Positions 1 through 64,000 of a stretch of 64,000 nt of DNA are shown here, piece after piece. Source of the stretch: an uncultured Candidatus Nitrosoarchaeum sp. (GTDB lineage Archaea; Thermoproteota; Nitrososphaeria; Nitrososphaerales; Nitrosopumilaceae); NCBI GenBank assembly GCA_938049695.1, contig CALKVM010000002.1, forward strand, positions 3,516 through 67,515, written 5' to 3'. Position numbers and translations under genes: made by a program. The notes below the pieces were generated by a model. The model saw only the letters and a program-made list of their open reading frames with translations. It ran no database searches and was not told the origin of the DNA. Position 1 is the stretch's first letter. Each line of letters opens with the position of its first letter.

Positions 1-31
1 CATCTAAAAGCAAAACAAAAAACAAATAGAA

Positions 32-145
32 TTAATCCTTACAGTGAGAACATACTATGCCGTGATTATTTTTACAACCTGGACAGCTTACAGCACCACC
101 GTAATGACATTTACATGAACATAATTCTGTCGGATCTTTCTTCAT
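32..145 (-). CDS. possible 37-aa Cys/His-rich small protein (zinc-ribbon or metallothionein-like)
   Basis: Hand-translated ORF below the track cutoff: MKKDPTELCSCKCHYGGAVSCPGCKNNHGIVCSHCKD. It has 7 Cys and 3 His in CxCxC, CxxC and CxxC spacing. ATG at 143-145, stop at 32-34. Confidence 0.3.
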   Translation of the reverse strand: MKKDPTELCSCKCHYGGAVSCPGCKNNHGIVCSHCKD

Positions 146-248
146 ATTCATTAGTATGACTTCTACGTCATGTTAATATTTGACTCTTGCAGTTTTAACT
201 TTGATGAATTGGAACAAATCTTTTAAACTAAATAAGGAAATTATTGTA

Positions 249-698
249 ATGTCTAGAAATGTTATGTTCGCCAGTTTTATTACATCAATATTATTTACTA
301 CTGTTATAGCTAACACAAATTCTTTTGCTGAACCAATTGAATCACAAACAGAAATTACCCCAATTAACAATTCTATGGGAATTGAAAAAACAACTCTTCA
401 CATGTATATCTCTAAAGATAATAAACTACCATGGGGATTTGTTGAAGGAAAAATATCAAATCATGTCGTTGATTACCCTGTAATTATTCAGATTTTTGAT
501 AATGATGAAATCATTACGGGAAACAATATTGGTGCTGTACAATTTGCACAAACTCCAATAAATGAAGATGGTTCATATGAATACAAATTTAGAGTACTTG
601 ATTCAGATAAAGGAAAAATAACCAAAATTTTTGATGGTAGTTATACTGTTAAAATCTTCAAAGTTGTATATCTATATCCTAATCTTGATGCAGTTTAG
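249..698 (+). CDS. secreted hypothetical protein with N-terminal signal peptide
   Basis: ORF 180-698. The internal ATG at 249 gives MSRNVMFASFITSILFTTVIANTNSFA, a typical signal peptide. No recognisable catalytic motif. Confidence 0.55.
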   Translation: MSRNVMFASFITSILFTTVIANTNSFAEPIESQTEITPINNSMGIEKTTLHMYISKDNKLPWGFVEGKISNHVVDYPVIIQIFDNDEIITGNNIGAVQFAQTPINEDGSYEYKFRVLDSDKGKITKIFDGSYTVKIFKVVYLYPNLDAV

Positions 699-1209
699 TA
701 GCCATTTTCAAAGTCTCATCTACTAATTCTCTTAATCTTTTCTTGTCCTCATCATTTGAAATGGTATTTTCTGAGATTGATTCTGTAGTGAGAAACACTG
801 CTTTAGGATTAGTAATTACTCTGAAATATGATAATAATTGAGTGATTAATGTTTGAACATCAATAAATCCAATATTACCTGCAGCTAAAATTACCATTCC
901 AGCTACTTTACCCTCAGTTTTTTTATAATTGATATATTCAAACAGATTTTTCAATGCTGAACTAAAAAATGAATTGTAAATTGGAGATCCAATTAACCAA
1001 ACATCTGCATCTGTGATATCGTTAGCCGCATTTTTTGTATGCTCATTATATTCTTCTTCTGGTCCCTTATAGCATTCAATTTGTCCATCTGAAAGATTAA
1101 TCAATTTAGTATCGACATTTTTTGATTTTGTATATTCAAAAACATATTTCATTATTACCTGAGTATTTCCATTTTTTCTAGGACTGCCTGAAATTATTAC
1201 AACTTTCAT
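679..1209 (-). CDS. NADPH-dependent FMN reductase (flavodoxin-like fold)
   Basis: N-terminus MKVVIISGSPRKNGNT plus PIYNSFFSSALKN, typical of the FMN_red family. Start moved to the ATG at 1209. Confidence 0.8.
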   Translation of the reverse strand: MKVVIISGSPRKNGNTQVIMKYVFEYTKSKNVDTKLINLSDGQIECYKGPEEEYNEHTKNAANDITDADVWLIGSPIYNSFFSSALKNLFEYINYKKTEGKVAGMVILAAGNIGFIDVQTLITQLLSYFRVITNPKAVFLTTESISENTISNDEDKKRLRELVDETLKMATKLHQD

Positions 1210-1269
1210 AATTCTGACCATTTATCTTTGTATTTAAATTGCAATAATATTTTTTCAAAATTTAAAAAC

Positions 1270-1362
1270 GGGCTTGGAGGGCTTCGATCCCTCGACCTGT
1301 AACTTAGGAGGCTACTGCGCTATCCAAGTTTCGCGTCTAAAATGACTCTGCGCCACAAGCCC
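1270..1362 (-). tRNA. tRNA-Arg (anticodon CCT) with an insertion of about 19 nt (putative intron) in the D-loop
   Basis: Minus-strand read: GGGCTTG TG GCGC [29-nt loop] GCGC A GTAGC CTCCTAA GTTAC AGGTC GAGGG ATCGAAG CCCTC CAAGCCC. Acceptor, anticodon and T stems all pair. Anticodon loop CTCCTAA gives CCT. Total 93 nt because the D-loop is oversized. Confidence 0.8.
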
Positions 1363-1386
1363 AGCAAAAAAAATACTTGTAATTAT

Positions 1387-2097
1387 TTAAGCGTAATCAA
1401 GATTAGTTTTGATCATTTCTTGTATTTGATTCCAGCCTGTATTCTTTGTATCTTGCCATTTCTCAAAATACACCACATCCTTAAGATCTAGTCTTGGAAG
1501 CCATCCTGCTGTTTCAAGATCTGGTTTTTGTGCAAATTCATCTACATATCCTAAACAAAGATATGCTATTGGAACAACATGTTCTGGTAATTCTAAAACT
1601 TCTTTGAGAGTATCATTTGAAAGAATGCTGACCCAACCAAGCCCAACTCCTTCTGTTCTTGCAGCAAGCCACAAATTCTGAATAGCACAACATACACTGT
1701 ACAATCCTGCCTCAGGAATACTTGATCTACCAATTACAAATGGACCAAATTTTGAAGGATCATATGTTACACATAGATTGATAGGCGATTCTAAAATTCC
1801 TTCAAGTTTAAATGAAATATATTTTGATCTTTTTGGTTCTTCTACTAATTTTGATGAACGATTTTTTTCTTCCTCGAAAGAATCCTTGATCTTCTTTTTT
1901 GTTATGATATCTTTTATCAAAATAAAATTCCATGGTTGAGAAAAACCAACAGATGGTGCATGATGTGCAGCATTTAAAATTCTAGATAAAATATCATCTT
2001 TGATAGATCTTGAGGTAAAATGAGATCTAACGTCTCTCCTTGAATAAATTGCCTTATAGAGACCTTTTTTTTCCTCATCTGTAAATTCTTCTATCAA
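1387..2097 (-). CDS. bluB: 5,6-dimethylbenzimidazole synthase BluB (nitroreductase fold)
   Basis: Motifs RRDVRSHF, AAHHAPSVGFSQPWNF, KLEGI, AIQNLWLAARTEGVGLGWVS and CLGYVD are colinear with characterised BluB. Confidence 0.88.
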   Translation of the reverse strand: MIEEFTDEEKKGLYKAIYSRRDVRSHFTSRSIKDDILSRILNAAHHAPSVGFSQPWNFILIKDIITKKKIKDSFEEEKNRSSKLVEEPKRSKYISFKLEGILESPINLCVTYDPSKFGPFVIGRSSIPEAGLYSVCCAIQNLWLAARTEGVGLGWVSILSNDTLKEVLELPEHVVPIAYLCLGYVDEFAQKPDLETAGWLPRLDLKDVVYFEKWQDTKNTGWNQIQEMIKTNLDYA

Positions 2098-2180
2098 CTC
2101 TTAGACGTCTTTTTTCTTTTTATTCAATCCTTTCTTTTGTTAAACGTTAATAATGCCTGCACCTAATCTTTTACTTCAAT

Positions 2181-2254
2181 GGGCCGGTAGTCTAGCCGGT
2201 TAGGATACTGCCCCGACATGGCAGTGATCGTGAGTTCGAATCTCACTCGGCCCA
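2181..2254 (+). tRNA. tRNA-Val (anticodon GAC)
   Basis: GGGCCGG TA GTCT AGCCGGTTA GGAT A CTGCC CCGACAT GGCAG TGATC GTGAG TTCGAAT CTCAC TCGGCCC A. This is a clean cloverleaf of 74 nt. Position 33 reads C rather than the usual U. Confidence 0.8.
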
Positions 2255-2264
2255 CTTTTTTAAC

Positions 2265-2759
2265 TTAAGTTGAAGTCTTGAACCCTTTTTCACTTGAACT
2301 CCAAGAAGTTTGTGTGGTTATACTTCCCTCAGCACTAAAACTACTGATATTACCATTCAAAACTGCTTGATATATTTCAGAATTAACATCCGACTTGTTT
2401 AGAATGAATGTATTTTTCAAAGGGATTTCCACTCCTGATAAAAATAATGCTCTACCTGGCATTGAAATATCTTCAGTGGAATATTGACCAGAACCCAATA
2501 ATTGCCCGTCTGCATAAAGTTGGTAACTGATAATTGGAACTGTGAATGTTTTTTCACTTGGATTTTTTACAAGAAAAGTAACTTCTAATTTAGCAGAATT
2601 TTCAATTTTATTAACATCTTTAACCTCAACATTTAGTAGTTTAATTTCAACTTGTTCTAATTCTGAATTATCAAGGCTAGCATACCATATAATTATGCCC
2701 ATCATTCCAAATAATCCTGCAATTGCAGCATAGACTATTATTTTATTTTGTAATGCCAA
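2265..2759 (-). CDS. membrane-anchored LEA_2 / LEA14-like beta-sandwich protein
   Basis: One N-terminal TM helix, then VEIKLLNVEVKDV...LEVTFLVKNPS...ISYQLYADGQLLGSG, the pattern of the LEA_2 (water-stress/hypersensitive response) domain. Confidence 0.55.
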   Translation of the reverse strand: MALQNKIIVYAAIAGLFGMMGIIIWYASLDNSELEQVEIKLLNVEVKDVNKIENSAKLEVTFLVKNPSEKTFTVPIISYQLYADGQLLGSGQYSTEDISMPGRALFLSGVEIPLKNTFILNKSDVNSEIYQAVLNGNISSFSAEGSITTQTSWSSSEKGFKTST

Positions 2760-2840
2760 TGCAACGATATCACATTATGCACAACTAAAAAAGGTTGTCA
2801 AGATCCAAATACATAATATTTGATTTGAAAATGAGATATT

Positions 2841-3338
2841 ATGACTCCATTAGAACAAGCAATAATTTTGTGGATTCATCTTCTTTCAGCTGCTATTTGG
2901 GTAGGAGGTTCACTTTTCATCGGAATTGTTTTTTCACCACTTCTTAAAACAATGTTTGATTCTGTTGAAGAAAGATTACAACTTATGATTAAAGTTGGCA
3001 AAAGATTCAACAAAATCGCTATCCCATCATTAATAATTCTCATTGGTACTGGTTTATACAATTCACATGTGCTTTTGAGTAAACCTAATTTGTTGCTGGC
3101 CACAAGCTATGGTAATTTTCTTATCATTAAGATAATTTTGGTCATTGCATTAATTATTACATATGTAATACATGTAAGAGTCATTAGAAAAGATGTAGAA
3201 GATAAGATAATGTCAAAACAAATGTCTCCTCATGAAATTCAAAAATTAAGAAAAAAAATTATCATTCTTGGAGAAATTACAGTAGTGTTATCCGTAGCGA
3301 TTCTATTTTTTGCGTCATTACTTGATGTTGGTGTTTGA
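2841..3338 (+). CDS. CopD-like integral membrane protein
   Basis: Four predicted TM helices. N-terminus WIHLLSAAIWVGGSLF is typical of the CopD / copper-resistance D family. Confidence 0.6.
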   Translation: MTPLEQAIILWIHLLSAAIWVGGSLFIGIVFSPLLKTMFDSVEERLQLMIKVGKRFNKIAIPSLIILIGTGLYNSHVLLSKPNLLLATSYGNFLIIKIILVIALIITYVIHVRVIRKDVEDKIMSKQMSPHEIQKLRKKIIILGEITVVLSVAILFFASLLDVGV

Positions 3339-4343
3339 GACACCTTCTATTCTAATCTCAAAACCGTCACTTAATTTGCCTATGCCATATTTACAGCCAG
3401 TAATTTTTGAAGTTACAAACAAATTTGTCTCTAGATGTTTTGAAATATTCTTAACTCTAAAAATTGTCATTTCACTAGTAAGGCTTGCTGGTAAAACAAG
3501 CATGTCTGCAAGGCGTTCATCAACCCCAAGATTGTTTTCAGTAAAACTTTCTAGATCTAAATTAAATTTCTCAGTTTTTTTATCAAAAATTGAGTCAATG
3601 CCAATTATTGATTCCTCATCAATACTAAAAATCAACAAAGATGCTCCTGAATCAATTGCGCTTTCTTCATCTATCTGTGTTTGAACAACAAATTTTCTTT
3701 CGGTTAATTTTCTTTCAATACTTTCAACTTGTTTTTTTATCAATTCATCTGGTAAATTAGAAAATGAACAAAATAATTTTACATTTTTTGTTTTTCTTTG
3801 ATACAATGAAATTGGCTTTACATTAGATGGTAAAACATCTAGATTTACTTCTCCGCCACCTTTAGGATAATAACCACGTTTGATTAATTTAATTGAAAAT
3901 TTAATTCCCATCCTTGAATATGCTTCTCTTAAAACATATTGTGTATAGTCAATTGTTGGACTCCACAGAGTATCTGTCCCTCCTTTGATTGTTAAATTTA
4001 ATTTTTTTTGACAAATTGCTGCTACTGGAATCAATACTTGTAGTACTAAAGATATACTTCCAGCTGTTCCAACATCTTCTACTAAATTGCAGCTTTTTAC
4101 ATCTCTTGGAACAAATTTTAAACTTGTTGATCCTATTTTTGCCCCTTCTACATCTGCATCACAAATTTTTTGAAGAATTTTTATCGCTGTAAGATGTTGC
4201 GGTCTTAATCCTGGAATCTTTCTATTTTTTCTAATATTTTCTATAATTATAGGTCGTTTTGTAATACATGATAGTGTTATTGCGGTACGAATTATTTGTC
4301 CTCCACCCTCACCAAATTCACCATTAATTTTTAGAAAATCCAT
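3318..4343 (-). CDS. rtcA: RNA 3'-terminal phosphate cyclase
   Basis: GEFGEGGGQIIRTAITLS...PGLRPQHL...GSISLVLQ are RtcA signature blocks. Length 341 aa. Confidence 0.9.
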   Translation of the reverse strand: MDFLKINGEFGEGGGQIIRTAITLSCITKRPIIIENIRKNRKIPGLRPQHLTAIKILQKICDADVEGAKIGSTSLKFVPRDVKSCNLVEDVGTAGSISLVLQVLIPVAAICQKKLNLTIKGGTDTLWSPTIDYTQYVLREAYSRMGIKFSIKLIKRGYYPKGGGEVNLDVLPSNVKPISLYQRKTKNVKLFCSFSNLPDELIKKQVESIERKLTERKFVVQTQIDEESAIDSGASLLIFSIDEESIIGIDSIFDKKTEKFNLDLESFTENNLGVDERLADMLVLPASLTSEMTIFRVKNISKHLETNLFVTSKITGCKYGIGKLSDGFEIRIEGVSNTNIK

Positions 4344-4408
4344 CTGTTTCTACTCTAATTCAACGCTTTATGATAGTTTTTTAAAAAGAAATTCTCTAAT
4401 CTTTTTGT

Positions 4409-4903
4409 ATGAATGGACTATTAATAGGAAGATTTCAACCATTTCACTTAGGTCATCTTGATGCTTTACGTTTTGCATTATCTAAAGTTGATAAATTATG
4501 GATAGGATTAGGTAGCTCCAACAAACCCTTACAAAAAAACAATCCTTTTTCAGCTGAAGAACGAAAAGAAATGATTTTATCTTCAATTGATGAATCTATG
4601 AAACAAAGAATTCAAATCTATTTTATTCCAGATTTAGAAAATCACATGAAATGGATTGAACTTATTGATTCACTAGTTCCAAAATTTGATACTGTTTTCA
4701 CTAATGATGAATTAACTAGACATCTTTATTCAAAACGTGATGTTGAAGTTTTACCAATACCCTTTGTTAAAAGAGATATTCTTTCTGGAACAAATATTCG
4801 AAATATGATAATAACCGATCAAAAATGGGAGGATCTTGTACCTGAAGGAACAAAAAATTTTTTGTATAAAACTAGTGCCAAGCAACGTTTGAAAAATCTC
4901 TAA
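4409..4903 (+). CDS. nicotinamide-nucleotide adenylyltransferase (archaeal NMNAT)
   Basis: GLLIGRFQPFHLGHL (the (H/T)xGH nucleotidyltransferase motif) and ISGTNIR-like SGTNIRN near the C-terminus. Confidence 0.85.
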   Translation: MNGLLIGRFQPFHLGHLDALRFALSKVDKLWIGLGSSNKPLQKNNPFSAEERKEMILSSIDESMKQRIQIYFIPDLENHMKWIELIDSLVPKFDTVFTNDELTRHLYSKRDVEVLPIPFVKRDILSGTNIRNMIITDQKWEDLVPEGTKNFLYKTSAKQRLKNL

Positions 4904-4945
4904 TTATAAATAAACCCCATGAGAAACTTACGTTAGAGATAAAAA

Positions 4946-6091
4946 TTGGAATACTTGTCAATGCTTCCTGGTCCTACAAATGTACCTAATAGAGTTATGA
5001 GAGCAATGCTTGCCCCCATCATTAATCACCGAAGTGATGATTTTGTTGAATTATACACAGATGTAGTTGAAAAAACACAACAGGTTTTTCACACACAAAA
5101 TGATGTAGTAGCATTATCTGCATCAGGAACTGGAGCAGTTGAAGCAAGTGTAGTAAATATTGTAAAAAAAGGTGATAAAATTATTATTCCTGTTAATGGA
5201 GAATTTAGTAGTAGACTTGCAGAATTAATTGAAGCTCAAGGAGCTCATGTAGTAAAACTTCAAACTCCTCCAGGAGAAAATGCAACTTTTGATCAAATAA
5301 AAGAAGCATTTGATAATAATAAAGATGTTAAAGCATTCTACGTAGTTCACAATGAAACCTCTACTGGAACAATGGTAAATTATCTTGATAGAATATCTGA
5401 TTTAACATCACGTAATGATGCAATGTACATTGTAGATTCTGTTTCTTTACTTGGAGGTGTTAATCTTCCAGTTGACAAATGGAATATTGATGTATGTATG
5501 ACAGGAGCCCAAAAAGCAATTGCTGCACCTCCTGGAATTTCTCCAATATCTGTTAGTCCTAAAGCTAAAAAATACATGATTGCAAATCCACCCACAACAA
5601 TGTACTTTAATTTATCAAGATATTTCAAATATTATGAAGAATCAAAACATACTCCATTCACTCCGGCATTACCTTTACTTTATGCATACAGAGAAGCATT
5701 AACCATTATGTTGGAAGAAGGACTTGAAAATGTATACAAACGTCATAAGGTTTGTTCTGATGCTCTGTATTCTAGTCTAAGTGCAATTGGTCTTACACCG
5801 TTTGCAAAAAAAGAAGATCGTTCAATCTCAATTATTGCATTAAACTATTTGGATGGTTTAGAAGATAAAACTTTTAGAGATACACTAGCTGATAAATTCA
5901 AAGTGTTAGTCGCTGGAGGATTTGGAAATCTTAAAGGTAAAGTATTCAGAGTTGGATGCATGGGCGAAGTTAACAAATATCATGTAATGAGAACAGTCTC
6001 TGCAATTTCATCGACATTAGCTATGATGGGATATGATACTGATGCCCAAGCAGGTCTCAAAACAGCAGAAGAAAAACTCAAAGCTCTCTAA
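4946..6091 (+). CDS. class V pyridoxal-phosphate aminotransferase (serine-glyoxylate / alanine-glyoxylate / phosphoserine type)
   Basis: MLPGPTNVP start region, SGTGAVEA, and GAQKAIAAPPG (PLP lysine context). An alternative ATG start lies at 4961. Confidence 0.85.
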   Translation: MEYLSMLPGPTNVPNRVMRAMLAPIINHRSDDFVELYTDVVEKTQQVFHTQNDVVALSASGTGAVEASVVNIVKKGDKIIIPVNGEFSSRLAELIEAQGAHVVKLQTPPGENATFDQIKEAFDNNKDVKAFYVVHNETSTGTMVNYLDRISDLTSRNDAMYIVDSVSLLGGVNLPVDKWNIDVCMTGAQKAIAAPPGISPISVSPKAKKYMIANPPTTMYFNLSRYFKYYEESKHTPFTPALPLLYAYREALTIMLEEGLENVYKRHKVCSDALYSSLSAIGLTPFAKKEDRSISIIALNYLDGLEDKTFRDTLADKFKVLVAGGFGNLKGKVFRVGCMGEVNKYHVMRTVSAISSTLAMMGYDTDAQAGLKTAEEKLKAL

Positions 6092-6132
6092 TTCATGTTA
6101 ACTTAATATAAGGAAATTCGAGACCGATCACA

Positions 6133-6879
6133 TTGACTTTCAATAAAGGTTCATTGATACTAATAGATTATACTGCTAAGGTTAAAGACAGTACTGAGAT
6201 TTTTGATACCACTATTGAAGAAGATGCAAAAAAACATTCTATTCATGAACAAAATGTAAAATATCAGCCAAAACTTGTTTCAATCGGCGAAGTATCTTAT
6301 CCTGTTCTTAAGGGATTAGATGAAGCACTAGCTAAAACAACAGTTGGAGACAAACTTACAGTTGAAGTCACACCAGACAAGGGATTTGGTGAAAGAGACT
6401 CTGGTAAAGTTAGAATGATTCCTACTCGAAAACTCGGTGAAGATGCAGAAAAAGTTTCTGTAGGAGATACAATTGAAGTTGATAATAAAAGAGGAATTAT
6501 AAGATTTATTGGTTCAGGAAGAGTCCAAATTGACTACAACCATAGATACGCAGGTAAAACAATTCTTTATGATGTTAACGTAGTAAAATCACTTGATTCT
6601 CCAAATGATAAAGTAGATGGAATTCTAAAAAATAGGTTACCATTAGAAGATTCTAAAATTACATTTGAATTAAAGGACAAAGAAGTAAACATTACAATTC
6701 CAGAAGAGATATTGAGAGCAGATGGACTTCAAATAATGAAACATTTCATTCAATTAGATATTTTCAAGTTTGTTCCATCTTTAGAGAAAGTCAACTTTGT
6801 TGAAACACATGTAAACAAACAAACTCAGATAAAGAAAACTGAAACCAAAGAACAAACATCTGAAGTAAAAACAGTTTAA
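6133..6879 (+). CDS. FKBP-type peptidyl-prolyl cis-trans isomerase (long archaeal type)
   Basis: IDYTAKVKD...FDTT...GFGERD...NHRYAGKTILYDV, an FKBP core with IF-insert. TTG start. Confidence 0.8.
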   Translation: MTFNKGSLILIDYTAKVKDSTEIFDTTIEEDAKKHSIHEQNVKYQPKLVSIGEVSYPVLKGLDEALAKTTVGDKLTVEVTPDKGFGERDSGKVRMIPTRKLGEDAEKVSVGDTIEVDNKRGIIRFIGSGRVQIDYNHRYAGKTILYDVNVVKSLDSPNDKVDGILKNRLPLEDSKITFELKDKEVNITIPEEILRADGLQIMKHFIQLDIFKFVPSLEKVNFVETHVNKQTQIKKTETKEQTSEVKTV

Positions 6880-6880
6880 G

Positions 6881-7945
6881 TCAAATTACATTTGTACTCT
6901 TTGCAAGATTCAATGCTTTTCTCTCTGTCATCTCAATTTCTTTTAAAATAGTATATCTTTCAGGTCTTAATTCTTGTGCAATCATAAGAGCAGTAACAAC
7001 TTCATCTGATTTTAACCCGACTTGTTTAGCTGAAGTAGGTGCACCAACATCTTTCAAAGTTTTTGCAATTTTTTTCCAATCTTGACCTTGTAACTTGGCC
7101 ATCATGATAGATCCAATGCCGCATTTTTCTCCATGTAGTCCTCTTCCTGGTGCAATCTTATCTAAAGCATGAGAAAAAAGATGTTCTGCTCCTGAACATG
7201 GTCTACTGCTACCTGCAATACATGATGCAACTCCTGCACTAATCAGCGCTTCGACAATTATCCTTGCATCAAGTCCATTCTTAGCATAATGACTTGAATT
7301 TTCCATAACTATTTTTGCACTCATCAAAGCCAAATCTGCAGAATACCTACCATAATATTCACCAGTTTTTTCATGTCCTAACTGCCAATCTTTAACCGCT
7401 ATAATATTTGCAATAAGATCTCCACAACCACTTGCTAAAAGTTTTGCAGGAGCTTTACGTATAATATCAATATCTACAAAGACTCCTAACGGTGCGGATG
7501 CAACAATCGAATGTGGTTTATCACTAACAACAGAAACAAATGGACTTGCCATTCCATCATGTGATGCAGCTGTTGGCATACTCACAAATGGCTTGTCAAG
7601 ATTATATGCGATCATTTTGGCAGTATCTACAGAACGACCTCCTCCAATACCTGCAATCAGATCACTTTGATCTTTTTTTACATCTTTTTGAATCTGATTG
7701 ATAGCTGTAATTGTATTATCTCCAGACGCATGCCAAACAAATTTTATTTTATTAGATTTTAGTGAATCTTCGATTTTTTTCTTAATGATCTTCTTTACAT
7801 TTGTTCCACTGATCAACGAAACTCTTTTCGGTTTATTGAGCGAATTTACAAATCTCCCAAAATCACCTATATTTTTCTCCCCGATCTCAATGAGCCTAGG
7901 TAATTCCATCGTATGCGATTGCATGCGATCATGACTTTTTGTCAT
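6881..7945 (-). CDS. egsA: NAD(P)-dependent sn-glycerol-1-phosphate dehydrogenase
   Basis: Iron-ADH / glycerol dehydrogenase fold with GIGGGRSVDTAK and HLFSHALD motifs. Length 354 aa, as in archaeal G1PDH. Confidence 0.85.
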   Translation of the reverse strand: MTKSHDRMQSHTMELPRLIEIGEKNIGDFGRFVNSLNKPKRVSLISGTNVKKIIKKKIEDSLKSNKIKFVWHASGDNTITAINQIQKDVKKDQSDLIAGIGGGRSVDTAKMIAYNLDKPFVSMPTAASHDGMASPFVSVVSDKPHSIVASAPLGVFVDIDIIRKAPAKLLASGCGDLIANIIAVKDWQLGHEKTGEYYGRYSADLALMSAKIVMENSSHYAKNGLDARIIVEALISAGVASCIAGSSRPCSGAEHLFSHALDKIAPGRGLHGEKCGIGSIMMAKLQGQDWKKIAKTLKDVGAPTSAKQVGLKSDEVVTALMIAQELRPERYTILKEIEMTERKALNLAKSTNVI

Positions 7946-8021
7946 TATTTATCATTTCAATGAAACAAAAAGTTATTTAAAAGGGTGCCATGCATTTCCT
8001 ATTATCTCTAATAGGTGTATT

Positions 8022-8654
8022 TTGTCAAATAACGTTGAAGAAAAAATTCTGCATGGGACTACCACTGTAGGTATCAAGGCTACCGACGGTGTTGTATTAT
8101 GTGCCGATATGAGAGCCAGCGCAGGATATTTTATTGCAAACAATAACACTATGAAAATTCAAAAAATTGATGAACATGTAGGCTTGACTTTAGCTGGTGG
8201 AGTGGCTGATGCACAAAACATCGTAGATATCCTCCGTTATCATTCAAATCTCCACAGGGTAGAAAAACAACAACCAATTTCAATTCATTCACTAGCTAGA
8301 CTTTGCTCTCTCATATTTCATCAAAATCGTGGTTATCCGTTTATGGCAGATATTCTTGTTGGCGGTTATGATGCAAATGGACCTGCATTATTTAACATCG
8401 ACATGTTTGGCTCAGTTGAAGAAAAATCTTATGTGACAACAGGTAGCGGTTCTCCTGTAGCATATGGTTTGTTAGAAGAAGAATATAGATCTGATCTAAC
8501 AATAGAAGAAGCAAAAAAAATAGCTCTAAGAGCAGTAAAAGCCGCAATAGTTAGAAACATCGGTACTGGTGATGGAATTAACATCGCAGTTATGGATAAA
8601 GACGGATTCCGTCTATTGACTGATGAACAAAAGAAAGCAGTCATCGAACTTTAG
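8022..8654 (+). CDS. psmB: proteasome subunit beta
   Basis: Propeptide followed by HGTTTVGIKATDGVVLCADMRAS (catalytic Thr context) and GSGS. Confidence 0.9.
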   Translation: MSNNVEEKILHGTTTVGIKATDGVVLCADMRASAGYFIANNNTMKIQKIDEHVGLTLAGGVADAQNIVDILRYHSNLHRVEKQQPISIHSLARLCSLIFHQNRGYPFMADILVGGYDANGPALFNIDMFGSVEEKSYVTTGSGSPVAYGLLEEEYRSDLTIEEAKKIALRAVKAAIVRNIGTGDGINIAVMDKDGFRLLTDEQKKAVIEL

Positions 8655-8661
8655 TGATTTA

Positions 8662-10599
8662 ATGCAAAGAAAACAGCAACAAAAAGAATTACCTCCTAGC
8701 CAAAATATGATGGCCACCATACTGCAAAGTATACCCAAAGAAGCTAAGGTAACAAAAATAGAATATGAAGGACCACGAATTGCTTTGTATACAAATGCCC
8801 CACGTTATCTAATGGAAAACAACGAATTAATTTCGAATCTTGTTAATATAATAAAAAAAAGAATTGTTATACGAACTGATGAATCTATCAGAAAATCAGA
8901 AGAAGATGCAAGAAAAATTCTAGCAGAATGTATTCCAAAAGATGCAAATTTTCAAGGGGCATTCTTTGACACTGCTACAGGCGAAGTCTCAATTGAAGCT
9001 AAAAGACCTTGGTTACTACAAAGAGATGCAAAAGAATTCAATCATGCTGAAATAACTGAAAAAATAGGTTGGAAACTACGTATAAGAAAAGCTACTACCA
9101 TACCATCACGTACTATTCAAACAATAAATGCAACTCTCAAACTCACATCTGCTGAACGAAGTAAGCAATTCAAACAAATTGGAGATGAGATATTTAGACC
9201 TCGACTAGCACAAAAATCTGAAATATCTCTCGTAACTCTTGGTGGCTTTAGCCAAGTAGGACGATCTAGTATGTTATTATCTACTCCTGAAAGTAAAATT
9301 CTAGTAGACTGTGGTATTAATCCTGGCGCAAAACATCCAATGGATTCATTTCCTAGATTAGATTTTCTTGATATTACATTAGATGAACTTGATGCAATAG
9401 TAATTGGTCATGCACATTTAGATCACACTGGATTCTTACCTGCCTTATGCAAATTTGGTTACAAGGGACCAATCTATTGTACTGAACCAACACTCCCAAT
9501 GATGAATCTTATTCAATTAGATGCAATCAAAGTTGCTGCTGCACAAGGTAGAACTCCAATATATTCAGAAAGAGATGTGAAACAAATCATGAAACAGGCA
9601 ATAACTCTACCATATGGCACTGTTACTGATATTTCTCCTGATATTAAACTGGTTTTTGCAAATGCAGGTCATATTCTAGGTTCTGCACTATGTCATTTCC
9701 ACATTGGAAATGGTGATCATAATTTTGTTTATTCTGGTGATATTAAGTTTGGAAAAAGTATTTTGTTTGAAGCAGCAAGCTGGAATTTCCCTAGGGTGGA
9801 AACTTTATTGATTGAAAGCACATATGGTGCAAAAGAAGACATTCAACCAACTAGACAAGAAGTAGAATCTGCTTTCATTAATGCCGTAAACAATACTCTT
9901 GCTGATGGAGGAAAAGTTCTCATTCCTATTCCTGCAGTTGGTCGTGCTCAAGAAATTATGATGGTAATTGATCATTACATGAAATCTGGTGAAATGGTTG
10001 AAGCACCTGTTTTTACAGAAGGTATGATTTCAGAAGCTTCAGCAATTCATGAAGCATATCCTGAATATCTGGCTAGAGAACTAAAACAAAAAATCTTGGA
10101 AACTGATGATAATCCATTTGATTCAGAATACTTTACAAATATTGAACACGCTGATGCAAGAGAAGAGCCAATGAGAGATAACTCACCTTGCATTATTTTG
10201 GCAACATCTGGAATGTTAGAAGGTGGACCAGTTTTAGAATATTTCAAAAATATTGCACCTGATAAAAAGAACAAAGTTTTGTTCGTTTCATATCAGGTTA
10301 ATGGAACCATGGGAAGAAGAGTTTTGGATGGTTCAAAACAAGTTACTATGCTGGGTAAAGAAGGAAAAGTTGAAGTTGTTACAATAAATTGCAGTGTTGA
10401 AAAACTTGATGGATTCAGTGGACATAGTGATTATAACCAACTGATGTCTTTTGTTCAAAGACTTAGACCAAAACTTCGTAGAGTACTTGTAAATCACGGA
10501 GAACGAAGAAAATCAGAAAACTTGGCAATGAATATAAGAAGAATGTTTAGAGTTCCTGCTCATTATCCTCAAGTTCAAGAAGCAATAAAACTATTTTAG
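8662..10599 (+). CDS. beta-CASP ribonuclease aCPSF1 (KH domains plus metallo-beta-lactamase; archaeal termination factor FttA family)
   Basis: HAHLDHTG (MBL motif 2) and beta-CASP blocks (PAVGRAQE, GFSGHSD, VNHGE). Start moved to the ATG at 8662, just after the psmB stop. The track ORF starts at 8623. Confidence 0.9.
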   Translation: MQRKQQQKELPPSQNMMATILQSIPKEAKVTKIEYEGPRIALYTNAPRYLMENNELISNLVNIIKKRIVIRTDESIRKSEEDARKILAECIPKDANFQGAFFDTATGEVSIEAKRPWLLQRDAKEFNHAEITEKIGWKLRIRKATTIPSRTIQTINATLKLTSAERSKQFKQIGDEIFRPRLAQKSEISLVTLGGFSQVGRSSMLLSTPESKILVDCGINPGAKHPMDSFPRLDFLDITLDELDAIVIGHAHLDHTGFLPALCKFGYKGPIYCTEPTLPMMNLIQLDAIKVAAAQGRTPIYSERDVKQIMKQAITLPYGTVTDISPDIKLVFANAGHILGSALCHFHIGNGDHNFVYSGDIKFGKSILFEAASWNFPRVETLLIESTYGAKEDIQPTRQEVESAFINAVNNTLADGGKVLIPIPAVGRAQEIMMVIDHYMKSGEMVEAPVFTEGMISEASAIHEAYPEYLARELKQKILETDDNPFDSEYFTNIEHADAREEPMRDNSPCIILATSGMLEGGPVLEYFKNIAPDKKNKVLFVSYQVNGTMGRRVLDGSKQVTMLGKEGKVEVVTINCSVEKLDGFSGHSDYNQLMSFVQRLRPKLRRVLVNHGERRKSENLAMNIRRMFRVPAHYPQVQEAIKLF

Positions 10600-10869
10600 A
10601 TCGTATTCTGGTTTCCAGATTTTGATACTAGATGGTGCTACAATAATTCTTTCTTCACCTAATCTTGCAATATCCGCACCTTCAGTTTTTGCAATAGAAT
10701 ACAATTCCTCAACTACTTTTCGAAGTTGTTCCACATCTTTTTGAGCCAATGGTGTAACTCTGAGAATTAAAATCATCTCTTTTTTGATGTCTTCTTTTAT
10801 CGAATGAATATCACTAATATCTCGTATAGTGATGGCTTTCAAATAGGTGGGATTTTCTTGTTTTTGCAT
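10591..10869 (-). CDS. SepF-like / DUF552 family small protein
   Basis: A 92-aa protein: YLKAITIRDISDIHSIKEDIKKEMILILRVTPL...DIARLGEERIIVAP. This matches the alpha/beta pattern of archaeal SepF-like proteins. Confidence 0.5.
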   Translation of the reverse strand: MQKQENPTYLKAITIRDISDIHSIKEDIKKEMILILRVTPLAQKDVEQLRKVVEELYSIAKTEGADIARLGEERIIVAPSSIKIWKPEYDLK

Positions 10870-10942
10870 CCTTGAGTAAAATGCGATCTACCCCTTCAAA
10901 AACTCTTCCTTAGTTTTAACTAATTTTAAAAAATTCTCATGC

Positions 10943-11956
10943 CTAAATTCTAAATTTAATGTATGATTCTTCTTCGGCATGCTGTGTAATAATTTCTTCT
11001 TTTGTATTATTCTTATTGATAATAACTGATGCTTGTTCTCCTTTTGGTGCATCTGAATATCTTAAGGTAATAGAAGATGCAAATTTCACATACGCGTCTG
11101 CGTTTTTTCCACGTAAAATTGAAACTGGTCCCATATGATCACGAGCCTGAAATAAAATATCTCCTGGTAACGCAATTGCCTTTATCATTTCGTTTTCATC
11201 TTTATTTCTTCCAACAACAAATTTAGTTTGTTCATCTAATCTGAAATGTCTTCCAATCTTTAACAAATCAACATCATTTATTGTAGGAGTTTCAGTATGT
11301 GCAAACAAATCTTTTGCACGTAATCCAAATGATGGATCAGTTAAAAGACATCCACCACCTGCATTTGGTGGATTTTCAATTCCGTATTTTTTTGCCATAT
11401 CTAATTGCGCTCTTCTAGTTCTTCCTTTAATCATTCCAAGATTTTCTCTTTTGATCAGTCCATTTCTCTCAGGATCTGTTTCTGGAAGTAATGCTGCAGA
11501 TAATGGTCTAACAATTTTTCCTACAAGACCTGATGCTTTTTCAATAGTTCTTAATGCAGGACCATGTTGACTCATTGGTCTTTGTCCCAATACTTCTCCT
11601 GAAATTATAAATTCAGCTCCAATCTCATCCATGTGTTTTTTTGCAGCGTCAAACATCATAGCTCTACAATCTATACATGGATTAAATCCAGAACCAATAC
11701 CATATTTTGGATGTTTTAACATCTCAATGTATTCATCACCAAGATATACTGTTTTTAAATTGACATTAAGATCGTCTGCTCTTTCTCTAATCTCAAAACC
11801 ACAACCTCTACCACAATCAAAATCACAAAAAGGAGTCTTTATTGCAACAGCTGAAACTTCAAAGCCTTGTTCTTGCATCATTCTTATTGCAAGCTGACTA
11901 TCTAAACCACCAGATAGTAAAGCAACTACTTTCTTTTTTTCTTCTGTCACAATCAT
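10943..11956 (-). CDS. PP-loop ATP pyrophosphatase, ThiI-like sulfurtransferase domain protein (no THUMP domain seen)
   Basis: VVALLSGGLDSQLA (the SGGxDS PP-loop), CIDCRAMMF and ISGEVLGQRPMSQ resemble the ThiI C-terminal domain. Start moved to the ATG at 11956. Confidence 0.7.
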   Translation of the reverse strand: MIVTEEKKKVVALLSGGLDSQLAIRMMQEQGFEVSAVAIKTPFCDFDCGRGCGFEIRERADDLNVNLKTVYLGDEYIEMLKHPKYGIGSGFNPCIDCRAMMFDAAKKHMDEIGAEFIISGEVLGQRPMSQHGPALRTIEKASGLVGKIVRPLSAALLPETDPERNGLIKRENLGMIKGRTRRAQLDMAKKYGIENPPNAGGGCLLTDPSFGLRAKDLFAHTETPTINDVDLLKIGRHFRLDEQTKFVVGRNKDENEMIKAIALPGDILFQARDHMGPVSILRGKNADAYVKFASSITLRYSDAPKGEQASVIINKNNTKEEIITQHAEEESYIKFRI

Positions 11957-12024
11957 AAAAATTAAAATTCCAATATACAAACTTTACATCATACATAAAT
12001 TGAGAAACGATATGATATTTTTTT

Positions 12025-13089
12025 GTGAAGGAACGAAGAAAAAATCTTCTCAAATTCGCTCAAAAGATCGACTGTGATACACTAGTCACATTTGAGCCTG
12101 AAAATTTATTTTACATGACTGGATTCTGGGGTGAAGCTATTGGAATGTTGGAAAAAGGTGGAAAAACTACCATAATTGCTCCGGAACTTGAAGTTGGTCG
12201 TGTCAAAGAAGAATCTGAAGACTGTGACATAATTACAGCCGAACGAGGTATGGGCTTAATTTCTTCATTAACTAATAAAATCAAAAAAAAGAAAGTTTGT
12301 ACTGATTGCCAAAATTATTCTATAGTGACATCTCTCAAAAAATCCATCCCTACAATAAAATCATCTACGGAACCATTTTACAATTCTCGTATAATCAAAG
12401 ATGAAAAAGAGATCGATATTCTAAAAAAAGCTTCAAAAATAATTGATGAAATGTATGATATTTGTTATAAAAAAATGAAAGTAGGCCAAAAAGAATCTGA
12501 AATACAAACAATCTTGATGTCATATGCAATGGAGCACAAAATGTTTGATACTGGATACAAGTCTACTCTTAACCCTTTGATTATAGCTGGAGGACCAAAT
12601 GGATCTTTACCACATGCACAAGTAACTGATAGAAAATTCAAAAAAGGAGATCTTGTAGTTGTTGATCTTACATTAAGATATAAAGGATATGTTTCAGATG
12701 CAACCAGAACATTTGCAATTGGAAAAATATCATCTCAGGAAAAACAAGTTTATGAAATTGTAAAAGAATCACAAAAACTTGGATTAGAAGCTGTTAAACC
12801 AAATGTAGATTGTAAAGATGTAGATTTTGCATGTAGAAAATATATTGATGAACAAAACTATGGGCAATATTTTATTCATTCAACAGGTCATGGTATAGGA
12901 CTAGAAGTTCATGAGTTACCTACTATTTCATACAGAAGCGATACCAAACTAAAAGAAAATATGGCAATTACAGTAGAACCTGGAATCTACATACCAAATA
13001 AATTTGGAGTTAGAATTGAAGATTCTTTAATTGTAAAAGATAAATCCATTATTCTACACAAATTTACAAAAGATCTAATTACTATCTAA
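12025..13089 (+). CDS. M24 family Xaa-Pro aminopeptidase/dipeptidase
   Basis: DLTLRYKGYVSDATRTF, HSTGHGIGLEVHE and EPGIY are M24B metal-ligand blocks. Confidence 0.85.
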   Translation: MKERRKNLLKFAQKIDCDTLVTFEPENLFYMTGFWGEAIGMLEKGGKTTIIAPELEVGRVKEESEDCDIITAERGMGLISSLTNKIKKKKVCTDCQNYSIVTSLKKSIPTIKSSTEPFYNSRIIKDEKEIDILKKASKIIDEMYDICYKKMKVGQKESEIQTILMSYAMEHKMFDTGYKSTLNPLIIAGGPNGSLPHAQVTDRKFKKGDLVVVDLTLRYKGYVSDATRTFAIGKISSQEKQVYEIVKESQKLGLEAVKPNVDCKDVDFACRKYIDEQNYGQYFIHSTGHGIGLEVHELPTISYRSDTKLKENMAITVEPGIYIPNKFGVRIEDSLIVKDKSIILHKFTKDLITI

Positions 13090-13091
13090 TT

Positions 13092-13586
13092 TTAATCATA
13101 ATAGTTTACAATATCAATCACATGTTTTGCATTTGAATTTTTAGCCTCGATTTCTTTTGTATCTTGATTTACATTCCAAACATACTCTGTCTTTCCTTTA
13201 TAGGATTCAAATGTCAAAATCACTTTGTAAATATTTTCAGTAGATTCATCTGCACTAGAAACAACAAGATCTACTTTTGTCTTTTTATTATCATATATTT
13301 TTTCATTAGGATAATCGGTTGCAATTTGTTCAGTTATAGAATTCATTACAGTTAATCCTTTTTCATTTGGACCATTATACGACATTAAAATTTCCACAAT
13401 TTCTTTTTGTTTATCTGTTAAATTATCTGGAAAACTACTTTGTAAATCACCTTTTGTTAATTCTGGAACTACAAAAATCACAAATATTGCTATTATGCCT
13501 AGATAAATTGGGGCTCTATTTTTTAGAAATGCCTTAAAATCTGATTTTTTTGGTTTTCTTTCTTTCTTTTTGTTATCTTTGTCCAT
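13092..13586 (-). CDS. membrane-anchored hypothetical protein
   Basis: Lys-rich N-terminus, one TM helix (IYLGIIAIFVIFVV), and a soluble domain with no recognisable motif. Confidence 0.5.
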   Translation of the reverse strand: MDKDNKKKERKPKKSDFKAFLKNRAPIYLGIIAIFVIFVVPELTKGDLQSSFPDNLTDKQKEIVEILMSYNGPNEKGLTVMNSITEQIATDYPNEKIYDNKKTKVDLVVSSADESTENIYKVILTFESYKGKTEYVWNVNQDTKEIEAKNSNAKHVIDIVNYYD

Positions 13587-13605
13587 TTTATTTCCTTGTT
13601 ATCAA

Positions 13606-14451
13606 TTAGTATTTTGCAGTTAAAATTAAAACTTGCCAAGGAAATACAATCATCCCATTTTTTTTAGTATGTGGAATGGTATTTTGTTTGACTACTTGTT
13701 TCAATTCTTTTCTTTTAGATGTATTTAGTGAATTTAATTTTTCTTTGAGTGGTTTGGCAATGTATTTTAGATAATTTCCCCAATAATCATCAAAGTTTCC
13801 TGGACTATAACTAAAAGTAAAATCCTTTATTGAAATTTTTGAGAATCCTGCCTTTCTAACTTCGTTATCTAACGTACTTTTTGTTCCAAATCTATCCATA
13901 TTAGGTGAACCAGGTGGTACATAATCTGGAATAAATTCTGTTATGGCATCTAAAATATTACTAAAAAATGGCACTTTATCCTTATGACCATGAACCGATA
14001 TTCCAAGTGTTCCTGTTTTTTTGAGGCTATTTCTAATGTTTTTTAATGCGTTTTGTGCATTAGGGAAAAAAAATAATGCATACTGGCATGTTGCAATATC
14101 AAATTTATGAGAAAAACTAAATTTTTCAGCATCAATATTTACAAAATCTAAATTAGATTTTGCACCATTCCATTTCTTTGCAATTTTAATTGCAGTAACT
14201 GACGCATCTGCTCCAACAACGTATCCTGAATTTCCAACTTTATCTCTAATTTTTTTTGTGACTACTCCAGTACCACATGCAAGATCTAAGACACTATTGC
14301 CTTTACTTACATTAACTAGATGAACTAATTTAGAGGTACTCTGAAATGGACCTTCATTAACACTTGCCCATCTTTTATGGTATCGTGGTGCTATTTCATT
14401 CCATATTTTCATATTTCTTTGCTTATACTCTGTATGATTGAATTTCACCAT
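13606..14451 (-). CDS. class I SAM-dependent methyltransferase
   Basis: VLDLACGTGVVT (motif I) and a downstream acidic motif II. Confidence 0.8.
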   Translation of the reverse strand: MVKFNHTEYKQRNMKIWNEIAPRYHKRWASVNEGPFQSTSKLVHLVNVSKGNSVLDLACGTGVVTKKIRDKVGNSGYVVGADASVTAIKIAKKWNGAKSNLDFVNIDAEKFSFSHKFDIATCQYALFFFPNAQNALKNIRNSLKKTGTLGISVHGHKDKVPFFSNILDAITEFIPDYVPPGSPNMDRFGTKSTLDNEVRKAGFSKISIKDFTFSYSPGNFDDYWGNYLKYIAKPLKEKLNSLNTSKRKELKQVVKQNTIPHTKKNGMIVFPWQVLILTAKY

Positions 14452-14475
14452 GTCTTTGTTAACTCATGATGTATT

Positions 14476-14643
14476 TTATGTAATCTCTTTAAAATCCGAT
14501 TGAAGTGTTCTTCCTGTTTCATGAAAATATTTATGTTCAATTTCTTTTAATTTTTCTGATATTTTTTTATTTTTTGCTTTTTTTATCTTTAATTTAATTT
14601 CTTTATATTCAGCAACAAGTTTTCTCATTTCAGATTTTTTCAT
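14476..14643 (-). CDS. possible 55-aa Lys-rich coiled-coil small protein
   Basis: Hand-translated: MKKSEMRKLVAEYKEIKLKIKKAKNKKISEKLKEIEHKYFHETGRTLQSDFKEIT. It starts 1 nt downstream of the coaBC stop on the same strand. Low-complexity sequence, so weak. Confidence 0.25.
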   Translation of the reverse strand: MKKSEMRKLVAEYKEIKLKIKKAKNKKISEKLKEIEHKYFHETGRTLQSDFKEIT

Positions 14644-14644
14644 T

Positions 14645-15937
14645 TCAAATTTTTAACTGCTGTTCAATTTCTTTTCTAATAAATTTAGCAATTTTTTCTT
14701 TTTTCATCCACTTTGAAGAAATTACTTTATGTGAATTTATAATTAATACTTCATTACTTTCAGGATTCTTCCTATATCTAATTGAGCCGATATCGTTTGC
14801 CACGATCATATCTGCAGATGATTCATTCATTTTTTTCTTAGCTGATATGATCAACTCTTTTTTTGAAAGATTTGTCTCTGCTTTGAAACCAACCAAAAAA
14901 ACATTTTTTTGATATCTTTTAATCTGATTAATGATTTTTGGTGTCTTTTTGAGGCTAATTTTTATTTTATTTTTGGTACTTTTTATTTTGTTTTTACTAG
15001 TATTTTCTGGAGTATAATCTGATACTGCAGCTGCCATTATTACTATGTCGAATTTTTTACGCATTTCTTTTTTTACAACATTAAACATTTCTTTGCTTGT
15101 AGAAATTTTAATTATTTTTGCACCTTTTGGTGGTTTTTCAATTCCAGGACCATAAACTAAAGTAACTCTAGCTCCTGAGGAAATTAATTCCGAAGCTAAC
15201 AATATTCCAGTTTTTCCTGAACTTTGATTTGTAATTATGCGAATAGGATCAATATATTCAATTGTTGGTCCTGCAGTAATTAACACTTTTTTATTTTTTA
15301 AAATAGATGAAAATCCAAATTTTCTTAACACATATTCCAAAACATCTTCTGGTTCAGATGCTTTTGCTTTTCCTTCAATCATATGTGGTGTTAGAAATTC
15401 AATTTTATTTTTTAAAAAATCTATATTCTTTTTTACAGCTGCATTATCATACATAGATGCATGCATAGCAAGACACATCAAAATTGGAATCTTTGAGCCA
15501 AATCCTACTGTAAGAACTGTAGATATTGGTGTATCATCAATACCATTAGCTAATTTTCCAAGTGTATTTGCAGTAGCTGGATAAACTATGATAAGATCTG
15601 ATTGATTATAATCTGCTAATCTAATATGTTCTAATTCTCCTGTTAATTTCGTTATAACTTCATTTCCAGTTGCCCACTTGAAATAATCTGGCTGTACGAG
15701 TTTTGTGACTGCATTACTTGTAACACATGTAACATCAGCACCATGTCTCATTAGTAATCTTGCTAACTCAATTGCTTTGTATGCTGCAACACTTCCTGCA
15801 ACACAAAGAACAATTTTTCTCTCAGAGAGCTCAACACCATAAGAACCTACAATATCTAATGAAGGGTGATTCTTTTTCTTGATAATTATCTTTTTAACTG
15901 CCAATTTGCTCTCGTAATTTTTTAAATTCATCATCAT
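14645..15937 (-). CDS. coaBC: bifunctional phosphopantothenoylcysteine decarboxylase / phosphopantothenate-cysteine ligase
   Basis: IVLCVAGSVAAYKAIELAR (flavoprotein domain), PATANTLGK, and C-terminal ligase blocks (ITAGPT, AAAVSDY). The predicted start overlaps the panB 3' end. Confidence 0.85.
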   Translation of the reverse strand: MMMNLKNYESKLAVKKIIIKKKNHPSLDIVGSYGVELSERKIVLCVAGSVAAYKAIELARLLMRHGADVTCVTSNAVTKLVQPDYFKWATGNEVITKLTGELEHIRLADYNQSDLIIVYPATANTLGKLANGIDDTPISTVLTVGFGSKIPILMCLAMHASMYDNAAVKKNIDFLKNKIEFLTPHMIEGKAKASEPEDVLEYVLRKFGFSSILKNKKVLITAGPTIEYIDPIRIITNQSSGKTGILLASELISSGARVTLVYGPGIEKPPKGAKIIKISTSKEMFNVVKKEMRKKFDIVIMAAAVSDYTPENTSKNKIKSTKNKIKISLKKTPKIINQIKRYQKNVFLVGFKAETNLSKKELIISAKKKMNESSADMIVANDIGSIRYRKNPESNEVLIINSHKVISSKWMKKEKIAKFIRKEIEQQLKI

Positions 15938-16733
15938 CCATTGAAAACCAATTCTCTTGAGCAGGAAACATGCCTAATTCTACATCCTTTTTATAATTTT
16001 CAAGCGCTTTTACAATATCCTCAGATAAATTCAAGTATCTTTTTGCAAATCTTGGTTTAATTTTTTCAAACATACCCAATAAATCTTGCACAACTAATAT
16101 CTGACCATTACAACCAACACCAGAACCAATTCCAATAGTAGGTACACTAACAGTTTCAGAAATTATTTGTGCAACTTCATGACTTATCATTTCTAATGTA
16201 ATACTGAATACACCTGCTTCTTCAAGCTCTTTTGCATCTTCGATTAATTTTATTGCAGTATCTTTTGTTCTTCCTTGTACTTTGTATCCTTCTGATAACA
16301 TTGTTGTTTGTGGTTGTAAACCAATGTGACCCATTACTGGAATTCCAACATCTACAATTGCACTGATCGTTTCTGATATGGAAATTCCACCCTCAAGCTT
16401 GACTGCATCAGCTCCTGCTTTTATTAACCTTCCAGAATTTTTTATTGCATCTTCAATACTTGCTTGATATGACATAAATGGTAAATCTGCAACCAGTAAA
16501 GCATTTTTTCTTGCTCTACTAACTGCTTCAGTAAATATACACATTTGATCCATTGTTACAGGAATAGTGTTTTCATAACCAAGCATTACCATTCCTGCAC
16601 TATCTCCAACAAGTAGTATATCTATTCCAGATTTATCGCATAATGATGCAAGTGTATAGTCATAACTTGTAATTGCTGAGATCTTTTTCCCTTCTTTTTT
16701 CATTTTAATAATATCGTAAACTGATTTATGCAA
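15894..16733 (-). CDS. panB: 3-methyl-2-oxobutanoate hydroxymethyltransferase (ketopantoate hydroxymethyltransferase)
   Basis: ITSYDY, LLVGDSAGMV, VADLPFMSY, VKLEGG and GHIGLQPQ are canonical PanB blocks. Confidence 0.9.
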   Translation of the reverse strand: MHKSVYDIIKMKKEGKKISAITSYDYTLASLCDKSGIDILLVGDSAGMVMLGYENTIPVTMDQMCIFTEAVSRARKNALLVADLPFMSYQASIEDAIKNSGRLIKAGADAVKLEGGISISETISAIVDVGIPVMGHIGLQPQTTMLSEGYKVQGRTKDTAIKLIEDAKELEEAGVFSITLEMISHEVAQIISETVSVPTIGIGSGVGCNGQILVVQDLLGMFEKIKPRFAKRYLNLSEDIVKALENYKKDVELGMFPAQENWFSMDDDEFKKLREQIGS

Positions 16734-17496
16734 TATGTGACCTCTTTGTTAGATTATCTCTAATTTCAATAATGTTATCTGAGAGATTTTTTTTGTTATT
16801 AAAGTCCTTAACAATTTTTCCAAGTATTTTCTTATTTTTGTTTGATAATTTTTTACATGTTATAGTTAACAAATCTATTGCTCGTGTAACGTTATCTACT
16901 ATTGTTATGTTGGCAGTTTGTGAAGTTCTTGAAAGCGGATTTAGATCAAATGTTATGACTATTTTTCCCGATCTTCTTAATGCCATAGTTCTATCCCCAT
17001 CTTCTAATGGAACAATCACGACATCTGCTGTAAAAATCCCATTTTTATCAACTATTCTTCTTGCTGAATCCAGTCCTGATAATGTAGTTGATGAATTACG
17101 ATTTATACCTAAAATCTCCTTTGCACCACTCTTTTTGAGGATCTTTACGATATTCTGCTTTCGTTTCTCATTTGCATAAAACAGATTTACTTCAATTTTT
17201 GCCCTTGATGTATTGGCAAGCCTGACTATTTCTTTTGGACATAATGCAGCAATATTGCCATTGACAGAGATTACAGGTAAATCTGCTAAAAGAATTTGTG
17301 CAGCAGCTGCTTTGATTGCTAGTTTTGCAGTCTTGTTTGTTTTTTCACCAAGTAAATAATCAAAAGCTTCGCCTCTACCATGTGCTAAGAGACCTTCTTT
17401 AGCTACTAATCCATGATCAAATCCAGTAACAAGTTTTTCTCGAATTAAAAGAGACTTTACTCTAGGATGAGATTTTGGAATTAAAGACATTAACAT
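16726..17496 (-). CDS. archaeal phosphopantothenate synthetase (4-phosphopantoate--beta-alanine ligase)
   Basis: HPRVKSLLIREKL...GLLAHGRGEAFDYLLGEKT is the conserved N-terminus of the archaeal PPS (COG1701) family. Neighbours are pantoate kinase and panB. Confidence 0.78.
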   Translation of the reverse strand: MLMSLIPKSHPRVKSLLIREKLVTGFDHGLVAKEGLLAHGRGEAFDYLLGEKTNKTAKLAIKAAAAQILLADLPVISVNGNIAALCPKEIVRLANTSRAKIEVNLFYANEKRKQNIVKILKKSGAKEILGINRNSSTTLSGLDSARRIVDKNGIFTADVVIVPLEDGDRTMALRRSGKIVITFDLNPLSRTSQTANITIVDNVTRAIDLLTITCKKLSNKNKKILGKIVKDFNNKKNLSDNIIEIRDNLTKRSHIA

Positions 17497-17500
17497 TCAA

Positions 17501-18415
17501 TTAATTACTGAGTACTCTTGCTCCCTGATTATCTAATTCTGATCTTATAATTATTCCTTCAGGATACTTTTCTAAAATTTGTAAAACATGATTTTCTTTT
17601 TCTTTTGGTATCATTGTAAATACAGTTTCACCAAATAGTGCAACACCACATTTTATTCCATTTGAAGCTAATTCTTGAATTAAATTTTCCATTCTTAAAG
17701 TCATTACTTGAACATATTTTGCAAATTCCAAAGACATATCCTGAAAATGTTCATAGTTCTTTGATTCTAATAGCCTATTTACCATTTTTCCACCAAGACC
17801 ATTAATTTGAGAAAGACGTTCTTTGATGAACTTATTTGTTGAAATTGGTGAAAAACAAATCATAATTATAGAAATATCTTTTATGTTTATTTTTTCTACT
17901 TGACCTATTCCTGGTGCTCCTGGTTTAATTCTTATTTCAAAACCACCATGATATGATGCCAAAACATCACCCAACCCTGTCTTGCAATTTATCTCAGCAT
18001 TATGTGCAATCTGACCAATGATTGTCGGTTCTAATCTTGTTTTAAGAACATGATCTAGTGCATATGATAATGACAATGCAACAGCACTGCTAGAACCTAA
18101 ACCATATCCAACTGGTATGGTGATCTCATGCTGAATATCAAAAAATATATTTTCAAAATTTCCGAGCTTTAAAAATTCATTTAATACATATTCTGAAACA
18201 TCGGTCTTATCTGATTGATAACCTATAGTAGTAATTTTAAAGTTAGAATTTTGATCAATTTTAGGTAAAATATTGATATGAGTAGTAACGCCTTCTCTAA
18301 TTGAAAATCCTGCTCCCATAGAACCTAATTTTTCAGGGTTTTTTTGATTATCTTTCTCTAAGTAAGCTTTGAAAAAACCTGTAATATGTGCAGGACAAAA
18401 TGCAGTTGCCTCCAT
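17501..18415 (-). CDS. archaeal pantoate kinase (GHMP kinase superfamily)
   Basis: AFCPAHITGFF N-terminus, a GHMP motif (PVGYGLGSSSAVAL), and operon context with PPS. Confidence 0.75.
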   Translation of the reverse strand: MEATAFCPAHITGFFKAYLEKDNQKNPEKLGSMGAGFSIREGVTTHINILPKIDQNSNFKITTIGYQSDKTDVSEYVLNEFLKLGNFENIFFDIQHEITIPVGYGLGSSSAVALSLSYALDHVLKTRLEPTIIGQIAHNAEINCKTGLGDVLASYHGGFEIRIKPGAPGIGQVEKINIKDISIIMICFSPISTNKFIKERLSQINGLGGKMVNRLLESKNYEHFQDMSLEFAKYVQVMTLRMENLIQELASNGIKCGVALFGETVFTMIPKEKENHVLQILEKYPEGIIIRSELDNQGARVLSN

Positions 18416-18480
18416 TGATCTCAGTTTAAATTTTACATAAAATATAAGAATATGGCTTAAATTAATTAAATTAGTATAAA

Positions 18481-19461
18481 TTGACTAAATTTATTCGACG
18501 CCTGCAAAGGATTGGTAGTAGTATTCTAGTTTCATTACCTAAAGAATGGATAGTTGCCAATAATTTAGATAAAGGTAGCCAAGTTGAGCTTGAAACAGGA
18601 CAAGATACCATCTCAATTTCTGCAAACAAAGAAATGCGTCCTACAAAAGAACTTGTAATTTCATATCCATTACCTAAAGATGAAAATATTGTAGCTGACA
18701 TCACTGGAGCTTATCTTTTAGGATATGACGTTATTCAAATTACTTCAAAATCAATCATACCAGGTGAGGATAGAGAACAAATTAGAAATTCAATGAGACG
18801 ATTAGTTGGTATGGAGATTATTGAAGAAGATGCCTCAAATATTAATATGCAATTTCTTTTAGATGCCACAACCCTAAATCCAGAAAAAATTCTAAAAAGA
18901 ATGAGTTCTATTGCACTTGGAATGTATGATGATGTATCAAATGGATTAATTTTAGATGATAAATCAAATTTGCAAACATTATCAAAAAGAGATGTTGAGG
19001 TTAATAGACAATATTTTCTTCTTGTACGTTTAATCAGGAGTACACTTGTTGATAAAAGATTAGCTAATGTATTTAATTTAGAAAATATTGATATTTTAGA
19101 TTATAGAGTAGCTGCTAATCTTTTAGAAAATGCGGGTGATACAATAGTAGAGCTTGCTGATTTTATTTATGACTCTTCTTTATCTAATGAACATTTGAAG
19201 AAAATTTTTGATGTAGTACAAAATTTTAATATTCTTGCAGAAAAATCTATTGATGCATTTATCAAACCTGATAGACGTTTAGCCATAGAAGCTATATTAT
19301 TACATAAAAAATACCAGGAAAATCTTTCTAAACTCCGAAGTACAATAGGAAATAAAAAACAAATTCCTATTGATCTTCTTGATCTTGTTTATATGTTTGA
19401 ACGAATTGCAAAATCTTGGGCTGATATTGTAGATCTTGTAAAGCCCATTTACAATAAATAA
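18481..19461 (+). CDS. AbrB/SpoVT-domain plus PhoU-domain regulator
   Basis: N-terminal RRLQRIGSSILVSLPKEW (SpoVT/AbrB swapped hairpin) followed by two PhoU-like helical repeats. TTG start. Confidence 0.78.
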   Translation: MTKFIRRLQRIGSSILVSLPKEWIVANNLDKGSQVELETGQDTISISANKEMRPTKELVISYPLPKDENIVADITGAYLLGYDVIQITSKSIIPGEDREQIRNSMRRLVGMEIIEEDASNINMQFLLDATTLNPEKILKRMSSIALGMYDDVSNGLILDDKSNLQTLSKRDVEVNRQYFLLVRLIRSTLVDKRLANVFNLENIDILDYRVAANLLENAGDTIVELADFIYDSSLSNEHLKKIFDVVQNFNILAEKSIDAFIKPDRRLAIEAILLHKKYQENLSKLRSTIGNKKQIPIDLLDLVYMFERIAKSWADIVDLVKPIYNK

Positions 19462-19977
19462 TTAATATAATTTCTTTTTGGCAGCATATGTTAATACTGC
19501 ACAAATTGTTTTTGAATCTTGAATTTTTCCATTTTTTATCATTAAAATCACTTTTTCAAGATCTATCTTTACAACAGATAATATTTCATCTTCATCTAAT
19601 TTTAAATCTGTAATTTTCTTTAATCCTGAGGCTACAAAGCAGTGAATAGCCTCAGTATTGTAGCCTATGGATGGATAGTAGGTAATTAGCGGTGTCATTT
19701 TTTTAGCTCTATACCCTGTTTCTTCTTCTAATTCTCTAAATGCGCATTTCTTTGGGTCTTCTCTTTTTTCTAGTGTTCCTGCAGGAATTTCAATTACATA
19801 ACCATGAGGAAACCTATGTTGTTTTACAAGAATTACTTTGTTATTTTCATCAAATGCTAACATTGCAGCTGCTCCTCTATGCTCTATCATCTCTCGTTTT
19901 ACTTTTCTACCCTCAATTACTAAATCATAAATACTAAGACCTAAAATTTTACCTTCATAGATCTTTTTCTTTTTCAT
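19462..19977 (-). CDS. NUDIX hydrolase (ADP-ribose pyrophosphatase-like)
   Basis: Nudix box: GTLEKREDPKKCAFRELEEETGY. Confidence 0.85.
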   Translation of the reverse strand: MKKKKIYEGKILGLSIYDLVIEGRKVKREMIEHRGAAAMLAFDENNKVILVKQHRFPHGYVIEIPAGTLEKREDPKKCAFRELEEETGYRAKKMTPLITYYPSIGYNTEAIHCFVASGLKKITDLKLDEDEILSVVKIDLEKVILMIKNGKIQDSKTICAVLTYAAKKKLY

Positions 19978-20002
19978 ACCAGAGTCTAAATTTTCTTATT
20001 AT

Positions 20003-20905
20003 TTAATTTGTTTGATATGAAAGATGAAGTGTAGATGATTTCTTAGCATCGTTGATAGCTTGCTCTAACCATTTTAATGGAAAAGATATCCTTTTTGGAA
20101 TAAATAGATCTGCAGACATTACACCATCCATATTTCTAACTCTTTGAGTTAATTCATCCATTTCAAATATATCGTGACTATACATGAATAATACAATTTG
20201 ATTTTTTGCAATAAATGGTATCTGCATAAATGACTCATAAAACTCATCATTCATTTTTTCTAATATTTCTCTAAGATCTCCATCAATCCATGCAAGTATG
20301 GCATGTGGAATAAAGTCTTCAATTTTTGTTGGATCATAAATCACTGTAAATTGAATACCATCATTTTCTTGTAATTTATCAATACATCTTGTAACTGTTT
20401 TTGTAGATAAACCTATGTCTTTTGATATCTTTTCAATTTTTTGTCTTGGTTCGTTTATTAATTGTTCTAAAATTTCTAAATCTGTTTTAGTTAAATTGGA
20501 ATTAAATCCTGGATTTTCTGCTTCAAAAATAGATAATACTTTAACATCTTTCATTAATTTATTTGCAAGTGTGATTTTTTGTTGTAAATTTTCTTTTATT
20601 ACAATACTACAAACTGTAATTCCACCAACACATGGTACAACAAAAAATGGCTCTCCGACTAAACTAATTTGCTCTAAAATCTCTTTGATGTTTTGACCTG
20701 AAACTACTATGTATAATACACCTAGTCCCAAAACTGGCGGCTCAACTTTAATAGTAAATTTCTCAATTATTTTCCGCTTCTGCATTTTTTTAATTCGTGC
20801 TCTAACTGCACCTCCTGAAATTCCTAATTCTTTTCCAATCTGTCTATCTGCTTCTCTACAATTATTCAAGAGCCTACTTAGAATTTTTATATCTAAATTG
20901 TCCAA
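20003..20905 (-). CDS. tandem Lrp/AsnC-type HTH protein
   Basis: Two HTH_AsnC modules: LDIKILSRLLNNCREADRQIGKELGISGGAVRARIKKM and DLEILEQLINEPRQKIEKISKDIGLSTKTVTRCIDKL. Confidence 0.75.
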   Translation of the reverse strand: MDNLDIKILSRLLNNCREADRQIGKELGISGGAVRARIKKMQKRKIIEKFTIKVEPPVLGLGVLYIVVSGQNIKEILEQISLVGEPFFVVPCVGGITVCSIVIKENLQQKITLANKLMKDVKVLSIFEAENPGFNSNLTKTDLEILEQLINEPRQKIEKISKDIGLSTKTVTRCIDKLQENDGIQFTVIYDPTKIEDFIPHAILAWIDGDLREILEKMNDEFYESFMQIPFIAKNQIVLFMYSHDIFEMDELTQRVRNMDGVMSADLFIPKRISFPLKWLEQAINDAKKSSTLHLSYQTN

Positions 20906-21022
20906 TCTCTCACCTAAATCAATCTCATAATGTTTGTAAATAACTAATAAAATATAAAATTGTCTATACTGTTAGCACTATATATAAAATACATTAAATA
21001 TTAGACTATTTCTAATCTTCTT

Positions 21023-22210
21023 GTGGAATACAGATTTCGTTTAGCAAAAAGAATGCTATTCAACAAAAAAGGAAGTCTCATTGGTGCAGTTTTAGCGGTG
21101 ACAATTGGAATTTTGGTAATTCATGTTAATTTTGTAATTTTTCAGGGATTATTTGATGCAATTGTTAGAGATATCTCAAATTATAGAAACGGTGATGTTC
21201 TAATTACAGACGAGGAAGATTATATCGATATATCAGATCAAGCATTAGTTAATTGGTTTGAAAGAATCCCATATGTAGAAGCGGCTACTCCACGGTTGTC
21301 ATCGACGGCGTCAATTAACATGACAAAATTTGGAACATTACACGAAGAAACAAGAATTTCTATTGTGGGAGTTGATCCATTACGAGATATTCGAGCTTCT
21401 ACTGTTCATGAGACTGTATCTGATGGACAATATGTTTTTTCAAGAAATTCTATTGTGCTAGGTTCTAATGTCGCAAAAGATCTTGGAGGTGCTCAGGTAG
21501 GTGATAGTATAAAATTAAAGATTGTTGATAGATACGGACAGGATCAAATTAAGAGATTTGTAGTTACTGGAATAGCAAAATCGCCTGGCGGTCAAGGCTT
21601 TGATTATAGTGTAGTTGTTCACATTGACACTTTACGCGATTTAATGAATAGACATGGTGATACAGGTTCAATTATGGTAAAACTAAAAGATCCATCTAAA
21701 GCAAGTGATGTAAAAAATTTCTTTTTAGCTTCTTTTCCTAATGATGATTTTGTTGCAGAAACAATAGAAGAATCTGCTGAACAGCAACTAGCGGGATTTA
21801 GATCTGGTATTGCAATGATAAACATGATTGGATATTTTGGAATGATGTCATCCGCATTTGCTATTGTTACAATTCAAATGATGCTAGTTAATGGAAAAAC
21901 TAGAGAAATAGGTGTAATGAGATCAATAGGTGCAACAAGAAAAGATATTTTGCTTATTTTTATTTTTCAGGGAATGATAATTGGTGCAATTGGTGCTGGA
22001 GTTGGGACTGCAGCAGGATTAGGTTACACATTTTATGCAAAGGAAACAAAAATGTCATTCAATAATAGCCTCCCACTAGAAGTGAGCTACAATTGGGAAA
22101 AAATTATTCAGACAGCTGTATTATCGTTTATTTTAGCAATAATTGCTTCACTATACCCATCATATAGAGCGACTAAATTATTACCAGTGGAGGCAATGAG
22201 AAATGTCTAA
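21023..22210 (+). CDS. ABC transporter permease, FtsX/MacB-like
   Basis: N-terminal TM helix, a large extracytoplasmic domain, and a C-terminal FtsX 3-TM bundle (REIGVMRSIGATRKDI). Confidence 0.85.
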   Translation: MEYRFRLAKRMLFNKKGSLIGAVLAVTIGILVIHVNFVIFQGLFDAIVRDISNYRNGDVLITDEEDYIDISDQALVNWFERIPYVEAATPRLSSTASINMTKFGTLHEETRISIVGVDPLRDIRASTVHETVSDGQYVFSRNSIVLGSNVAKDLGGAQVGDSIKLKIVDRYGQDQIKRFVVTGIAKSPGGQGFDYSVVVHIDTLRDLMNRHGDTGSIMVKLKDPSKASDVKNFFLASFPNDDFVAETIEESAEQQLAGFRSGIAMINMIGYFGMMSSAFAIVTIQMMLVNGKTREIGVMRSIGATRKDILLIFIFQGMIIGAIGAGVGTAAGLGYTFYAKETKMSFNNSLPLEVSYNWEKIIQTAVLSFILAIIASLYPSYRATKLLPVEAMRNV

Positions 22211-22907
22211 AGTACTTGAAATTATTAATCTAAGTAAAATTTATGGAACAGGAGAAAACAAGGTAAAGGCATTAGATAATGTATCACTTTCAATTGAAAA
22301 AGGCGAATTTGTATTAATTGTAGGTAGCTCCGGTTCGGGAAAATCAACTCTACTTAACATGATAGGACTATTAGATCGTCCTACAAATGGCAAGGTCTTC
22401 ATTGATAGAACAGATACAACAAATCTATCAGATAACAAAATCTCGTCATTTAGAAACAAAAAATTAGGATTCATTTTTCAATTCTCAAATCTATTAACTG
22501 ATTTGACTGTTCTTGAAAATGTATTATTGCCAAGAGAAATTGCAGGAACCACTGATTCTGCAGAAAAAAATGCTAGAGAATTACTAAAAGCAGTTGGATT
22601 AGATGATCAAATGGATAAAAGAGCAAATAAAATTTCAGGTGGACAAGCACAAAGAGCGGCAATTGCTAGAGGATTGATAAATAATCCTTCAATTGTTTTA
22701 GCTGATGAACCAACTGGTAACTTGGATTCTGTTACATCTGAAAAAATAATTCAATTAATGAAATCAATGGCAAAAAAACTAAATCAAACATTCATTGTTG
22801 TTACTCACGACAGACAACATTTTGGAGATGTTGATAGAGTGATTACAATTAAAGATGGAAAGGCATTTGAAGGAAATTTACCATCTGAGATGGAGGTTTT
22901 GGCATGA
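22203..22907 (+). CDS. ABC transporter ATP-binding protein (MacB/LolD-like)
   Basis: Walker A GSSGSGKST, signature ISGGQAQR, Walker B VLADEPTGNLD. Overlaps the permease stop. Confidence 0.92.
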   Translation: MSKVLEIINLSKIYGTGENKVKALDNVSLSIEKGEFVLIVGSSGSGKSTLLNMIGLLDRPTNGKVFIDRTDTTNLSDNKISSFRNKKLGFIFQFSNLLTDLTVLENVLLPREIAGTTDSAEKNARELLKAVGLDDQMDKRANKISGGQAQRAAIARGLINNPSIVLADEPTGNLDSVTSEKIIQLMKSMAKKLNQTFIVVTHDRQHFGDVDRVITIKDGKAFEGNLPSEMEVLA

Positions 22908-24205
22908 TAAATTATAAGATTTTATTTTCATTAGCAATATTGTTTCTTATTCCATTAATGACAGATAATTCATTTGCTCAAATTAAATCGGGCGGTTTTG
23001 GTCAGTCTCCATTTGAAAGAGAATTTGGAGATGTAAAATTTCTTAATGCCTATTTTGGAACTATTGATGAAAAAATCGAGATTGATCCTGGAGATGAAAA
23101 TGTACCATTTACAGTAGTATTTGCAAATGTAGGCACACAAGATATTACTGGAATCAAAGGACAGCTATCTCTTCCTATGGGATTTTCCGCAGCAGATGGA
23201 CATGGTTCATTAATTATTGCTGATAGTAATTCTAATTCTTTGGCAGGTGATAATTTCCACATGACATTTTATGTTAATGTTGATAAAAATATTAGAATTC
23301 AACAATATCCAGGTACTATTAAAATTGATTATTCTAGATTAAGAGAATCTGGAGTAAGAACTTCTTTTTCTGATTTTAATTTCAAAGTTACTGGAAACAG
23401 TATACTCAATGTTAAAGCATTAGATCCATTTCTTACATCTTTGAAATCAAATAACGTAGTAATTGAGCTTTCAAATGATGGAACTGCACCACTTTCCACT
23501 GTGACTATTGTAGCTACTAACACTCAGGCAGAATCTGGCACAACTTCCTCATCAACTACAAGATCTGGTGTAGTAATTCTAGAATCAAATTGGGATGTTG
23601 GAAATATAGCACCAAAATCTTCTAGATATCTCACTGCTACAGTATACGTACCAGCAAATCTTAAAGGCGATACTTTACAAGTTCCATTGACTATTAAATA
23701 TTATAATACACAGGGTGCACTACAAACTGTATCTAAAACTGTTGATTTTTACATTAAAGGATTGATTGATCTTTCCATATATGATATTGGAGTGATTGAG
23801 TTATCTGGTAAACAAATGGTTGTTGGAGAAATAATTAACGAAGGAAATGAAAATGCCTTATTTGGTTTTGTAACTCTTGAGCCATTAGGTAATTCAAACA
23901 TCAAAAACCAAACTCAATTTATTGACGAAGTAGAAACTGATTCTCCAGTTCCATTTAACATTCCGCTAGAATTTGATGGTGAGCCACAATATGGGGAACA
24001 CGATATTAGACTTATTATAAGATACAAAGATAGTATTAGAGATGAGATATTTCTCATACATAATGCCACGATATTTGTAAAAGAACCACCAAAAATTGAA
24101 TCTGGAAATGATTCACAACTGATCATCATTCCAATAATAATAGCAGCAGTAATAGGAGTCTATATGATTCGTAGGCGTAAAAAATCAAAAATTCAGACTA
24201 GCTAA
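22904..24205 (+). CDS. secreted beta-rich cell-surface protein with C-terminal TM anchor
   Basis: Signal peptide, repeated beta-sandwich-like segments, and C-terminal IIIPIIIAAVIGVYMIRRRKKSK. The start overlaps the ATPase stop by 4 nt. Confidence 0.6.
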   Translation: MINYKILFSLAILFLIPLMTDNSFAQIKSGGFGQSPFEREFGDVKFLNAYFGTIDEKIEIDPGDENVPFTVVFANVGTQDITGIKGQLSLPMGFSAADGHGSLIIADSNSNSLAGDNFHMTFYVNVDKNIRIQQYPGTIKIDYSRLRESGVRTSFSDFNFKVTGNSILNVKALDPFLTSLKSNNVVIELSNDGTAPLSTVTIVATNTQAESGTTSSSTTRSGVVILESNWDVGNIAPKSSRYLTATVYVPANLKGDTLQVPLTIKYYNTQGALQTVSKTVDFYIKGLIDLSIYDIGVIELSGKQMVVGEIINEGNENALFGFVTLEPLGNSNIKNQTQFIDEVETDSPVPFNIPLEFDGEPQYGEHDIRLIIRYKDSIRDEIFLIHNATIFVKEPPKIESGNDSQLIIIPIIIAAVIGVYMIRRRKKSKIQTS

Positions 24206-24632
24206 TAATTAAATTTTAAATCATAAAAAATAAAAAACTGCAAAGAAGAATCAGAAAAAATTAGTCAACAAAGTACTTTCTGAATTAGAAAGTAAGATAG
24301 TTATCTTGATGATGTTCATTTAGAACAACTAAATCAAGAGATTAAAGTACTAAAACATGTAATTAATGATAACAACTAGATCTTGAACAGGTAATAAAAA
24401 AATTCTTTACAATGGAATCAAAACTGTAATATTATTTTATTAATTTCTAATTCCCTGTTTTGGGACATTTGCATTATTGTTATATGATTATGTTGAGATA
24501 GTATGAATTAGGTATGTCAAAAGGCACATTTCTCTTTCTAGTAGGATGTGTAGTGGGATTCATAACAACACCTCTTCTTTGAATCTTTTTTGTAATTCCT
24601 AAATTCATATACATAGAAAAAAACCAAAATCA

Positions 24633-24836
24633 TTGCAAACTCATCAAAAATTAATAATTGTTGGTTTAATCTTACTTATTGCTACATATGTGATCTCTAC
24701 TTATCATGAAACGGATCATCCTGGAATTGGATTCAACTATGCTTACATTACTGGAATTTCTATGTTGATTGTATTCATTACAAGTTTTGTATTGTTTGGT
24801 AAGTACAGAATAAAAGAATCAAAATCCAAAAAATAA
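24633..24836 (+). CDS. small two-TM membrane protein
   Basis: A 67-aa ORF with two hydrophobic helices. TTG start, so uncertain. Confidence 0.4.
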   Translation: MQTHQKLIIVGLILLIATYVISTYHETDHPGIGFNYAYITGISMLIVFITSFVLFGKYRIKESKSKK

Positions 24837-24907
24837 ATTCTCACTAAACAAGCATGAAAAAGATACTGATTTTCTATTTTTGTTATGGCTAAGATTATAA
24901 GCAAATA

Positions 24908-25309
24908 ATGGATCTTGCGTTCATGCCAAGAGATGAAATTGAAGTACCAAAAGAATTACGAGAATTCATGCTTGAAGGAGCAGAAGAAACCACACTTGGA
25001 CAAAAAAATGGTGCAAAAAGACAATTTCGATATGGTAATTTGCACATTAGAGAATATGACAATAAATTTTTAGTTCATACTGATAAAATTGATCCTAGAA
25101 AAGATCCGTTTGGTCATTTAGTCTGTGATGCTCCGGAAGTTCTGATTGGGTTAGCATGTTCAATTCTAGGTGGTTCAGAAATTGCAAAAAAATTTCTAAA
25201 TAATAACAAATCAAAAAAATCAACTATAACAGCTACTCTTCTCTCTTCTATAATTGCAGGATATGTTGGATATGTTGTAACTAAAAAAATCAAAAATTAT
25301 TTAGAGTAA
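24908..25309 (+). CDS. hypothetical protein with C-terminal TM helix
   Basis: A 133-aa ORF ending 2 nt before the UbiB-like gene. No recognisable motif. Confidence 0.5.
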   Translation: MDLAFMPRDEIEVPKELREFMLEGAEETTLGQKNGAKRQFRYGNLHIREYDNKFLVHTDKIDPRKDPFGHLVCDAPEVLIGLACSILGGSEIAKKFLNNNKSKKSTITATLLSSIIAGYVGYVVTKKIKNYLE

Positions 25310-25311
25310 AC

Positions 25312-26862
25312 ATGTCTACTGCAAGAACAATTCAGGTATTCATTAAACTAATTCCTTCAATTTTGGCATTACGAAAAGATAGAAGAAAATGGGTAAAAAA
25401 AGAAGGTAAGGATGTTGATTTAGAAAAATATCGTAAGAATGCACGTAAAGTTCTAAACACTTTCATTTCATTAGGACCTGTTTACATAAAATTAGGACAA
25501 TGGCTTTCATCACGAGCTGATATTTTACCACAACCCTATTTGGAAGAACTTGCTAAACTGCAAGACAATGTTCCAGCAGCTCCATTTGATCAGGTAAAAC
25601 CCATAATAGAAAATGACATAGGACCGATCAACGAAAAATTTGATGACATAGATCCAAATCCTATTTCTGGCGCATCTTTAGGTCAAGTTTACCGTGGAAG
25701 AATTTCTGGTCAAGAAATTGTTGTTAAAGTAAAAAGACCCGGAATTGAAAAAGTTGTCGAAGAAGATCTCAAAGTCTTAAAAAAAATTCTTCCAATGGCA
25801 TTAAGATTTGTAGATCCAAACTTGCGTTTTTCTGCAAGAGCAATGCTTTCTCAATTTATTGAAACAATTCATGAGGAAATGGATTATACAATTGAATCAT
25901 CAAATCTTAAAAAAATTAAACATGATATGAAAAAAAGCAACATACTAGTTCCTTCAGTTTATGATGATTATTCTTCAAAAAACGTACTTACTATGGAATA
26001 CCTTCCTGGTATCAAAATTACCAATATAGAAGCACTTGATGAAAAGGGAATTGATAGGCAGAAACTAGTAATTGACGTTCACAAGGTCTTTTTCACCATG
26101 CTTTTACGTCATTCATTATTTCATGCAGATCCTCATCCTGGAAACATTTCAGTAACTGATGATGGCAAGCTCATTCTTTATGACTATGGAATGGTTGGAC
26201 GGTTAGATAATGAAACTAGATTAAGACTAATCAGACTTTATCTTGCCTTAGTTGAGAAAAATCCTCCAAGAACTGTGAATGCAATGGCTGACCTTGGAAT
26301 GTTAACTCCTGATTTTAACAGATCAGTAATTGAGAAAGGAATAGAATTGGCTGTCGGTGCAATGCATGGAAAAAAGCCCGATGAAATGGAGGTACAAAGT
26401 TTGATGGAACTTGCAAACAAAACAATGAGTAAATTCCCATTTATTCTTCCAAAGAACTTAGCGTTGTACATGAGAATGGCTTCAATCATAGAGGGAATTT
26501 ACAAAACACATAAAGTTGATTTCAAATTTGTTAAAGTATTAAGAGAAATTTTAGAAGAAGAAAATTTGATCAAAGATGCGTATATAGAAGAACTAAAGTA
26601 TTCTTTTCAAAGATTTGCAAAATCAATTGATGCTACTATTTCAATTGCACCAGAATTAAAAAAATTTATTGATGAAAACAGATCACTTCAATTCTTAAAT
26701 GCTAAACCAAAATCTAATATTTTACTTTCTGGAAGTATTCTCTCATCTGCAATTTTTGTAGGTTCTACTGTTTTGTATACATCAAATGAATCCTTAGGAA
26801 TTACTGGAATGATATGTTCAATGATAATAATGAGTATCTTTACAATCTTCAGAAAACATTAA
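25312..26862 (+). CDS. ABC1/UbiB family atypical kinase
   Basis: LGPVYIKLGQWLSSRADILP, ASLGQVY, VVKVKRPG, HADPHPGN and C-terminal TM helices. Confidence 0.85.
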   Translation: MSTARTIQVFIKLIPSILALRKDRRKWVKKEGKDVDLEKYRKNARKVLNTFISLGPVYIKLGQWLSSRADILPQPYLEELAKLQDNVPAAPFDQVKPIIENDIGPINEKFDDIDPNPISGASLGQVYRGRISGQEIVVKVKRPGIEKVVEEDLKVLKKILPMALRFVDPNLRFSARAMLSQFIETIHEEMDYTIESSNLKKIKHDMKKSNILVPSVYDDYSSKNVLTMEYLPGIKITNIEALDEKGIDRQKLVIDVHKVFFTMLLRHSLFHADPHPGNISVTDDGKLILYDYGMVGRLDNETRLRLIRLYLALVEKNPPRTVNAMADLGMLTPDFNRSVIEKGIELAVGAMHGKKPDEMEVQSLMELANKTMSKFPFILPKNLALYMRMASIIEGIYKTHKVDFKFVKVLREILEEENLIKDAYIEELKYSFQRFAKSIDATISIAPELKKFIDENRSLQFLNAKPKSNILLSGSILSSAIFVGSTVLYTSNESLGITGMICSMIIMSIFTIFRKH

Positions 26863-27255
26863 TTATTCTACCGAAATATCTTTTCCATGTTTTTTAACAG
26901 GAATTGTAATTGTTAATACACCGTGTTCATATTTTGCAGAATTTACTCCTTCTTCTCCTTCTCTAAGATCAATAGGTAATTTCATTTTCTTATCTATGAT
27001 GTTAGGTCTTTGATTGCATATCATATTGTGTTTTTTTTCATCAGAAATTTCTTTACATGCCTGAATAGATAGAATATTTCCATCAAGTGATAATTTGATA
27101 TCTTTTTTTGCAAATCCTGGCAAGTCAATTAATAATATTAATTTATCATTATCGAGAAACATATCTACAGGCGGTAAAACAAATTCATAAAATTCTCTTG
27201 ACTTATTCCCAATTTCTTTAATCATTTCTTTTGCCATGGATTTTACTAGTCCCAT
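26863..27255 (-). CDS. Hsp20 / alpha-crystallin small heat-shock protein
   Basis: The alpha-crystallin domain pattern (DKLILLIDLPGFAKKDIKLSLDGNILSI...YEHGVLTITIP). Confidence 0.85.
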   Translation of the reverse strand: MGLVKSMAKEMIKEIGNKSREFYEFVLPPVDMFLDNDKLILLIDLPGFAKKDIKLSLDGNILSIQACKEISDEKKHNMICNQRPNIIDKKMKLPIDLREGEEGVNSAKYEHGVLTITIPVKKHGKDISVE

Positions 27256-27332
27256 TTTGAGATACGTGCTTAATTTTTGGTTATAAACCTTGATAGATTT
27301 TTAATCAATTAATTTCTCTGGTTTTGTAACTT

Positions 27333-27914
27333 ATGATAATTGTTATTGAAGGCGGAGACCAAGCAGGAAAGAAAACTCAAACTGCATTATTGGTAAAAGC
27401 ATTAAAACAAAGAAAAATCAAAACTACTACCTTTAGCTTTCCTGATTATAAGACACCCATAGGAAAAGAAATTGCAAAATATCTTAATGGTAAGAGAAAA
27501 TTTCCTCTTCAAGTGATTCACTGTCTTTTAGCTGCAAATAGGTGGGAAAAATTAAATGAAATTTTAGCAGCACAATCAAAAAATTCTGTTTTGATAATGA
27601 ATCGTTACTACCAATCTAATCTAATCTATGGTTTAGCAAATGGTATGAAACGTGAATGGTTAGAAAATTTAGATGCTGGACTTCCAAAGGCCGATCTTGT
27701 CATTTTACTAGATGTAACTCAAACAGAATCATTTCGTAGGAAAAAAACTAACAGAGATAAATTTGAAAAAAATGAAGAATTCCTAAGAAAAATATCAAAA
27801 ATTTATAGAACTACTGCAAAGAATGAACATTGGAAAATTATTGATGCATCAAAACCAAAGCAAGAAGTTCATAAAGATATTTTGAAAGTATTTACAAAGA
27901 AAATAGGACTATGA
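27333..27914 (+). CDS. tmk: thymidylate kinase
   Basis: IIVIEGGDQAGKKTQ P-loop, a DRY-like NRYYQSN, and LDV..E lid region. Confidence 0.82.
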   Translation: MIIVIEGGDQAGKKTQTALLVKALKQRKIKTTTFSFPDYKTPIGKEIAKYLNGKRKFPLQVIHCLLAANRWEKLNEILAAQSKNSVLIMNRYYQSNLIYGLANGMKREWLENLDAGLPKADLVILLDVTQTESFRRKKTNRDKFEKNEEFLRKISKIYRTTAKNEHWKIIDASKPKQEVHKDILKVFTKKIGL

Positions 27915-29146
27915 AAAAAAATTATCTAGACATAGTTGATCCAATACATGATTTTATTCGTGTTTATGATCATGAATTAAAAATAATTGATACTCCTATA
28001 TTTCAAAGACTAAGACGAATACGTCAACTTTCTGGTGCTCATTTAACATATCCTGCAGCACAACATACTAGATTTGAGCATTCTTTGGGTGTTATGCATA
28101 TTGCAAGTCAAGCTGGTCAGGCTTTAAATGAAAAAGGAATTTTGAAATCCGATGATATAGAAATTTTGAGACTTGCAGGACTTTTACATGATATAGGTCA
28201 TGGACCTTTTTCACATATTTTTGAGGAGATTATACAACAAAAGAAATTTTCACATGAATGTTTTGGTAAAGAAATTATTCTAAAATCTGAAATTGGTGAT
28301 AGCTTATCAAAAAATGGATATGACAAAAAACTCATCACAAAAGTAGCTTTTGGTGATTCTAAATTACAATACATGAATGAAATTATTTCAGGAGCATTAA
28401 GTGCTGACATGATGGATTACTTGTTAAGGGATGGTTACTTTACTGGTGCAGAACATGCACAAATTGATCACAAAAGAATAACACAATCCTTAGATGTATA
28501 TAAGAAAAAACTTGCTCTAGAAAGATCAGCACTATATTCTTTTGAATCTATGATGCATTCTCGTTATCAAATGTTCAAGGCTGTATATTTTCATAAAACA
28601 GTAAGAGCCGCAGAAGTTATGCTTTTAGAGGCATTACGGTTATCTGATGATGAATTTGGTTTTACCTCTTTTACCATTAATGAATATATAAAACTTACAG
28701 ATGAATACGTTCTAGCCCAACTTATTTCATCAAAATCATCTAAATTAAAACGCGCTAGACAATTTGCCGAAGATTATCAAAACAGAAAATTGTTAAAATG
28801 TGTATTTGAACGAATTTTAACTAGTAGAACTAATTTGGGAAAATCTAAAACTAATGAGCTAAGAACATCTATATCAAAAAAATCCAAAGTTGATGAAAGT
28901 GAAATTTTTGTTGATAGCTCAGTTACTCCATCAATTCCACTGGCTCCATCCAAAAATGAATCAAAATATATAATTTTGATTACAAATGAGAATGGAAAAT
29001 CAACTGCACAAGAGATGCCTATATCACAAATTCCTGTAGTTTCAGCAATATCTGGTTTTATGAATATTCTTAGAATATACACACATCAAAAGAACAGAAA
29101 AAAAGTTGAAATTGCCGCAAAATCAATCCTCGGTGGTTTAAAATAA
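27911..29146 (+). CDS. HD-domain phosphohydrolase (SAMHD1/COG1078-like dNTP triphosphohydrolase family)
   Basis: [27 protein letters not shown] and DMMDYLLRD. The start overlaps the tmk stop (ATGA). Confidence 0.85.
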
Positions 29147-29829
29147 TGAAAAAAAGAATTGTCATCAAACTTTCAGGACGAATTTTTAGTATGGATAATG
29201 TAAAAATGCTAAAGGACTATGCGTCATTTTTAGTCAAAATTAGTAAGATATGTCAACCGATAATTATTGCAGGTGGTGGAAATATTGCCAGACATTACAT
29301 TACTCATGCAAGATCTTCAGGAGCTGATGAATCTACACTGGATGAACTTGGAATAGAAATCTCTAGGTTAAATGCCAAACTCTTGATTTATGCCCTAAAA
29401 AATAAAGCGTATTCCCATCCTCCAACAACATTGCAAGAAGTAAGACATGCAGTAGATGATGGGTTGATTGTAGTTACAGGTGGTTTACATCCTGGACAAA
29501 GTACCAATGGAACCGCAGCCCTTATTGCTGAAAAAATCAATGCAGAACAATTTCTTAATGCTACTGATGTTGATGGTGTTTATGATAAGGACCCTAATAA
29601 ATTCAAAAATGCAAAAAAATTCAAACGAATTGAACTTAAGAATTTAAAAAACATGCTTGTTCATGAAGATTCTATTGCAGGAGGTTATGATTTGATGGAT
29701 ATAGTAGCTCTAAAAATTATTGAACGCTCTAAAATAAAGACACGAATATTAAAAGCTGATATCAAAACACTTGAAAAAGCAATCAAAGGTGTAGATGTTG
29801 GAACTGAAATAGTTCTACCATCAAAATAA
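29146..29829 (+). CDS. pyrH: archaeal UMP kinase
   Basis: [39 protein letters not shown] and [10 protein letters not shown]. The start overlaps the HD gene stop. Confidence 0.85.
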
Positions 29830-30186
29830 TTACTCAGAAATCTCGTTTTGCACTGTTGGACGTCGCTCTGACCAAATCTGAATCTCATTTTCAGGATATT
29901 CTGGAATTCCAGATTCTCTTAGTTTTTTATAAATTGACAATGCTTCTTTTTTTTCTAGTGATTTTGATTGAGCTTTTGTAAATCCATCTTTGTCTGCTAA
30001 TATGGCAACATATCCCTCAGGCGAACTAATTACTGCAACAAAATCCTCTTCTCCAACTGGATGAAATTTACCATCGATTTTTTTTGTAGTCAATGTTAAC
30101 ATCCCAAATCCTGCAGCTTCAAACATTTTCATTTGTGATTTACCGGCTATTTGTTTTCCCTGCTGTACGGCTTGAAAATATTGCAT
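29830..30186 (-). CDS. hypothetical protein
   Basis: A 118-aa ORF with no recognisable motif. Confidence 0.45.
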   Translation of the reverse strand: MQYFQAVQQGKQIAGKSQMKMFEAAGFGMLTLTTKKIDGKFHPVGEEDFVAVISSPEGYVAILADKDGFTKAQSKSLEKKEALSIYKKLRESGIPEYPENEIQIWSERRPTVQNEISE

Positions 30187-30257
30187 GATTACTTTTACTC
30201 TCTAATATTATAATAACTATCTCAACATTTAAGATATCCAAAAAATGATTTAATTCA

Positions 30258-30812
30258 GTGAATACTAAAATATTTGTTTTTGTGGCAATTATCGCATTAG
30301 CTGCAGCTATGGGTATAATTCTTTTGTCTGGCTCATCCTTTGTTAGTCCTACATCAGAAAAAGATATCACTCAAGAAATATCACAAAAAATACAGTCAAT
30401 ATCTGTTGAATTAGATGATATTTCAATAATTGAAGTTAACAAAAGAGATGTTACGATCGAGATAGCATTCAAAGTTAGTAATCCTAATACTGGTTCTGTA
30501 ATTGTACAAGTTATGGATTACCAACTATTTGAAACTGGATTTTCTAACGAAAAACAAATTTCAGGTGGTCAAATTGGTAGTAGACCAGAAGGAATGGTAG
30601 AATTTGAATCCAATTACTATACACTTCTTGGTGAACATTCAATTCTTTTAAAAGATAAATTGGTATTGAAAAATACTGGTAATACTCCTGAATTATGGTC
30701 TGCCTTTGAAAGTAATACTGCAAAATGGCGAGTTAGTGGAGATATCTTCTTTAATCAAAGCTCAATGACTCAGGGACAAGAAAATGAACTTCATTTTGAA
30801 TTTGTAAAATAG
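30258..30812 (+). CDS. membrane-anchored LEA_2-like beta-sandwich protein (second copy of the architecture at 2265-2759)
   Basis: N-terminal TM helix, then ISIIEVNKRDVTIEIAFKVSNPNTGSVIVQVMDYQLF. GTG start. Confidence 0.5.
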   Translation: MNTKIFVFVAIIALAAAMGIILLSGSSFVSPTSEKDITQEISQKIQSISVELDDISIIEVNKRDVTIEIAFKVSNPNTGSVIVQVMDYQLFETGFSNEKQISGGQIGSRPEGMVEFESNYYTLLGEHSILLKDKLVLKNTGNTPELWSAFESNTAKWRVSGDIFFNQSSMTQGQENELHFEFVK

Positions 30813-30927
30813 TCAAAAACGACATAATTTGATTAATGTATCATAAAAATTGAAAATTATGATAATTTGTTTTTAGAGAAAAAATATTGGCAAAATTATA
30901 AAAGCCCGTAAAGTGGGTTTTTATCAA

Positions 30928-31038
30928 ATGGCAGAAGCAGGAATAGCCGCATATGGCTCAGCAATAGGAGTAGCAATTGCACTAGCAGTTGTGTGTTTTG
31001 CACTTCGTGGTAAAGGACATCCAGAACCACTAGACTAA
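30928..31038 (+). CDS. possible 36-aa single-TM microprotein
   Basis: Hand-translated: MAEAGIAAYGSAIGVAIALAVVCFALRGKGHPEPLD. Followed directly by a hairpin and a T-tract. Confidence 0.3.
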   Translation: MAEAGIAAYGSAIGVAIALAVVCFALRGKGHPEPLD

Positions 31039-31040
31039 TC

Positions 31041-31069
31041 AAAGGAAATTATTCCTTTACAATATTTTT
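31041..31069 (+). terminator. hairpin plus oligo-T, putative terminator
   Basis: AAAGGAA-ATTA-TTCCTTT is a perfect 7-bp stem at 31041-31058, followed by TTTTT at 31065-31069. It lies between convergent genes. Confidence 0.35.
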
Positions 31070-31080
31070 CATTTATCTTA

Positions 31081-31725
31081 CTAGTCTTTACTTAGACCTA
31101 GCATTTCAGATAATGATACCTGTTTGCTATTTTTCTTTGTGATAAAGCACCTCTGATAGTATTGACAATCAGTGCAATCATTAGATGGCTCTAAAATTGG
31201 AGTTTTTTGTTCTTTAAGAAGATCATTTAGAACTCTAACTCTTCTAATAACTTCTTCAAACATTTTCTTATCACGTGTTAATGAAAACATGGTTTCTTCC
31301 TTATTTCCAGTAATGTAAATAATTACTCCATCGGTTTTATCATAAATCCACATGCAAGCATTAAGGTAAAGCAGATCATTTGCTAGAGGCATTTCTAGAA
31401 TAGTATTAGCAGGTCTTAAGAGAACAATGGAATCATCTGCAATCATATCTGCATGCCCTCTTAATTTGATATCATCAATTGCAAATTCTTTTGGGATACT
31501 ACCATATTGTAATTTTCGAAGCAAACCCGAAAGAAGATCATTGAAACCTCTTCTTTCAACTTCTTTAGAATCTACTCTATCATAATATGATCGTCTTAAA
31601 CATTGGACCACTTCTTTGAGATGAATAGTTTTGATGTCTTTTACATCAATTTCAATTTCCAATTCCCTTCCGATAGAATCTATTGCATTTTTTACTAAAC
31701 TTCGAAAATCTCTATCACCCATCAT
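31081..31725 (-). CDS. Cas4/RecB-like PD-(D/E)XK fold protein with a four-Cys Fe-S cluster signature (orphan, no CRISPR context)
   Basis: N-terminal Cys in VVQCLRRSYY plus C-terminal CTDCQYYQRC (CxxCx5C), the Cas4/AddB-type 4-Cys pattern. GHADMI is a possible motif II Asp. A clear ExK motif is not visible. Confidence 0.55.
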   Translation of the reverse strand: MMGDRDFRSLVKNAIDSIGRELEIEIDVKDIKTIHLKEVVQCLRRSYYDRVDSKEVERRGFNDLLSGLLRKLQYGSIPKEFAIDDIKLRGHADMIADDSIVLLRPANTILEMPLANDLLYLNACMWIYDKTDGVIIYITGNKEETMFSLTRDKKMFEEVIRRVRVLNDLLKEQKTPILEPSNDCTDCQYYQRCFITKKNSKQVSLSEMLGLSKD

Positions 31726-31757
31726 GATAATTCACTTAACAAATCCATCTTTATAGA

Positions 31758-31994
31758 TTAACTCATAATACTAGTCAAAAATTTTGAAATTTTACTTGAA
31801 AATACTAATATGATAAAATGGACTCCAAATCCTACAATTGCACCTATTATGAGATTACCTGTTCCAAAATAAATTCCAAGGAATAACCCTAATGGTGGTA
31901 ATGATAAAATCATGGCTAAAAATGTACTAATCCAAATTGTATTAGTCACAATCTCTGTAGATATTTTAGTTTTTTTATTTGGAAATCTAATCAT
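31758..31994 (-). CDS. small two-TM membrane protein
   Basis: A 78-aa hydrophobic ORF directly downstream of atpC on the same strand. Confidence 0.45.
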   Translation of the reverse strand: MIRFPNKKTKISTEIVTNTIWISTFLAMILSLPPLGLFLGIYFGTGNLIIGAIVGFGVHFIILVFSSKISKFLTSIMS

Positions 31995-32004
31995 TTTTAG
32001 AATT

Positions 32005-33042
32005 TTATTCTTCTTCCAGAATTAACTTTGACATGGTAATTTCCGTTGGTATTTTTTGTTCAACTGCAAATGCAATAGCTGCCAAATTTCTGACTTCAAA
32101 TGCAGTTAATTTAGTAATTCCTACAATTGTTGCAAAGCTAAACATTTTCGTGAAAGATCTTAATGCTGTTTGGTAAATTACCATTTCAAAGGCTCTTTCA
32201 AATTCAGCAATTGCATCTAATTCATTTTCAGTTTGAGGAATCAAACTTTTGTATTTTGTATTGGATAATTCATTGAATGCATCTCTTATTGTTGCAGATG
32301 CTATCATTCTTCCAAGTAGATCTTTGGCAGTTGGAGTTTGAGAAACAATCAAATCTTGAATTTGTTCTTCTTGTAATCCCCAAAACTTTCCTCTAATCAC
32401 ACTTAAAATATTATAAAAATCTACATCCATTCCAACTAATTTGGTTGCATCCTTATCTGTATAATTTTTCATTGCACCAGCTAAACGTTGATATAAAATT
32501 TTATCAAAATATGTATCAAAAATTTGTATGTTTTTCCCCTCGTTGTATAATGCTGCAGCCTTTGCAATCTCCTCACCAAACTCTACTGAATTCAAACTTG
32601 CAACTGCCTCTTCAAGATCTTTTGCAACTAATGCCTTAATGACAATGTCTCTTTGTTTGATTAATTCCTCAGCATGAAGATTTATGTGAGTTTCAATTTC
32701 TTCTTGAGATTTTCCTAACACTTTTCCTTTCAGAATCGATTTCAAATTAGAAACAATGAATTTCATATAATATGCGTCCAACACACCAGAATTACCTGAT
32801 GTTTTTGCAATAGAATAATGTGTGTCTGCTAGATGACTTCTTAGAGCCGATTCAATACCTTGTGATGTATATGGTTTTTGAACTTCTGCTACAGAGTCAC
32901 CATAAATTGTATTTTTGATTCTAGTCATTAATTCATCAAGATCCCTTGATTCTGCTAGTGTTTGGAAATCAGATTTTTTTAATAATTTACCTCGCTTACT
33001 ATATGATTTTACAGATGCATAGACGTTTTTTGATCCACCCAT
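32005..33042 (-). CDS. atpC: A-type ATP synthase subunit C (V0-d homologue)
   Basis: A 345-aa all-helical protein. N-terminus YASVKSYSKRGKLLKKSDFQTLAESRDLDELMTRIKNT is typical of AtpC. Confidence 0.82.
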   Translation of the reverse strand: MGGSKNVYASVKSYSKRGKLLKKSDFQTLAESRDLDELMTRIKNTIYGDSVAEVQKPYTSQGIESALRSHLADTHYSIAKTSGNSGVLDAYYMKFIVSNLKSILKGKVLGKSQEEIETHINLHAEELIKQRDIVIKALVAKDLEEAVASLNSVEFGEEIAKAAALYNEGKNIQIFDTYFDKILYQRLAGAMKNYTDKDATKLVGMDVDFYNILSVIRGKFWGLQEEQIQDLIVSQTPTAKDLLGRMIASATIRDAFNELSNTKYKSLIPQTENELDAIAEFERAFEMVIYQTALRSFTKMFSFATIVGITKLTAFEVRNLAAIAFAVEQKIPTEITMSKLILEEE

Positions 33043-33106
33043 TTAGGTAAATCTCAACAGATAACCGATTTTAATGTTTGGCGTTCTCTTCCTAAAAACA
33101 TGATTT

Positions 33107-33769
33107 TTAAGTAATTTCATTGAGAAATCTAATGGCTTCTTCTTTATCCTGCTTTGATAGTTTCAAAAAAGCCTCTAAAATCTCCTTTTGAATCATTAAA
33201 GACTCGTCAGAAACATCCTTAAGTTTTGAGAGATCAAATGGGAGTAGATTGATTTTATTATCACAAAATGCTTTGACATATTTTTGAAAAATTGAATATG
33301 TGAAATTTGGACTAGTCTCTAATAGACTTGTAATGATTCTTTCATATTCTTTTTCCTTTGAATCCGATTTTGAAAAAAATTCTTTTAGTAATTTCTCTCT
33401 ATTTTTCACCTCACTTATGGATAATGCAATTAGTATTCCTTTTTTTGTTAGCTTGTAATATGGAATTCCCTTTTCTTGAAGCGCCTTTGGACCACGTCTC
33501 AAAGGTAATCTTCCATCCTCTTCGGCAATTTCCAAAGGAATCAGAATTTCATCTAGATCTCTGAAAATTCCGGAATAGATATTCTTCCAGGCAATGTCTT
33601 GTCTCTTTGCAATTCTTCGAGAAATTCCAGTTCTTGTTCTTTCAGCTGGATTAGCATTACTTGCCAATATTGTGATAATCGATCTTTGTCTATTGGCTTC
33701 TCCTGTAAGTTCTCCTTTTATCTTAAATGTATCAAAAATCGAGAGATTTGTATCTGATTTTATCTTCAT
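33107..33769 (-). CDS. hypothetical protein, possible winged-helix DNA-binding domain
   Basis: A 220-aa ORF. The central segment GIPYYKLTKKGILIALSI resembles a wHTH wing, but there is no firm family assignment. Confidence 0.45.
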   Translation of the reverse strand: MKIKSDTNLSIFDTFKIKGELTGEANRQRSIITILASNANPAERTRTGISRRIAKRQDIAWKNIYSGIFRDLDEILIPLEIAEEDGRLPLRRGPKALQEKGIPYYKLTKKGILIALSISEVKNREKLLKEFFSKSDSKEKEYERIITSLLETSPNFTYSIFQKYVKAFCDNKINLLPFDLSKLKDVSDESLMIQKEILEAFLKLSKQDKEEAIRFLNEIT

Positions 33770-33897
33770 TTAATCACCATATGACATAATTTTCATTTCC
33801 TATGATAGTATCAGAATAAACTGAAATATAATAACTTACATTTTTACTAGTTTTTACATCTTCAACCCTTAAATAATTTTCAATTTCGATTAATTTA

Positions 33898-35442
33898 ATG
33901 AATTCTAGGAATCGCAAGTATGCTCTATTACTTGTGGTCACAGTAGCCATTACAGCAACAGGTGCAATGTCACAAGCATTTGCACAAAGTGTTAATGATG
34001 GTATGGACGGATACGTTGCAGGAACTAGTGGAATTTACACTGGTAATCCTAACGAATGTTGGTACGATGGTGGTGAAGGCAACATGTTACCCTGTAAAAT
34101 TGATACAGGTGCTTCAGCATGGATGCTATCAGCTACTTCAATGGTACTTCTCATGACACCCGGAGTCGGATTCTTTTATGGCGGTTTAGCCAGATCAAAG
34201 AATGTCGTCAACGTACTAGGCATGACCATAATTGTTATGGGTCTAATGTCAGTACAATGGGTTCTATGGGGGTATTCTCTAGCATTTGGTCCAATCGATA
34301 GTGATGCTAACATGTTCATGGGATCTCTTGAATATGTTGGACTCAACGAAGTTTCACCTTTTGCTCCACTAGGAGCACCAACTGCATGTTCTGATACAAG
34401 ATTTGCAGCAGCACCAGGTGAAGTATGTAGCGACAATTGGACAGGAGGAGTTTCACATCAGTTATTCGCAATGTTCCAGATGACATTCGCAATTATTACC
34501 CCAGCTCTAATCATTGGTGGAATAATTGACAGAATTAAGTTCAGCGCATTAATAATATTCATACTCCTATGGGCCACCTTCGTTTACGATCCAGTTGCAC
34601 ACTGGGTTTGGGGAGGAGGTTACATTGGAGGAGGCGCATTAGATCTTAATCCTGACCTATCTCCGTCATACGGGTTAGACTTTGCTGGTGGTACTGTAGT
34701 ACACATTACTTCAGGATTCTCTGCTTTAGCAGGTGCCTTAGTCCTTGGTAGAAGACTCGGATATGGTAAGGTACCAATGGAACCACACAACATTCCAATG
34801 GTAATACTAGGAACATCATTACTCTGGTTTGGATGGTTTGGTTTTAACGCAGGAAGTGAAGTAGGAGTCGACGGTATTACTGTAAGCGCATGGACTGTTA
34901 CAAATACTGCAACAGGTATGGCTGCTCTTACTTGGGTCTTGATGTCATGGGCACATACAGGAAAACCAAGTATTGTAGGAGCTGCATCAGGTGCAGTAGC
35001 AGGATTGGTAGCAATCACTCCAGCATCAGGTTGGGTTGGTCCAATGGCTTCGATTATAATTGGTATTGCAGCTGGAACAGTTTGTTATGGATGTGTATCA
35101 TTCAAGAACGCACGCAAATGGGACGATGCATTAGATGTATGGGGAGTACATGGAATGGGTGGTCTTACAGGTGCAATTTTGACTGGTACATTAGCTAGTC
35201 CACACATTTGGGATACCGGTGACGGTATCGGTGCATGGACTGGTACTGCAGAAGGAATGGAACAGCAAGCAATCAACATCATTGCCGCAGCTATATCAGT
35301 AGGATATGCGTTTGGTGTTACAATTGTAATCCTCAAAATAATGGATACCGTTTGGCCTGGCGGAATCAGAGTCACTCCTAAAGAAGAGGAGATTGGTCTT
35401 GATTTAGCACAGCACGGAGAAAGAGCATACGTTAACGAATAA
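33898..35442 (+). CDS. amt: ammonium transporter (Amt/MEP/Rh family) with N-terminal signal sequence
   Basis: DTGASAWMLSATSMVLLMTPGVGFFYGGL, DFAGGTVVHITSGFSALAGALVLG, LLWFGWFGFNAGS and VHGMGGLTGAILTG. Confidence 0.95.
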   Translation: MNSRNRKYALLLVVTVAITATGAMSQAFAQSVNDGMDGYVAGTSGIYTGNPNECWYDGGEGNMLPCKIDTGASAWMLSATSMVLLMTPGVGFFYGGLARSKNVVNVLGMTIIVMGLMSVQWVLWGYSLAFGPIDSDANMFMGSLEYVGLNEVSPFAPLGAPTACSDTRFAAAPGEVCSDNWTGGVSHQLFAMFQMTFAIITPALIIGGIIDRIKFSALIIFILLWATFVYDPVAHWVWGGGYIGGGALDLNPDLSPSYGLDFAGGTVVHITSGFSALAGALVLGRRLGYGKVPMEPHNIPMVILGTSLLWFGWFGFNAGSEVGVDGITVSAWTVTNTATGMAALTWVLMSWAHTGKPSIVGAASGAVAGLVAITPASGWVGPMASIIIGIAAGTVCYGCVSFKNARKWDDALDVWGVHGMGGLTGAILTGTLASPHIWDTGDGIGAWTGTAEGMEQQAINIIAAAISVGYAFGVTIVILKIMDTVWPGGIRVTPKEEEIGLDLAQHGERAYVNE

Positions 35443-35470
35443 GGAAAATTCCCTTTCTTTTCTTTTTATT
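35441..35470 (+). terminator. imperfect hairpin plus T-tracts after amt, putative terminator
   Basis: AAGGAAAATTCCCTT followed by TCTTTTCTTTTT. The sequence resembles the element at 31041. Confidence 0.3.
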
Positions 35471-35513
35471 ATTCAAACCAAATGAATTTACATTTGTTTT
35501 GTTTTATTTGATC

Positions 35514-36290
35514 ATGATAATTTCTACAACAAATCTTAATTCGATTCTAAATAATTCAAATATTGTAATAATTGATACTCGTTCTTTCAAAGAATACTCG
35601 GAAGGTCATATTCCCAGAGCTGTAAATCTGGATCTATTTGCATTTCATTGGATTGATACAACTAAGGAAGGAATTGAAAATTTTAACAGACAAGCAGAAA
35701 CTCTCTTTTCATTTGTTGGAATTACTCCGGAAAAAAAAGTTGTATTTTATGATGATGTCTCTGGTATGCTAGCTGCAAGAGGTGTTTGGATGTTAATGTA
35801 TTTTTCACATCCAGATGTATCTATATTAGATGGCGGAATGAAAAAATGGAAACAAGAAAATCTTCCACTTGAAACAGAATCAAATGGTTTCAAACCTGCC
35901 AAATTTTCTGGAAAAATTAATCCAGAAATTATCTCTGGATTTGAATACATCCATGATAATCTCAATCATCTCAAAATACTTGATGCAAGATCACAAGGAG
36001 AATTTAATGGAAGTGTAATCAGAGCAGCTCAAGCAGGACATATTCCATACGCTATAAACATAGATTGGAATCTTAATCTCAATGAAGATGGAACTTTCAA
36101 AAATGATGAAGAATTGTCAAAATTATATGATATCCCAAAAAACTCTGAAATTGTAACTTATTGTCAAGGAGCATATCGTGCTGCCAATACCTTTCTTGTA
36201 TTAAAAAAACTTGGTTTTGAAAATATACGTGTCTATCTAGGTTCATGGGGCGAATGGGGAAATAGATTAGAACTTCCTGTGAAAAAATAG
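35514..36290 (+). CDS. tandem-rhodanese sulfurtransferase (thiosulfate/3-mercaptopyruvate type)
   Basis: Two rhodanese domains. Active-site loop: YCQGAYRAANTF. ATG at 35514 is preferred over the TTG at 35499. Confidence 0.85.
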   Translation: MIISTTNLNSILNNSNIVIIDTRSFKEYSEGHIPRAVNLDLFAFHWIDTTKEGIENFNRQAETLFSFVGITPEKKVVFYDDVSGMLAARGVWMLMYFSHPDVSILDGGMKKWKQENLPLETESNGFKPAKFSGKINPEIISGFEYIHDNLNHLKILDARSQGEFNGSVIRAAQAGHIPYAINIDWNLNLNEDGTFKNDEELSKLYDIPKNSEIVTYCQGAYRAANTFLVLKKLGFENIRVYLGSWGEWGNRLELPVKK

Positions 36291-36305
36291 ATTTTTTATA
36301 AAATT

Positions 36306-38414
36306 TTATTTTCGTTTCCAAATAAATTGATTGTAAATTAACTCTGGTCTAATTTGTCTAAATGGTTGAGCTCCACCTACATACCATTTTGTAAAGAATT
36401 CGTATAGATGCAATCTGAGTGATTGAATGTATACAATTAATCCTTCAATCATCATGATTCCCAAGTTTCCACCAATAATCATTGCCATTGCTGCACCTGA
36501 TTCTGCACCACCTAATGATGCAAATGCATTATTTACTGTCATTAACAATGCTGCATGTACAAGTAACATAATTCCAAGTCGAGCATAACTGATTGTATGA
36601 GCTAAACTTTCTACAGTTTTTCCAAGTAACACTTCCATTAGAACACTGGCTGGATCTCCTCCTCCTTCTGGATGTTTCTTTGCATGTAAAATTCCGCCAA
36701 CCATCATCAATACCATTGATGCAATCACAATTATCACTGCAATTCTTGTAATAATCCAAACTTGTGCCCAATCACCTAGAAATATTGTTACCCATGGAAC
36801 AGCTTCAGTATGTATTTTTGAATACATGTTCATTACATCATATTGTGAACCAATTGCACACATCATAACTACAACAATTCCTCCATAAAGTGTGATATTT
36901 GGAATTGCTTCTGTAAACATTACGAGTTTATGTCCTTCTTGAGATAATCTTCTGACACGTAGAACCATTGCCCAAACTAAATGAATAATTCCAATGAACA
37001 ATGAAACTTTGAGAATGTTTATGACCTGATCAAATGTGAGCTCTGCAACACTCAGTATTCCAACAATCCAACTAACTGAATGTAACGCCCCACCTTCTTC
37101 TAAAAGTCCTTCAAATGGACCCATATGAGCAATATGATATCCAAACATCTCTCCTGTACCCACACCTGCAATTGCAGCTGATGCACCAGAAATTGCAATT
37201 AACATTCCCCATCTTGAAAGGTCTCCTTGTCCCTTGACTTTGAATAATAGACCTAATCCCATTAGTAATAATCCATGACCCATATCTGCAAACATCAATC
37301 CATAGAAAATTGGCCACATTAGGGCAATCATAGGAGTAGGATCTGGCTCTCCTTTTTTTGGAATGCCTTGGCTTTTTGTAATTACTTCAAACGTTCTGAC
37401 AAATTTTTTATTTTCAAATAATGTGGGTGAACTATCTCTGAGTTTTGGATCTGTAATATCTTCAATTACTGACATCCATTGTTTTGTAGAATCTTTAAAT
37501 TTTTCTTCCATTTTTTTTGGAATATATCCTTGTATTACTGCAAAATGTCTGGTGCCTCCAGGCTTTCTTAACATCTCAAGTACATCTTTTGCAATTAGTG
37601 CTTTTTCATGAATAGCGAGAATATCTCTACGTATTTTCTTTTTTAATGCTGAAATTTCTTTAGCTATTGAGACCTGTTTTGCAGTTAGATCTTTTATTTT
37701 AGATTCTGCTAATGCATAAGCTTCACTAGGAATCTGTGGAAATCCCTCAGGAATTTTAAATGAATTAGAATTGAAACTTCTTAGAACTTTGAAAACTTTA
37801 TCAGATTCTGCAATATCGGAAATTATTAAAAGAGCAGACTTGTCTTTACTTTCTAAATCATATTTGTACATTGTAATATCTTCAAGGGAACGACTAATTT
37901 CTTCATAGTCTGCAGAATTAATAACAAAAAGATTCGTAAAAAAATATTTCATTAATCCAAATCCTGTTAGATTTATTTGCATCTTTCTAATTACTTCTAA
38001 AGTATCTCTGAGAGATTTGTATTCCTCAATGGAAAGTCTAGTGTTTGCAGCTTCTTCTAGTAGATGAGCAGGTTTGTCAATAATTGAAGGAGTTGTTTTT
38101 CTTAGATCATTTACCATATCTTCAATTTCATCAATTTCATAATCTTTTTTCTTGATCACAGTACCTTTGAAGAGTATCTCCATAATTCCTACAATCAATG
38201 GAATTTCCATACCTTTGATCACATCGTCTATTGATTGGAATGTTTTTTGTGCTTCTAAAAGAAGATCATCAATTTCAGGTGTTACTAGATCACTTGTAGA
38301 ATCAATCTTATGAAACCATTCAAACTCAGTTAATCTAGAAATTGCCTTTGGAGAGTCACTTCTTGGTAAAATTATAGTTCCTAGTTTTAGATCGGCTGTT
38401 CCCAAGACACTCAT
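36306..38414 (-). CDS. atpI: A-type ATP synthase subunit I (a-subunit homologue)
   Basis: A 702-aa protein with a soluble N-terminal half and a C-terminal multi-TM half. The conserved Arg context is YARLGIMLLVHAALL. Confidence 0.9.
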   Translation of the reverse strand: MSVLGTADLKLGTIILPRSDSPKAISRLTEFEWFHKIDSTSDLVTPEIDDLLLEAQKTFQSIDDVIKGMEIPLIVGIMEILFKGTVIKKKDYEIDEIEDMVNDLRKTTPSIIDKPAHLLEEAANTRLSIEEYKSLRDTLEVIRKMQINLTGFGLMKYFFTNLFVINSADYEEISRSLEDITMYKYDLESKDKSALLIISDIAESDKVFKVLRSFNSNSFKIPEGFPQIPSEAYALAESKIKDLTAKQVSIAKEISALKKKIRRDILAIHEKALIAKDVLEMLRKPGGTRHFAVIQGYIPKKMEEKFKDSTKQWMSVIEDITDPKLRDSSPTLFENKKFVRTFEVITKSQGIPKKGEPDPTPMIALMWPIFYGLMFADMGHGLLLMGLGLLFKVKGQGDLSRWGMLIAISGASAAIAGVGTGEMFGYHIAHMGPFEGLLEEGGALHSVSWIVGILSVAELTFDQVINILKVSLFIGIIHLVWAMVLRVRRLSQEGHKLVMFTEAIPNITLYGGIVVVMMCAIGSQYDVMNMYSKIHTEAVPWVTIFLGDWAQVWIITRIAVIIVIASMVLMMVGGILHAKKHPEGGGDPASVLMEVLLGKTVESLAHTISYARLGIMLLVHAALLMTVNNAFASLGGAESGAAMAMIIGGNLGIMMIEGLIVYIQSLRLHLYEFFTKWYVGGAQPFRQIRPELIYNQFIWKRK

Positions 38415-38498
38415 CTGTAGTTTTATTTAGTTTAATATCTTTCTGAAACTGCCCTTATTCACAAACATTAAAATCTAATTATGGATTGACGCGTTATA

Positions 38499-39098
38499 TT
38501 GGGATCTAATTCTGCATTAGAACACACAATTGATAAAATTCTTACTCAAACTGAAAAGAGTATTTTATCAAATATTCAGTTAGCCCTTTCAGAATCACAG
38601 AAAACCCTTGATAATGCTATTCCTAAACTAGAGCAAGAATATGAGAAAGTTATTTCAGATGGTAAAAAAGAAGCAGATAAGATTGAAAAACAGATCATTG
38701 GTAGTTCTGATTTAGAAGCAAGAAACAAACAACTTTTAGCATTAGAAGAAGCAATCGATAAAGTGTTTACAAAAGCAATCGATCAAATTTCAAATATGGC
38801 TCGTAGTGGCGATTATTCTAATCTAATCAAAACTTTGTTAGATGAATCAACTGAAATTTTAGGTACAACTAAAGTTATAATTTATACAAATTCTAAAGAC
38901 AAAAACGTAGTACAAGACGTATTGTCTAAATATCCTGGTGCAGAAATATCTCCTGAACCAATTAATTGTCTTGGTGGTATTACAGTAAAATCAAAAGATG
39001 GTGCAATGAAATTTGATAATACTCTTGATGCGAGAATTCAACGTATGAAGCCTTTAATAAGGAAAGAAATAGCCACAAAATTCGGAGTGGGTAATTAG
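38499..39098 (+). CDS. atpE: A-type ATP synthase subunit E
   Basis: A 199-aa protein with a long N-terminal coiled coil and a C-terminal globular domain. Located immediately upstream of atpA. TTG start. Confidence 0.75.
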   Translation: MGSNSALEHTIDKILTQTEKSILSNIQLALSESQKTLDNAIPKLEQEYEKVISDGKKEADKIEKQIIGSSDLEARNKQLLALEEAIDKVFTKAIDQISNMARSGDYSNLIKTLLDESTEILGTTKVIIYTNSKDKNVVQDVLSKYPGAEISPEPINCLGGITVKSKDGAMKFDNTLDARIQRMKPLIRKEIATKFGVGN

Positions 39099-40877
39099 AT
39101 GGCAGCTAAAGGTAGAATTGTTTGGGTAAGCGGTCCAGCAGTTAGAGCTGATGGAATGTCTGATGCAAAAATGTATGAGACTGTAGTTGTTGGCAACTCA
39201 AAATTAGTTGGTGAAGTTATTCGTCTAACTGGCGATGTTGCATTTATTCAAGTTTACGAATCCACAAGTGGACTAAAACCTGGTGAACCAGTTGTTGGTA
39301 CAGGAAATCCACTTAGTGTTTTATTAGGTCCAGGTATTATTGGACAAATTTATGATGGAATCCAAAGACCATTAAAAGAATTATCAAAAGTTTCTGGCTC
39401 ATTTATTGGCAAAGGCATTACAACAACTCCAGTAGATATGACGAAAAAATATCATTTTGTACCAACTGTAAGTAATGGTGATCAAGTTGAAGCAGGAAAT
39501 GTCATTGGTACTGTCAAAGAGACAGACCTCATTGAGAACTCTATTATGGTTCCACCGGATCACCTTGGTGGAAAAATCTCAAATATGGTAAGTGAGGGAG
39601 ATTATAATCTAGAAACTGTACTAGCTACTACTGAAAAAGATGGACAAAAAACCTCTCTTAAAATGTATCATAGATGGCCTGTTAGAAAACCACGACCGTA
39701 CAAAAATAGATACGATCCAACAGTTCCACTTATAACAGGACAGCGTGTTATTGACACATTTTTCCCAATTGCAAAGGGTGGTACTGGTTCTATTCCAGGT
39801 GCATTTGGAACAGGAAAGACAGTTACACTACATCAAATTGCAAAATGGGCTGATTCACAAGTTGTAGTTTACATCGGATGTGGTGAGAGAGGAAACGAAA
39901 TGACTGAAGTACTTGTTGAATTTCCACATCTTAAAGATCCACGTAGTGGTAAACCACTTATGGATAGAACAGTTTTGGTTGCAAACACAAGTAACATGCC
40001 AGTAGCTGCAAGAGAAGCAAGTATCTACACTGGTGTTACAATTGCTGAATATTATAGAGATATGGGTAAAGACGTTGTACTTGTAGCCGATTCTACTAGT
40101 CGATGGGCAGAATCACTCAGAGAAATGAGTGGAAGATTAGAAGAGATGCCAGCAGAAGAAGGTTATCCATCATATCTTGCATCAAGATTAGCAGAATTTT
40201 ATGAAAGAGCAGGCCGTGTTAGAGCTATTGGAAGTCCTGATCGTGATGGGTCAGTTACTCTGGTTGGTGCTGTTTCGCCATCAGGTGGAGACTTTACTGA
40301 GCCAGTAACAACACACACAATGAGATTTATCAAAACATTCTGGGCTTTGGATGCAAAACTTGCTTACTCTAGACACTACCCTTCAATTAACTGGATGAAT
40401 AGCTATTCTGGTTATCTTGGTGATATTGCAAAATGGTGGGGTGAAAACATCAATGAAGATTGGCTATCCCTTAGAAGTGAAGCTTATGGTATTTTACAAA
40501 GAGAAGATACACTAAAAGAAATTGTTAGACTCTTAGGTCCAGAAGCATTACCAGATGAAGAAAAACTAATTCTTGAAGTTGCAAGAATGATAAAGATTGG
40601 TCTATTACAACAAAATTCATTTGATGATGTCGATACTTATTGCAGTCCACAAAAACAATACAAATTACTAAAACTACTAGTTGAATTCTATAGAAGAGGT
40701 CAACAGGCATTAAAAGAAGGTACAGCCTTAGCTGATATTCGTGCAATGCCGATAATTACCACATTACTCAAAGCAAGGATGGATATCAAAGATAATGAAA
40801 TATCAAAACTTGATCAATTAGATATTGATATGAAAGAACAATTCAAATCTATTATGGGAGTGAAAGTTTCAAATTGA
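39099..40877 (+). CDS. atpA: A-type ATP synthase catalytic subunit A
   Basis: Walker A GAFGTGKT, the non-homologous insert region, and [18 protein letters not shown]. Confidence 0.95.
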
Positions 40878-42259
40878 CAGATAAAGGTGGAGTTCAATAC
40901 AGCAAGATTGCAGAAATCAAAGGTCCACTAGTAGTTGTTGATGACGTTGAAAATGCAGCATTTGATGAACTTGTAGAAATTGAAACTAAAGAAGGAGAAA
41001 GAAGATTAGGCAAAGTTCTTGAAGTTGGAAATGGAAAAGCAATAGTTCAGGTATTTGAGGGTACATCTGGATTATCAATTTCTGGCACTAGTGCAAAATT
41101 TGTAGGTAAACTCATGGAAATGCCTGTATCAAAAGAAGTACTTGGTAGAGTATTTGATGGATTAGGTAGACCAAAAGACGGACTCCCAGATCCGATTGCT
41201 GATAAATTTATTGACATCAACGGTGAACCAATGAATCCAGAACAACGTGAATATCCAAAAGACTTCATTCAAACTGGTGTTTCTGTTATTGATGGAATGA
41301 TTACTCTAGTACGAGGACAAAAACTACCGATATTTTCTGGCTCTGGTATGTCACATAACATTCTTGCAGCACAAATTGCAAGACAAGCAAGTGTTGTTGG
41401 TACAAAAGATGATTTTGCAGTAGTATTTGCAGCGATTGGTGTGCAATACAGTGAAGCAGAATACTTCAGAAGAAGTCTTGAAGAATCAGGTGCACTAAAA
41501 AGAAGTGTTCTATTTCTAAATACAGCAGATGATCCTGCAATTGAAAGAATTATCACTCCGCGTGTAGCATTAACTGTTGCAGAATACTTGGCATTTGATC
41601 TTGGAATGCATGTTCTTGTTATACTAACTGATATGACAAATTATGCAGAAGCACTAAGAGAAATCAGTGCAGCAAGAGAAGAAGTACCGGGAAGAAAAGG
41701 TTACCCTGGTTATCTTTACACTGATCTTTCAACAATTTATGAAAGAGCAGGAAAATTAAATGGAAGAAAAGGCAGTGTTACACAAGTTCCAATTTTATCA
41801 ATGCCATCTGATGATATCACTCATCCAATTCCTGATCTTACTGGATACATCACAGAGGGTCAAGTTGTACTTGGAAGAGATTTATTCCGACAAGGTGTTT
41901 ATCCACCAATCAATATCTTGATGAGTCTTAGCAGATTAATGAAAGATGGAATCGGTGAAGGAAGTACAAGGGCAGATCACAGCGAAGTCTCAAATCAAGT
42001 TTATGATGCATACTCTAGAGCACAAGAAGTTAGAGCACTAGCTGGAATTGTAGGTAAAGCAGGATTAACAGAAATTGATTTGAAGTACATGGATGTTGGT
42101 GATGTCTTTGAAAAAGAATTCCTTACTCAGGCAACTGATGAAAATAGAACCATAGAAGAAACTCTTAATCTCTTATGGAAAATTGTTTCAAAACTTCCAA
42201 AGAATGAGATTACTAAGATTAAAGACAAATACATAGATCAATATTATCAGGGAAAATAG
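40874..42259 (+). CDS. atpB: A-type ATP synthase subunit B
   Basis: Conserved blocks [32 protein letters not shown] and [13 protein letters not shown]. The start overlaps the atpA stop. Confidence 0.95.
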
Positions 42260-42263
42260 CAGA

Positions 42264-42896
42264 ATGTCATTTGGACAAAATGCAGTTGCAACAAAAATCG
42301 AACTTCTAAAATATAAAAAATCTAGTCAAGTTGCAATAATGGTTCAGAAAATTTTAGATGATAAACGTAAAGTTCTTTTAAAAAATATTGAAGAAATGAT
42401 TGATGAAGCCTCTAAAGCAAGAGGCGGAATTTGGGATCCATTACAAGATATTTACAAATCAGTTAATGAGGCATATCTTGCATTGGGAACTAACACGGTT
42501 GATTCTGTTGCTGAATCTACACCACCTGTAATGCAAGTTGATGTCCATGTACGAAGAGTTGTAGATGTTAAAATTCCAACACTTACAGTTACTGAAAAAG
42601 ATACAAAATCAATGCCTTATGGTTTTGCTGATACCAACTCATCAATAGATAGAGCAGCAAAACAGATCAAAGAATTACTTCCAAAAATCTGTAAAGCAGC
42701 AGAATATGAAAATTCAATTTTTAGCCTTGCAAAAGCACTTGAAAAAACACAAAAATTACTTAATGCACTAGAAAATGTCATTATCCCACAATATCAACAA
42801 AAAATACGATTTATTCTTGCAACTCTTGAAGAAAGGGAAAGAGAAGAATTCGCAAAGTTAAAAAAAGTGAAAGCTAAGATGGTAAGTAGGAAATAA
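42264..42896 (+). CDS. atpD: A-type ATP synthase subunit D (central stalk)
   Basis: A 210-aa helical protein with the N-terminal TKIELLKYKK pattern. Position after atpB. Confidence 0.85.
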   Translation: MSFGQNAVATKIELLKYKKSSQVAIMVQKILDDKRKVLLKNIEEMIDEASKARGGIWDPLQDIYKSVNEAYLALGTNTVDSVAESTPPVMQVDVHVRRVVDVKIPTLTVTEKDTKSMPYGFADTNSSIDRAAKQIKELLPKICKAAEYENSIFSLAKALEKTQKLLNALENVIIPQYQQKIRFILATLEEREREEFAKLKKVKAKMVSRK

Positions 42897-43027
42897 TGGC
42901 AAAAGAAGAAATTAAAAAACTAGTTGAAAGCTCCAAGAAGGTATTAGAACAGGATCATGAAAATTCCGCTAAATCAATTAAAAATGATTTGGCATCATTC
43001 AAAAAGAAAACACTAGATCGAATTTAA
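42896..43027 (+). CDS. possible 43-aa charged helical microprotein, translationally coupled to atpD
   Basis: Hand-translated: MAKEEIKKLVESSKKVLEQDHENSAKSIKNDLASFKKKTLDRI. Its ATG overlaps the atpD stop (TAATG). It lies between atpD and atpK. Confidence 0.35.
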   Translation: MAKEEIKKLVESSKKVLEQDHENSAKSIKNDLASFKKKTLDRI

Positions 43028-43079
43028 CATTAAAACATCATCATGATTTAAATATGGAACTAGAAAAGTTGGTACATTA

Positions 43080-43388
43080 ATGAAACCTATCATATTGCTA
43101 CTTTTGGCAACAATTGCAATATCTGCAACTGGATTGACTGGTGTTGCCTATGCTCAGGAAGAATCAGCAGCAGGTAGTGCAGATTCTATGAAACTTCTAG
43201 GTGCAGGTTTAGCCTTTGGTTTGGCCGCAGCTGGAGCAGGTATAGGTTTGGGTCAAGTTGGTGCAGCAGGTCTTGCAGTAATTAGTGAAAACCCAGCATT
43301 GCAGTCAAAAGTATTCATTTTCGTAGGTATGGTTGAATCAATCGCTATCTACGGTATAGTCATGATGTTTATCATCCTTGGACAATAA
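43080..43388 (+). CDS. atpK: A-type ATP synthase proteolipid subunit K (c-subunit)
   Basis: Gly/Ala-rich hairpin (GAGLAFGLAAAGAGIGLGQVG) with the conserved Glu in VGMVESIAIYG. Confidence 0.9.
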   Translation: MKPIILLLLATIAISATGLTGVAYAQEESAAGSADSMKLLGAGLAFGLAAAGAGIGLGQVGAAGLAVISENPALQSKVFIFVGMVESIAIYGIVMMFIILGQ

Positions 43389-43421
43389 ACACAAAAGCAT
43401 TATCTTTTTCAAATTTTTAAT

Positions 43422-43904
43422 TTAATTATATTTTAGTTTGTTAACATCTAATACTCTTGCACAATATCTACATTTGAGTACTCTTCCCTGTTTGTCAATT
43501 ACATCCATTACTGATTCAATATGCTCGGTGCTGTTAGTAATGCAATCTGGATTTGAACAACGGAAAATTCTGTCTATTTCATTTGGAAGTGAAACTCTTC
43601 TCTTTTCAATTAGTTTGTAATCTTTGATGATGTTGATAGTTGCCTTTGGAGCAATTACTGCTAGCTTGTTTGTATCATCATCTTTTAGAAATTTATTTTC
43701 AACTTTGATGATATCTTTTTTCTTGAATTTTCCACTAGGTACGTTAAGAGCAATAGTTATGAGACTACCATCCTTTCCATCAATCCTTAAAGCATTTAGA
43801 ACCTGAAGGCCTTTTCCCTCGTCAATATGGTCCAACACAGTACCTTCTTTAATTCGTCGAACCATGAGTTCGGACTCTTGCATCAGAATACTTTGTATAG
43901 TCAC
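43422..43904 (-). CDS. pyrI: aspartate carbamoyltransferase regulatory subunit
   Basis: IKEGTVLDHI and the zinc domain CSNPDCITN...CRYC. The true start may be an internal Met (43883 or 43865). Confidence 0.9.
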   Translation of the reverse strand: MTIQSILMQESELMVRRIKEGTVLDHIDEGKGLQVLNALRIDGKDGSLITIALNVPSGKFKKKDIIKVENKFLKDDDTNKLAVIAPKATINIIKDYKLIEKRRVSLPNEIDRIFRCSNPDCITNSTEHIESVMDVIDKQGRVLKCRYCARVLDVNKLKYN

Positions 43905-43924
43905 CCGTATATATCATTGAAAGA

Positions 43925-44854
43925 TTGAACGAGTTCTATCAAAAAGACATAATTTCTATCAAGGACTTTGACAAGGCTCAACTTGAGCAAATCTTTGTAT
44001 CTACTGATAAAATAATGAAACTTGATCCCATAGAAAGAAGGGAAATTTGTAAAGGAAACACATTGGGTTATCTGTTTTATGAACCAAGTACTAGAACTCG
44101 TCTTAGTTTTGATGCTGCCATGGCATCAATTGGTGGTAATTCTTTGGGAATTTCCAACATCTCATCATCATCTGCACAAAAAGGTGAAAGTCTTGCAGAT
44201 ACTGTAAGAATAATGTCGATTTATTCTGATGTACTTGTATTACGACATCCTCTTGACGGTTCAAGTAGATTTGCATCTGAAGTTTCTTCAAAACCAGTTA
44301 TCAATGCTGGAAGTGGAACAGAAGAGCATCCAACACAAGCTATACAAGATTTGTTTACAATAAGAAAAGAAAAGAAAAAAATCGATGGTCTCAAAATAGG
44401 AATTATTGGTGATCTAAAATATGGACGAACAGTTTATTCTCTTTTATATGGCCTTGGAAATTACGATGTTGATGTTCATTTAATCTCTCCTGAATCATTA
44501 AGAATTAGATCTGATTCTGTTTATGAAATAAAAAAGAGATTGTCTTTTACCGAATCCACTAACATTGAAGAATACATTGATGATCTCGATGTTCTTTATG
44601 TAACACGAATCCAAAAAGAAAGATTTCCTGACGAAGAAGAATATCTCAAAGTAAAAGGAAGTTATGTTGTGGGGTTGGATTTATTGCAAAAGATGAAAGA
44701 TGATTCTATTATCTTACATCCATTACCTAGACTAGATGAAATTTCAACTGATGTTGATAATACAAAACATGCAAAATATTTTGAGCAAGCTGAATATGGA
44801 AAGCATACACGAGCTGCGTTATTGGGATTAATACTCAATGAAAATGGATTCTAA
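43925..44854 (+). CDS. pyrB: aspartate carbamoyltransferase catalytic subunit
   Basis: FYEPSTRTRLSF, RHP, HPTQA and HPLPR. TTG start. Confidence 0.9.
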   Translation: MNEFYQKDIISIKDFDKAQLEQIFVSTDKIMKLDPIERREICKGNTLGYLFYEPSTRTRLSFDAAMASIGGNSLGISNISSSSAQKGESLADTVRIMSIYSDVLVLRHPLDGSSRFASEVSSKPVINAGSGTEEHPTQAIQDLFTIRKEKKKIDGLKIGIIGDLKYGRTVYSLLYGLGNYDVDVHLISPESLRIRSDSVYEIKKRLSFTESTNIEEYIDDLDVLYVTRIQKERFPDEEEYLKVKGSYVVGLDLLQKMKDDSIILHPLPRLDEISTDVDNTKHAKYFEQAEYGKHTRAALLGLILNENGF

Positions 44855-44928
44855 ATCGTAAGATCTGTTTTATAATTAAAATTGATTGCGTATTCCATAT
44901 ATCTGGAGACATATCAAATAACAACAGT

Positions 44929-45639
44929 TTGACACAAACAAAAATTCTACCTATCTTTCCTTTGGATTTAGTATTGTTTCCTAGACAAGAACTACCACTC
45001 AGAATTTTTGAACCCAGATACAAGCAACTAGTTGATGATTGCATGCTAGGTGATGGTCAATTCGGTGTATGTCTGATTGATGCAAATAACTCAATTAGTG
45101 GTTGGACTGCACCAAAATCAATAGGTACAATTGCAAAGATAACCAAATGCAAAGATGTTGAATTAGATGGAATGCAGTTACATATTGAGACTGTTGGTCG
45201 CAACAAATTCAAAATCAATAAAATAATCCCACCATCATTGGCGCAGCCTTCTAATTATGATCCATACACCGTAGAAGGCCATCAGAGTATTTCAGAATTA
45301 CATGAAAAATTAGGAACTGAAGAAAAAATGTACATTCGTGCTGAAGTTGAACTAATTCCTGAAATTGATGATAATGTACCATTAGACAAATGGGAAAAAT
45401 TAGTGGAGATGTGGAAAAATAAAATTGTCAGGCAAGCATTGCCACAAATTGTTGAATCACATGCATTAGATCAGGTTTTAGAAAAATATTATCTTACTAC
45501 AGACATGCCTACAATTGATTATATCTATTCTTTATCTGCACTTGGAGCAAAAGATCCAAATGAATTACAACCAATACTTGAAGCTAACACCATGGATGAT
45601 TTGATTCAAAAAGTTCAAGAATTGCTGAAAGTAAAATAA
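44929..45639 (+). CDS. stand-alone Lon N-terminal (LON substrate-binding) domain protein
   Basis: LPIFPLDLVLFPRQELPLRIFEPRYKQLV is the canonical start of the LON_substr_bdg domain. No AAA+ or protease domain follows. Confidence 0.8.
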   Translation: MTQTKILPIFPLDLVLFPRQELPLRIFEPRYKQLVDDCMLGDGQFGVCLIDANNSISGWTAPKSIGTIAKITKCKDVELDGMQLHIETVGRNKFKINKIIPPSLAQPSNYDPYTVEGHQSISELHEKLGTEEKMYIRAEVELIPEIDDNVPLDKWEKLVEMWKNKIVRQALPQIVESHALDQVLEKYYLTTDMPTIDYIYSLSALGAKDPNELQPILEANTMDDLIQKVQELLKVK

Positions 45640-45646
45640 CCTCAAC

Positions 45647-47041
45647 ATGTCTAGAACTATATTGTCATTATCAAAATTTGTAATATTTACAATAACTGTA
45701 ATAGCGATATCTTTACTATTTCCAGTATCTAACGTTTATGGACATGGATTTGGAATTGATACTATTCGTTCAGTCGATGTACAAGGAAAGAAAATTTCGA
45801 TTTCAGTTGAGCTTCCAATGGTTTTTGAGCAAACAAACGAAAAACAAATTACAGTTACAGCAACTGAAGATGAGACAAAAGAAAATGCAAAAAACGTTAC
45901 ATTTCTAATTGGTTTATTTCATGAAAACAAAATGATGTTTAGAAACTATTTTTTTGCATCTGATGGAGTTCTTCTAATCAAAATAAATTCTACACAAGAA
46001 GGTGAGATTACAATTCATGGAGAACAGGATTCTTTGTTAGGTGCATGGCATGGAACCGAATCTAATCCCATAATGATTTCTGGTCCTATTTTCAATTCGG
46101 GTGGATTGTACAATTTTGAAATCGAGGTAAGAACAATTGATGAACCAACAAATATAATTGAAAATTCTGGCATTTACAATGCAGATCTGAGTATTGTAGA
46201 TAGCACAGAATTTTTACAAAAAGATGCCGAAAATCAGGATGTAGAGTTTAAAATAAAATCATACTTTGATAATATCTCCAATTTTGAGTATGATCCTATT
46301 ACCAAACAAGTAACATTTGAGATGCCTTTTGATTGGGGTGAAAAACAAATGTCTCACATTCCATTTGTGCATGAAGAAGTACATTTTCCTAAGAATTTTG
46401 CTGAATTTATGTCTCCAAGTTATACAGGTAAAGCAAATGGAATTGACTTGTTTAAAGCATCAGTTACAATCGACGATTATACTGTAGATGATGAAAGAAT
46501 AGTTCATTTTGTTTTATTACAGGATCATCTTAGATTCATAAAGAACAAACTACAAAAATCCGGAGAACCATTACCTGATAAAATTACTTTTGTTCTTTCT
46601 AGATCTGAAAATATAGGATTTCCATTAACTTCATTTACAAAAAGTGAAGACTTTCAAGTGAATCTCTCATGGGATCCAATAGAAATTGCACCTGGACAAA
46701 ATACAAATTTTATCTTTACAATCAGAGATGGTAAAACTGGAGAACCATTACGTAATTCAGATTATACTTTTGTAATCATACAAAATGGCAAGGAAATTCA
46801 TAGAGCAACTGGAACTGCGCAAGTTGGTGGAGAATTTGAACGATATGAATTTGGTGAGGATCAAACAGGTCCTACAATTATTAGATTTGAAAATATTAGA
46901 AACACAGGTCAAGAAACTGATTTTGGAATAGTTGTTGCTCCTGAATTTGGAACTATTGCAATTATGATTCTATTTTCCACATTATTGGTAGTAGTTTTGG
47001 CATCAAGAAATCGCTTTTCAAAAAATCTAATTTCTAATTAA
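45647..47041 (+). CDS. secreted modular surface protein with PEFG-CTERM sorting signal; paralog of 59695-61260 and 62245-63729
   Basis: Signal peptide ending VYG|HGFG. Shared family blocks: GGLYNFEIEV, SYFDNISNFEYD...FEMPFDW and HEEVHFP. An Ig-like domain carries YTFVIIQNGKEI. The C-terminus PEFGTIAIMILFSTLLVVVLASRNRF (46940-47041) is the thaumarchaeal PEFG-CTERM pattern. Confidence 0.7.
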   Translation: MSRTILSLSKFVIFTITVIAISLLFPVSNVYGHGFGIDTIRSVDVQGKKISISVELPMVFEQTNEKQITVTATEDETKENAKNVTFLIGLFHENKMMFRNYFFASDGVLLIKINSTQEGEITIHGEQDSLLGAWHGTESNPIMISGPIFNSGGLYNFEIEVRTIDEPTNIIENSGIYNADLSIVDSTEFLQKDAENQDVEFKIKSYFDNISNFEYDPITKQVTFEMPFDWGEKQMSHIPFVHEEVHFPKNFAEFMSPSYTGKANGIDLFKASVTIDDYTVDDERIVHFVLLQDHLRFIKNKLQKSGEPLPDKITFVLSRSENIGFPLTSFTKSEDFQVNLSWDPIEIAPGQNTNFIFTIRDGKTGEPLRNSDYTFVIIQNGKEIHRATGTAQVGGEFERYEFGEDQTGPTIIRFENIRNTGQETDFGIVVAPEFGTIAIMILFSTLLVVVLASRNRFSKNLISN

Positions 47042-47043
47042 TT

Positions 47044-47427
47044 TTATAATGTTACTAATTTTACAGTATCCATATTTTTGTTTACTTGGAAATCTTTTGT
47101 AATAGTTGATACTCTTTCTGCATCACCATCAATTACAAATAATTCCATACATTTCTCTCCCTCAATTTTACTATGTAGATGTGTTGTAATCAAATCTTCA
47201 AAATTATGTTTTATTCCAGATACAACATGATCAAACTCATCATTATGAACAACTAAAAGAATAGCGTGAATATTTCCTGTTAATTCCAATTTTTGTTTTT
47301 CTTCTGAAACAAAAATTCTGATTCCTGCCCTTATTGCTTCAGACCTACCTGAAAAGCCCATAGTTTTTTGTAATTTATCTAATTCTGATAAAATCTCTTG
47401 ATTCAATGAAATTGAAACTATAGGCAT
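47044..47427 (-). CDS. nikR: NikR-family ribbon-helix-helix metal-responsive regulator
   Basis: N-terminal RHH (IVSISLNQEILSELDKL...GFSGRSEAIRAGIR) and a C-terminal ACT-like domain with His/Cys ligand candidates (HNDEFDH, THLHSKIEGEKC). Confidence 0.78.
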   Translation of the reverse strand: MPIVSISLNQEILSELDKLQKTMGFSGRSEAIRAGIRIFVSEEKQKLELTGNIHAILLVVHNDEFDHVVSGIKHNFEDLITTHLHSKIEGEKCMELFVIDGDAERVSTITKDFQVNKNMDTVKLVTL

Positions 47428-47431
47428 AAAT

Positions 47432-47451
47432 GATAATTGTTATTAATTATC
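47432..47451. promoter_or_regulatory. inverted repeat GATAATT-N6-AATTATC in the nikR / metal-ABC divergent intergenic region
   Basis: Read directly from the sequence, 5 nt upstream of the nikR start. AT-rich background, so chance is not excluded. Confidence 0.25.
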
Positions 47452-47487
47452 TTATAAGTTTAGCATTAAAGTTATTAACATTTTATA

Positions 47488-47503
47488 AAGTTATTAATAA
47501 CTT
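47488..47503. promoter_or_regulatory. perfect 16-bp palindrome AAGTTATTAATAACTT, candidate operator upstream of the metal ABC operon
   Basis: Perfect self-complement, 16 nt upstream of the GTG start at 47519. The half-site AAAGTTATTAA recurs at 47468-47478. Confidence 0.35.
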
Positions 47504-47518
47504 ATATCAAAATCGTGT

Positions 47519-48433
47519 GTGAATAGCCAAGTAAAACTAGCAATAATTGCAATTTCGATTACAATTCCTTTGATCTCATTTGCTGTTTTTTCAAGTGATT
47601 CAAACCAATTCAAGAAAACAAATGAATCCAAACTACAGGTTATGTCATCATTTTATCCGTTACATGAATTTTCACAAAATGTTGGTAAAGAAAAAGTTGA
47701 TGTAAAATTGTTAGTTCCAGTTGGAGTTGAACCTCATGATTGGGAACCAACAATAAAAGATGTACAACAAATGCAAAAATCTGATCTTATCATAATTAAT
47801 GGAATTGGATTTGAAAGTTGGGTTGATAAATTACATGAAATGAATTACCAAGGAGTGATAGTTGATACCAGTAATGGGATTATAAAAAATATTGAGGAAG
47901 AATCTATACATGATGAATATTCTGATGAATCTGGAGATCCCCATATTTGGTTAAATCCAGTTTTTGCAAAAATTCAAGTTCAAAATATTGCAAATGCATT
48001 TTCTAACTCAGATCCTGAGAATCGACAATATTTTCAAGAAAATGCTGCAAATTACATTGATGAATTAGATTTGCTAGATTCAAAAATTCGTAATGAATTA
48101 TTTGGGTGTAATCATGATTTTATTGCATTTCATGATTCCTTTTCATATTTTGCAGATGAATATGATCTCACACAATATACTATAATTTCTTCATATGCAC
48201 CACATACAGAACCCACTGCCAAGACTTTAGAAAATGTAATTAATAAAGCCAAACAGCTTGATGTTAAAGTTATTTTTACTGAAGAAACAGCTGATCCTAA
48301 AACTTCTCAAGTAATTGCAAACGAAATTGGAGGAAAAATACTAGTTTTATCTTCGTTAGAAATCGGTAATGATGGAACTTATATTTCTAGAATGACTGAG
48401 AATCTAAATCATCTGAAGGAGGCATTATGTTGA
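47519..48433 (+). CDS. metal ABC transporter substrate-binding protein (TroA/ZnuA cluster 9 family)
   Basis: SFYPLHEF, VEPHDWEP, DPHIWLNP and FHDSFSYFA are the metal-ligand His/Asp blocks of ZnuA/TroA-type proteins. GTG start. Confidence 0.85.
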   Translation: MNSQVKLAIIAISITIPLISFAVFSSDSNQFKKTNESKLQVMSSFYPLHEFSQNVGKEKVDVKLLVPVGVEPHDWEPTIKDVQQMQKSDLIIINGIGFESWVDKLHEMNYQGVIVDTSNGIIKNIEEESIHDEYSDESGDPHIWLNPVFAKIQVQNIANAFSNSDPENRQYFQENAANYIDELDLLDSKIRNELFGCNHDFIAFHDSFSYFADEYDLTQYTIISSYAPHTEPTAKTLENVINKAKQLDVKVIFTEETADPKTSQVIANEIGGKILVLSSLEIGNDGTYISRMTENLNHLKEALC

Positions 48434-49149
48434 AGATAGTAGAAATTGATCATCTTACAATACAATATCCTGATGTAAAAGCTATAGATGATGTTAGTTT
48501 TACGGTTAACCAAGGTGATTTTTTAGGCATAATTGGTCCTAATGGAGCAGGAAAATCCACACTTTTCGCTTCAATGCTTAGTCTTAATACAAAATACAAA
48601 GGCACAATCAAATTTTTTGGTACTGATATTAGAAAATCAAGAAACTATCTTAAAGAGATTGGTTATGTACCACAGAAACCAATCTTTGAGAAAAACTTTC
48701 CTGCAACAGTTAATGACGTTGTTAAAATGGGATTACAAAAAGAATCCGATGAAAGTAAAATTGATGAAATTCTGCAACAACTTTGGATACATGAGCTGAG
48801 TAAAAAAAGAATAGGTGAACTATCTGGTGGACAACAACAACGTGTATTTATTGCAAAAGCCTTAGTTAACAATCCTAAAGTTTTGATTTTAGATGAACCT
48901 GTTACAGGTATCGATCAACAAAGCATCGATCTTTTTTATAGTATTTTAAAAGAACTAAACTCCAAACAAAACATTACAATAATTTGGTCTTCCCATGATC
49001 TGGATGCAGTAAATAAATTAGCAAATCATGTAGCTTGTCTTAACCGAACTCTTTTCTTTCATGGAGAATCTGATGATTTCTTTAGCAATGATGATCTTGT
49101 AAAACAATATTCTGAAGCTTCTATGCAGGAACACATGCATCATCATTAG
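48427..49149 (+). CDS. metal ABC transporter ATP-binding protein (ZnuC-like) with His-rich tail
   Basis: Walker A GPNGAGKST, signature LSGGQQQR, Walker B LILDEP. C-terminus QEHMHHH. Confidence 0.9.
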   Translation: MLKIVEIDHLTIQYPDVKAIDDVSFTVNQGDFLGIIGPNGAGKSTLFASMLSLNTKYKGTIKFFGTDIRKSRNYLKEIGYVPQKPIFEKNFPATVNDVVKMGLQKESDESKIDEILQQLWIHELSKKRIGELSGGQQQRVFIAKALVNNPKVLILDEPVTGIDQQSIDLFYSILKELNSKQNITIIWSSHDLDAVNKLANHVACLNRTLFFHGESDDFFSNDDLVKQYSEASMQEHMHHH

Positions 49150-49151
49150 AA

Positions 49152-49973
49152 ATGACTTTTGAAATTTTTACTTTTAGTTTTATGCACAGAGCAATTATTT
49201 CAGGCATTGCAATTGCAATTTTATGTTCAGTAGTTGGTCTTTTCTTAGTTTTAAGACGTTATTCATTATTTGGCGACGCTATTGCTCACTCATCATTTGG
49301 TGGAATTGCATTAGGTTTGATGGTAGGAATTTATCCACTTTGGACTGCCTATGGTGTTTCAATAGTCAGTGCACTAATTATGACACGAATTAAAGATAGA
49401 TTCAACATATCTGGAGATGCCTCAATAGCAGTTCTTTTATCATCAGGAATTGCTGTAGGTCTCGTAATTATTGGATTATCTGGAGGATTTACTCTTGATA
49501 TTTTCAGCTTTCTTTTTGGAAGTATCTTGCTTGTTAGTGTTAATGATACAATTCTAATTTTATCATTGACAGGAATTATTCTGATTGTAATTCTTTTACT
49601 CTATCGCCAACTTCTTTACTCTACATTCAACGAAGAACAGGCAAAAGTCAGTGGTGTACCAGTTGAAAAAATCAATTATCTTATTGTCTTTATGGCTGGA
49701 ATTACTGTTGTAACTTCGATACAACTAGTTGGTGTTTTACTAATTTCTGCACTCTTTGTAATTCCAAATGTAACTGCAATAATGTATGGAAGGGGCTTCA
49801 AACAAACTGCAATAATTTCAATGAGTTTTTCTATATTTTCTGTGGTTGCTGGAATATTCATCTCATATATTTTTGATATAACCCCAGCAGGAACAATTGT
49901 ATTATTTGCAATTGGAATATTTGCATGTACAATGGGAATAAAGTCTGCTGGACTATTATCCAGACATAATTAA
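49152..49973 (+). CDS. metal ABC transporter permease (ZnuB-like)
   Basis: A multi-TM ABC-3 family pattern (GDAIAHSSFGGIALG). Confidence 0.9.
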   Translation: MTFEIFTFSFMHRAIISGIAIAILCSVVGLFLVLRRYSLFGDAIAHSSFGGIALGLMVGIYPLWTAYGVSIVSALIMTRIKDRFNISGDASIAVLLSSGIAVGLVIIGLSGGFTLDIFSFLFGSILLVSVNDTILILSLTGIILIVILLLYRQLLYSTFNEEQAKVSGVPVEKINYLIVFMAGITVVTSIQLVGVLLISALFVIPNVTAIMYGRGFKQTAIISMSFSIFSVVAGIFISYIFDITPAGTIVLFAIGIFACTMGIKSAGLLSRHN

Positions 49974-52733
49974 TTCATTTAATCTTCTTTTATCTTTTAG
50001 ACTTTTGACAAAAAATAATGATGTTGCAATTATACCCATTGCAATTAATGGCGATGCAATCTCGGTATATTTTAGTTGAAAAATATCTGTATCTGGTATT
50101 TGAGATATTGTTATGGGAATCTCTGTAGTCTTTATCATTGCTAATTTGTTTCCTTGTTGTTCAACAAACCAAACATTGTCTTTATCATCAGATGTTAAAA
50201 ATTGTACAAACGATGTTGCAGTTGGAATTGGAACCTCAATTAAATTTTTGTTATCTGGATCATATGCAGCAATTTTGTCTACTGTATGTTCTGCAATCCA
50301 AATATTTCCATATCTATCAAATGACATTCCATTAGGTGATGCTTCTTGATTTGGTACTGAAATTCTTTCAAATGTTTCAAGAATTGGACTAAATTTGGTA
50401 ATTGCTATTCCTGTATGTTCTGCAATCCACAAATTCCCTTTATCGTCAAAAACCAGAGCCTCAGGTGATGCAAGAGGCTTTTCAGGCACAAATTCTGTTA
50501 TATCATTATTTTTTGGATTGATAAATCCTATTTTACCAGAGGCTGATTCAGTAAACCAAATTTTTCCTTCATCATCAATTGTCAAGGCAAACGGCAGTGA
50601 TTCTCTTGCAAGCATCTTAATTTCTTCAAACGTATCTGATTCTGGTTGATATTTTAAAATCATACCTTTGTTGGTAATTGAAATCCAAATATTTCCATCA
50701 AAATCTGCTTGTATGAAAGTAGGAATATTATCCGAAATCATAGGTACTATTTTTGGTAAACTTTTTGTGGTAATTTGTTTATTACTTGGATCAAAGTACC
50801 CGATCTGATTTCTTGGTGTATCAGTAAACCAAATTTTTCCTTGATTATCTTGTGTAAGAAATATGGTGGTTAATCCGTCAAATGAATATGATGTAAATTC
50901 TTGCGTATCAAGTGAGAATTGCCATAATTTAGGAGAAGATGGATCACTTATCCAAATTGAATTTTTTCCATCATACAAAGGGTAAAGAGGTTTTGAAGAT
51001 TCAGGTAATTCGTATTCTATAATTTCTGTTTTCAGATCTGTTAATCTTGGTTTAACTAGTAAATTCATGAAAATTGATTCGTTTGCACTCTGATTTCTTT
51101 GAGTCTCTATTTCCACTTGCCACTGACCCGAAAATCCAAATGTTAAATCTCCTTGAAATTCAACTGGTTTACCTATCTCCTGTTTGATGATTTTCATGGG
51201 GACTTCTATTGGGGAAATATTTCTTTGTGGATTGGAGATCTTTACTTTGATTTCATTTGAATCATTCAACGGATTGTTTTCCAGATCGCTAACTTTGACT
51301 AAAATTGTATTTGCACCGCTAGAAAATGGTGTTATTTTAATATCAAATTTTGTATTTTCTGAAAACTCTATTGTACTGAAATCGTATGAAATTTTTTGCG
51401 CATCAGCTTGTTTTATTTCTCCAGCAGGCAAAGTTCCATTAGCAAGCAGTGCAACAACCCCTAAAAGAGCAATTCCTAATACAACATCGAATTTCAATGA
51501 TCTTTTTAGTTTCTTGTATACTGCAATGGATCCTGATTGTAGATCTTTTTCAGCCTTTTTTTGAATCTTAAACTGGAAATACCCTCCTAATCCAACCATG
51601 ATTGCTGCAATAGAAATTTTTACAAGAATTAATTTCCCATATACTGACTCGGTGATCAAGCCTACATCACTTTCCAAAAACCACATGAGTGTTGGTCCAG
51701 TAATTATCACAACTCCTACTGCAACGATAAACATAATTGAAAATCTTGGAATTAAAACAAGTGTCATCCTCTCACGTTTTGCTTCTTCCAATTGCGAAAA
51801 TGTAGGTAGTAACGTAAATACAAAATAAATTATGCCTCCGATCCACACTGCAGCCACAAAATTATGAATATAATCTAAAATAATTGCAGAAGTCTCTCCA
51901 CTGGCTGCACCATGTCCAATCAAACTTGAAGTTCCAATTAATCCAAGTGTAACTGCAAGCATTGGAATTTTATTTTTTATAGATAGATTCTTTTTTCTAT
52001 CCATTCCAAACCACAAACCAAGAAGAATAATTGTAATTATCATTCTGATTAGCCATATATTTCCAAAATCAGTTTTAATTACTTCAAAAACTGAAGTTTC
52101 TAATCTTACGGTTTGTACTACTAACATCAAAATATTTGATACAAAAATCAGCACTAATCCAATACCTGTAATTGTCATGAATTTTCCATGATGGACAGAT
52201 TCTAGTTTGTCTAATTCTTTTCTGATTAACTGTTTACTTTGAGTTCCCCAGATTAGTATTGAAGCAATTACAACACCTAACACAATGGTTTGACCTACAA
52301 GTCCTGGAAATCTTGATCCTGCTTCAGGCAAAAACACAAGTTCACTTGGTTGTAATTGCTGTTCAGGAACTATTACATCCCCTACTCCAAAATTAAATGC
52401 ACTAGGTACAAGATGTCCGTCAACTTTTGAGAGAACATTACTTGTTACTGTATAGACTCCGCTCTCTAATGGAGGAGTAGTGACTACTAGAGATTTTTCA
52501 TCTTCAAAATATTTTGTATCTTTGTTATCTATCTGTTCTCCATTATTATCAAATACTTTGAGAGAACTAAAATTAACATCAATTGGTTCTGAAAAATAAA
52601 CTATGACTTGTGTTAATCCCTCAGCTGCATTTGCTGATGAATTTGGACTAGTTTCCATAGTAAATGGATGAGCCGCAGCATATGGAATAGACATTGATAA
52701 AATTAATAGTGAAATAATTAAAAATTTCCTCAT
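49956..52733 (-). CDS. CopC-CopD fusion protein extended by an Ig-like region, a seven-bladed beta-propeller and a C-terminal TM anchor
   Basis: Signal peptide, then AA|HPFTMETSP...VIVYFSEPI...GVYTVTSNVLSKVDGH (CopC). About 8 TM helices follow (CopD). Seven repeats of the type KIWFTDTPRNQIGYFDP / NIWIAEHTVDKIAAYDP resemble streptogramin-lyase or NHL-like blades. Terminal TM: IASPLIAMGIIATSLFFV. Confidence 0.8.
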   Translation of the reverse strand: MRKFLIISLLILSMSIPYAAAHPFTMETSPNSSANAAEGLTQVIVYFSEPIDVNFSSLKVFDNNGEQIDNKDTKYFEDEKSLVVTTPPLESGVYTVTSNVLSKVDGHLVPSAFNFGVGDVIVPEQQLQPSELVFLPEAGSRFPGLVGQTIVLGVVIASILIWGTQSKQLIRKELDKLESVHHGKFMTITGIGLVLIFVSNILMLVVQTVRLETSVFEVIKTDFGNIWLIRMIITIILLGLWFGMDRKKNLSIKNKIPMLAVTLGLIGTSSLIGHGAASGETSAIILDYIHNFVAAVWIGGIIYFVFTLLPTFSQLEEAKRERMTLVLIPRFSIMFIVAVGVVIITGPTLMWFLESDVGLITESVYGKLILVKISIAAIMVGLGGYFQFKIQKKAEKDLQSGSIAVYKKLKRSLKFDVVLGIALLGVVALLANGTLPAGEIKQADAQKISYDFSTIEFSENTKFDIKITPFSSGANTILVKVSDLENNPLNDSNEIKVKISNPQRNISPIEVPMKIIKQEIGKPVEFQGDLTFGFSGQWQVEIETQRNQSANESIFMNLLVKPRLTDLKTEIIEYELPESSKPLYPLYDGKNSIWISDPSSPKLWQFSLDTQEFTSYSFDGLTTIFLTQDNQGKIWFTDTPRNQIGYFDPSNKQITTKSLPKIVPMISDNIPTFIQADFDGNIWISITNKGMILKYQPESDTFEEIKMLARESLPFALTIDDEGKIWFTESASGKIGFINPKNNDITEFVPEKPLASPEALVFDDKGNLWIAEHTGIAITKFSPILETFERISVPNQEASPNGMSFDRYGNIWIAEHTVDKIAAYDPDNKNLIEVPIPTATSFVQFLTSDDKDNVWFVEQQGNKLAMIKTTEIPITISQIPDTDIFQLKYTEIASPLIAMGIIATSLFFVKSLKDKRRLNELIMSG

Positions 52734-52836
52734 TTACTTTTCAGGTTATCTTTGACAATTTAAACAGTTTTCATTTACTTTGAAGTTTGTACCAATCTAC
52801 GTAAAGATAATAACATGTTACAATAAAGTAACAGTC

Positions 52837-53463
52837 ATGAAAGTTATTACTTTGGGATTAATTGGATTATTATTTTCTGTTGGATTTGTATCACAATCTT
52901 TTGCTCATACAACAGTTGAGGTAGAACCTTACAAAATTGAAGTAGGTTGGGGACTAGAACCTCCAGTTGTAAGTATAAGAAATGATTTTGTTTTTAAAAT
53001 AACTGAATCTGGTGATACTCCAAATTCGTACACAGGAGTTACGAATGCATTCAAAAATATAGAAGTTACAGCCATGTTTGGAGGAGTCTCAAAGAAAATT
53101 GATATCCACTCAGATCCCAAACTAGGATATTATTTTTCACCTGTAATCCCCACAAAGACTGGAACCTATATTGTGGATTTGAAAGGAGAAATTAATGGAA
53201 TTCCAATAGATGTGCAAATTCCAGTCGAAGATGTAGAAAGTACTGCAGTATTGGATTTTCCACAAACTAGTGGCTCTTCATCAGATCAAGATGTGATTTC
53301 ACTCAAAAATGCAATTTCATCACTACAAAGAGATGTCTCATCCATGAAAGATGGTTCAGAAAATGTTAATGGTGGTGCAGCATATGACTTTGCAGTTTTT
53401 GGATTGTCTATTGCAGCAGCTGCAATAATCTTGGCAATAGTTGCTTTAATAAAAAGAAAATAG
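52837..53463 (+). CDS. secreted protein with predicted mature N-terminal His and C-terminal TM anchor (possible YcnI/DUF1775-like copper-binding fold)
   Basis: Signal peptide MKVITLGLIGLLFSVGFVSQSFA|HTTVEVEP, a beta-rich body, and the C-terminal anchor FAVFGLSIAAAAIILAIVALIKRK. The family call is tentative. Confidence 0.5.
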   Translation: MKVITLGLIGLLFSVGFVSQSFAHTTVEVEPYKIEVGWGLEPPVVSIRNDFVFKITESGDTPNSYTGVTNAFKNIEVTAMFGGVSKKIDIHSDPKLGYYFSPVIPTKTGTYIVDLKGEINGIPIDVQIPVEDVESTAVLDFPQTSGSSSDQDVISLKNAISSLQRDVSSMKDGSENVNGGAAYDFAVFGLSIAAAAIILAIVALIKRK

Positions 53464-53477
53464 AAAAAAGTTAATTC

Positions 53478-54344
53478 CTAAAATCTTGGAATTACTTTAG
53501 ATTTTGCAGTAACAGCAACAATGCTTATGATTGAAACGGCTAGTATCATCATTGCAACTGTTCCAAATTCTGGAACAATGTTTGAAAATACTACTTGTTC
53601 ACCTATAGGTCCTGTCTTTGGTTCATCTACTCCAAAACCTTGGAAGGTAATGGTGACCTCTACTGGATCTGATGAGCTAAGTGGTGCTGTTTCATGCATA
53701 CCTTCTCCCTCATGGCCATGTGCAGCAATATCATTTAGTACTTCTGCACCATTTTGTGTTACCATGACGTCATAGTTTGCATGTTCTGAATCTTCAAAGT
53801 CAACTGTGATTTCCATTTTTTCACCTGAAGTTGGTGCGGAAGTCATAATTGAAACTTTTGTGCCATCAGATAACATTCCAGTTGCAGTTGCATCTTCTGT
53901 ATGCATCTCTTCACCGGTATGTTCTTCATCTTCATGTTCTTCTGTTCCTGCTTCTTGTACTACAATTAATCCTGTCATCCATGGATGAACCATTGAAAAG
54001 TAGTGATATTCGCCTGGCTCTTCAAATTTGAATGAAAAAGAACTTCCCGGCTCTACTAAACCACTATCAAAGAATCCATCAGGACCAGTCTCAGCTGTAC
54101 CACTTGTTATGGTAGTTGAGGAAGTGCCATCATTTGTCCATATCACTTCACCGCCTACATCCACAGTTGCCTCATGTGGAATATAGCACTCATTTGTCTC
54201 CTCACATCCTTGTGTATCAGAACCTGGTGCAATACTGACATTAACTTCTAAATGATCAGCATAAGCATTGCCAAATCCTATCGACATTACCATAACAGCA
54301 AGTAACTGTATTGTCAATACTGTATACGTTGATTGTTTTTTCAT
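53478..54344 (-). CDS. cupredoxin-like surface protein lacking two type-1 copper ligands, with acidic/His linker, Ig-like domain and PEFG-CTERM
   Basis: Plastocyanin-like block GCEETNECYIPHEATVDVGGEVIWTNDGTSSTTITSG...GEYHYFSMVHPWMTG. Linker EEHEDEEHTGEEMHTED. Ig-like domain with NYDVMVTQNGAEV. C-terminal PEFGTVAMMILAVSIISIVAV at 53478-53573. Confidence 0.7.
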   Translation of the reverse strand: MKKQSTYTVLTIQLLAVMVMSIGFGNAYADHLEVNVSIAPGSDTQGCEETNECYIPHEATVDVGGEVIWTNDGTSSTTITSGTAETGPDGFFDSGLVEPGSSFSFKFEEPGEYHYFSMVHPWMTGLIVVQEAGTEEHEDEEHTGEEMHTEDATATGMLSDGTKVSIMTSAPTSGEKMEITVDFEDSEHANYDVMVTQNGAEVLNDIAAHGHEGEGMHETAPLSSSDPVEVTITFQGFGVDEPKTGPIGEQVVFSNIVPEFGTVAMMILAVSIISIVAVTAKSKVIPRF

Positions 54345-54377
54345 TAGTACAGTTTTATGAGAATGAGATTAAATGAT

Positions 54378-54402
54378 CTGGTACATTCTTGAAATGTACC
54401 AG
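54378..54402. promoter_or_regulatory. candidate operator, perfect palindrome CTGGTACATT-CTTGA-AATGTACCAG
   Basis: 10-bp perfect inverted repeat arms, 34-58 nt upstream of the start at 54344 (minus strand). It abuts a TATA-like TTTAAT about 24-29 nt upstream of the ATG. Confidence 0.6.
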
Positions 54403-54459
54403 AATTAATCAAGATGTTTTAACAAGAAACTTTGATTTTTAACAGAATAAGAATAATGT

Positions 54460-54680
54460 GGATGAGAAATATTAGGACCAATGAAGATTAGCTCTTTTAC
54501 CAAAATGACTCGCTTTTCTCATCCACTATGGTAAAGCCTGTACTTTGTAAATTATACAATAATTCTGTAAATAAAACAAAATTGGTACATTCGACAAATA
54601 CACCATTAAATTTTGTACAGTAATTCTTGGCAGATAAAAATTTAACGAAATATGTAATGTGGTTTTTTATTATGACAAGT
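54460..54680 (+). repeat. copy A of a duplicated intergenic module (conserved stem, shared blocks, operator, degenerate 5' gene stub)
   Basis: Shares ordered blocks with 56675-56950: GATGAGAAA ... AAATGACTC ... TTTCTCATC, ACTATGGT(A/C)AAG, AAATTGGTACATTCGA, AATG(G)TGG(G)TTTTT and ATTA(A)TGACAAG. Confidence 0.6.
54582..54606. promoter_or_regulatory. candidate operator TTGGTACATTCGACAAATACACCAT
   Basis: Matches TGGTAC-N11-GTACCA with one mismatch in the right arm. Confidence 0.45.
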
Positions 54681-54786
54681 AATCTTATGTTGTTATTGAT
54701 TTTGAAATGAGATTGATTGGGCTAGAATAAATCAATAGAAATTGCAAGTTGAATACTAAATAATTTATGAAATTCAATTGTATTTA

Positions 54787-54957
54787 CTACAAATTCTTAT
54801 TTGTTATTTTTAATCCTTCTTTGAGAGTAAGATTAACAACATAAGAAAAACTAATGTTCTTTTTTGATTTTTTAATCATATCTGCCTGGATTGCTCTAAG
54901 TTGATCTTGAATTTCCTTATCCACAATGATAGATAATCTACTAATTTCAGAATTCAT
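54787..54957 (-). CDS. 56-aa ribbon-helix-helix (CopG/Arc/MetJ-like) DNA-binding protein
   Basis: Hand-translated: MNSEISRLSIIVDKEIQDQLRAIQADMIKKSKKNISFSYVVNLTLKEGLKITNKNL. The pattern is beta-strand (RLSIIV), helix, helix. It lies 32 nt downstream of the DsrE-like gene on the same strand and is below the track cutoff. Confidence 0.5.
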   Translation of the reverse strand: MNSEISRLSIIVDKEIQDQLRAIQADMIKKSKKNISFSYVVNLTLKEGLKITNKNL

Positions 54958-54989
54958 TTTTCATCTCCATAAAAAAAGAAAATAATGGA

Positions 54990-55439
54990 CTAGTAGTCCA
55001 GTATTGTTGCATCTTCATCGATGAGTCTTTGCATTTTAGGCATGTTTGGATGTGAATCAATTTCAATTCCAGGCAACATATCAGCAGGTTTTAATCCTGC
55101 CATGCTGATACAATGCTCACAAGCAATCACTCGTCCTCCTGAATCTAGAAACTGTTGAAGTTCTTGATTTGTTGCCTTTAGGCTATCTGAAGGCTGATTT
55201 ACTCCGATCTTTACTCCATCAACATCAAGCATTATTGCTACGTTTTTGCCTTGAGCAAGCATTGCTTGCGAATGCTCAACGCCCATCATAGCACGATGAT
55301 TATCATCGCTAGTGATGTGAACCATTACTGTTCTAGTGTATGCATCAACTTGTTGTTGACTTGGCATGGCTGCTATTGCAACTAGAAAAACTGCTGCAAA
55401 GACAGGTATCGCTATTGAATATTTCAGTGCTGATTTCAT
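54990..55439 (-). CDS. DsrE/DsrF-like family protein with N-terminal signal/anchor (predicted extracytoplasmic)
   Basis: Hydrophobic N-terminus IAIPVFAAVFLVAIAAM. DsrE-like core: VMVHITSDD...NVAIMLDVDGV...GGRVIACEHCISMAGL. Confidence 0.6.
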   Translation of the reverse strand: MKSALKYSIAIPVFAAVFLVAIAAMPSQQQVDAYTRTVMVHITSDDNHRAMMGVEHSQAMLAQGKNVAIMLDVDGVKIGVNQPSDSLKATNQELQQFLDSGGRVIACEHCISMAGLKPADMLPGIEIDSHPNMPKMQRLIDEDATILDY

Positions 55440-55473
55440 TGATAATATTATGTGAATTTAACATAAAATGAAA

Positions 55474-55498
55474 TTGGTGACTTCGTAAAATGTACCAG
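55474..55498. promoter_or_regulatory. candidate operator TTGGTGACTTCGTAAAATGTACCAG
   Basis: Lies 35-59 nt upstream of the start at 55439 (minus strand), the same spacing as the site at 54378. It is 3 nt beyond the stop of the wHTH regulator gene. Confidence 0.55.
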
Positions 55499-55500
55499 TG

Positions 55501-56067
55501 TTATAATGCCAAGAAAATATCTTCAGAGTGTTCAAATTTCTCATCTAATAATTTTGAGAATTCCTTTTGAAAAGTGTGTTTTAGCAATTTCATGTCTTTA
55601 ATTTTGTAACATTGTTTATTGTCTTTTTCACATTTTTCAATGACACCTTCCTTAATAAGCTCAGAAAGGTTCCAAGAAATGGTTCCAGGACTTTTCTTTA
55701 CTTTAAGTGTCAATTCTTTAAAATCAGGATTTCCTTCAACTAGAATTTGAAAGATGATCTTCTTTTTTGTAGGTTTTCTGAGATTTCGTATTATGGAATA
55801 CTCTGAATCTGTCACGTCAAGTGGATAATACCGTCTATGTCTAGTTTGTTTTTGAGATTTTACAACACCTTGTCTTTCTAGTTTTGCAAGATAGTGAGTA
55901 ATTACACCATTTGCTAGTTTGGTTTTATCCATAAGTCCTTTAATGTGAATGCCAGGATTATTTTGAATTGTTTTTAGAATTATGTTAGATCTGTCTAATT
56001 GAGTTTTTTGTGATTTAACAGTATTGACGGATTTTATATTTTGCTTTATTTTCATGTATGCATTCAT
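55501..56067 (-). CDS. tandem winged-helix transcription regulator (paralog of 58746-59246)
   Basis: Two wHTH modules: TIQNNPGIHIKGLMDKTKLANGVITHYLAKLERQGVVKSQKQTRHRRYYP and a second ending ELIKEGVIEKCEKDNKQCYKI. Confidence 0.75.
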   Translation of the reverse strand: MNAYMKIKQNIKSVNTVKSQKTQLDRSNIILKTIQNNPGIHIKGLMDKTKLANGVITHYLAKLERQGVVKSQKQTRHRRYYPLDVTDSEYSIIRNLRKPTKKKIIFQILVEGNPDFKELTLKVKKSPGTISWNLSELIKEGVIEKCEKDNKQCYKIKDMKLLKHTFQKEFSKLLDEKFEHSEDIFLAL

Positions 56068-56183
56068 TTATGATAGAACGATGTCCCTGATGAGCTTTGT
56101 GTTTATTCGTAGTTACATATTTTGGTCATCTTGAAAAATTTAACGTGAGGGTATTGGTTCTCAAAATCTGTTTTATTAAAAAA

Positions 56184-56501
56184 TTATGGTTGGATTAATG
56201 CTGCTCTTTGTTGCGTCTTTTCAAAATATCCGCTAATGATTTTGTGAGGAACATAATATGTTACATCTACAACATCACCAACTTGACTACTACATTTTTG
56301 TATTACAGGCATTGAGATGGTAGGCGTATTAATTACACAGCCTCTTTCTGTAATTGCCACTACTTTTCCTTGTTCTGTAATTTGTACAGGAAACCAATGC
56401 CATATAGGAGCAATTGTAGTTATTATCAGTAGAGCCAAAGCTGTCAGTACTATTCCAACGTACCATTTCCAAGGCATTTTCTTTTCTTTTTGTATGCTCA
56501 T
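56184..56501 (-). CDS. small membrane-anchored protein with two Cys in the external domain
   Basis: One TM helix (WYVGIVLTALALLIITTIAPIW), then a roughly 70-aa domain containing GCVINTP...QKCSSQ. Confidence 0.5.
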   Translation of the reverse strand: MSIQKEKKMPWKWYVGIVLTALALLIITTIAPIWHWFPVQITEQGKVVAITERGCVINTPTISMPVIQKCSSQVGDVVDVTYYVPHKIISGYFEKTQQRAALIQP

Positions 56502-56779
56502 TTTTGTTCAGGAGATGTTATGATGAATTAACTAAAAAGGAAATTGGTGATTTTATCAAACAAAAATAACCTAGAATATGAATATTGCAAAAATGGAATA
56601 GATTTTTTTAATCTACAGTAGATAGAATTACAAATCATAAAAAATATTGAATGAAAAATTTAGATAAAAAAATAGATGAGAAACAATAAATCAGGTTATG
56701 AATAAACAAATGACTCCGTTAGGTTTCTCATCGACTATGGTCAAGTACAATAATTTAGAAGAACAGGATTAAAATGAAA

Positions 56780-56804
56780 TTGGTACATTCGAAGTTCATA
56801 CCAG
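56780..56804. promoter_or_regulatory. candidate operator TTGGTACATTCGAAGTTCATACCAG
   Basis: Matches TGGTAC-N11-GTACCA with one right-arm mismatch. Lies in the divergent region between 56501 (minus) and 56954 (plus). Confidence 0.5.
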
Positions 56805-56825
56805 TACAATCATGAAATGTACCAG
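56801..56825. promoter_or_regulatory. candidate operator CCAGTACAATCATGAAATGTACCAG, overlapping the previous site by 4 nt
   Basis: The right arm is perfect and the left arm is degenerate (CAGTAC). The two sites are tandem. Confidence 0.4.
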
Positions 56826-56953
56826 TTCCTTAAAATAAAATTATTGATTGAAATGAAGTATGTTTGAAAAATCAACTCTCCCAAAAGAATCACAACTTAA
56901 AAAGAAATGGTGGGTTTTTCTTAGTAGAAAAAAGCAGAATTAATGACAAGACG

Positions 56954-57331
56954 ATGAAAAAATTAGATAAAAAATACTTGTTGTTTACAGGATTGGTTCT
57001 AATCACAATCGGATTTTTGACTTTTGCCTTTATGTTTAATGATAATGGAAAATATGATAGCTTTGCCATGTGTCTGAAGCAAAAAGACATCAAAATGTAT
57101 GGTGCTTCCTGGTGTCCACACTGTCAAGAACAAAAGAAAATGTTCGAATCATCTCAGAAATATCTCAACTATGTAGAGTGTTCAACAATTGATGGAACAG
57201 GGCAAATGGATGTTTGTAAAAATAATCAGATATCTTCCTATCCCATTTGGGAGTTATCTAATGGGACAAAACTTGTAGGAACATATTCATTTGAAAAGCT
57301 ATCTGAGATCTCAGGTTGTGTTCTTGATTAA
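56954..57331 (+). CDS. membrane-anchored thioredoxin-like protein (CPHC), similar to the Trx domain fused to bacterial VKOR
   Basis: TM helix LLFTGLVLITIGFLTFAF, then MYGASWCPHCQEQKKMF...YVEC...ISSYPIWEL...SGC. The ATG at 56954 is preferred over the TTG at 56864 because 56864-56950 is conserved only at nucleotide level with non-coding copy A. Confidence 0.72.
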   Translation: MKKLDKKYLLFTGLVLITIGFLTFAFMFNDNGKYDSFAMCLKQKDIKMYGASWCPHCQEQKKMFESSQKYLNYVECSTIDGTGQMDVCKNNQISSYPIWELSNGTKLVGTYSFEKLSEISGCVLD

Positions 57332-57517
57332 ATTCTACTTTATAATTATATCTAATGTAAGATTTCTAAACGCAAAAAAATAATCATTCAAGTACTTCAA
57401 AAATAATGACGGTATGATGTATTTTCCTGAATAAATCTGAAATATATCATTTTTAATGATAAAGATAGATTATTTGAATAAAGATTAATCTCTGATAGAT
57501 AATTACAAGTAAAAAAA

Positions 57518-58816
57518 TTATACCACAATAATTTTTCGCTTGACAAGATTTTCAATCATCTTTAGAAAATCATCATCTGAAATTTTATCTTCGGACCACC
57601 AACCTGCTGTTGTTTTGATCCATGATGGTAATTTCCAATTTGATTGAGCAGTTATTTCTTTTGATGTTACTACTACAATTCCTTTTTTAAACAAAAAGTC
57701 AATTCCTTCAAGAAATTCTGAGTCAGATATTTGATCTGTAGACCACCAATTTGCGTTTGTTTTTACCCATTGCGGAATTTTAGAGGTTTCAGGAGGCAAC
57801 CCTTTTTCAAAACCAGTAATCTTTAGAATTCCTTGTGACGTTGGCCCTACAGTAAATGCAACATGCCAAAACCCGATATCATCTATACTTTGAATAAATT
57901 TTACAGGTTTATCATTTAGAGTGACATTGAATTTTTCTTTATCTGAAATTTGTGGAAATTCAAAGTTTGCATAGGTCTCAAGTGGGTAACTATTGTATCC
58001 GCGTATTGTAAGAGTTGTTCCTTCTTCATTGAATTTAGCAGCAGAATACCACGCACCTGAATCATATCTAAAATCAAAATTACCTCCATTTTTCTTTGCA
58101 GTAATTGGAACAACAGTAGTATCCAAAGGAGCAAAACAGCTATAGTAAAAAACATCATCAGTTATTGAAGGATCAGGATACATTGAAAATTCTAGAATTT
58201 CACCAGGCTCTATTTTGTCAATATATTCAATATTGTGAACAATATCGAGTACTTTTTCATGACCATGAGCTATTGCAAGAATTTTTGGGTTGAAGATGGT
58301 TTGATTTCCATTATTATGAATTCTTCCTGTAACATGACCGTCATCATGTTTGACTAATGTTTTATCATAAAGAATCTCAATTGATATTGGATCTTTTTGT
58401 GTTTTTACAAATTTGAGTTCAGCTGTAAGTAAGATAGGAGTATCTCCTGTAACTTCAGGAAATTTTGTTTTAAATGGGATATCTGTGTTTGGTGGAATTG
58501 GAACATGATATACTGTCTTGGTAAATGTATTGTCTCCATCAATTACAGAAACTAAAATGGTTGGAATTACAGCATAGTCATTTTGGTTTTTTACATTGCC
58601 TCCAACTGTATATACGCCTTCATAATCAAAATATCCAATATATTGTTCTGGTGGTATCAAAACCTCGGCAAATGTAAATTGAGAAATAAGTAATGATGTA
58701 AACATGAATCCAATTAGAATAAATACTATTTTTGATTGTAATAGACTAGAAAGCGTTGATAATATCTTCGAATCCAGATGTGGGTTTTTCAAGTAAGCTT
58801 GGTCGATAGTCTTCAA
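57518..58816 (-). CDS. membrane-anchored or secreted beta-rich protein ending in two Trp-rich modules of about 35 aa
   Basis: N-terminal TM helix IVFILIGFMFTSLLISQF. C-terminus IPQWVKTNANWWSTDQISDSEFLEGIDFLFKKGIV and LPSWIKTTAGWWSEDKISDDDFLKMIENLVKRKII (57518-57778). The 5' end overlaps the upstream regulator gene by 71 nt. Confidence 0.65.
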   Translation of the reverse strand: MKTIDQAYLKNPHLDSKILSTLSSLLQSKIVFILIGFMFTSLLISQFTFAEVLIPPEQYIGYFDYEGVYTVGGNVKNQNDYAVIPTILVSVIDGDNTFTKTVYHVPIPPNTDIPFKTKFPEVTGDTPILLTAELKFVKTQKDPISIEILYDKTLVKHDDGHVTGRIHNNGNQTIFNPKILAIAHGHEKVLDIVHNIEYIDKIEPGEILEFSMYPDPSITDDVFYYSCFAPLDTTVVPITAKKNGGNFDFRYDSGAWYSAAKFNEEGTTLTIRGYNSYPLETYANFEFPQISDKEKFNVTLNDKPVKFIQSIDDIGFWHVAFTVGPTSQGILKITGFEKGLPPETSKIPQWVKTNANWWSTDQISDSEFLEGIDFLFKKGIVVVTSKEITAQSNWKLPSWIKTTAGWWSEDKISDDDFLKMIENLVKRKIIVV

Positions 58817-59246
58817 TTAATTGATCTATTACCTTTCTTGTTTTAATATAATATCTCTTTCTTAGATTTTCAAGTCTTACTTCAACTTGTTCATCTTGGA
58901 CTAGTTGTGATAGATATAGAGAAACTGTGGAAGGTGATTTTCCTACCACGTCAACTAGTTCACTAAACTCTAGTCCGTCTTGTTTTATGAGAGCTAATAA
59001 CAGATCTCTTGGGGTTTGTCTACGTAATGCTTTGATAGTTTTTGATTCATCTTCGGTAATTCCTGGTGGATAAAATCTGGATTGTCTTGGACCACGCACT
59101 ACTTTGATTATACCATGTTTTTCTAATTTACCAAGATAGTGACTAAGAACACCATTTTTTAATCCAGAAGAACGCATTATTTCTCTGAATTGAATTCCTG
59201 GATTCTGATCTATGATTTGCTGTAATTGTGTATTTCTATCAGTCAT
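58746..59246 (-). CDS. tandem winged-helix transcription regulator (paralog of 55501-56067)
   Basis: IIDQNPGIQFREIMRSSGLKNGVLSHYLGKLEKHGIIKVVRGPRQSRFYP plus a second wHTH, LLLALIKQDGLEFSELVDVVGKSPSTVSLYLSQLVQDEQVEV. Confidence 0.75.
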   Translation of the reverse strand: MTDRNTQLQQIIDQNPGIQFREIMRSSGLKNGVLSHYLGKLEKHGIIKVVRGPRQSRFYPPGITEDESKTIKALRRQTPRDLLLALIKQDGLEFSELVDVVGKSPSTVSLYLSQLVQDEQVEVRLENLRKRYYIKTRKVIDQLIEDYRPSLLEKPTSGFEDIINAF

Positions 59247-59631
59247 TTCTAAACACTCCCAATGCTAACAATCCCAGTGTACTAAATGTCAATAAATGTC
59301 CTATCTCTAATAGAGACATATAACCTAAATCATAAAGTGTAGGCCATGTGGCATCAATTACTAAAACTGATTCAGCTACAATAAAAGTTACAAAAGCAAG
59401 TGTACTAAGTAAAAGTCTTTTTGTTTTTAATTTAGAATATGCCAATATTGCAAGAATTGTAATGAATACTGCAAGTGTAATTCCAGCAATATGCAAAAAG
59501 ATGTGTGCTAAATGAAACCCATGTAAGAGATGAGGCATTATTACGGGAATTGCCAATATTGCCACTACACCTATAACTACAACAGAGAATAACGTTGACT
59601 TACGTTCAATAAGACTCCGAGGTCTAAACAA
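59239..59631 (-). CDS. four-TM membrane protein with a histidine ladder
   Basis: PHLLHGFHLAHIFLH places H34, H37, H40, H43 and H47 on one helical face between TM1 and TM2. The stop overlaps the regulator start by 8 nt. Confidence 0.6.
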   Translation of the reverse strand: MFRPRSLIERKSTLFSVVVIGVVAILAIPVIMPHLLHGFHLAHIFLHIAGITLAVFITILAILAYSKLKTKRLLLSTLAFVTFIVAESVLVIDATWPTLYDLGYMSLLEIGHLLTFSTLGLLALGVFRND

Positions 59632-59694
59632 ATCACAGAAAATGTTGTTTTTACAGATTTAAACAGACTGGTTCATACTTCGAATTAGATGCGA

Positions 59695-61260
59695 TCAGAT
59701 ATGAAGAATTTTATTTTGTATTAAATATCGTATTCCCTGAACAAAAGTTTCATCGTCAATTTGTCCATTTGACCACCACTTTGCATTGTTTTTAATCCAA
59801 GATGGAATTTCATTTGTTTCGGTGCCTGTACCTTGAGAAGTTGGAGGAATATTCATTATTTTCTCTTTTATCAAATATTGAATTCCTTTAACAAATGAAC
59901 TATCATCAATCTGTCCATCTGACCACCAAGCTGCATTGGTTCGTATCCATTTAGGTATTGAAATACCATTATTTTCATGTGATATGGGATTAATTATAAT
60001 TGGAATAGATGTTTTTGCAAGATCATTATCTCCAAGATTTAGAAAATTCAGATGTACAATTCCAGTTAGATCATCAGGTATTGTAAATTCTGCTGTGTTA
60101 TGTTTTTCTTTAGAATCACTACTAATTCCACTTTGTTTGAAAATTATTTTATCATTTTGAGTAATTGAAAAATCATAATTTACTGCTATGGGTCTATTTT
60201 TTAGAAAAATATCAGTAACATCAAAATAGATTGTTGCTTTGGAATTTGATTGTAAATTTTTTGGTTCCCAAGATGTAATAATTCGAAATTGTCCATTTTC
60301 AGTTACTGAACTTAATTGAATATCATCTGAATTTGGTTTGATAAGAAAATTCATTCCATTTAGGTTTGAATTATGTTTGTAAATATTCCATAATTCTTTT
60401 TGACTAATAATAAAATGAACTACTCTTCCATCAGAAAAAAAATCATCGATTGTTACAATATCGTCAGATAATTTGATTTCGTTTACATACACAGAAAATC
60501 CAGATACCAGTAGATCTCCAAATGTTTTTGGAATTATTAATTCTTCATGGATTACAGAAGTTTGATTAATGTTATTAGCACTCCATTCAAAAGGCATGGA
60601 AAAAGTGATTTCTTTGGATTCAATATCATAGTGAAAATTCTTTATTTCGTCATAGTATGTAACAACATTAATTATTTGTGGGCCAAAAACAGAATGATTA
60701 ATTTCATGTTTAGATGTTTGTGCAATTGAAATTCCGGCATCGAAAGTCAGTGGCACATCTAATTTCTTTGAATAACCATCGGCTGTAAGAATACGAATAT
60801 CAAACTTGTATAGTCCACCCTCACTTAGTTTTGGACCCTTTACATTGACCATTCTATTTTCTAATCCAAGTAATGAACCAAAGAAATCTTTCTTGTTCTC
60901 TTCTTGAACTTGAATTGTGTCAGTATTTTCGGATATGAAATTAAAAACTATAATTCCATTATGACTTTGAAATTCTTTTTCAAAAAGAAATTGTTCGCCA
61001 CGACTAGATTTTATCAAAAATGTGACATCTCTAAGTGTAATTTTTGAATTAAAATCAATTAGTGAAATTGATATTTGCTGATCATCATTTTTATCTGGAT
61101 TATTTGGAGATGATGAAACTTCTAGACTTACTTGTTTTCCATACAGATCAACCGGTGGAAATATTTCACTTCCTACACCATGACCATAAACATCTACAAG
61201 TGTTAAAGAAGAAATAGAAATTAAAAACAAAATAAGCAAATGTAATATTTTTCCTTGCAA
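59695..61260 (-). CDS. secreted modular surface protein (paralog family) ending in two Trp-rich modules
   Basis: Signal peptide ending VYG|HGVG. Family blocks: GGLYKFDIRI, TYYDEIKNFHYD...FSMPFEW and HEELIIP. Ig-like domain with NYDFSITQNDKII. C-terminal modules IPKWIRTNAAWWSDGQIDDSSFVKGIQYLIKEKIM and IPSWIKNNAKWWSNGQIDDETFVQGIRYLIQNKIL (59695-59958). Confidence 0.7.
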   Translation of the reverse strand: MQGKILHLLILFLISISSLTLVDVYGHGVGSEIFPPVDLYGKQVSLEVSSSPNNPDKNDDQQISISLIDFNSKITLRDVTFLIKSSRGEQFLFEKEFQSHNGIIVFNFISENTDTIQVQEENKKDFFGSLLGLENRMVNVKGPKLSEGGLYKFDIRILTADGYSKKLDVPLTFDAGISIAQTSKHEINHSVFGPQIINVVTYYDEIKNFHYDIESKEITFSMPFEWSANNINQTSVIHEELIIPKTFGDLLVSGFSVYVNEIKLSDDIVTIDDFFSDGRVVHFIISQKELWNIYKHNSNLNGMNFLIKPNSDDIQLSSVTENGQFRIITSWEPKNLQSNSKATIYFDVTDIFLKNRPIAVNYDFSITQNDKIIFKQSGISSDSKEKHNTAEFTIPDDLTGIVHLNFLNLGDNDLAKTSIPIIINPISHENNGISIPKWIRTNAAWWSDGQIDDSSFVKGIQYLIKEKIMNIPPTSQGTGTETNEIPSWIKNNAKWWSNGQIDDETFVQGIRYLIQNKILHI

Positions 61261-61352
61261 GTCTTCTTTTATTTCCTGATTGTCTATTTAAAAATCTAGA
61301 TTAAGTTATTCTCAAATATTCTTTATTTGAATCAAAATAAATTATTATGGAT

Positions 61353-61946
61353 TTATTGGTGTTCTGAATGAACTGTTGGATTGGCAGAAACACCAAGATG
61401 TGCGTGCATTGATTCATAGTCGTATACAATTCCCATGCCAGTAAGTTTTACAGTAACTGTTGTTTTATCTTTCCAACCGCTTGGAATATCTGTACTTCCA
61501 TACAAGTAATTATTTCCAACAAATATTGTAGTACTCTGATCAATTCCATTTTTTGCTGAACTAATTTCTGTTAATGTAACTTCTAGAGTTGTATTATCGA
61601 CAGGATGAACATGTGTTATTTTTACACCTGGAACAGAGCTCATTGTTTGATAGTGAGGTTCACAGTAAGCTGGAGCCATCATTGAATCTTGATGACATAA
61701 CTGGTGAATAGTTCCTGGAGCATAGAATTGTCCATGACGACTTTGTCCGCCACCTGGACTAGACATGCCACCCATGCCAGACATTCCGCTCATGCCACCC
61801 ATGCCAGACATTCCGCTCATGCCACCCATGCCAGACATCATTGTCTGCATGTGATTCATCTGTATCACATTACCTCCATAAGCACCAGCTAGAATACCAA
61901 CACTAAATGTGGCTGCAATTATAGCAATCAGTATGTATCGATTCAT
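61353..61946 (-). CDS. secreted Met/Gly-rich repeat protein (candidate Cu(I)-binding)
   Basis: Signal/TM segment, then MNHMQTMMSGMGGMSGMSGMGGMSGMSGMGGMSSPGG. The C-terminal beta-rich domain has Cys and His residues. Confidence 0.7.
   Translation of the reverse strand: MNRYILIAIIAATFSVGILAGAYGGNVIQMNHMQTMMSGMGGMSGMSGMGGMSGMSGMGGMSSPGGGQSRHGQFYAPGTIHQLCHQDSMMAPAYCEPHYQTMSSVPGVKITHVHPVDNTTLEVTLTEISSAKNGIDQSTTIFVGNNYLYGSTDIPSGWKDKTTVTVKLTGMGIVYDYESMHAHLGVSANPTVHSEHQ
61758..61838 (-). repeat. 27-bp in-frame tandem repeat, about 2.8 copies (CATGCCACCCATGCCAGACATTCCGCT on the plus strand)
   Basis: Identical units at 61764-61790 and 61791-61817, and a partial unit at 61818-61838. Each unit encodes SGMSGMGGM. 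Confidence 0.9.
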
Positions 61947-62015
61947 TACTGAAGATTTTTTCGAAATTTTATGTATATGTTCATAGGAAGATTCTCAAAA
62001 GTGATAAAGATGTAA

Positions 62016-62222
62016 TCAAGTCCATTTGGTTGGATCTTTTTTCCAAATTTGTTTGCCATCAACAGTTACTTGATCTTTTTCTTCAAAGACAGTATGCCAT
62101 TTTCCATTATGAGGAAAAATTTTATTCATTTCTTCTACTTTTTTGTTAGTTGGTGCTTTATTCATTAAAGCTCCCCATCTCATGTTAGGTACCTTGGGAA
62201 GAATATCATTAATGTCCTTCAT
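62016..62222 (-). CDS. small hypothetical protein
   Basis: A 68-aa Lys/Trp-rich ORF with no TM helix and no recognisable motif. Confidence 0.4.
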   Translation of the reverse strand: MKDINDILPKVPNMRWGALMNKAPTNKKVEEMNKIFPHNGKWHTVFEEKDQVTVDGKQIWKKDPTKWT

Positions 62223-62244
62223 ATTTCATCATAAATTACTAAAA

Positions 62245-63729
62245 TTATTGTTCAATTCTCATTATTCCCTCTTTGATCAAATATTGTATTCCTTGAACAA
62301 AAGAGTTATCGTCAATTGAGCCATCTGCCCACCACCCAGCATTGTTTTTAATCCAGGGTGGGATTTGGTTACTTCCTGATCCTGAACCTATATCAAATGA
62401 TGTGCTAGATATTCCAGAGAATGTTTGTAAATTATCTAATCCATGACTGAAAATTGCCAATGTCATTTTGTATTTACCTGCAGATTTGAAATTAAATTCT
62501 GGTTTGTCAATACCTTCTGTCAAAAGTATACCAGGCGAATTAGGATCAGTATTTTTTGATTCATAGATTTTAGCTCCTGAAGAGTCTTCTATTCTGTAGC
62601 CATATGTTACCCATTTTAGTAATTTGTTATCTTTATCAAAAAAGGTTATTTCAAATGGTATTTTTTCATCTGAAGTTAATTTAGAATCATATTTTACTTT
62701 AGCAAATGCACCACTATCAAATTTCATATCAAATGAATTTTTTTCTGCCATCAAACCAGTATCTGGAGATAGACTAAATTCCATTGTTTTTGTTCCAGGT
62801 TTGTTAATTTTGGCTATATCCAAAATACTTTCTTTGCTTAACAAAAAGTGAAGAATTAACGTATTATCCATTGAATATGGATCAGCAATTAACATTCTAC
62901 CTGTAACAGGAAATCCATTTACAGCTGCTTTGTATGTTCCAGCTTGTGAAAATTCTTTAAATGAAGTTGGGAAATGAATTTCTTCATGAACAAAAATGTT
63001 TTGTGTTTCTAGTCTTGATGCATCCCAGTTAAATGGCATTGAAAATGAAACTAATTTTTTAGATTCATCATAGTTAAAATTATTTATTTTATCATAGTAT
63101 GATGTAACAGTTAAATCATAAGATTTGCCTCCAGTTGAAACTGTTTGATCAAAAATATCTCCAACACTAAGCCAAGAATCGAATCGTGGTGCTTCAGATT
63201 GAATAAAGATATTTTTGTCATGATCTATTCCAAAAATTTCTATTTCAAAGTGGTACAATCCTGCATCAAGTAAAATTGGGGCCTTTACAGTGATTTTATC
63301 ATTTATTGAAGTCCATCCTCCTTGAAATGGTTCTTCATCGCCATACACAATAACATCATTTACATCTAGATCTTCAGATTGAATTTTAATGGTTAAATTA
63401 CCAGAATGTGTATGAAACAAATCTCTCATCAAAAGTTTTCCGTCTTTGTCAACCGTCACAAAAAATGATGTGTGTTTGATTGTTTCTCCTGTTTTGGCAT
63501 CAAAAAGACGTAATTCTAAAAATTTATCACCAACTGTATCTTTGGTAAGAATTGGTGGGCTGATTTTGATAAACAAGCTAGCATCTCTATCACCTACACT
63601 TGCCGGAGGAAGATTTTCTTGTGTAAATCCATCGCCATAAACATATGAAGGAATCTGGGAAATTATCAACAGAGATATAGAAAAAATCAGAACAGTTGAA
63701 TTATTCATAATATTATCTAATTTGGACAT
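62245..63729 (-). CDS. secreted modular surface protein (paralog family) ending in one Trp-rich module
   Basis: Signal peptide ending VYG|DGFT. Family blocks: AGLYHFEIEI, SYYDKINNFNYD...FSMPFNW and HEEIHFP. C-terminal module IPPWIKNNAGWWADGSIDDNSFVQGIQYLIKEGIM (62248-62364). Confidence 0.7.
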   Translation of the reverse strand: MSKLDNIMNNSTVLIFSISLLIISQIPSYVYGDGFTQENLPPASVGDRDASLFIKISPPILTKDTVGDKFLELRLFDAKTGETIKHTSFFVTVDKDGKLLMRDLFHTHSGNLTIKIQSEDLDVNDVIVYGDEEPFQGGWTSINDKITVKAPILLDAGLYHFEIEIFGIDHDKNIFIQSEAPRFDSWLSVGDIFDQTVSTGGKSYDLTVTSYYDKINNFNYDESKKLVSFSMPFNWDASRLETQNIFVHEEIHFPTSFKEFSQAGTYKAAVNGFPVTGRMLIADPYSMDNTLILHFLLSKESILDIAKINKPGTKTMEFSLSPDTGLMAEKNSFDMKFDSGAFAKVKYDSKLTSDEKIPFEITFFDKDNKLLKWVTYGYRIEDSSGAKIYESKNTDPNSPGILLTEGIDKPEFNFKSAGKYKMTLAIFSHGLDNLQTFSGISSTSFDIGSGSGSNQIPPWIKNNAGWWADGSIDDNSFVQGIQYLIKEGIMRIEQ

Positions 63730-63756
63730 GTATGACTTGACAATTTAAAAATATCT

Positions 63757-63990
63757 CTATTTTTCATTTTGTGGATAGACTTGTGGTTTGACTATACTTA
63801 GTGAAATTGCATGATCATCTATCATGGAACCAACTCCTACAGAGACATTTTTTATCCTAATCTCTATTTTATCAAATTCATTTTCAGAAATATCATATGT
63901 CGATGATAAAATTTCCTTTACTTTTATTTCCGTATCAGATATTACATTTAGTTTTGAATTCAGTGTAACATCTAATGTAGTTTTTATCAT
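63757..63990 (-). CDS. hypothetical protein
   Basis: A 77-aa ORF near the window edge with no recognisable motif. Confidence 0.3.
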   Translation of the reverse strand: MIKTTLDVTLNSKLNVISDTEIKVKEILSSTYDISENEFDKIEIRIKNVSVGVGSMIDDHAISLSIVKPQVYPQNEK

Positions 63991-64000
63991 GTGTTTTGGA

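Follow-up and report, generated by a model that had tools for sequence, protein, structure and literature searches.

In Nitrososphaera viennensis, an 18-nt motif, TTCSGSMTTTGWACYANT, has been described upstream of genes whose expression is induced when copper is limiting (Reyes et al. 2020, PMC7785015). The motif lies between -35 and -70 relative to the start codon, in either orientation and in some cases twice, and the genes that carry it include copC/D and the operon NVIE_014290-014280; it was reported as a non-palindromic MEME motif, and its authors demonstrated no binding factor but ventured a guess, an 'ArsR' regulator (PMC7785015). NVIE_014280 itself is assigned to arCOG02611, and is grouped in one orthologue family with Nmar_1281 of Nitrosopumilus maritimus (PMC7785015).

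Several characterised regulator families offer partial parallels. Proteins of the ArsR/SmtB family (CzrA, SmtB, BigR and SqrR) bind imperfect inverted repeats near the promoters of metal or sulfur genes as homodimers of ~100-aa chains, each with a single winged helix-turn-helix (wHTH) domain and defined metal or Cys sites. Abundant metal typically releases ArsR repressors from DNA; the N. viennensis genes, by contrast, are switched on when metal is scarce. MarR proteins likewise contain one wHTH per chain and dimerise via N- and C-terminal helices. Among archaeal regulators, CopR/CopT of Sulfolobales acts on cop genes in copper homeostasis, but combines an HTH with a TRASH domain and responds to copper excess. 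For Ptr2, TrmBL1, SurR and TFB-RF1, the outcome of binding varies with where the site stands relative to the BRE/TATA, and these factors activate transcription from a site that abuts its upstream edge.

The locus analysed here lies in a 64,000-nt stretch of DNA from an uncultured Candidatus Nitrosoarchaeum sp. (the window), and carries a 25-bp palindrome with the layout CTGGTACATT-N5-AATGTACCAG. A first-pass annotation had reported five copies, at 54378, 54582, 55474, 56780 and 56801, and all five sequences were recovered at these positions. When up to two mismatches to TGGTAC-N11-GTACCA were allowed, the window yielded 7 matches against 0.79 expected, 5 of the 7 falling within 54378-56825, and none of 100 shuffles reached 7, an excess well beyond chance; with up to three mismatches there were 31 matches against 12 +/- 3 expected. 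The arm TGGTACATT occurs 10 times against 0.75 expected, six occurrences being arms of the five sites. An asymmetric weight matrix trained solely on sites from other genomes recovered the copies at 55474 (36.5 bits), 54582 (28.8), 56780 (23.9) and 54378 (18.9), the best shuffle reaching 11.9; the copy at 56801 scored just 8 with this matrix, yet has a perfect TGGTACATT arm. Neither motif nor external-matrix scans of the 64 kb revealed a full site beyond the five, in agreement with the earlier impression that other intergenic regions lacked the full motif. The sites conform to the 25-bp consensus yTGGTACATT-yGAyr-AAnnnACCAr.

The site at 54378-54402 is a perfect palindrome, CTGGTACATTCTTGAAATGTACCAG, located 33 nt upstream of the minus-strand ATG of its predicted target, a cupredoxin-like surface protein with a PEFG-CTERM sorting signal (53478-54344); a TATA-like CATTTAAT lies between the two, and orthologous sites stand 36 nt before cupredoxin orthologues in three related loci (L012, L033 and L039) and in N. 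maritimus (Nmar_1273). The site at 55474-55498 (CTGGTACATTTTACGAAGTCACCAA, minus strand) begins 2 nt past the stop codon of regulator 1 (55501-56067, minus strand; orthologue of Nmar_1276), and its end lies 34 nt short of the ATG of a DsrE-like protein with a signal peptide (54990-55439, minus strand), whose gene immediately follows regulator 1 and is the conserved target. These gaps of 33 and 34 nt are as the first-pass annotation had given them. Downstream of the DsrE-like gene, 54787-54957 (minus strand) encodes a 56-aa protein that resembles ribbon-helix-helix (RHH) proteins by sequence pattern only, and for which no Pfam or NCBIfam match was obtained. The site at 54582-54606 (TTGGTACATTCGACAAATACACCAT) lies within the 440-nt spacer between the cupredoxin-like and RHH-like genes, with no annotated gene downstream in the window annotation; a TATA-like TTTTGTTTTATTTA and a hairpin element come after it on the minus strand, and a second site is also present in the corresponding spacer of N. 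maritimus. The two remaining sites, 56780-56804 (TTGGTACATTCGAAGTTCATACCAG) and 56801-56825 (CCAGTACAATCATGAAATGTACCAG), form a tandem pair with a 4-nt overlap and a 21-bp step, followed on the plus strand by a TATA-like TTAAAATAAAAT; from the end of the second it is 38 nt to an in-frame TTG and 128 nt to the ATG of a membrane-anchored thioredoxin-like protein (CPHC; 56954-57331, plus strand). The leader downstream of this pair is partly conserved in N. maritimus, and a comparable tandem pair, with a 25-bp step, precedes a DoxX gene in the Nitrosotenuis locus L020.

A second, 17-nt class of site, with the consensus TTyGA-N4-TGnACCAr, comprises the centre and the promoter-proximal arm. Its first representative, at 56544-56568 (minus strand; TTTGATAAAATCACCAA then TTTCCTTTTTAG), had been noted as a weak half-site, and is real; it scores 18.0 bits with a matrix of the centre and proximal half trained on other loci, and 42 nt separate its end from the ATG of its predicted target, a 105-aa membrane protein with two Cys (56184-56501, minus strand; arCOG08680-like). 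The same layout is present at promoters of orthologous 105-aa genes in at least 10 loci, and the 105-aa gene adjoins regulator 1 in most loci. At 59668-59692 (minus strand), TTCGAAGTATGAACCAG + GTTTAAAT (15.0 bits) lies 36 nt before the start of a gene for a 130-aa His-rich membrane protein (59239-59631, minus strand), which contains the invariant motif HGxHxAHIxLHIAG and could serve as a metal sensor or channel. The element belongs to the promoter of an operon in which the 130-aa gene is followed by regulator 2 (58746-59246, minus strand), a paralogue of regulator 1 whose start overlaps the end of the 130-aa gene, and probably by a 395-aa exported protein (57518-58705, minus strand), since the 40-nt gap after regulator 2 leaves no room for a promoter of its own; this gene order is repeated in locus L043. 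Two genomes of 62-63 % GC have the counterparts TTTGACGCGTGAACCAC+ATTTAAAT and TTTGAGTGATGAACCAG+GCTTAAAG. A probable third representative, 52771-52795 (plus strand; also given as 52779; TTTGAAGTTTGTACCAA + TTTATGTAAAAAT), is borderline by score alone at 12.2 bits, and lies between the divergent genes for a CopC/CopD fusion protein (49956-52733, minus strand; Pfam CopC and CopD; ATG at 52733, 37 nt away) and a 208-aa exported protein (52837-53463, plus strand; ATG at 52837, 41 nt away); its place at a promoter and its link with CopC/D agree with the N. viennensis report, and CopC/D is a probable regulon member through it. Overall, start codons are found 33-42 nt beyond the site ends, such that sites span roughly -34 to -67, in both orientations. 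CopA, YHS/TRASH and DsbD-like proteins, as well as NikR and further regulators, are also encoded nearby. The identities first given to the genes (surface cupredoxin-like protein, DsrE-like protein, thioredoxin-like protein and two regulators with two wHTH domains each) were upheld.

Phylogenetic footprinting was carried out on approximately 25 related loci, all of which were fetched through a regulator homologue, so that co-occurrence of regulator and site is partly built in. The comparison supports a palindromic cis-regulatory element directly upstream of TATA boxes, where the first-pass annotation had placed it. The site at the DsrE promoter is kept in 16 distinct Nitrosopumilaceae loci, comprising Nitrosopumilus (including SCM1), Nitrosarchaeum, Nitrosotenuis and one 56 %-GC Nitrosopumilaceae genome, and there it directly abuts the TATA box; it starts 0-6 nt past the regulator 1 stop codon (in SCM1 the two overlap), and 34 nt, or 33 in one locus, separate its end from the DsrE ATG. 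Conservation is uneven along these sites, with a mean pairwise identity of 0.93 for the distal arm as against 0.54 for the spacer; TGGTACATT, the distal arm, does not vary, whereas the proximal arm is fixed at CCAA only. In 9 loci without a downstream DsrE, among them L037, where a 4-codon relic of the gene is left, the TGGTACA arm is gone; the distal half-site thus decays specifically where the DsrE-like target has been lost. A spacing of 33-36 nt is shared by further targets, namely the cupredoxin gene (in L012, L033 and L039, and Nmar_1273), Nmar_1280, Nmar_1281 (regulator 2-type), and exported-protein genes in L021 and L008. N. maritimus has five sites within ~6 kb. Short-class sites are conserved as well, at promoters of the 105-aa family and at the promoter of the 130-aa/regulator 2 operon in the window and the two 62-63 % GC genomes, in one of which the cupredoxin promoter consists of an AT-rich island containing three TTTGTACCA repeats. 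Across genomes of 32-63 % GC, position and spacing are kept while the flanks diverge. These sites exist, are non-random, hold a fixed position and are conserved across genera and GC contents; the 25-bp palindrome is a genuine promoter element that ammonia-oxidizing archaea have conserved in evolution. The core of the local regulon proposed in the first-pass annotation is thereby borne out, but the regulon is not confined to 54378-56825; it extends to the short-class sites at 59668 (regulator 2 operon) and 52779 (CopC/D and the 208-aa protein), and the element at 56544 belongs to the same class.

Although the first-pass annotation knew of no description of the palindrome, and its 25-bp form does differ from the reported motif, it is not without precedent, in that the TTCSGSMTTTGWACYANT motif of N. 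viennensis resembles it (PMC7785015). Compared with the published consensus alone, the element TTCGAAGTATGAACCAGT at 59668 agrees at 14/18 positions, TTCGCCGTTTGTACCA from L042 at 14/16, and the reverse complement of the full-site consensus, TTCGTCGAATGTACCAG, at 12/16 with identical spacing. At this consensus level, the layout TTC-N6-TG(T/A)ACCA corresponds to the centre and one arm of the window sites. The two also agree in position, in occurring in both orientations and in doubling, as in the tandem pair at 56780 and 56801, and the gene classes overlap (CopC/D, exported unknown, blue-copper and DsbD/thiol proteins), the window associations being CopC/D (52779, of borderline score), the cupredoxin (54378) and the regulator 2 operon (59668). 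In both organisms the respective element precedes an operon of a small membrane protein and an arCOG02611 regulator, as at 59631-58746. Unlike the N. viennensis motif, the window element forms a 25-bp palindrome whose second arm, TGGTACATT, is invariant, and is accompanied by a separate short class, and the window has a Nitrosopumilaceae-specific paralogue, regulator 1, fused to the DsrE promoter. By this comparison the window motif looks like a marine version of the copper-limitation motif from a soil relative.

Both regulators match PF24266 (HTH_HVO_0163_N; 51.7 and 43.5 bits, Pfam cut-off 31) and contain a second wHTH match (HTH_24/HTH_5). On these domain matches both are members of the uncharacterised arCOG02611 / COG3398 / PF24266 family of HVO_0163-like two-HTH regulators; Nmar_1276 is listed as arCOG02611 / COG3398, and the closest N. 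maritimus counterpart of regulator 2 is Nmar_1281. The two are 32 % identical, and an AlphaFold2 model of regulator 1 contains two wHTH domains (mean pLDDT 85.7), as expected from the original description of paralogues with two wHTH domains in each chain. Helix 3 of the first domain reads NGVITHYLAKLE and NGVLSHYLGKLE, and that of the second SPGTISWNLSEL and SPSTVSLYLSQL; the predicted recognition helices of regulators 1 and 2 are nearly identical. The C-terminal wHTH is similar to ArsR/SmtB proteins in sequence and fold, but NF033788 gave 37.7 and 34.4 bits, below its cut-off of 55, and covered the C-terminal domain only of these 166-188 aa, two-wHTH proteins, in which the ArsR/SmtB sensing residues (alpha3N / alpha5 sites or Cys pair) have no conserved equivalent. 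The N-terminal wHTH scores 33.6 bits against the Pfam MarR cut-off of 24.6, and PDB sequence matches are MarR-like; membership of MarR is at odds with two wHTH domains per chain and with the whole-chain structural search, which gave no match (best query-normalised TM-score ~0.3; MarR rmsd about 19-22 Å over the aligned length). The tandem-WH proteins RPC62, RPC34 and ScpB match the regulator model loosely. No Cys/His cluster conserved across both regulator families was found, which makes direct metal sensing by the factor doubtful; the two Cys of regulator 1 (EKC...C) vary among orthologues, and its sole invariant His lies in the invariant C-terminal tail H-[SA]-EDIFLAL and is absent from the regulator 2 family.

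We consider it probable, though well short of certain, that the palindrome is an operator bound most likely by the arCOG02611 tandem-wHTH regulators, and that it governs a copper-responsive regulon of extracytoplasmic proteins. The binding protein, the signal and the sign of regulation are what we infer from the following. The operator would occupy roughly -59 to -35, next to the upstream edge of the BRE/TATA in promoters with short leaders or none, and could be bound by regulator 1, regulator 2 or both; the promoters of regulator 2-type genes themselves carry a site in three lineages and regulator 1 is physically fused to the DsrE site, although no site precedes regulator 1's own gene in the window. 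The asymmetry of the DsrE promoters fits two non-equivalent DNA-binding domains; one monomer might span both arms, and a dimer would be just as possible. Full and short sites together would tie into one regulon the PEFG-anchored cupredoxin, the DsrE-like and small RHH-like proteins, the 105-aa Cys membrane protein, the thioredoxin-like protein, CopC/D and the 208-aa exported protein, and the operon encoding regulator 2 itself. Since the site is just distal to the BRE/TATA, activation is favoured, in which the bound factor would recruit TBP/TFB, over repression through BRE occlusion; the arrangement resembles that of Ptr2, TrmBL1, SurR and TFB-RF1, which belong to protein families unrelated to the window regulators. 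By analogy with the matching motif and orthologous regulator operon of N. viennensis, the regulon probably responds to copper availability and would be induced when copper is limiting; CopR/CopT is a functional parallel without sequence relation to the window motif. A thiol, sulfur or oxidative signal would be just as compatible with the DsrE, rhodanese, thioredoxin and DoxX neighbours. The copper-limitation responses of N. viennensis and N. maritimus are reported to differ, and in planktonic and biofilm cultures of N. maritimus the genes are lowly expressed (TPM about 1-86).

A more speculative extension, to which we give only a minor share of belief, is that the regulon is run by an unrecognised type of signalling in which a small membrane protein with a metal-binding face is paired with an adjacent tandem-wHTH factor. 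One pair would be the 130-aa protein and regulator 2, whose translation may be coupled in their operon, and the other the 105-aa two-Cys protein and regulator 1. The membrane partner would sense extracytoplasmic or membrane copper, or thiol state, and control the factor via its conserved C-terminal tail (HSEDIFLAL or SGFEDIIxxF), and both paralogous pairs would read one operator family at different strengths (25-bp and 17-nt sites). If true, this would amount to graded control of copper acquisition in ammonia-oxidizing archaea.

Returning to the tandem-wHTH regulators as binders, their adjacency to the sites could instead be mere regulon membership, with an unlinked factor, such as a global metal or redox regulator, binding the palindrome and the arCOG02611 genes being co-regulated targets. 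The regulator 2-type operon is indeed itself a target, NikR and other regulators are encoded nearby, and the ascertainment of loci via regulator homologues builds in part of the co-occurrence. We nevertheless hold this to be unlikely, because the site stays fused to the regulator 1 stop codon in different genera and at different GC contents, autoregulated and locally acting factors are the usual pattern, and in the ~600 kb of DNA fetched (via regulator homologues) the motif was found only beside these regulators. Inverted or tandem repeats are common binding sites of RHH proteins, which commonly autoregulate, and the palindrome might accordingly be the operator of the RHH-like protein (54787-54957) controlling its own DsrE operon, the wHTH regulators acting elsewhere. 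Its gene follows DsrE in 9 loci and the resemblance to RHH proteins is one of sequence pattern only; full sites, however, are kept in L008, L019, L023 and L035 with no RHH homologue found nearby, N. maritimus has its five sites with none within +/-10 kb, and none is near the cupredoxin sites of L012, L033 and L039, rendering this role of the palindrome improbable. It is more improbable still that the palindrome acts as RNA, whether as a leader structure or as a hairpin for termination or processing behind the regulator gene, even though the site at 54378 could form a 10-bp stem and that at 55474 is directly past a stop codon: paired cells amounted to 71.0 % against a column-shuffle mean of 71.7 % (29 % unpaired), covariation was 0.054 against 0.058 in shuffles with no compensatory change, one arm is invariant while the other drifts, an Rfam search gave no match, and most sites, being upstream of TATA boxes, would not be transcribed with the target; compensatory pairing of the kind expected of a structured RNA or intrinsic terminator is thus lacking. 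That the copies are functionless relics of a local duplication or small mobile element, as the ~130 nt of similarity shared by the flanks of 54582 and 56780 and a duplicated fragment of the thioredoxin-like gene start at 56651 might suggest, is effectively refuted by the footprinting, in which position and spacing outlast the flanks and decay of the site is specific to loss of the target gene.

The window has a GC content of 32% and was assigned to Nitrosopumilaceae by its gene content and nearest relatives. All five copies of a 25-bp palindrome reported in the first-pass annotation were found by direct sequence check (s1 to s5, at 54378, 54582, 55474, 56780 and 56801), and the finding is real: with up to two mismatches, TGGTAC-N11-GTACCA had 7 matches in the 64 kb where 0.79 would be expected, a count attained in 0 of 100 shuffles, and 5 of the 7 matches fell within 54378-56825. 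The extended arm TGGTACATT was present in 10 copies (0.75 expected), six of them arms of s1 to s5. Scanning with a symmetric weight matrix derived from these sites returned no further match above shuffle level; because that test is circular, a second matrix was built solely from sites in other genomes, and it recovered 55474, 54582, 56780 and 54378 at 19-36 bits (best shuffle, 11.9). The site at 56801, one arm of which is perfect, scored 8 bits by this asymmetric matrix. Three TGGTACATT copies in coding regions and a half-site at 43070 were judged to be chance occurrences; the half-site (43070-43092) is a perfect arm placed 1 nt ahead of the start codon (ATG at 43080) of a gene for a small hydrophobic protein, which by its sequence alone resembles an ATP-synthase c subunit, and this arm is probably fortuitous, as the second arm is absent.

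Gene calls made for this cluster in the first pass were confirmed by Pfam and NCBIfam. The product of 53478-54344 is cupredoxin-like and carries a PEFG-CTERM sorting signal, that of 54990-55439 is DsrE-like and has a signal peptide, and 56954-57331 encodes a CPHC thioredoxin-like membrane protein. There are also two paralogous regulators, regulator 1 (55501-56067) and regulator 2 (58746-59246), each with two wHTH domains. An RHH-like gene of 56 aa (54787-54957) was recognized by sequence pattern alone and had no family match. Immediately upstream, the cluster is bordered by CopC/D, ZnuABC and NikR, and the entire 47-60 kb is a metal-homeostasis neighbourhood, located, as regards the cluster, in a variable genomic region. 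At 47044-49973, a NikR-like regulator gene is divergent from a ZnuA/ABC/permease transporter operon and adjoins CopC/D.

Loci for comparison were taken from contigs with regulator 1 homologues and from regulator-profile scans of species-representative genomes (10 loci) and metagenome contigs (12 loci). A regulator gene followed by a DsrE-like gene was present at 16 distinct loci, spanning Nitrosopumilus, including N. maritimus SCM1 (Nmar_1276/1277), two Nitrosarchaeum paralogues, several Nitrosotenuis and a 56%-GC Nitrosopumilaceae genome. Conservation upstream of orthologues, proposed earlier as a check, was evident in 16 of 16: the full site begins 0-6 nt past the regulator stop codon, the SCM1 site overlapping the stop, a T-rich TATA-like box follows directly on its 3' side, and the distance from the end of the site to the DsrE ATG is 34 nt (33 nt in one locus). 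The distal arm, TGGTACATT, is invariant in 14 promoters, and the sole deviation among all 16 is one C-to-G change (in locus L023); the centre reads yGAyrAA, and CCAA alone is fixed in the proximal arm. Mean pairwise identity was 0.93 for the distal arm versus 0.54 for the spacer. At 9 other loci the gene after the regulator is not DsrE-like, or there is none; the distal arm is degraded there, with just the centre, proximal arm and TATA box retained; locus L037 carries a four-codon relic of DsrE together with a half-degraded site. Such conservation and decay would be expected of a promoter element that is functional and linked to its target gene.

Counterparts of s1 were located 36 nt before the cupredoxin orthologue at three related loci (L012, L033 and L039), whose neighbours include CopA-type ATPase, YHS/TRASH, glutaredoxin-like, DsbD-like and cation-efflux proteins, and before Nmar_1273. 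In N. maritimus, Nmar_1280 and Nmar_1281, the latter of regulator 2 type, also have sites at 33-36 nt spacing, as do exported-protein genes at L021 and L008; in Nitrosotenuis, a tandem pair resembling s4/s5 lies ahead of a DoxX gene. Together, the enrichment, the 16-locus DsrE footprint and these conserved further targets support the proposal that the palindrome marks a local regulon.

The element at 56544, previously labelled a weak half-site, is not weak. It belongs to a short class of 17-nt sites comprising the centre and promoter-proximal arm; a 17-nt matrix trained on other loci scored it at 18.0 bits, and it has the promoter layout common to a family of 105-aa membrane proteins, in which TTCGAyrAAnnnACCAr stands directly before TTTCCTTTTTAG at all examined loci except L017 and the site ends ~42 nt before the ATG. 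Further matches were located at 59668 (15.0 bits), 36 nt before the gene for a 130-aa membrane protein, and at 52779 (12.2 bits, borderline alone), between the divergent CopC/D gene and a gene for a 208-aa exported protein; in all, 16 window matches exceeded 12 bits versus 1.8 in shuffles. The same operon of 130-aa protein (55-58% identical to that of the window) and regulator 2 recurs in two Thaumarchaeota of 62-63% GC, joined in one of the two by the 395-aa protein, and the operon promoters read TTTGACGCGTGAACCAC+ATTTAAAT and TTTGAGTGATGAACCAG+GCTTAAAG. At L042 (63% GC), the adjacent cupredoxin homologue is preceded by an AT-rich island (2057-2160) that holds three TTTGTACCA repeats in 18-19 nt steps with alternating TGGTA/TACCA, a layout unlike that of the window's 25-bp sites. 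In a 62%-GC Thaumarchaeon (L043, 10001-12024), an IS605-type TnpB/OrfB insertion splits the regulator 2 orthologue into flanking fragments of residues 1-123 and 130-166.

The first-pass annotation knew of no description of the motif, but a related element has already been glimpsed once, in the soil relative Nitrososphaera viennensis: Reyes et al. 2020 (PMC7785015) reported TTCSGSMTTTGWACYANT, with 12 instances (Fig. S8A), upstream of genes whose expression rises when copper is limiting. It occurs between -35 and -70 relative to the start codon, in either orientation and in some cases twice. Among these genes are copC/D and the NVIE_014290/NVIE_014280 operon, which encodes a membrane protein and an "ArsR" regulator. 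In the supplementary tables of a later paper, NVIE_014280 is listed under arCOG02611 and shares an orthologue family with Nmar_1281. This gene region is also induced in biofilms. The N. viennensis consensus has a TTC-N6-TG(T/A)ACCA layout, which corresponds to the centre and one arm of the window sites; it is matched by the 59668 element at 14 of 18 positions and by the high-GC element TTCGCCGTTTGTACCA at 14 of 16. On this consensus-level comparison, the palindrome is probably the form that the N. viennensis element takes in Nitrosopumilaceae, and would be a new, fuller member of that operator family. By analogy, copper availability is most likely the signal; N. viennensis and N. maritimus are reported to differ in their copper responses. 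Expression of the regulon genes was low in standard planktonic and biofilm growth of N. maritimus (TPM ~1-86), which is compatible with an inducible regulon, and an H2O2 proteome supplement listed none of these genes.

The protein that binds the sites we infer rather than observe. In favour of regulator 1, the DsrE site directly adjoins its stop codon in all lineages examined; in favour of regulator 2, a site is present at the promoters of regulator 2-type genes themselves, both in the window and in N. maritimus and the high-GC genomes. The two are 32% identical with almost the same predicted recognition helices, and both may read this motif family. Binding by a factor unlinked to the cluster is possible, given that every locus was ascertained through a regulator homologue. 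The RHH-like protein encoded within the cluster is a weaker candidate, since full sites occur where its gene is not nearby, N. maritimus included.

For the regulators, the predicted arrangement of two wHTH domains in one chain was borne out by Pfam and NCBIfam for both and by an AlphaFold2 model of regulator 1 (pLDDT 85.7), in which a long N-terminal helix and a C-terminal helix flank the two wHTH domains. In sequence and fold, the C-terminal domain is similar to ArsR/SmtB proteins; a PDB sequence search and Foldseek gave no characterised whole-chain relative and no whole-chain structure match. No functional literature was found on the family (Pfam HTH_HVO_0163_N/arCOG02611/COG3398), nor any paper with arCOG02611, COG3398 or Nmar_1273-1278 in its main text; HVO_0163 is mentioned once, in an acetylome study. 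The regulator 1 ORF encodes 188 aa versus 165 aa in most orthologues, and the codon aligned with the orthologue start is TTA in the window; the window lineage, together with P0001 and P0002, thus has an N-terminal extension of ~23 residues, modelled with low confidence as part of the long helix.

Both regulator families lack a conserved Cys/His cluster, and the 130-aa membrane protein (59239-59631), which has no Pfam family, has five invariant His (HGxHxAHIxLHIAG plus H112) conserved across genomes of 32% to 63% GC, raising the possibility that the membrane partner, rather than the factor, senses metal. Its gene is predicted to be co-transcribed with that of regulator 2, the start of which its stop overlaps; at the equivalent position beside the regulator, NVIE_014290 is termed a "putative cation channel protein" in the later N. 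viennensis paper.

An RNA-hairpin reading of the palindrome was rejected because covariation is absent: the arms exhibit no compensatory change, and pairing and covariation were no better than in shuffles. This result, the drift of one arm while the other is fixed, the position upstream of TATA boxes and an Rfam scan of 53000-60000 (E<=1) that returned only a meaningless rli43 match indicate that the palindrome works as a DNA element. The sites abut the upstream edge of BRE/TATA at a fixed distance from the ATG, which suggests very short leaders with the candidate factor bound at about -59 to -35. Archaeal factors just upstream of BRE/TATA usually activate, and a factor so placed would be expected to do the same; masking of the BRE, leading to repression, is a possible alternative.

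A large part of nitrification worldwide is the work of ammonia-oxidizing archaea, which rely unusually heavily on copper enzymes, and the regulation of their copper genes is a stated open question (PMC7785015). The local repeat becomes a concrete regulator-operator hypothesis, TGGTACATT-N5-AATGTACCA, with a specific candidate regulator family, an extended target set and a cultured test organism, the system being present in the model N. maritimus SCM1 (candidate regulators Nmar_1276 and Nmar_1281; target promoters Nmar_1273, 1277, 1278, 1280 and 1281). It links the marine element to the sole published copper-limitation promoter motif in the group, and would give the uncharacterised two-winged-helix family arCOG02611 its first candidate DNA target.

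Two paralogous elements of ~90-105 nt adjoin s2 and s4 on the minus strand (54440-54545 and 56655-56750); in each, the site is followed by a TATA-like box, 38-49 nt and ACCATAGTSGATGAGAA...GAGTCATTT...TTTCTCATC, which forms a 10-12 bp stem. Their folding z-scores were -1.9 and -3.1, copy B ends in a T-run, and neither an Rfam match nor a conserved small ORF was found; the small ORFs within them (16 and 11 codons; 9 and 9 on the other strand) were rejected as genes, the frame not being conserved. These hairpins could be small RNAs of the regulon. At a Nitrosotenuis locus (L020), GACCATAGTGGAGTCATTTTTT adjoins the tandem sites. Between s5 and the ATG of the thioredoxin-like gene, the leader includes AAGAAATGGTGGGTTTTTCTTAGTAGAAAAAAGCAG (56905-56945), which is conserved in N. 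maritimus (L041, 8555-8600) downstream of the second site, where there is no thioredoxin gene; this region may be a short transcript or leader element. The thioredoxin-like gene begins with 21 nt (ATGAAAAAATTAGATAAAAAA, 56954-56974) that recur 303 nt upstream, at 56651-56671, with 95% identity, and the upstream copy looks like the relic of a local duplication. A sibling-strain contig (L002, 7900-9500) diverges directly after the cupredoxin gene and carries a third copy of the 130-aa protein/regulator operon with its own short-class site, GATAGTTCTACCAG+TTTCTTTAAAT.

Follow-up and report, generated by a model that had tools for sequence, protein, structure and literature searches.

A Trp-rich tandem module, alternative to PEFG-CTERM within one protein family, may be an envelope-docking domain of proteins exported by ammonia-oxidizing archaea

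The window (the whole stretch of 64,000 nucleotides analysed here) encodes a set of secreted proteins that share either a C-terminal Trp-rich module or a PEFG-CTERM end (Table 1). When an HMM built from five copies of the module was compared with a six-frame translation of the window, exactly five copies of 37-38 aa were found (domain E-values: 1e-22 to 1e-25; next best match: 0.05). All are located at the C-terminus of ORFs on the reverse strand (57518, 59695 and 62245), and their positions agree with those given in a first-pass annotation of this DNA. When the copies are aligned, eleven columns (P, W, A, WW, I, D, F, I, L and I) do not vary among the five. The DNA-level similarity that had been noted by eye between the second 59695 copy and the 62245 copy amounts to 73% nucleotide identity (65% amino acid identity); the first 59695 copy and the 62245 copy share 75% of their nucleotides (73% amino acid identity).

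Table 1. Module-bearing and PEFG-CTERM-bearing proteins of the window and their terminal features.
Feature	Coordinates	Strand	Description
45647 protein, 464 aa, paralog	45647..47041	+	Same core and Ig-like domain as 59695; ends in PEFG-CTERM, without module
PEFG-CTERM signal of 45647 protein	46934..47023	+	aa 430-459; nucleotides computed from aa positions
53478 protein, cupredoxin-like, secreted	53478..54344	-	PEFG-CTERM end, aa 256-284, nt 53493-53579
57518 protein, ~432 aa, secreted	57518..58816	-	Core unrelated to 59695; C-terminal module pair
Module copy 1 of 57518 protein	57668-57778	-	aa 347-383
Module copy 2 of 57518 protein	57521-57631	-	aa 396-432, last residue of protein
59695 protein, 521 aa	59695..61260	-	Signal peptide, ~300 aa core, Ig-like domain, terminal tandem module pair
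Module copy 1 of 59695 protein	59848-59958	-	aa 435-471; helices H8-18 and H24-36 of AlphaFold2 pair model
Module copy 2 of 59695 protein	59698-59808	-	aa 485-521, last residue of protein; AlphaFold2 helices H58-68 and H74-86
62245 protein, 494 aa, secreted paralog	62245..63729	-	Same ~300 aa core as 59695, different beta-rich middle segment, single C-terminal module
Single module copy of 62245 protein	62254-62364	-	aa 456-492 of 494; stop 2 residues on

Each of the three module proteins begins with a hydrophobic N-terminal leader. The core of about 300 aa proposed earlier for 45647, 59695 and 62245 is borne out by all pairwise comparisons: 45647 and 59695 align over aa 29-417 and 23-409, respectively (E-value: 9e-42), which is the whole ectodomain, so that the ends alone diverge, while 62245 matches 45647 over about 310 aa (E-value: 5e-37) and 59695 with an E-value of 1e-43. 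An Ig-like "QNG-type" domain had been assigned to 45647, 59695 and the cupredoxin-like 53478 protein. The first two align across the ectodomain. The link to 53478 is weaker (E-value: 5e-5 over 111 aa with 45647), and part of this alignment consists of PEFG-CTERM itself. The 57518 protein, described as unrelated to 59695, has only the module pair in common with it (E-value: 1e-20, 86 aa) and matches no family in Pfam or NCBIfam. With its annotated TTG start, the gene runs 71 nt into the regulator gene upstream of it, and translation may thus truly begin further downstream. Synteny of a 57518-like gene with a 59695-like gene is kept in loci L004, L006, L007, L009-L012, L014, L038 and L055. In locus L011, a relative of 62245 (E-value: 8e-65) is colinear with it to the end and carries a second module copy; no remnant of such a copy was found downstream of the 62245 stop codon.

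Outside the window, the module HMM matches 5,763 clusters (50% identity), nearly all from Nitrososphaeria, and records labelled as Nitrososphaeria-type archaea account for 78 of the 80 best genomic loci. One locus (L016, on an 854-kb contig of 54% G+C) belongs to a Myxococcota genome, where a module pair is located inside a large protein. No significant match to the module was obtained from Pfam or NCBIfam, from PDB sequences or with Foldseek. The best Pfam match among ten module pairs has an E-value of 0.0054 and 16.3 bits against a cut-off of 28.7, and the best PDB sequence match, a scaffold named for the 4E10 epitope, is at chance level (E-value: 0.54). Foldseek gave 41 matches in the PDB, all with E-values of at least 2.5 (best: 2.5) and TM-scores of no more than 0.30, and a best E-value of 0.61 in BFVD; none is an analogue that points to any given function. 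No paper describing the module was found. The earlier statement that no published function was known can thus be widened to cover curated models and solved structures, and the module is a large, widespread domain family that lacks a curated model.

The module is not restricted to the C-terminus. In the 150 best representatives it is C-terminal in 112 (~75%), directly after the signal peptide in 29 (19%) and internal in 9 (6%); these position statistics, like those for conservation given below, describe the 150 clusters that score best among 5,763, and the genomic loci were picked for having the module. In the loci, it is at the very end of 95 of 116 complete ORFs. N-terminal modules (24 cases) begin 5-23 aa past the hydrophobic region, and internal pairs are found in the giant proteins P0121 and P0123. 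The usual copy number is two, arranged as a tandem pair, in the great majority of proteins; single-copy proteins include 62245 and those of L031, L058, L066 and L073. The first-pass view of a single repeat of about 35 aa, C-terminal as such, must therefore be revised on both counts. Because the module also occurs after signal peptides and internally, a sortase-type C-terminal signal is excluded. Internal placement had been set down beforehand as speaking against attachment; it was found, and is not an argument against attachment. Non-covalent wall-binding domains are typically portable in position.

The partners of the module are equally varied, with at least 54 unrelated extracytoplasmic Pfam families among 114 representatives, including matrixin, subtilase, thermopsin, polysaccharide deacetylase, PEBP, cupredoxin, HYR, Big, NHL and amine oxidase. 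In L031 and L081, the module directly follows the signal peptide of phosphonate-type ABC substrate-binding proteins, and the L081 gene is flanked by genes for a permease and an ATPase. The module is a portable folded domain rather than a sorting signal. Database names invite a different reading, in which the hosts are Zn-dependent proteases and the module is a part or regulator of them: in NCBI and UniRef, module-only fragments and 59695 orthologs are named "peptidase" or "Secreted periplasmic Zn-dependent protease", 45647 and 62245 contain HExxH (HEEVH and HEEIH, respectively), and true matrixin proteins in L060, L072 and L080, with HELGHGIGLKH, carry the pair. However, PEFG-type orthologs without the module bear the same name, which indicates that the name spreads by similarity. 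Furthermore, no Pfam-A 2025 or NCBIfam 20.0 peptidase model matches the three module proteins of the window at E ≤ 1, the second His is lost in the 59695 orthogroup (HEELI in 59695) and most of the partner families are not peptidases. A profile of the core of the window paralogs found no PDB relative, and true peptidase domains are confined to other module proteins (L060 and relatives, and P0121). We consider a peptidase role extremely improbable.

The relationship between the module and PEFG-CTERM was assessed at several levels. TIGR04296, the PEFG-CTERM model, scores above its cut-off of 25 in both proteins for which this end had been predicted (45647, 35.9 bits; 53478, 46.0 bits), with no match at E ≤ 1 in 57518, 59695 or 62245. 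In representatives, locus ORFs and orthologs, PEFG-type tails were identified using a regular expression and hydropathy. Such a tail, without the module, is present in all 120 listed orthologs of 45647. The 120 orthologs listed for 59695 (65-95% identity) all have the module, as a pair in 116 of them and as a single copy in 4, and none has a PEFG-type end. Similarly, no PEFG-type tail was detected in the 150 best representatives or in 118 module ORFs from the 80 genomic loci, as expected from the mutual exclusivity claimed previously, and no transmembrane-like segment occurs past residue 50 in any of the 150. These results support the module and PEFG-CTERM being alternative ends within one protein family. 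Five matched cases, one of them Nitrosopumilus sp. K4, suggest that PEFG-type and module-type orthogroups coexist in one genome. Cupredoxins show both ends as well, with PEFG-CTERM in 53478 and a module pair in locus L082 and in three representatives with a Copper-bind Pfam match.

AlphaFold2 modelling of the pair from 67 aligned pairs gave a confident four-helix model (pLDDT 88.9, pTM 0.79). One module of about 38 aa is predicted to form a helix-loop-helix and the pair a compact four-helix unit made of two such halves, whose linker, about 12 aa long, is rich in Ser, Thr and Pro. The loops hold a conserved "DG.I.D" sequence. Both helices show a hydrophobic pattern (i, i+1, i+4, i+7, i+8), which together with the compact model places most of the aromatic residues probably in the core; Asp, Glu, Asn, Lys and Gln are abundant on what remains of the surface. 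In the best-scoring 150, polar positions such as K7, N8, N9, D20 and Q28 are very strongly conserved in both copies and across unrelated hosts.

Two further readings of the module we think very unlikely. In one, already named as an alternative in the first-pass annotation, the module serves oligomerisation: its halves would pair mutually, such that two-copy proteins close within one chain and one-copy proteins such as 62245 dimerise. The packing of the halves against each other in the model and the existence of one-copy proteins are consistent with this, but most proteins have a complete, self-satisfied pair that would drive no oligomerisation, and neither the exclusivity with membrane anchors nor the presence on ABC binding proteins is explained. 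In the other, the protein would be kept on the lipid surface by Trp-rich amphipathic helices embedded in the tetraether membrane's outer leaflet. Each module has three invariant Trp residues in addition to Phe and Tyr, and it replaces a lipid or transmembrane anchor; moreover, the sole weak PDB sequence match is to the scaffold named for the 4E10 epitope, a Trp-rich membrane-proximal segment of HIV gp41. The probable burial of most aromatics, the polar character of the other surface and the chance level of the 4E10-scaffold match argue against membrane insertion.

What was observed here is the existence and distribution of the domain, the architectures in which it occurs, the mutual exclusion between it and other anchors, and the fold predicted for it. 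From the architectures we infer that it binds something, and what: the proposal, for and against which we find the case evenly balanced, is that the module is a non-covalent domain that docks or retains unrelated exported proteins at the envelope of ammonia-oxidizing archaea. The module would be an extracytoplasmic domain that folds autonomously, with the tandem pair as its normal functional unit, and the pair would bind, with no covalent bond, one conserved envelope component. Candidate targets include the S-layer protein (on its inner face, or through its tenth Ig-like domain, which is unresolved), a SlaB-like stalk and a membrane-surface glycoconjugate. Unrelated exported proteins would thereby stay in the pseudoperiplasm or on the surface of the cell. 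Among the paralogs of the window, the module fills the slot that PEFG-CTERM fills in the sister paralog, and the cell would thus have two means of holding on to versions of one ectodomain.

Several observations favour docking. First, the module swaps cleanly with a known anchor and the choice is fixed per orthogroup (120/120 and 120/120 of the orthologs listed), with the cupredoxins as a second family showing the same alternation. Second, it is fused promiscuously to extracytoplasmic domains in secreted hosts from which other anchors are absent, and it occurs on ABC substrate-binding proteins, which need to remain close to the membrane. Third, it is an autonomously folded domain in the AlphaFold2 model. 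The polar conservation across unrelated hosts fits a common binding partner, and restriction to one lineage fits a lineage-specific target. Several points count against docking: the attachment reading is drawn wholly from architecture; the S-layer may hold soluble proteins in the pseudoperiplasm anyway, such that a tether is not required; the Myxococcota protein of L016 carries the pair in a cell without an archaeal envelope; and the internal pairs of P0121 and P0123 would be explained just as well by a structural role or by binding between proteins.

A broader version of the docking proposal, which we regard as rather unlikely as a whole, is that ammonia-oxidizing archaea have a general system for displaying proteins non-covalently at the surface, with the pair as its key: many different exoproteins per cell would plug into one conserved receptor, located either on a SlaB-like stalk or on the S-layer's inner side. 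If this were true, copper proteins, transporter binding proteins, peptidases and giant adhesin-like proteins would share one receptor, and the system would organise the pseudoperiplasm, the site of ammonia oxidation. The same key may have been taken up by the Myxococcota bacterium of L016, whose large HExxH (HEYGH) protein carries it, perhaps as a means of binding these archaea.

The module can be compared with four known systems. PEFG-CTERM (TIGR04296) takes the same architectural slot in the sister paralogs and cupredoxins. It is tripartite (motif, transmembrane helix and basic tail), obligately C-terminal, of the archaeosortase type and presumably processed to a covalent, presumably lipid, anchor, whereas the module folds as a soluble domain and is also found at N-terminal or internal positions. 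The pseudomurein-binding repeat (PMBR, PF09373) of methanogens, which is about 33 aa long and binds the archaeal wall, was the sole envelope-binding family to appear in our scans. Its match is at chance level (14.5 bits against a cut-off of 24.9, over 10 residues in 1 of 10 sequences), and identity with PMBR was rejected; to our knowledge, Nitrososphaeria have no pseudomurein. The SLH (S-layer homology) domains of bacteria (PF00395) attach proteins to the envelope non-covalently via a pyruvylated secondary cell-wall polymer, which is not known from Nitrososphaeria. Like the module, they are small, repeated, mainly helical and N- or C-terminal on many unrelated secreted proteins, but SLH domains usually come as three copies of about 55 aa and the module mostly as two of about 38 aa; no SLH match was obtained with Pfam and no SLH structure is among the 41 Foldseek PDB matches.

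Type I dockerins (PF00404), which in cellulosomes bind cohesin modules on a scaffold protein, suggest a further reading: the pair might bind a dedicated receptor domain, analogous to cohesin, on one scaffold and so build defined extracellular complexes out of many enzymes and metal proteins, as opposed to binding the envelope in general. Both units are internally duplicated, of similar length (75-90 aa for the module pair, ~70-90 aa for dockerins) and made of two helix-loop-helix halves; both occur on many different enzymes, mostly at the C-terminus and past a linker that is Pro/Thr-rich in dockerins and Ser/Thr/Pro-rich here. The "DG.I.D" loop and the strong conservation of both copies are also in keeping with a plug of this kind. 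However, the calcium loop of dockerins (D-x-[DN]-x-D-G) is missing from the module. EF-hand and dockerin calcium loops have acidic or amide ligands at positions 1, 3, 5, 9 and 12, and if the conserved Gly of the module is placed at loop position 6, then positions 1 and 3 are Gly/Lys and Trp. No Dockerin_1 or EF-hand match was obtained for ten pairs listed to E=10 (HMMER filters drop most matches above ~0.1), no dockerin is among the Foldseek matches and the cohesin-like receptor family is still hypothetical. We therefore find a dockerin-like plug doubtful. Under the docking proposal, the module would resemble SLH domains and dockerins in role while being unrelated to both.

A profile HMM built from the five module copies and run against all 64 kb translated in six frames recovered these five and no more (domain E-values 1e-22 to 1e-25); the sixth-ranked match had an E-value of 0.05. 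The alignment of the five sequences contains eleven invariant columns. In two of the three window proteins that carry this Trp-rich module (57518, 59695 and 62245, each named by the first coordinate of its ORF), the end of the module is the end of the protein, and in the third two further residues follow. The 62245 protein has one module, with the stop codon directly after copy 1, whereas its colinear relative from a Nitrosopumilus MAG (L011:2-1060, E-value: 8e-65) has two; no remnant of a second copy was found within 300 nt downstream. The module copies of 59695 and 62245 share 70-75% nucleotide identity, and the DNA-level similarity noticed by eye in the first-pass annotation was thus correct.

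Coordinates of the module-bearing ORFs, module copies and neighbouring genes in the window
Feature	Position	Strand	Remarks
ORF 57518	57518-58816	minus	encoded protein with N-terminal hydrophobic leader
ORF 59695	59695-61260	minus	encoded protein with N-terminal hydrophobic leader
ORF 62245	62245-63729	minus	encoded protein with N-terminal hydrophobic leader
Module copies, 57518 protein	57668-57778 and 57521-57631	minus	HMM match
Module copies, 59695 protein	59848-59958 and 59698-59808	minus	HMM match
Module copy, 62245 protein	62254-62364	minus	HMM match
NikR-like regulator	47044-47427		
ZnuA, ABC ATPase and permease	47519-49973		
CopC-CopD-YtkA-propeller fusion	49956-52733		925 aa
Secreted 227-aa protein	52780-53463		His directly after predicted cleavage site (SFA/HTTVEV); C-terminal hydrophobic helix
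Cupredoxin with PEFG-CTERM	53478-54344		
Small membrane protein gene	59239-59631		with regulator 58746-59246, between module genes 57518 and 59695
Secreted protein	61353-61946		long Met/Gly-rich run

The proteins 45647, 59695 and 62245, which share a core of approximately 300 aa, are clearly paralogs, as the first-pass annotation had claimed (E-values of 9e-42 for 45647 and 59695, 5e-37 for 45647 and 62245, and 1e-43 for 59695 and 62245). Its other assignments in this group also stood: 57518 has nothing in common with the core paralogs except the module pair (two modules in tandem), and the archaeosortase-type PEFG-CTERM signals at the ends of 45647 and the cupredoxin-like protein 53478 were recognized by the curated model TIGR04296 (35.9 and 46.0 bits, respectively; cut-off 25). 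The alignment of 45647 with 59695 runs from directly after the signal peptide to aa 417 and 409, respectively, so that the entire ectodomain is covered, Ig-like domain included, and similarity ends where the PEFG-CTERM of 45647 and the module pair of 59695 begin. Every one of the 120 listed 45647 orthologs (73-100% identity) ends in a PEFG-type tail and lacks the module; the 120 listed for 59695 (65-95% identity) show the converse without exception, the module being present and the tail absent. Judged from these sequences, the anchor swap between the two orthogroups is old and stable. Five apparent pairs, one of them named Nitrosopumilus sp. K4, suggest that paralogs of both types occur in one genome. 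Cupredoxins elsewhere carry a module pair (locus L082 and further representatives), with the window cupredoxin 53478 carrying PEFG-CTERM instead; as read from their sequences, cupredoxins are a second, independent family in which the two alternate.

As a word-indexed search with a 43-aa profile returned only fragments of 76 aa or less, and nothing on architecture, an exhaustive search was needed. HMMER analysis of 1.84 billion cluster representatives identified 5,763 module proteins at E ≤ 1e-3, 3,682 at E ≤ 1e-10 and 849 at E ≤ 1e-30, and a pattern scan confirmed at least 568 module stretches in species-representative genomes. Records labelled as Nitrososphaeria-type archaea account for 78 of the 80 best loci; names among these 80 include Nitrosarchaeum, Nitrosopumilus, Nitrosopelagicus, Nitrosotalea, Nitrosotenuis and Nitrososphaeraceae. 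Nitrosarchaeum is the closest, at 93-98% identity, and is thus the probable genus of the window. The other two have bacterial labels. L010, from an 18-kb contig labelled Phycisphaerales bacterium, repeats the window's order of three genes (62245-like, 59695-like, 57518-like). Its G+C content is 36%, and it is probably an archaeal contig mis-binned into a bacterial MAG. L016 lies on an 854-kb contig of a Myxococcota MAG (54% G+C at the locus, 48% in the module pair) and encodes a protein longer than 1,775 aa (L016:2-5326) with an internal module pair and, further downstream, an HExxH motif (HEYGH); no Pfam family was found in it. This appears to be a genuinely bacterial, non-archaeal occurrence, perhaps gained by horizontal transfer. 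Only two loci matched in the IMG/VR viral collection: an ABC-importer operon in which permease and ATPase genes flank the gene for a phosphonate-type binding protein whose module pair is N-terminal (L081:4117-6932), and a protein that joins a cupredoxin and an HYR domain to a module pair (L082:1-780). Because both contigs look cellular, they provide no evidence for viral use of the module.

Among the 150 best representatives, a sample biased towards high scores, the module is C-terminal in 112 proteins, follows the signal peptide in 29 and is internal in 9. In the genomic loci, which were selected for the module, it lies within five residues of the stop in 95 of the 116 complete ORFs and elsewhere in 21, a few of which are frameshift or masked-sequence artefacts. 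Most proteins have two copies, separated by a linker (mean 12.5 aa) rich in Ser, Thr, Glu and Pro. N-terminal modules start 5-23 residues past the hydrophobic core of the signal peptide, with AxA-like cleavage sites just upstream. In phosphonate-type ABC substrate-binding proteins (L031, L081), the signal peptide is followed directly by one or two modules. Internal pairs are found in P0121 (4,046 aa; three pairs and a reprolysin-like peptidase domain) and P0123 (4,762 aa; two pairs with glucodextranase-B and LamG-like domains). The N-terminal and internal positions, together with the folded domain described below, rule out a C-terminal sorting signal. The first-pass proposal of a C-terminal substitute for PEFG-CTERM is right within the window. 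For the family as a whole it is too restrictive, since the domain can also sit elsewhere in a protein.

Partner domains are diverse, with 54 Pfam families among 114 representatives. These include HYR, matrixin, Hcp, NHL, PsbP-like, cupredoxin, PEBP, pentapeptide repeat, Big, polysaccharide deacetylase, thermopsin, subtilase and amine oxidase domains, among others. The Hcp (T6SS_HCP) domain, unexpected in archaea, accompanies the module in three representatives other than P0121 and P0123. PEFG-type tails and transmembrane-like segments past residue 50 are both absent from the 150 representatives. For the 36 proteins whose modules are N-terminal or internal, the NCBIfam scan listed the top 25 families, and the absence of TIGR04296 from this set is based on regular-expression and hydropathy tests. 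Similarly, a PEFG-type tail is found in none of the 118 module ORFs in genomic loci and in four other ORFs there. Interfacial binding of the module to the membrane would be another means of attachment, and we regard it as improbable.

No match to the module was found in Pfam-A or NCBIfam. When ten pairs were scanned with matches listed up to E = 10, only chance-level matches were returned, such as 10 residues of a pseudomurein-binding repeat (E-value: 0.038), and none to dockerin, EF-hand or SLH domains. EF-hand/dockerin membership was rejected on the loop consensus and this lack of profile matches. Searches of PDB sequences gave only chance matches with the module profile (best E-value: 0.54) and nothing at E ≤ 10 with a profile of the core family (30 sequences), and Foldseek with the confident pair model gave E-values of at least 2.5 in PDB and at least 0.6 in BFVD. 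None of the papers in the library searched contains the module motif strings or the source protein names. The module is not described in the portions of the PEFG-CTERM literature consulted, nor mentioned in the anchoring passages of the N. maritimus S-layer structure paper (PMC11153153), where anchoring in the envelope, even of the S-layer itself, is stated to be unresolved.

AlphaFold2 modelling of the pair from an alignment of 67 diverse pairs (mean pLDDT 88.9, pTM 0.79) gave four helices (residues 8-18, 24-36, 58-68 and 74-86), so that the unit is predicted to consist of two helix-loop-helix halves whose mutual arrangement is confidently predicted; a single-sequence model of the whole 59695 protein was unusable (mean pLDDT 31.6). 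Across 140 pairs, both copies conserve P3, W5, K7, N8, N9, A10, W12, W13, I18, D20, F23, G26, I27, Q28 and L30 at approximately 75-100%. The hydrophobic positions show helical periodicity and probably form the interior of the fold. The polar residues that are conserved (Lys, Asn, Asp, Gln) are dispensable for that interior and suggest a shared binding surface in this high-score-biased sample. A metal-binding role for the module is unlikely as no His, Cys or Met is conserved. Dockerin-like docking of the pair to one receptor, which is narrower than general retention in the envelope, seems to us rather unlikely, and oligomerisation as the role of the module is improbable.

Many of these proteins and their orthologs (P0001-P0120, P0294, P0314, P0459, P0462 and P0479) bear the source names 'peptidase' or 'Secreted periplasmic Zn-dependent protease' (NCBI, UniRef), and the module is indeed present in some true peptidases, of the matrixin and reprolysin types. 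However, no Pfam or NCBIfam peptidase model matches the so-named proteins, and the name has been given to module-only fragments, to 59695 orthologs and even to PEFG-CTERM orthologs that lack the module. The label was therefore rejected; the name looks propagated, and a peptidase reading of the module proteins is highly improbable. Recognizing the module would correct a widespread misannotation, in which many proteins without a peptidase domain are named as peptidases.

The core shared by the three paralogs has no relatives in Pfam, NCBIfam or PDB. In an alignment of 30 family members, the His of 'YGHG', located where the signal peptide is predicted to be cleaved, is near-invariant, and H238, E240 and H282 (59695 numbering) are invariant. 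HExxH is kept in 119 of 120 orthologs of 45647; the 59695 orthogroup has lost its second His. Because of these conserved His/Glu motifs, and with the neighbourhood also considered, the core may be a metal centre, perhaps for copper. The genes around the module genes (47044-54344 and 61353-61946) are metal- or copper-related. The secreted 227-aa protein has no Pfam match; as its gene lies between the CopC-CopD and cupredoxin genes, it may be another copper-handling protein. Two winged-helix regulators adjoin the module genes. The listed TTG start of ORF 57518 overlaps the end of one of these (58746-59246) by 71 nt (58746-58816), and the real start is probably downstream. In approximately ten other genomes, 59695-like and 57518-like genes are neighbours, approximately 880 nt apart.

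Few microbes are as abundant in the ocean and in soils as ammonia-oxidizing archaea, whose key chemistry takes place at the membrane and in the space beneath the S-layer. Their many exported proteins, such as copper and nutrient-binding proteins, are kept in this space. A single unmodelled domain that occurs in thousands of protein clusters and can take the place of the PEFG-CTERM anchor offers a concrete handle on this retention: it defines a large 'surface proteome' from sequence alone, and the pair (approximately 90 aa) could serve as bait for an envelope receptor.

What is observed fits a folded extracytoplasmic domain that is portable and whose role would be equivalent to that of an anchor. 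The module occurs on exported proteins only, in N-terminal, C-terminal or internal position, and with many unrelated ectodomains. No second anchor is found alongside it, and it is swapped with PEFG-CTERM in two families. It is confined to one archaeal lineage and has a conserved polar surface in both copies. SLH domains, dockerins and similar wall-binding modules are likewise portable and found on many unrelated exported proteins. We would put general envelope retention of module-bearing proteins at about an even chance. As the module fails the profile and fold comparisons with SLH domains and dockerins but is alike in behaviour, it appears to be not one of them, but a domain that would work as they do.
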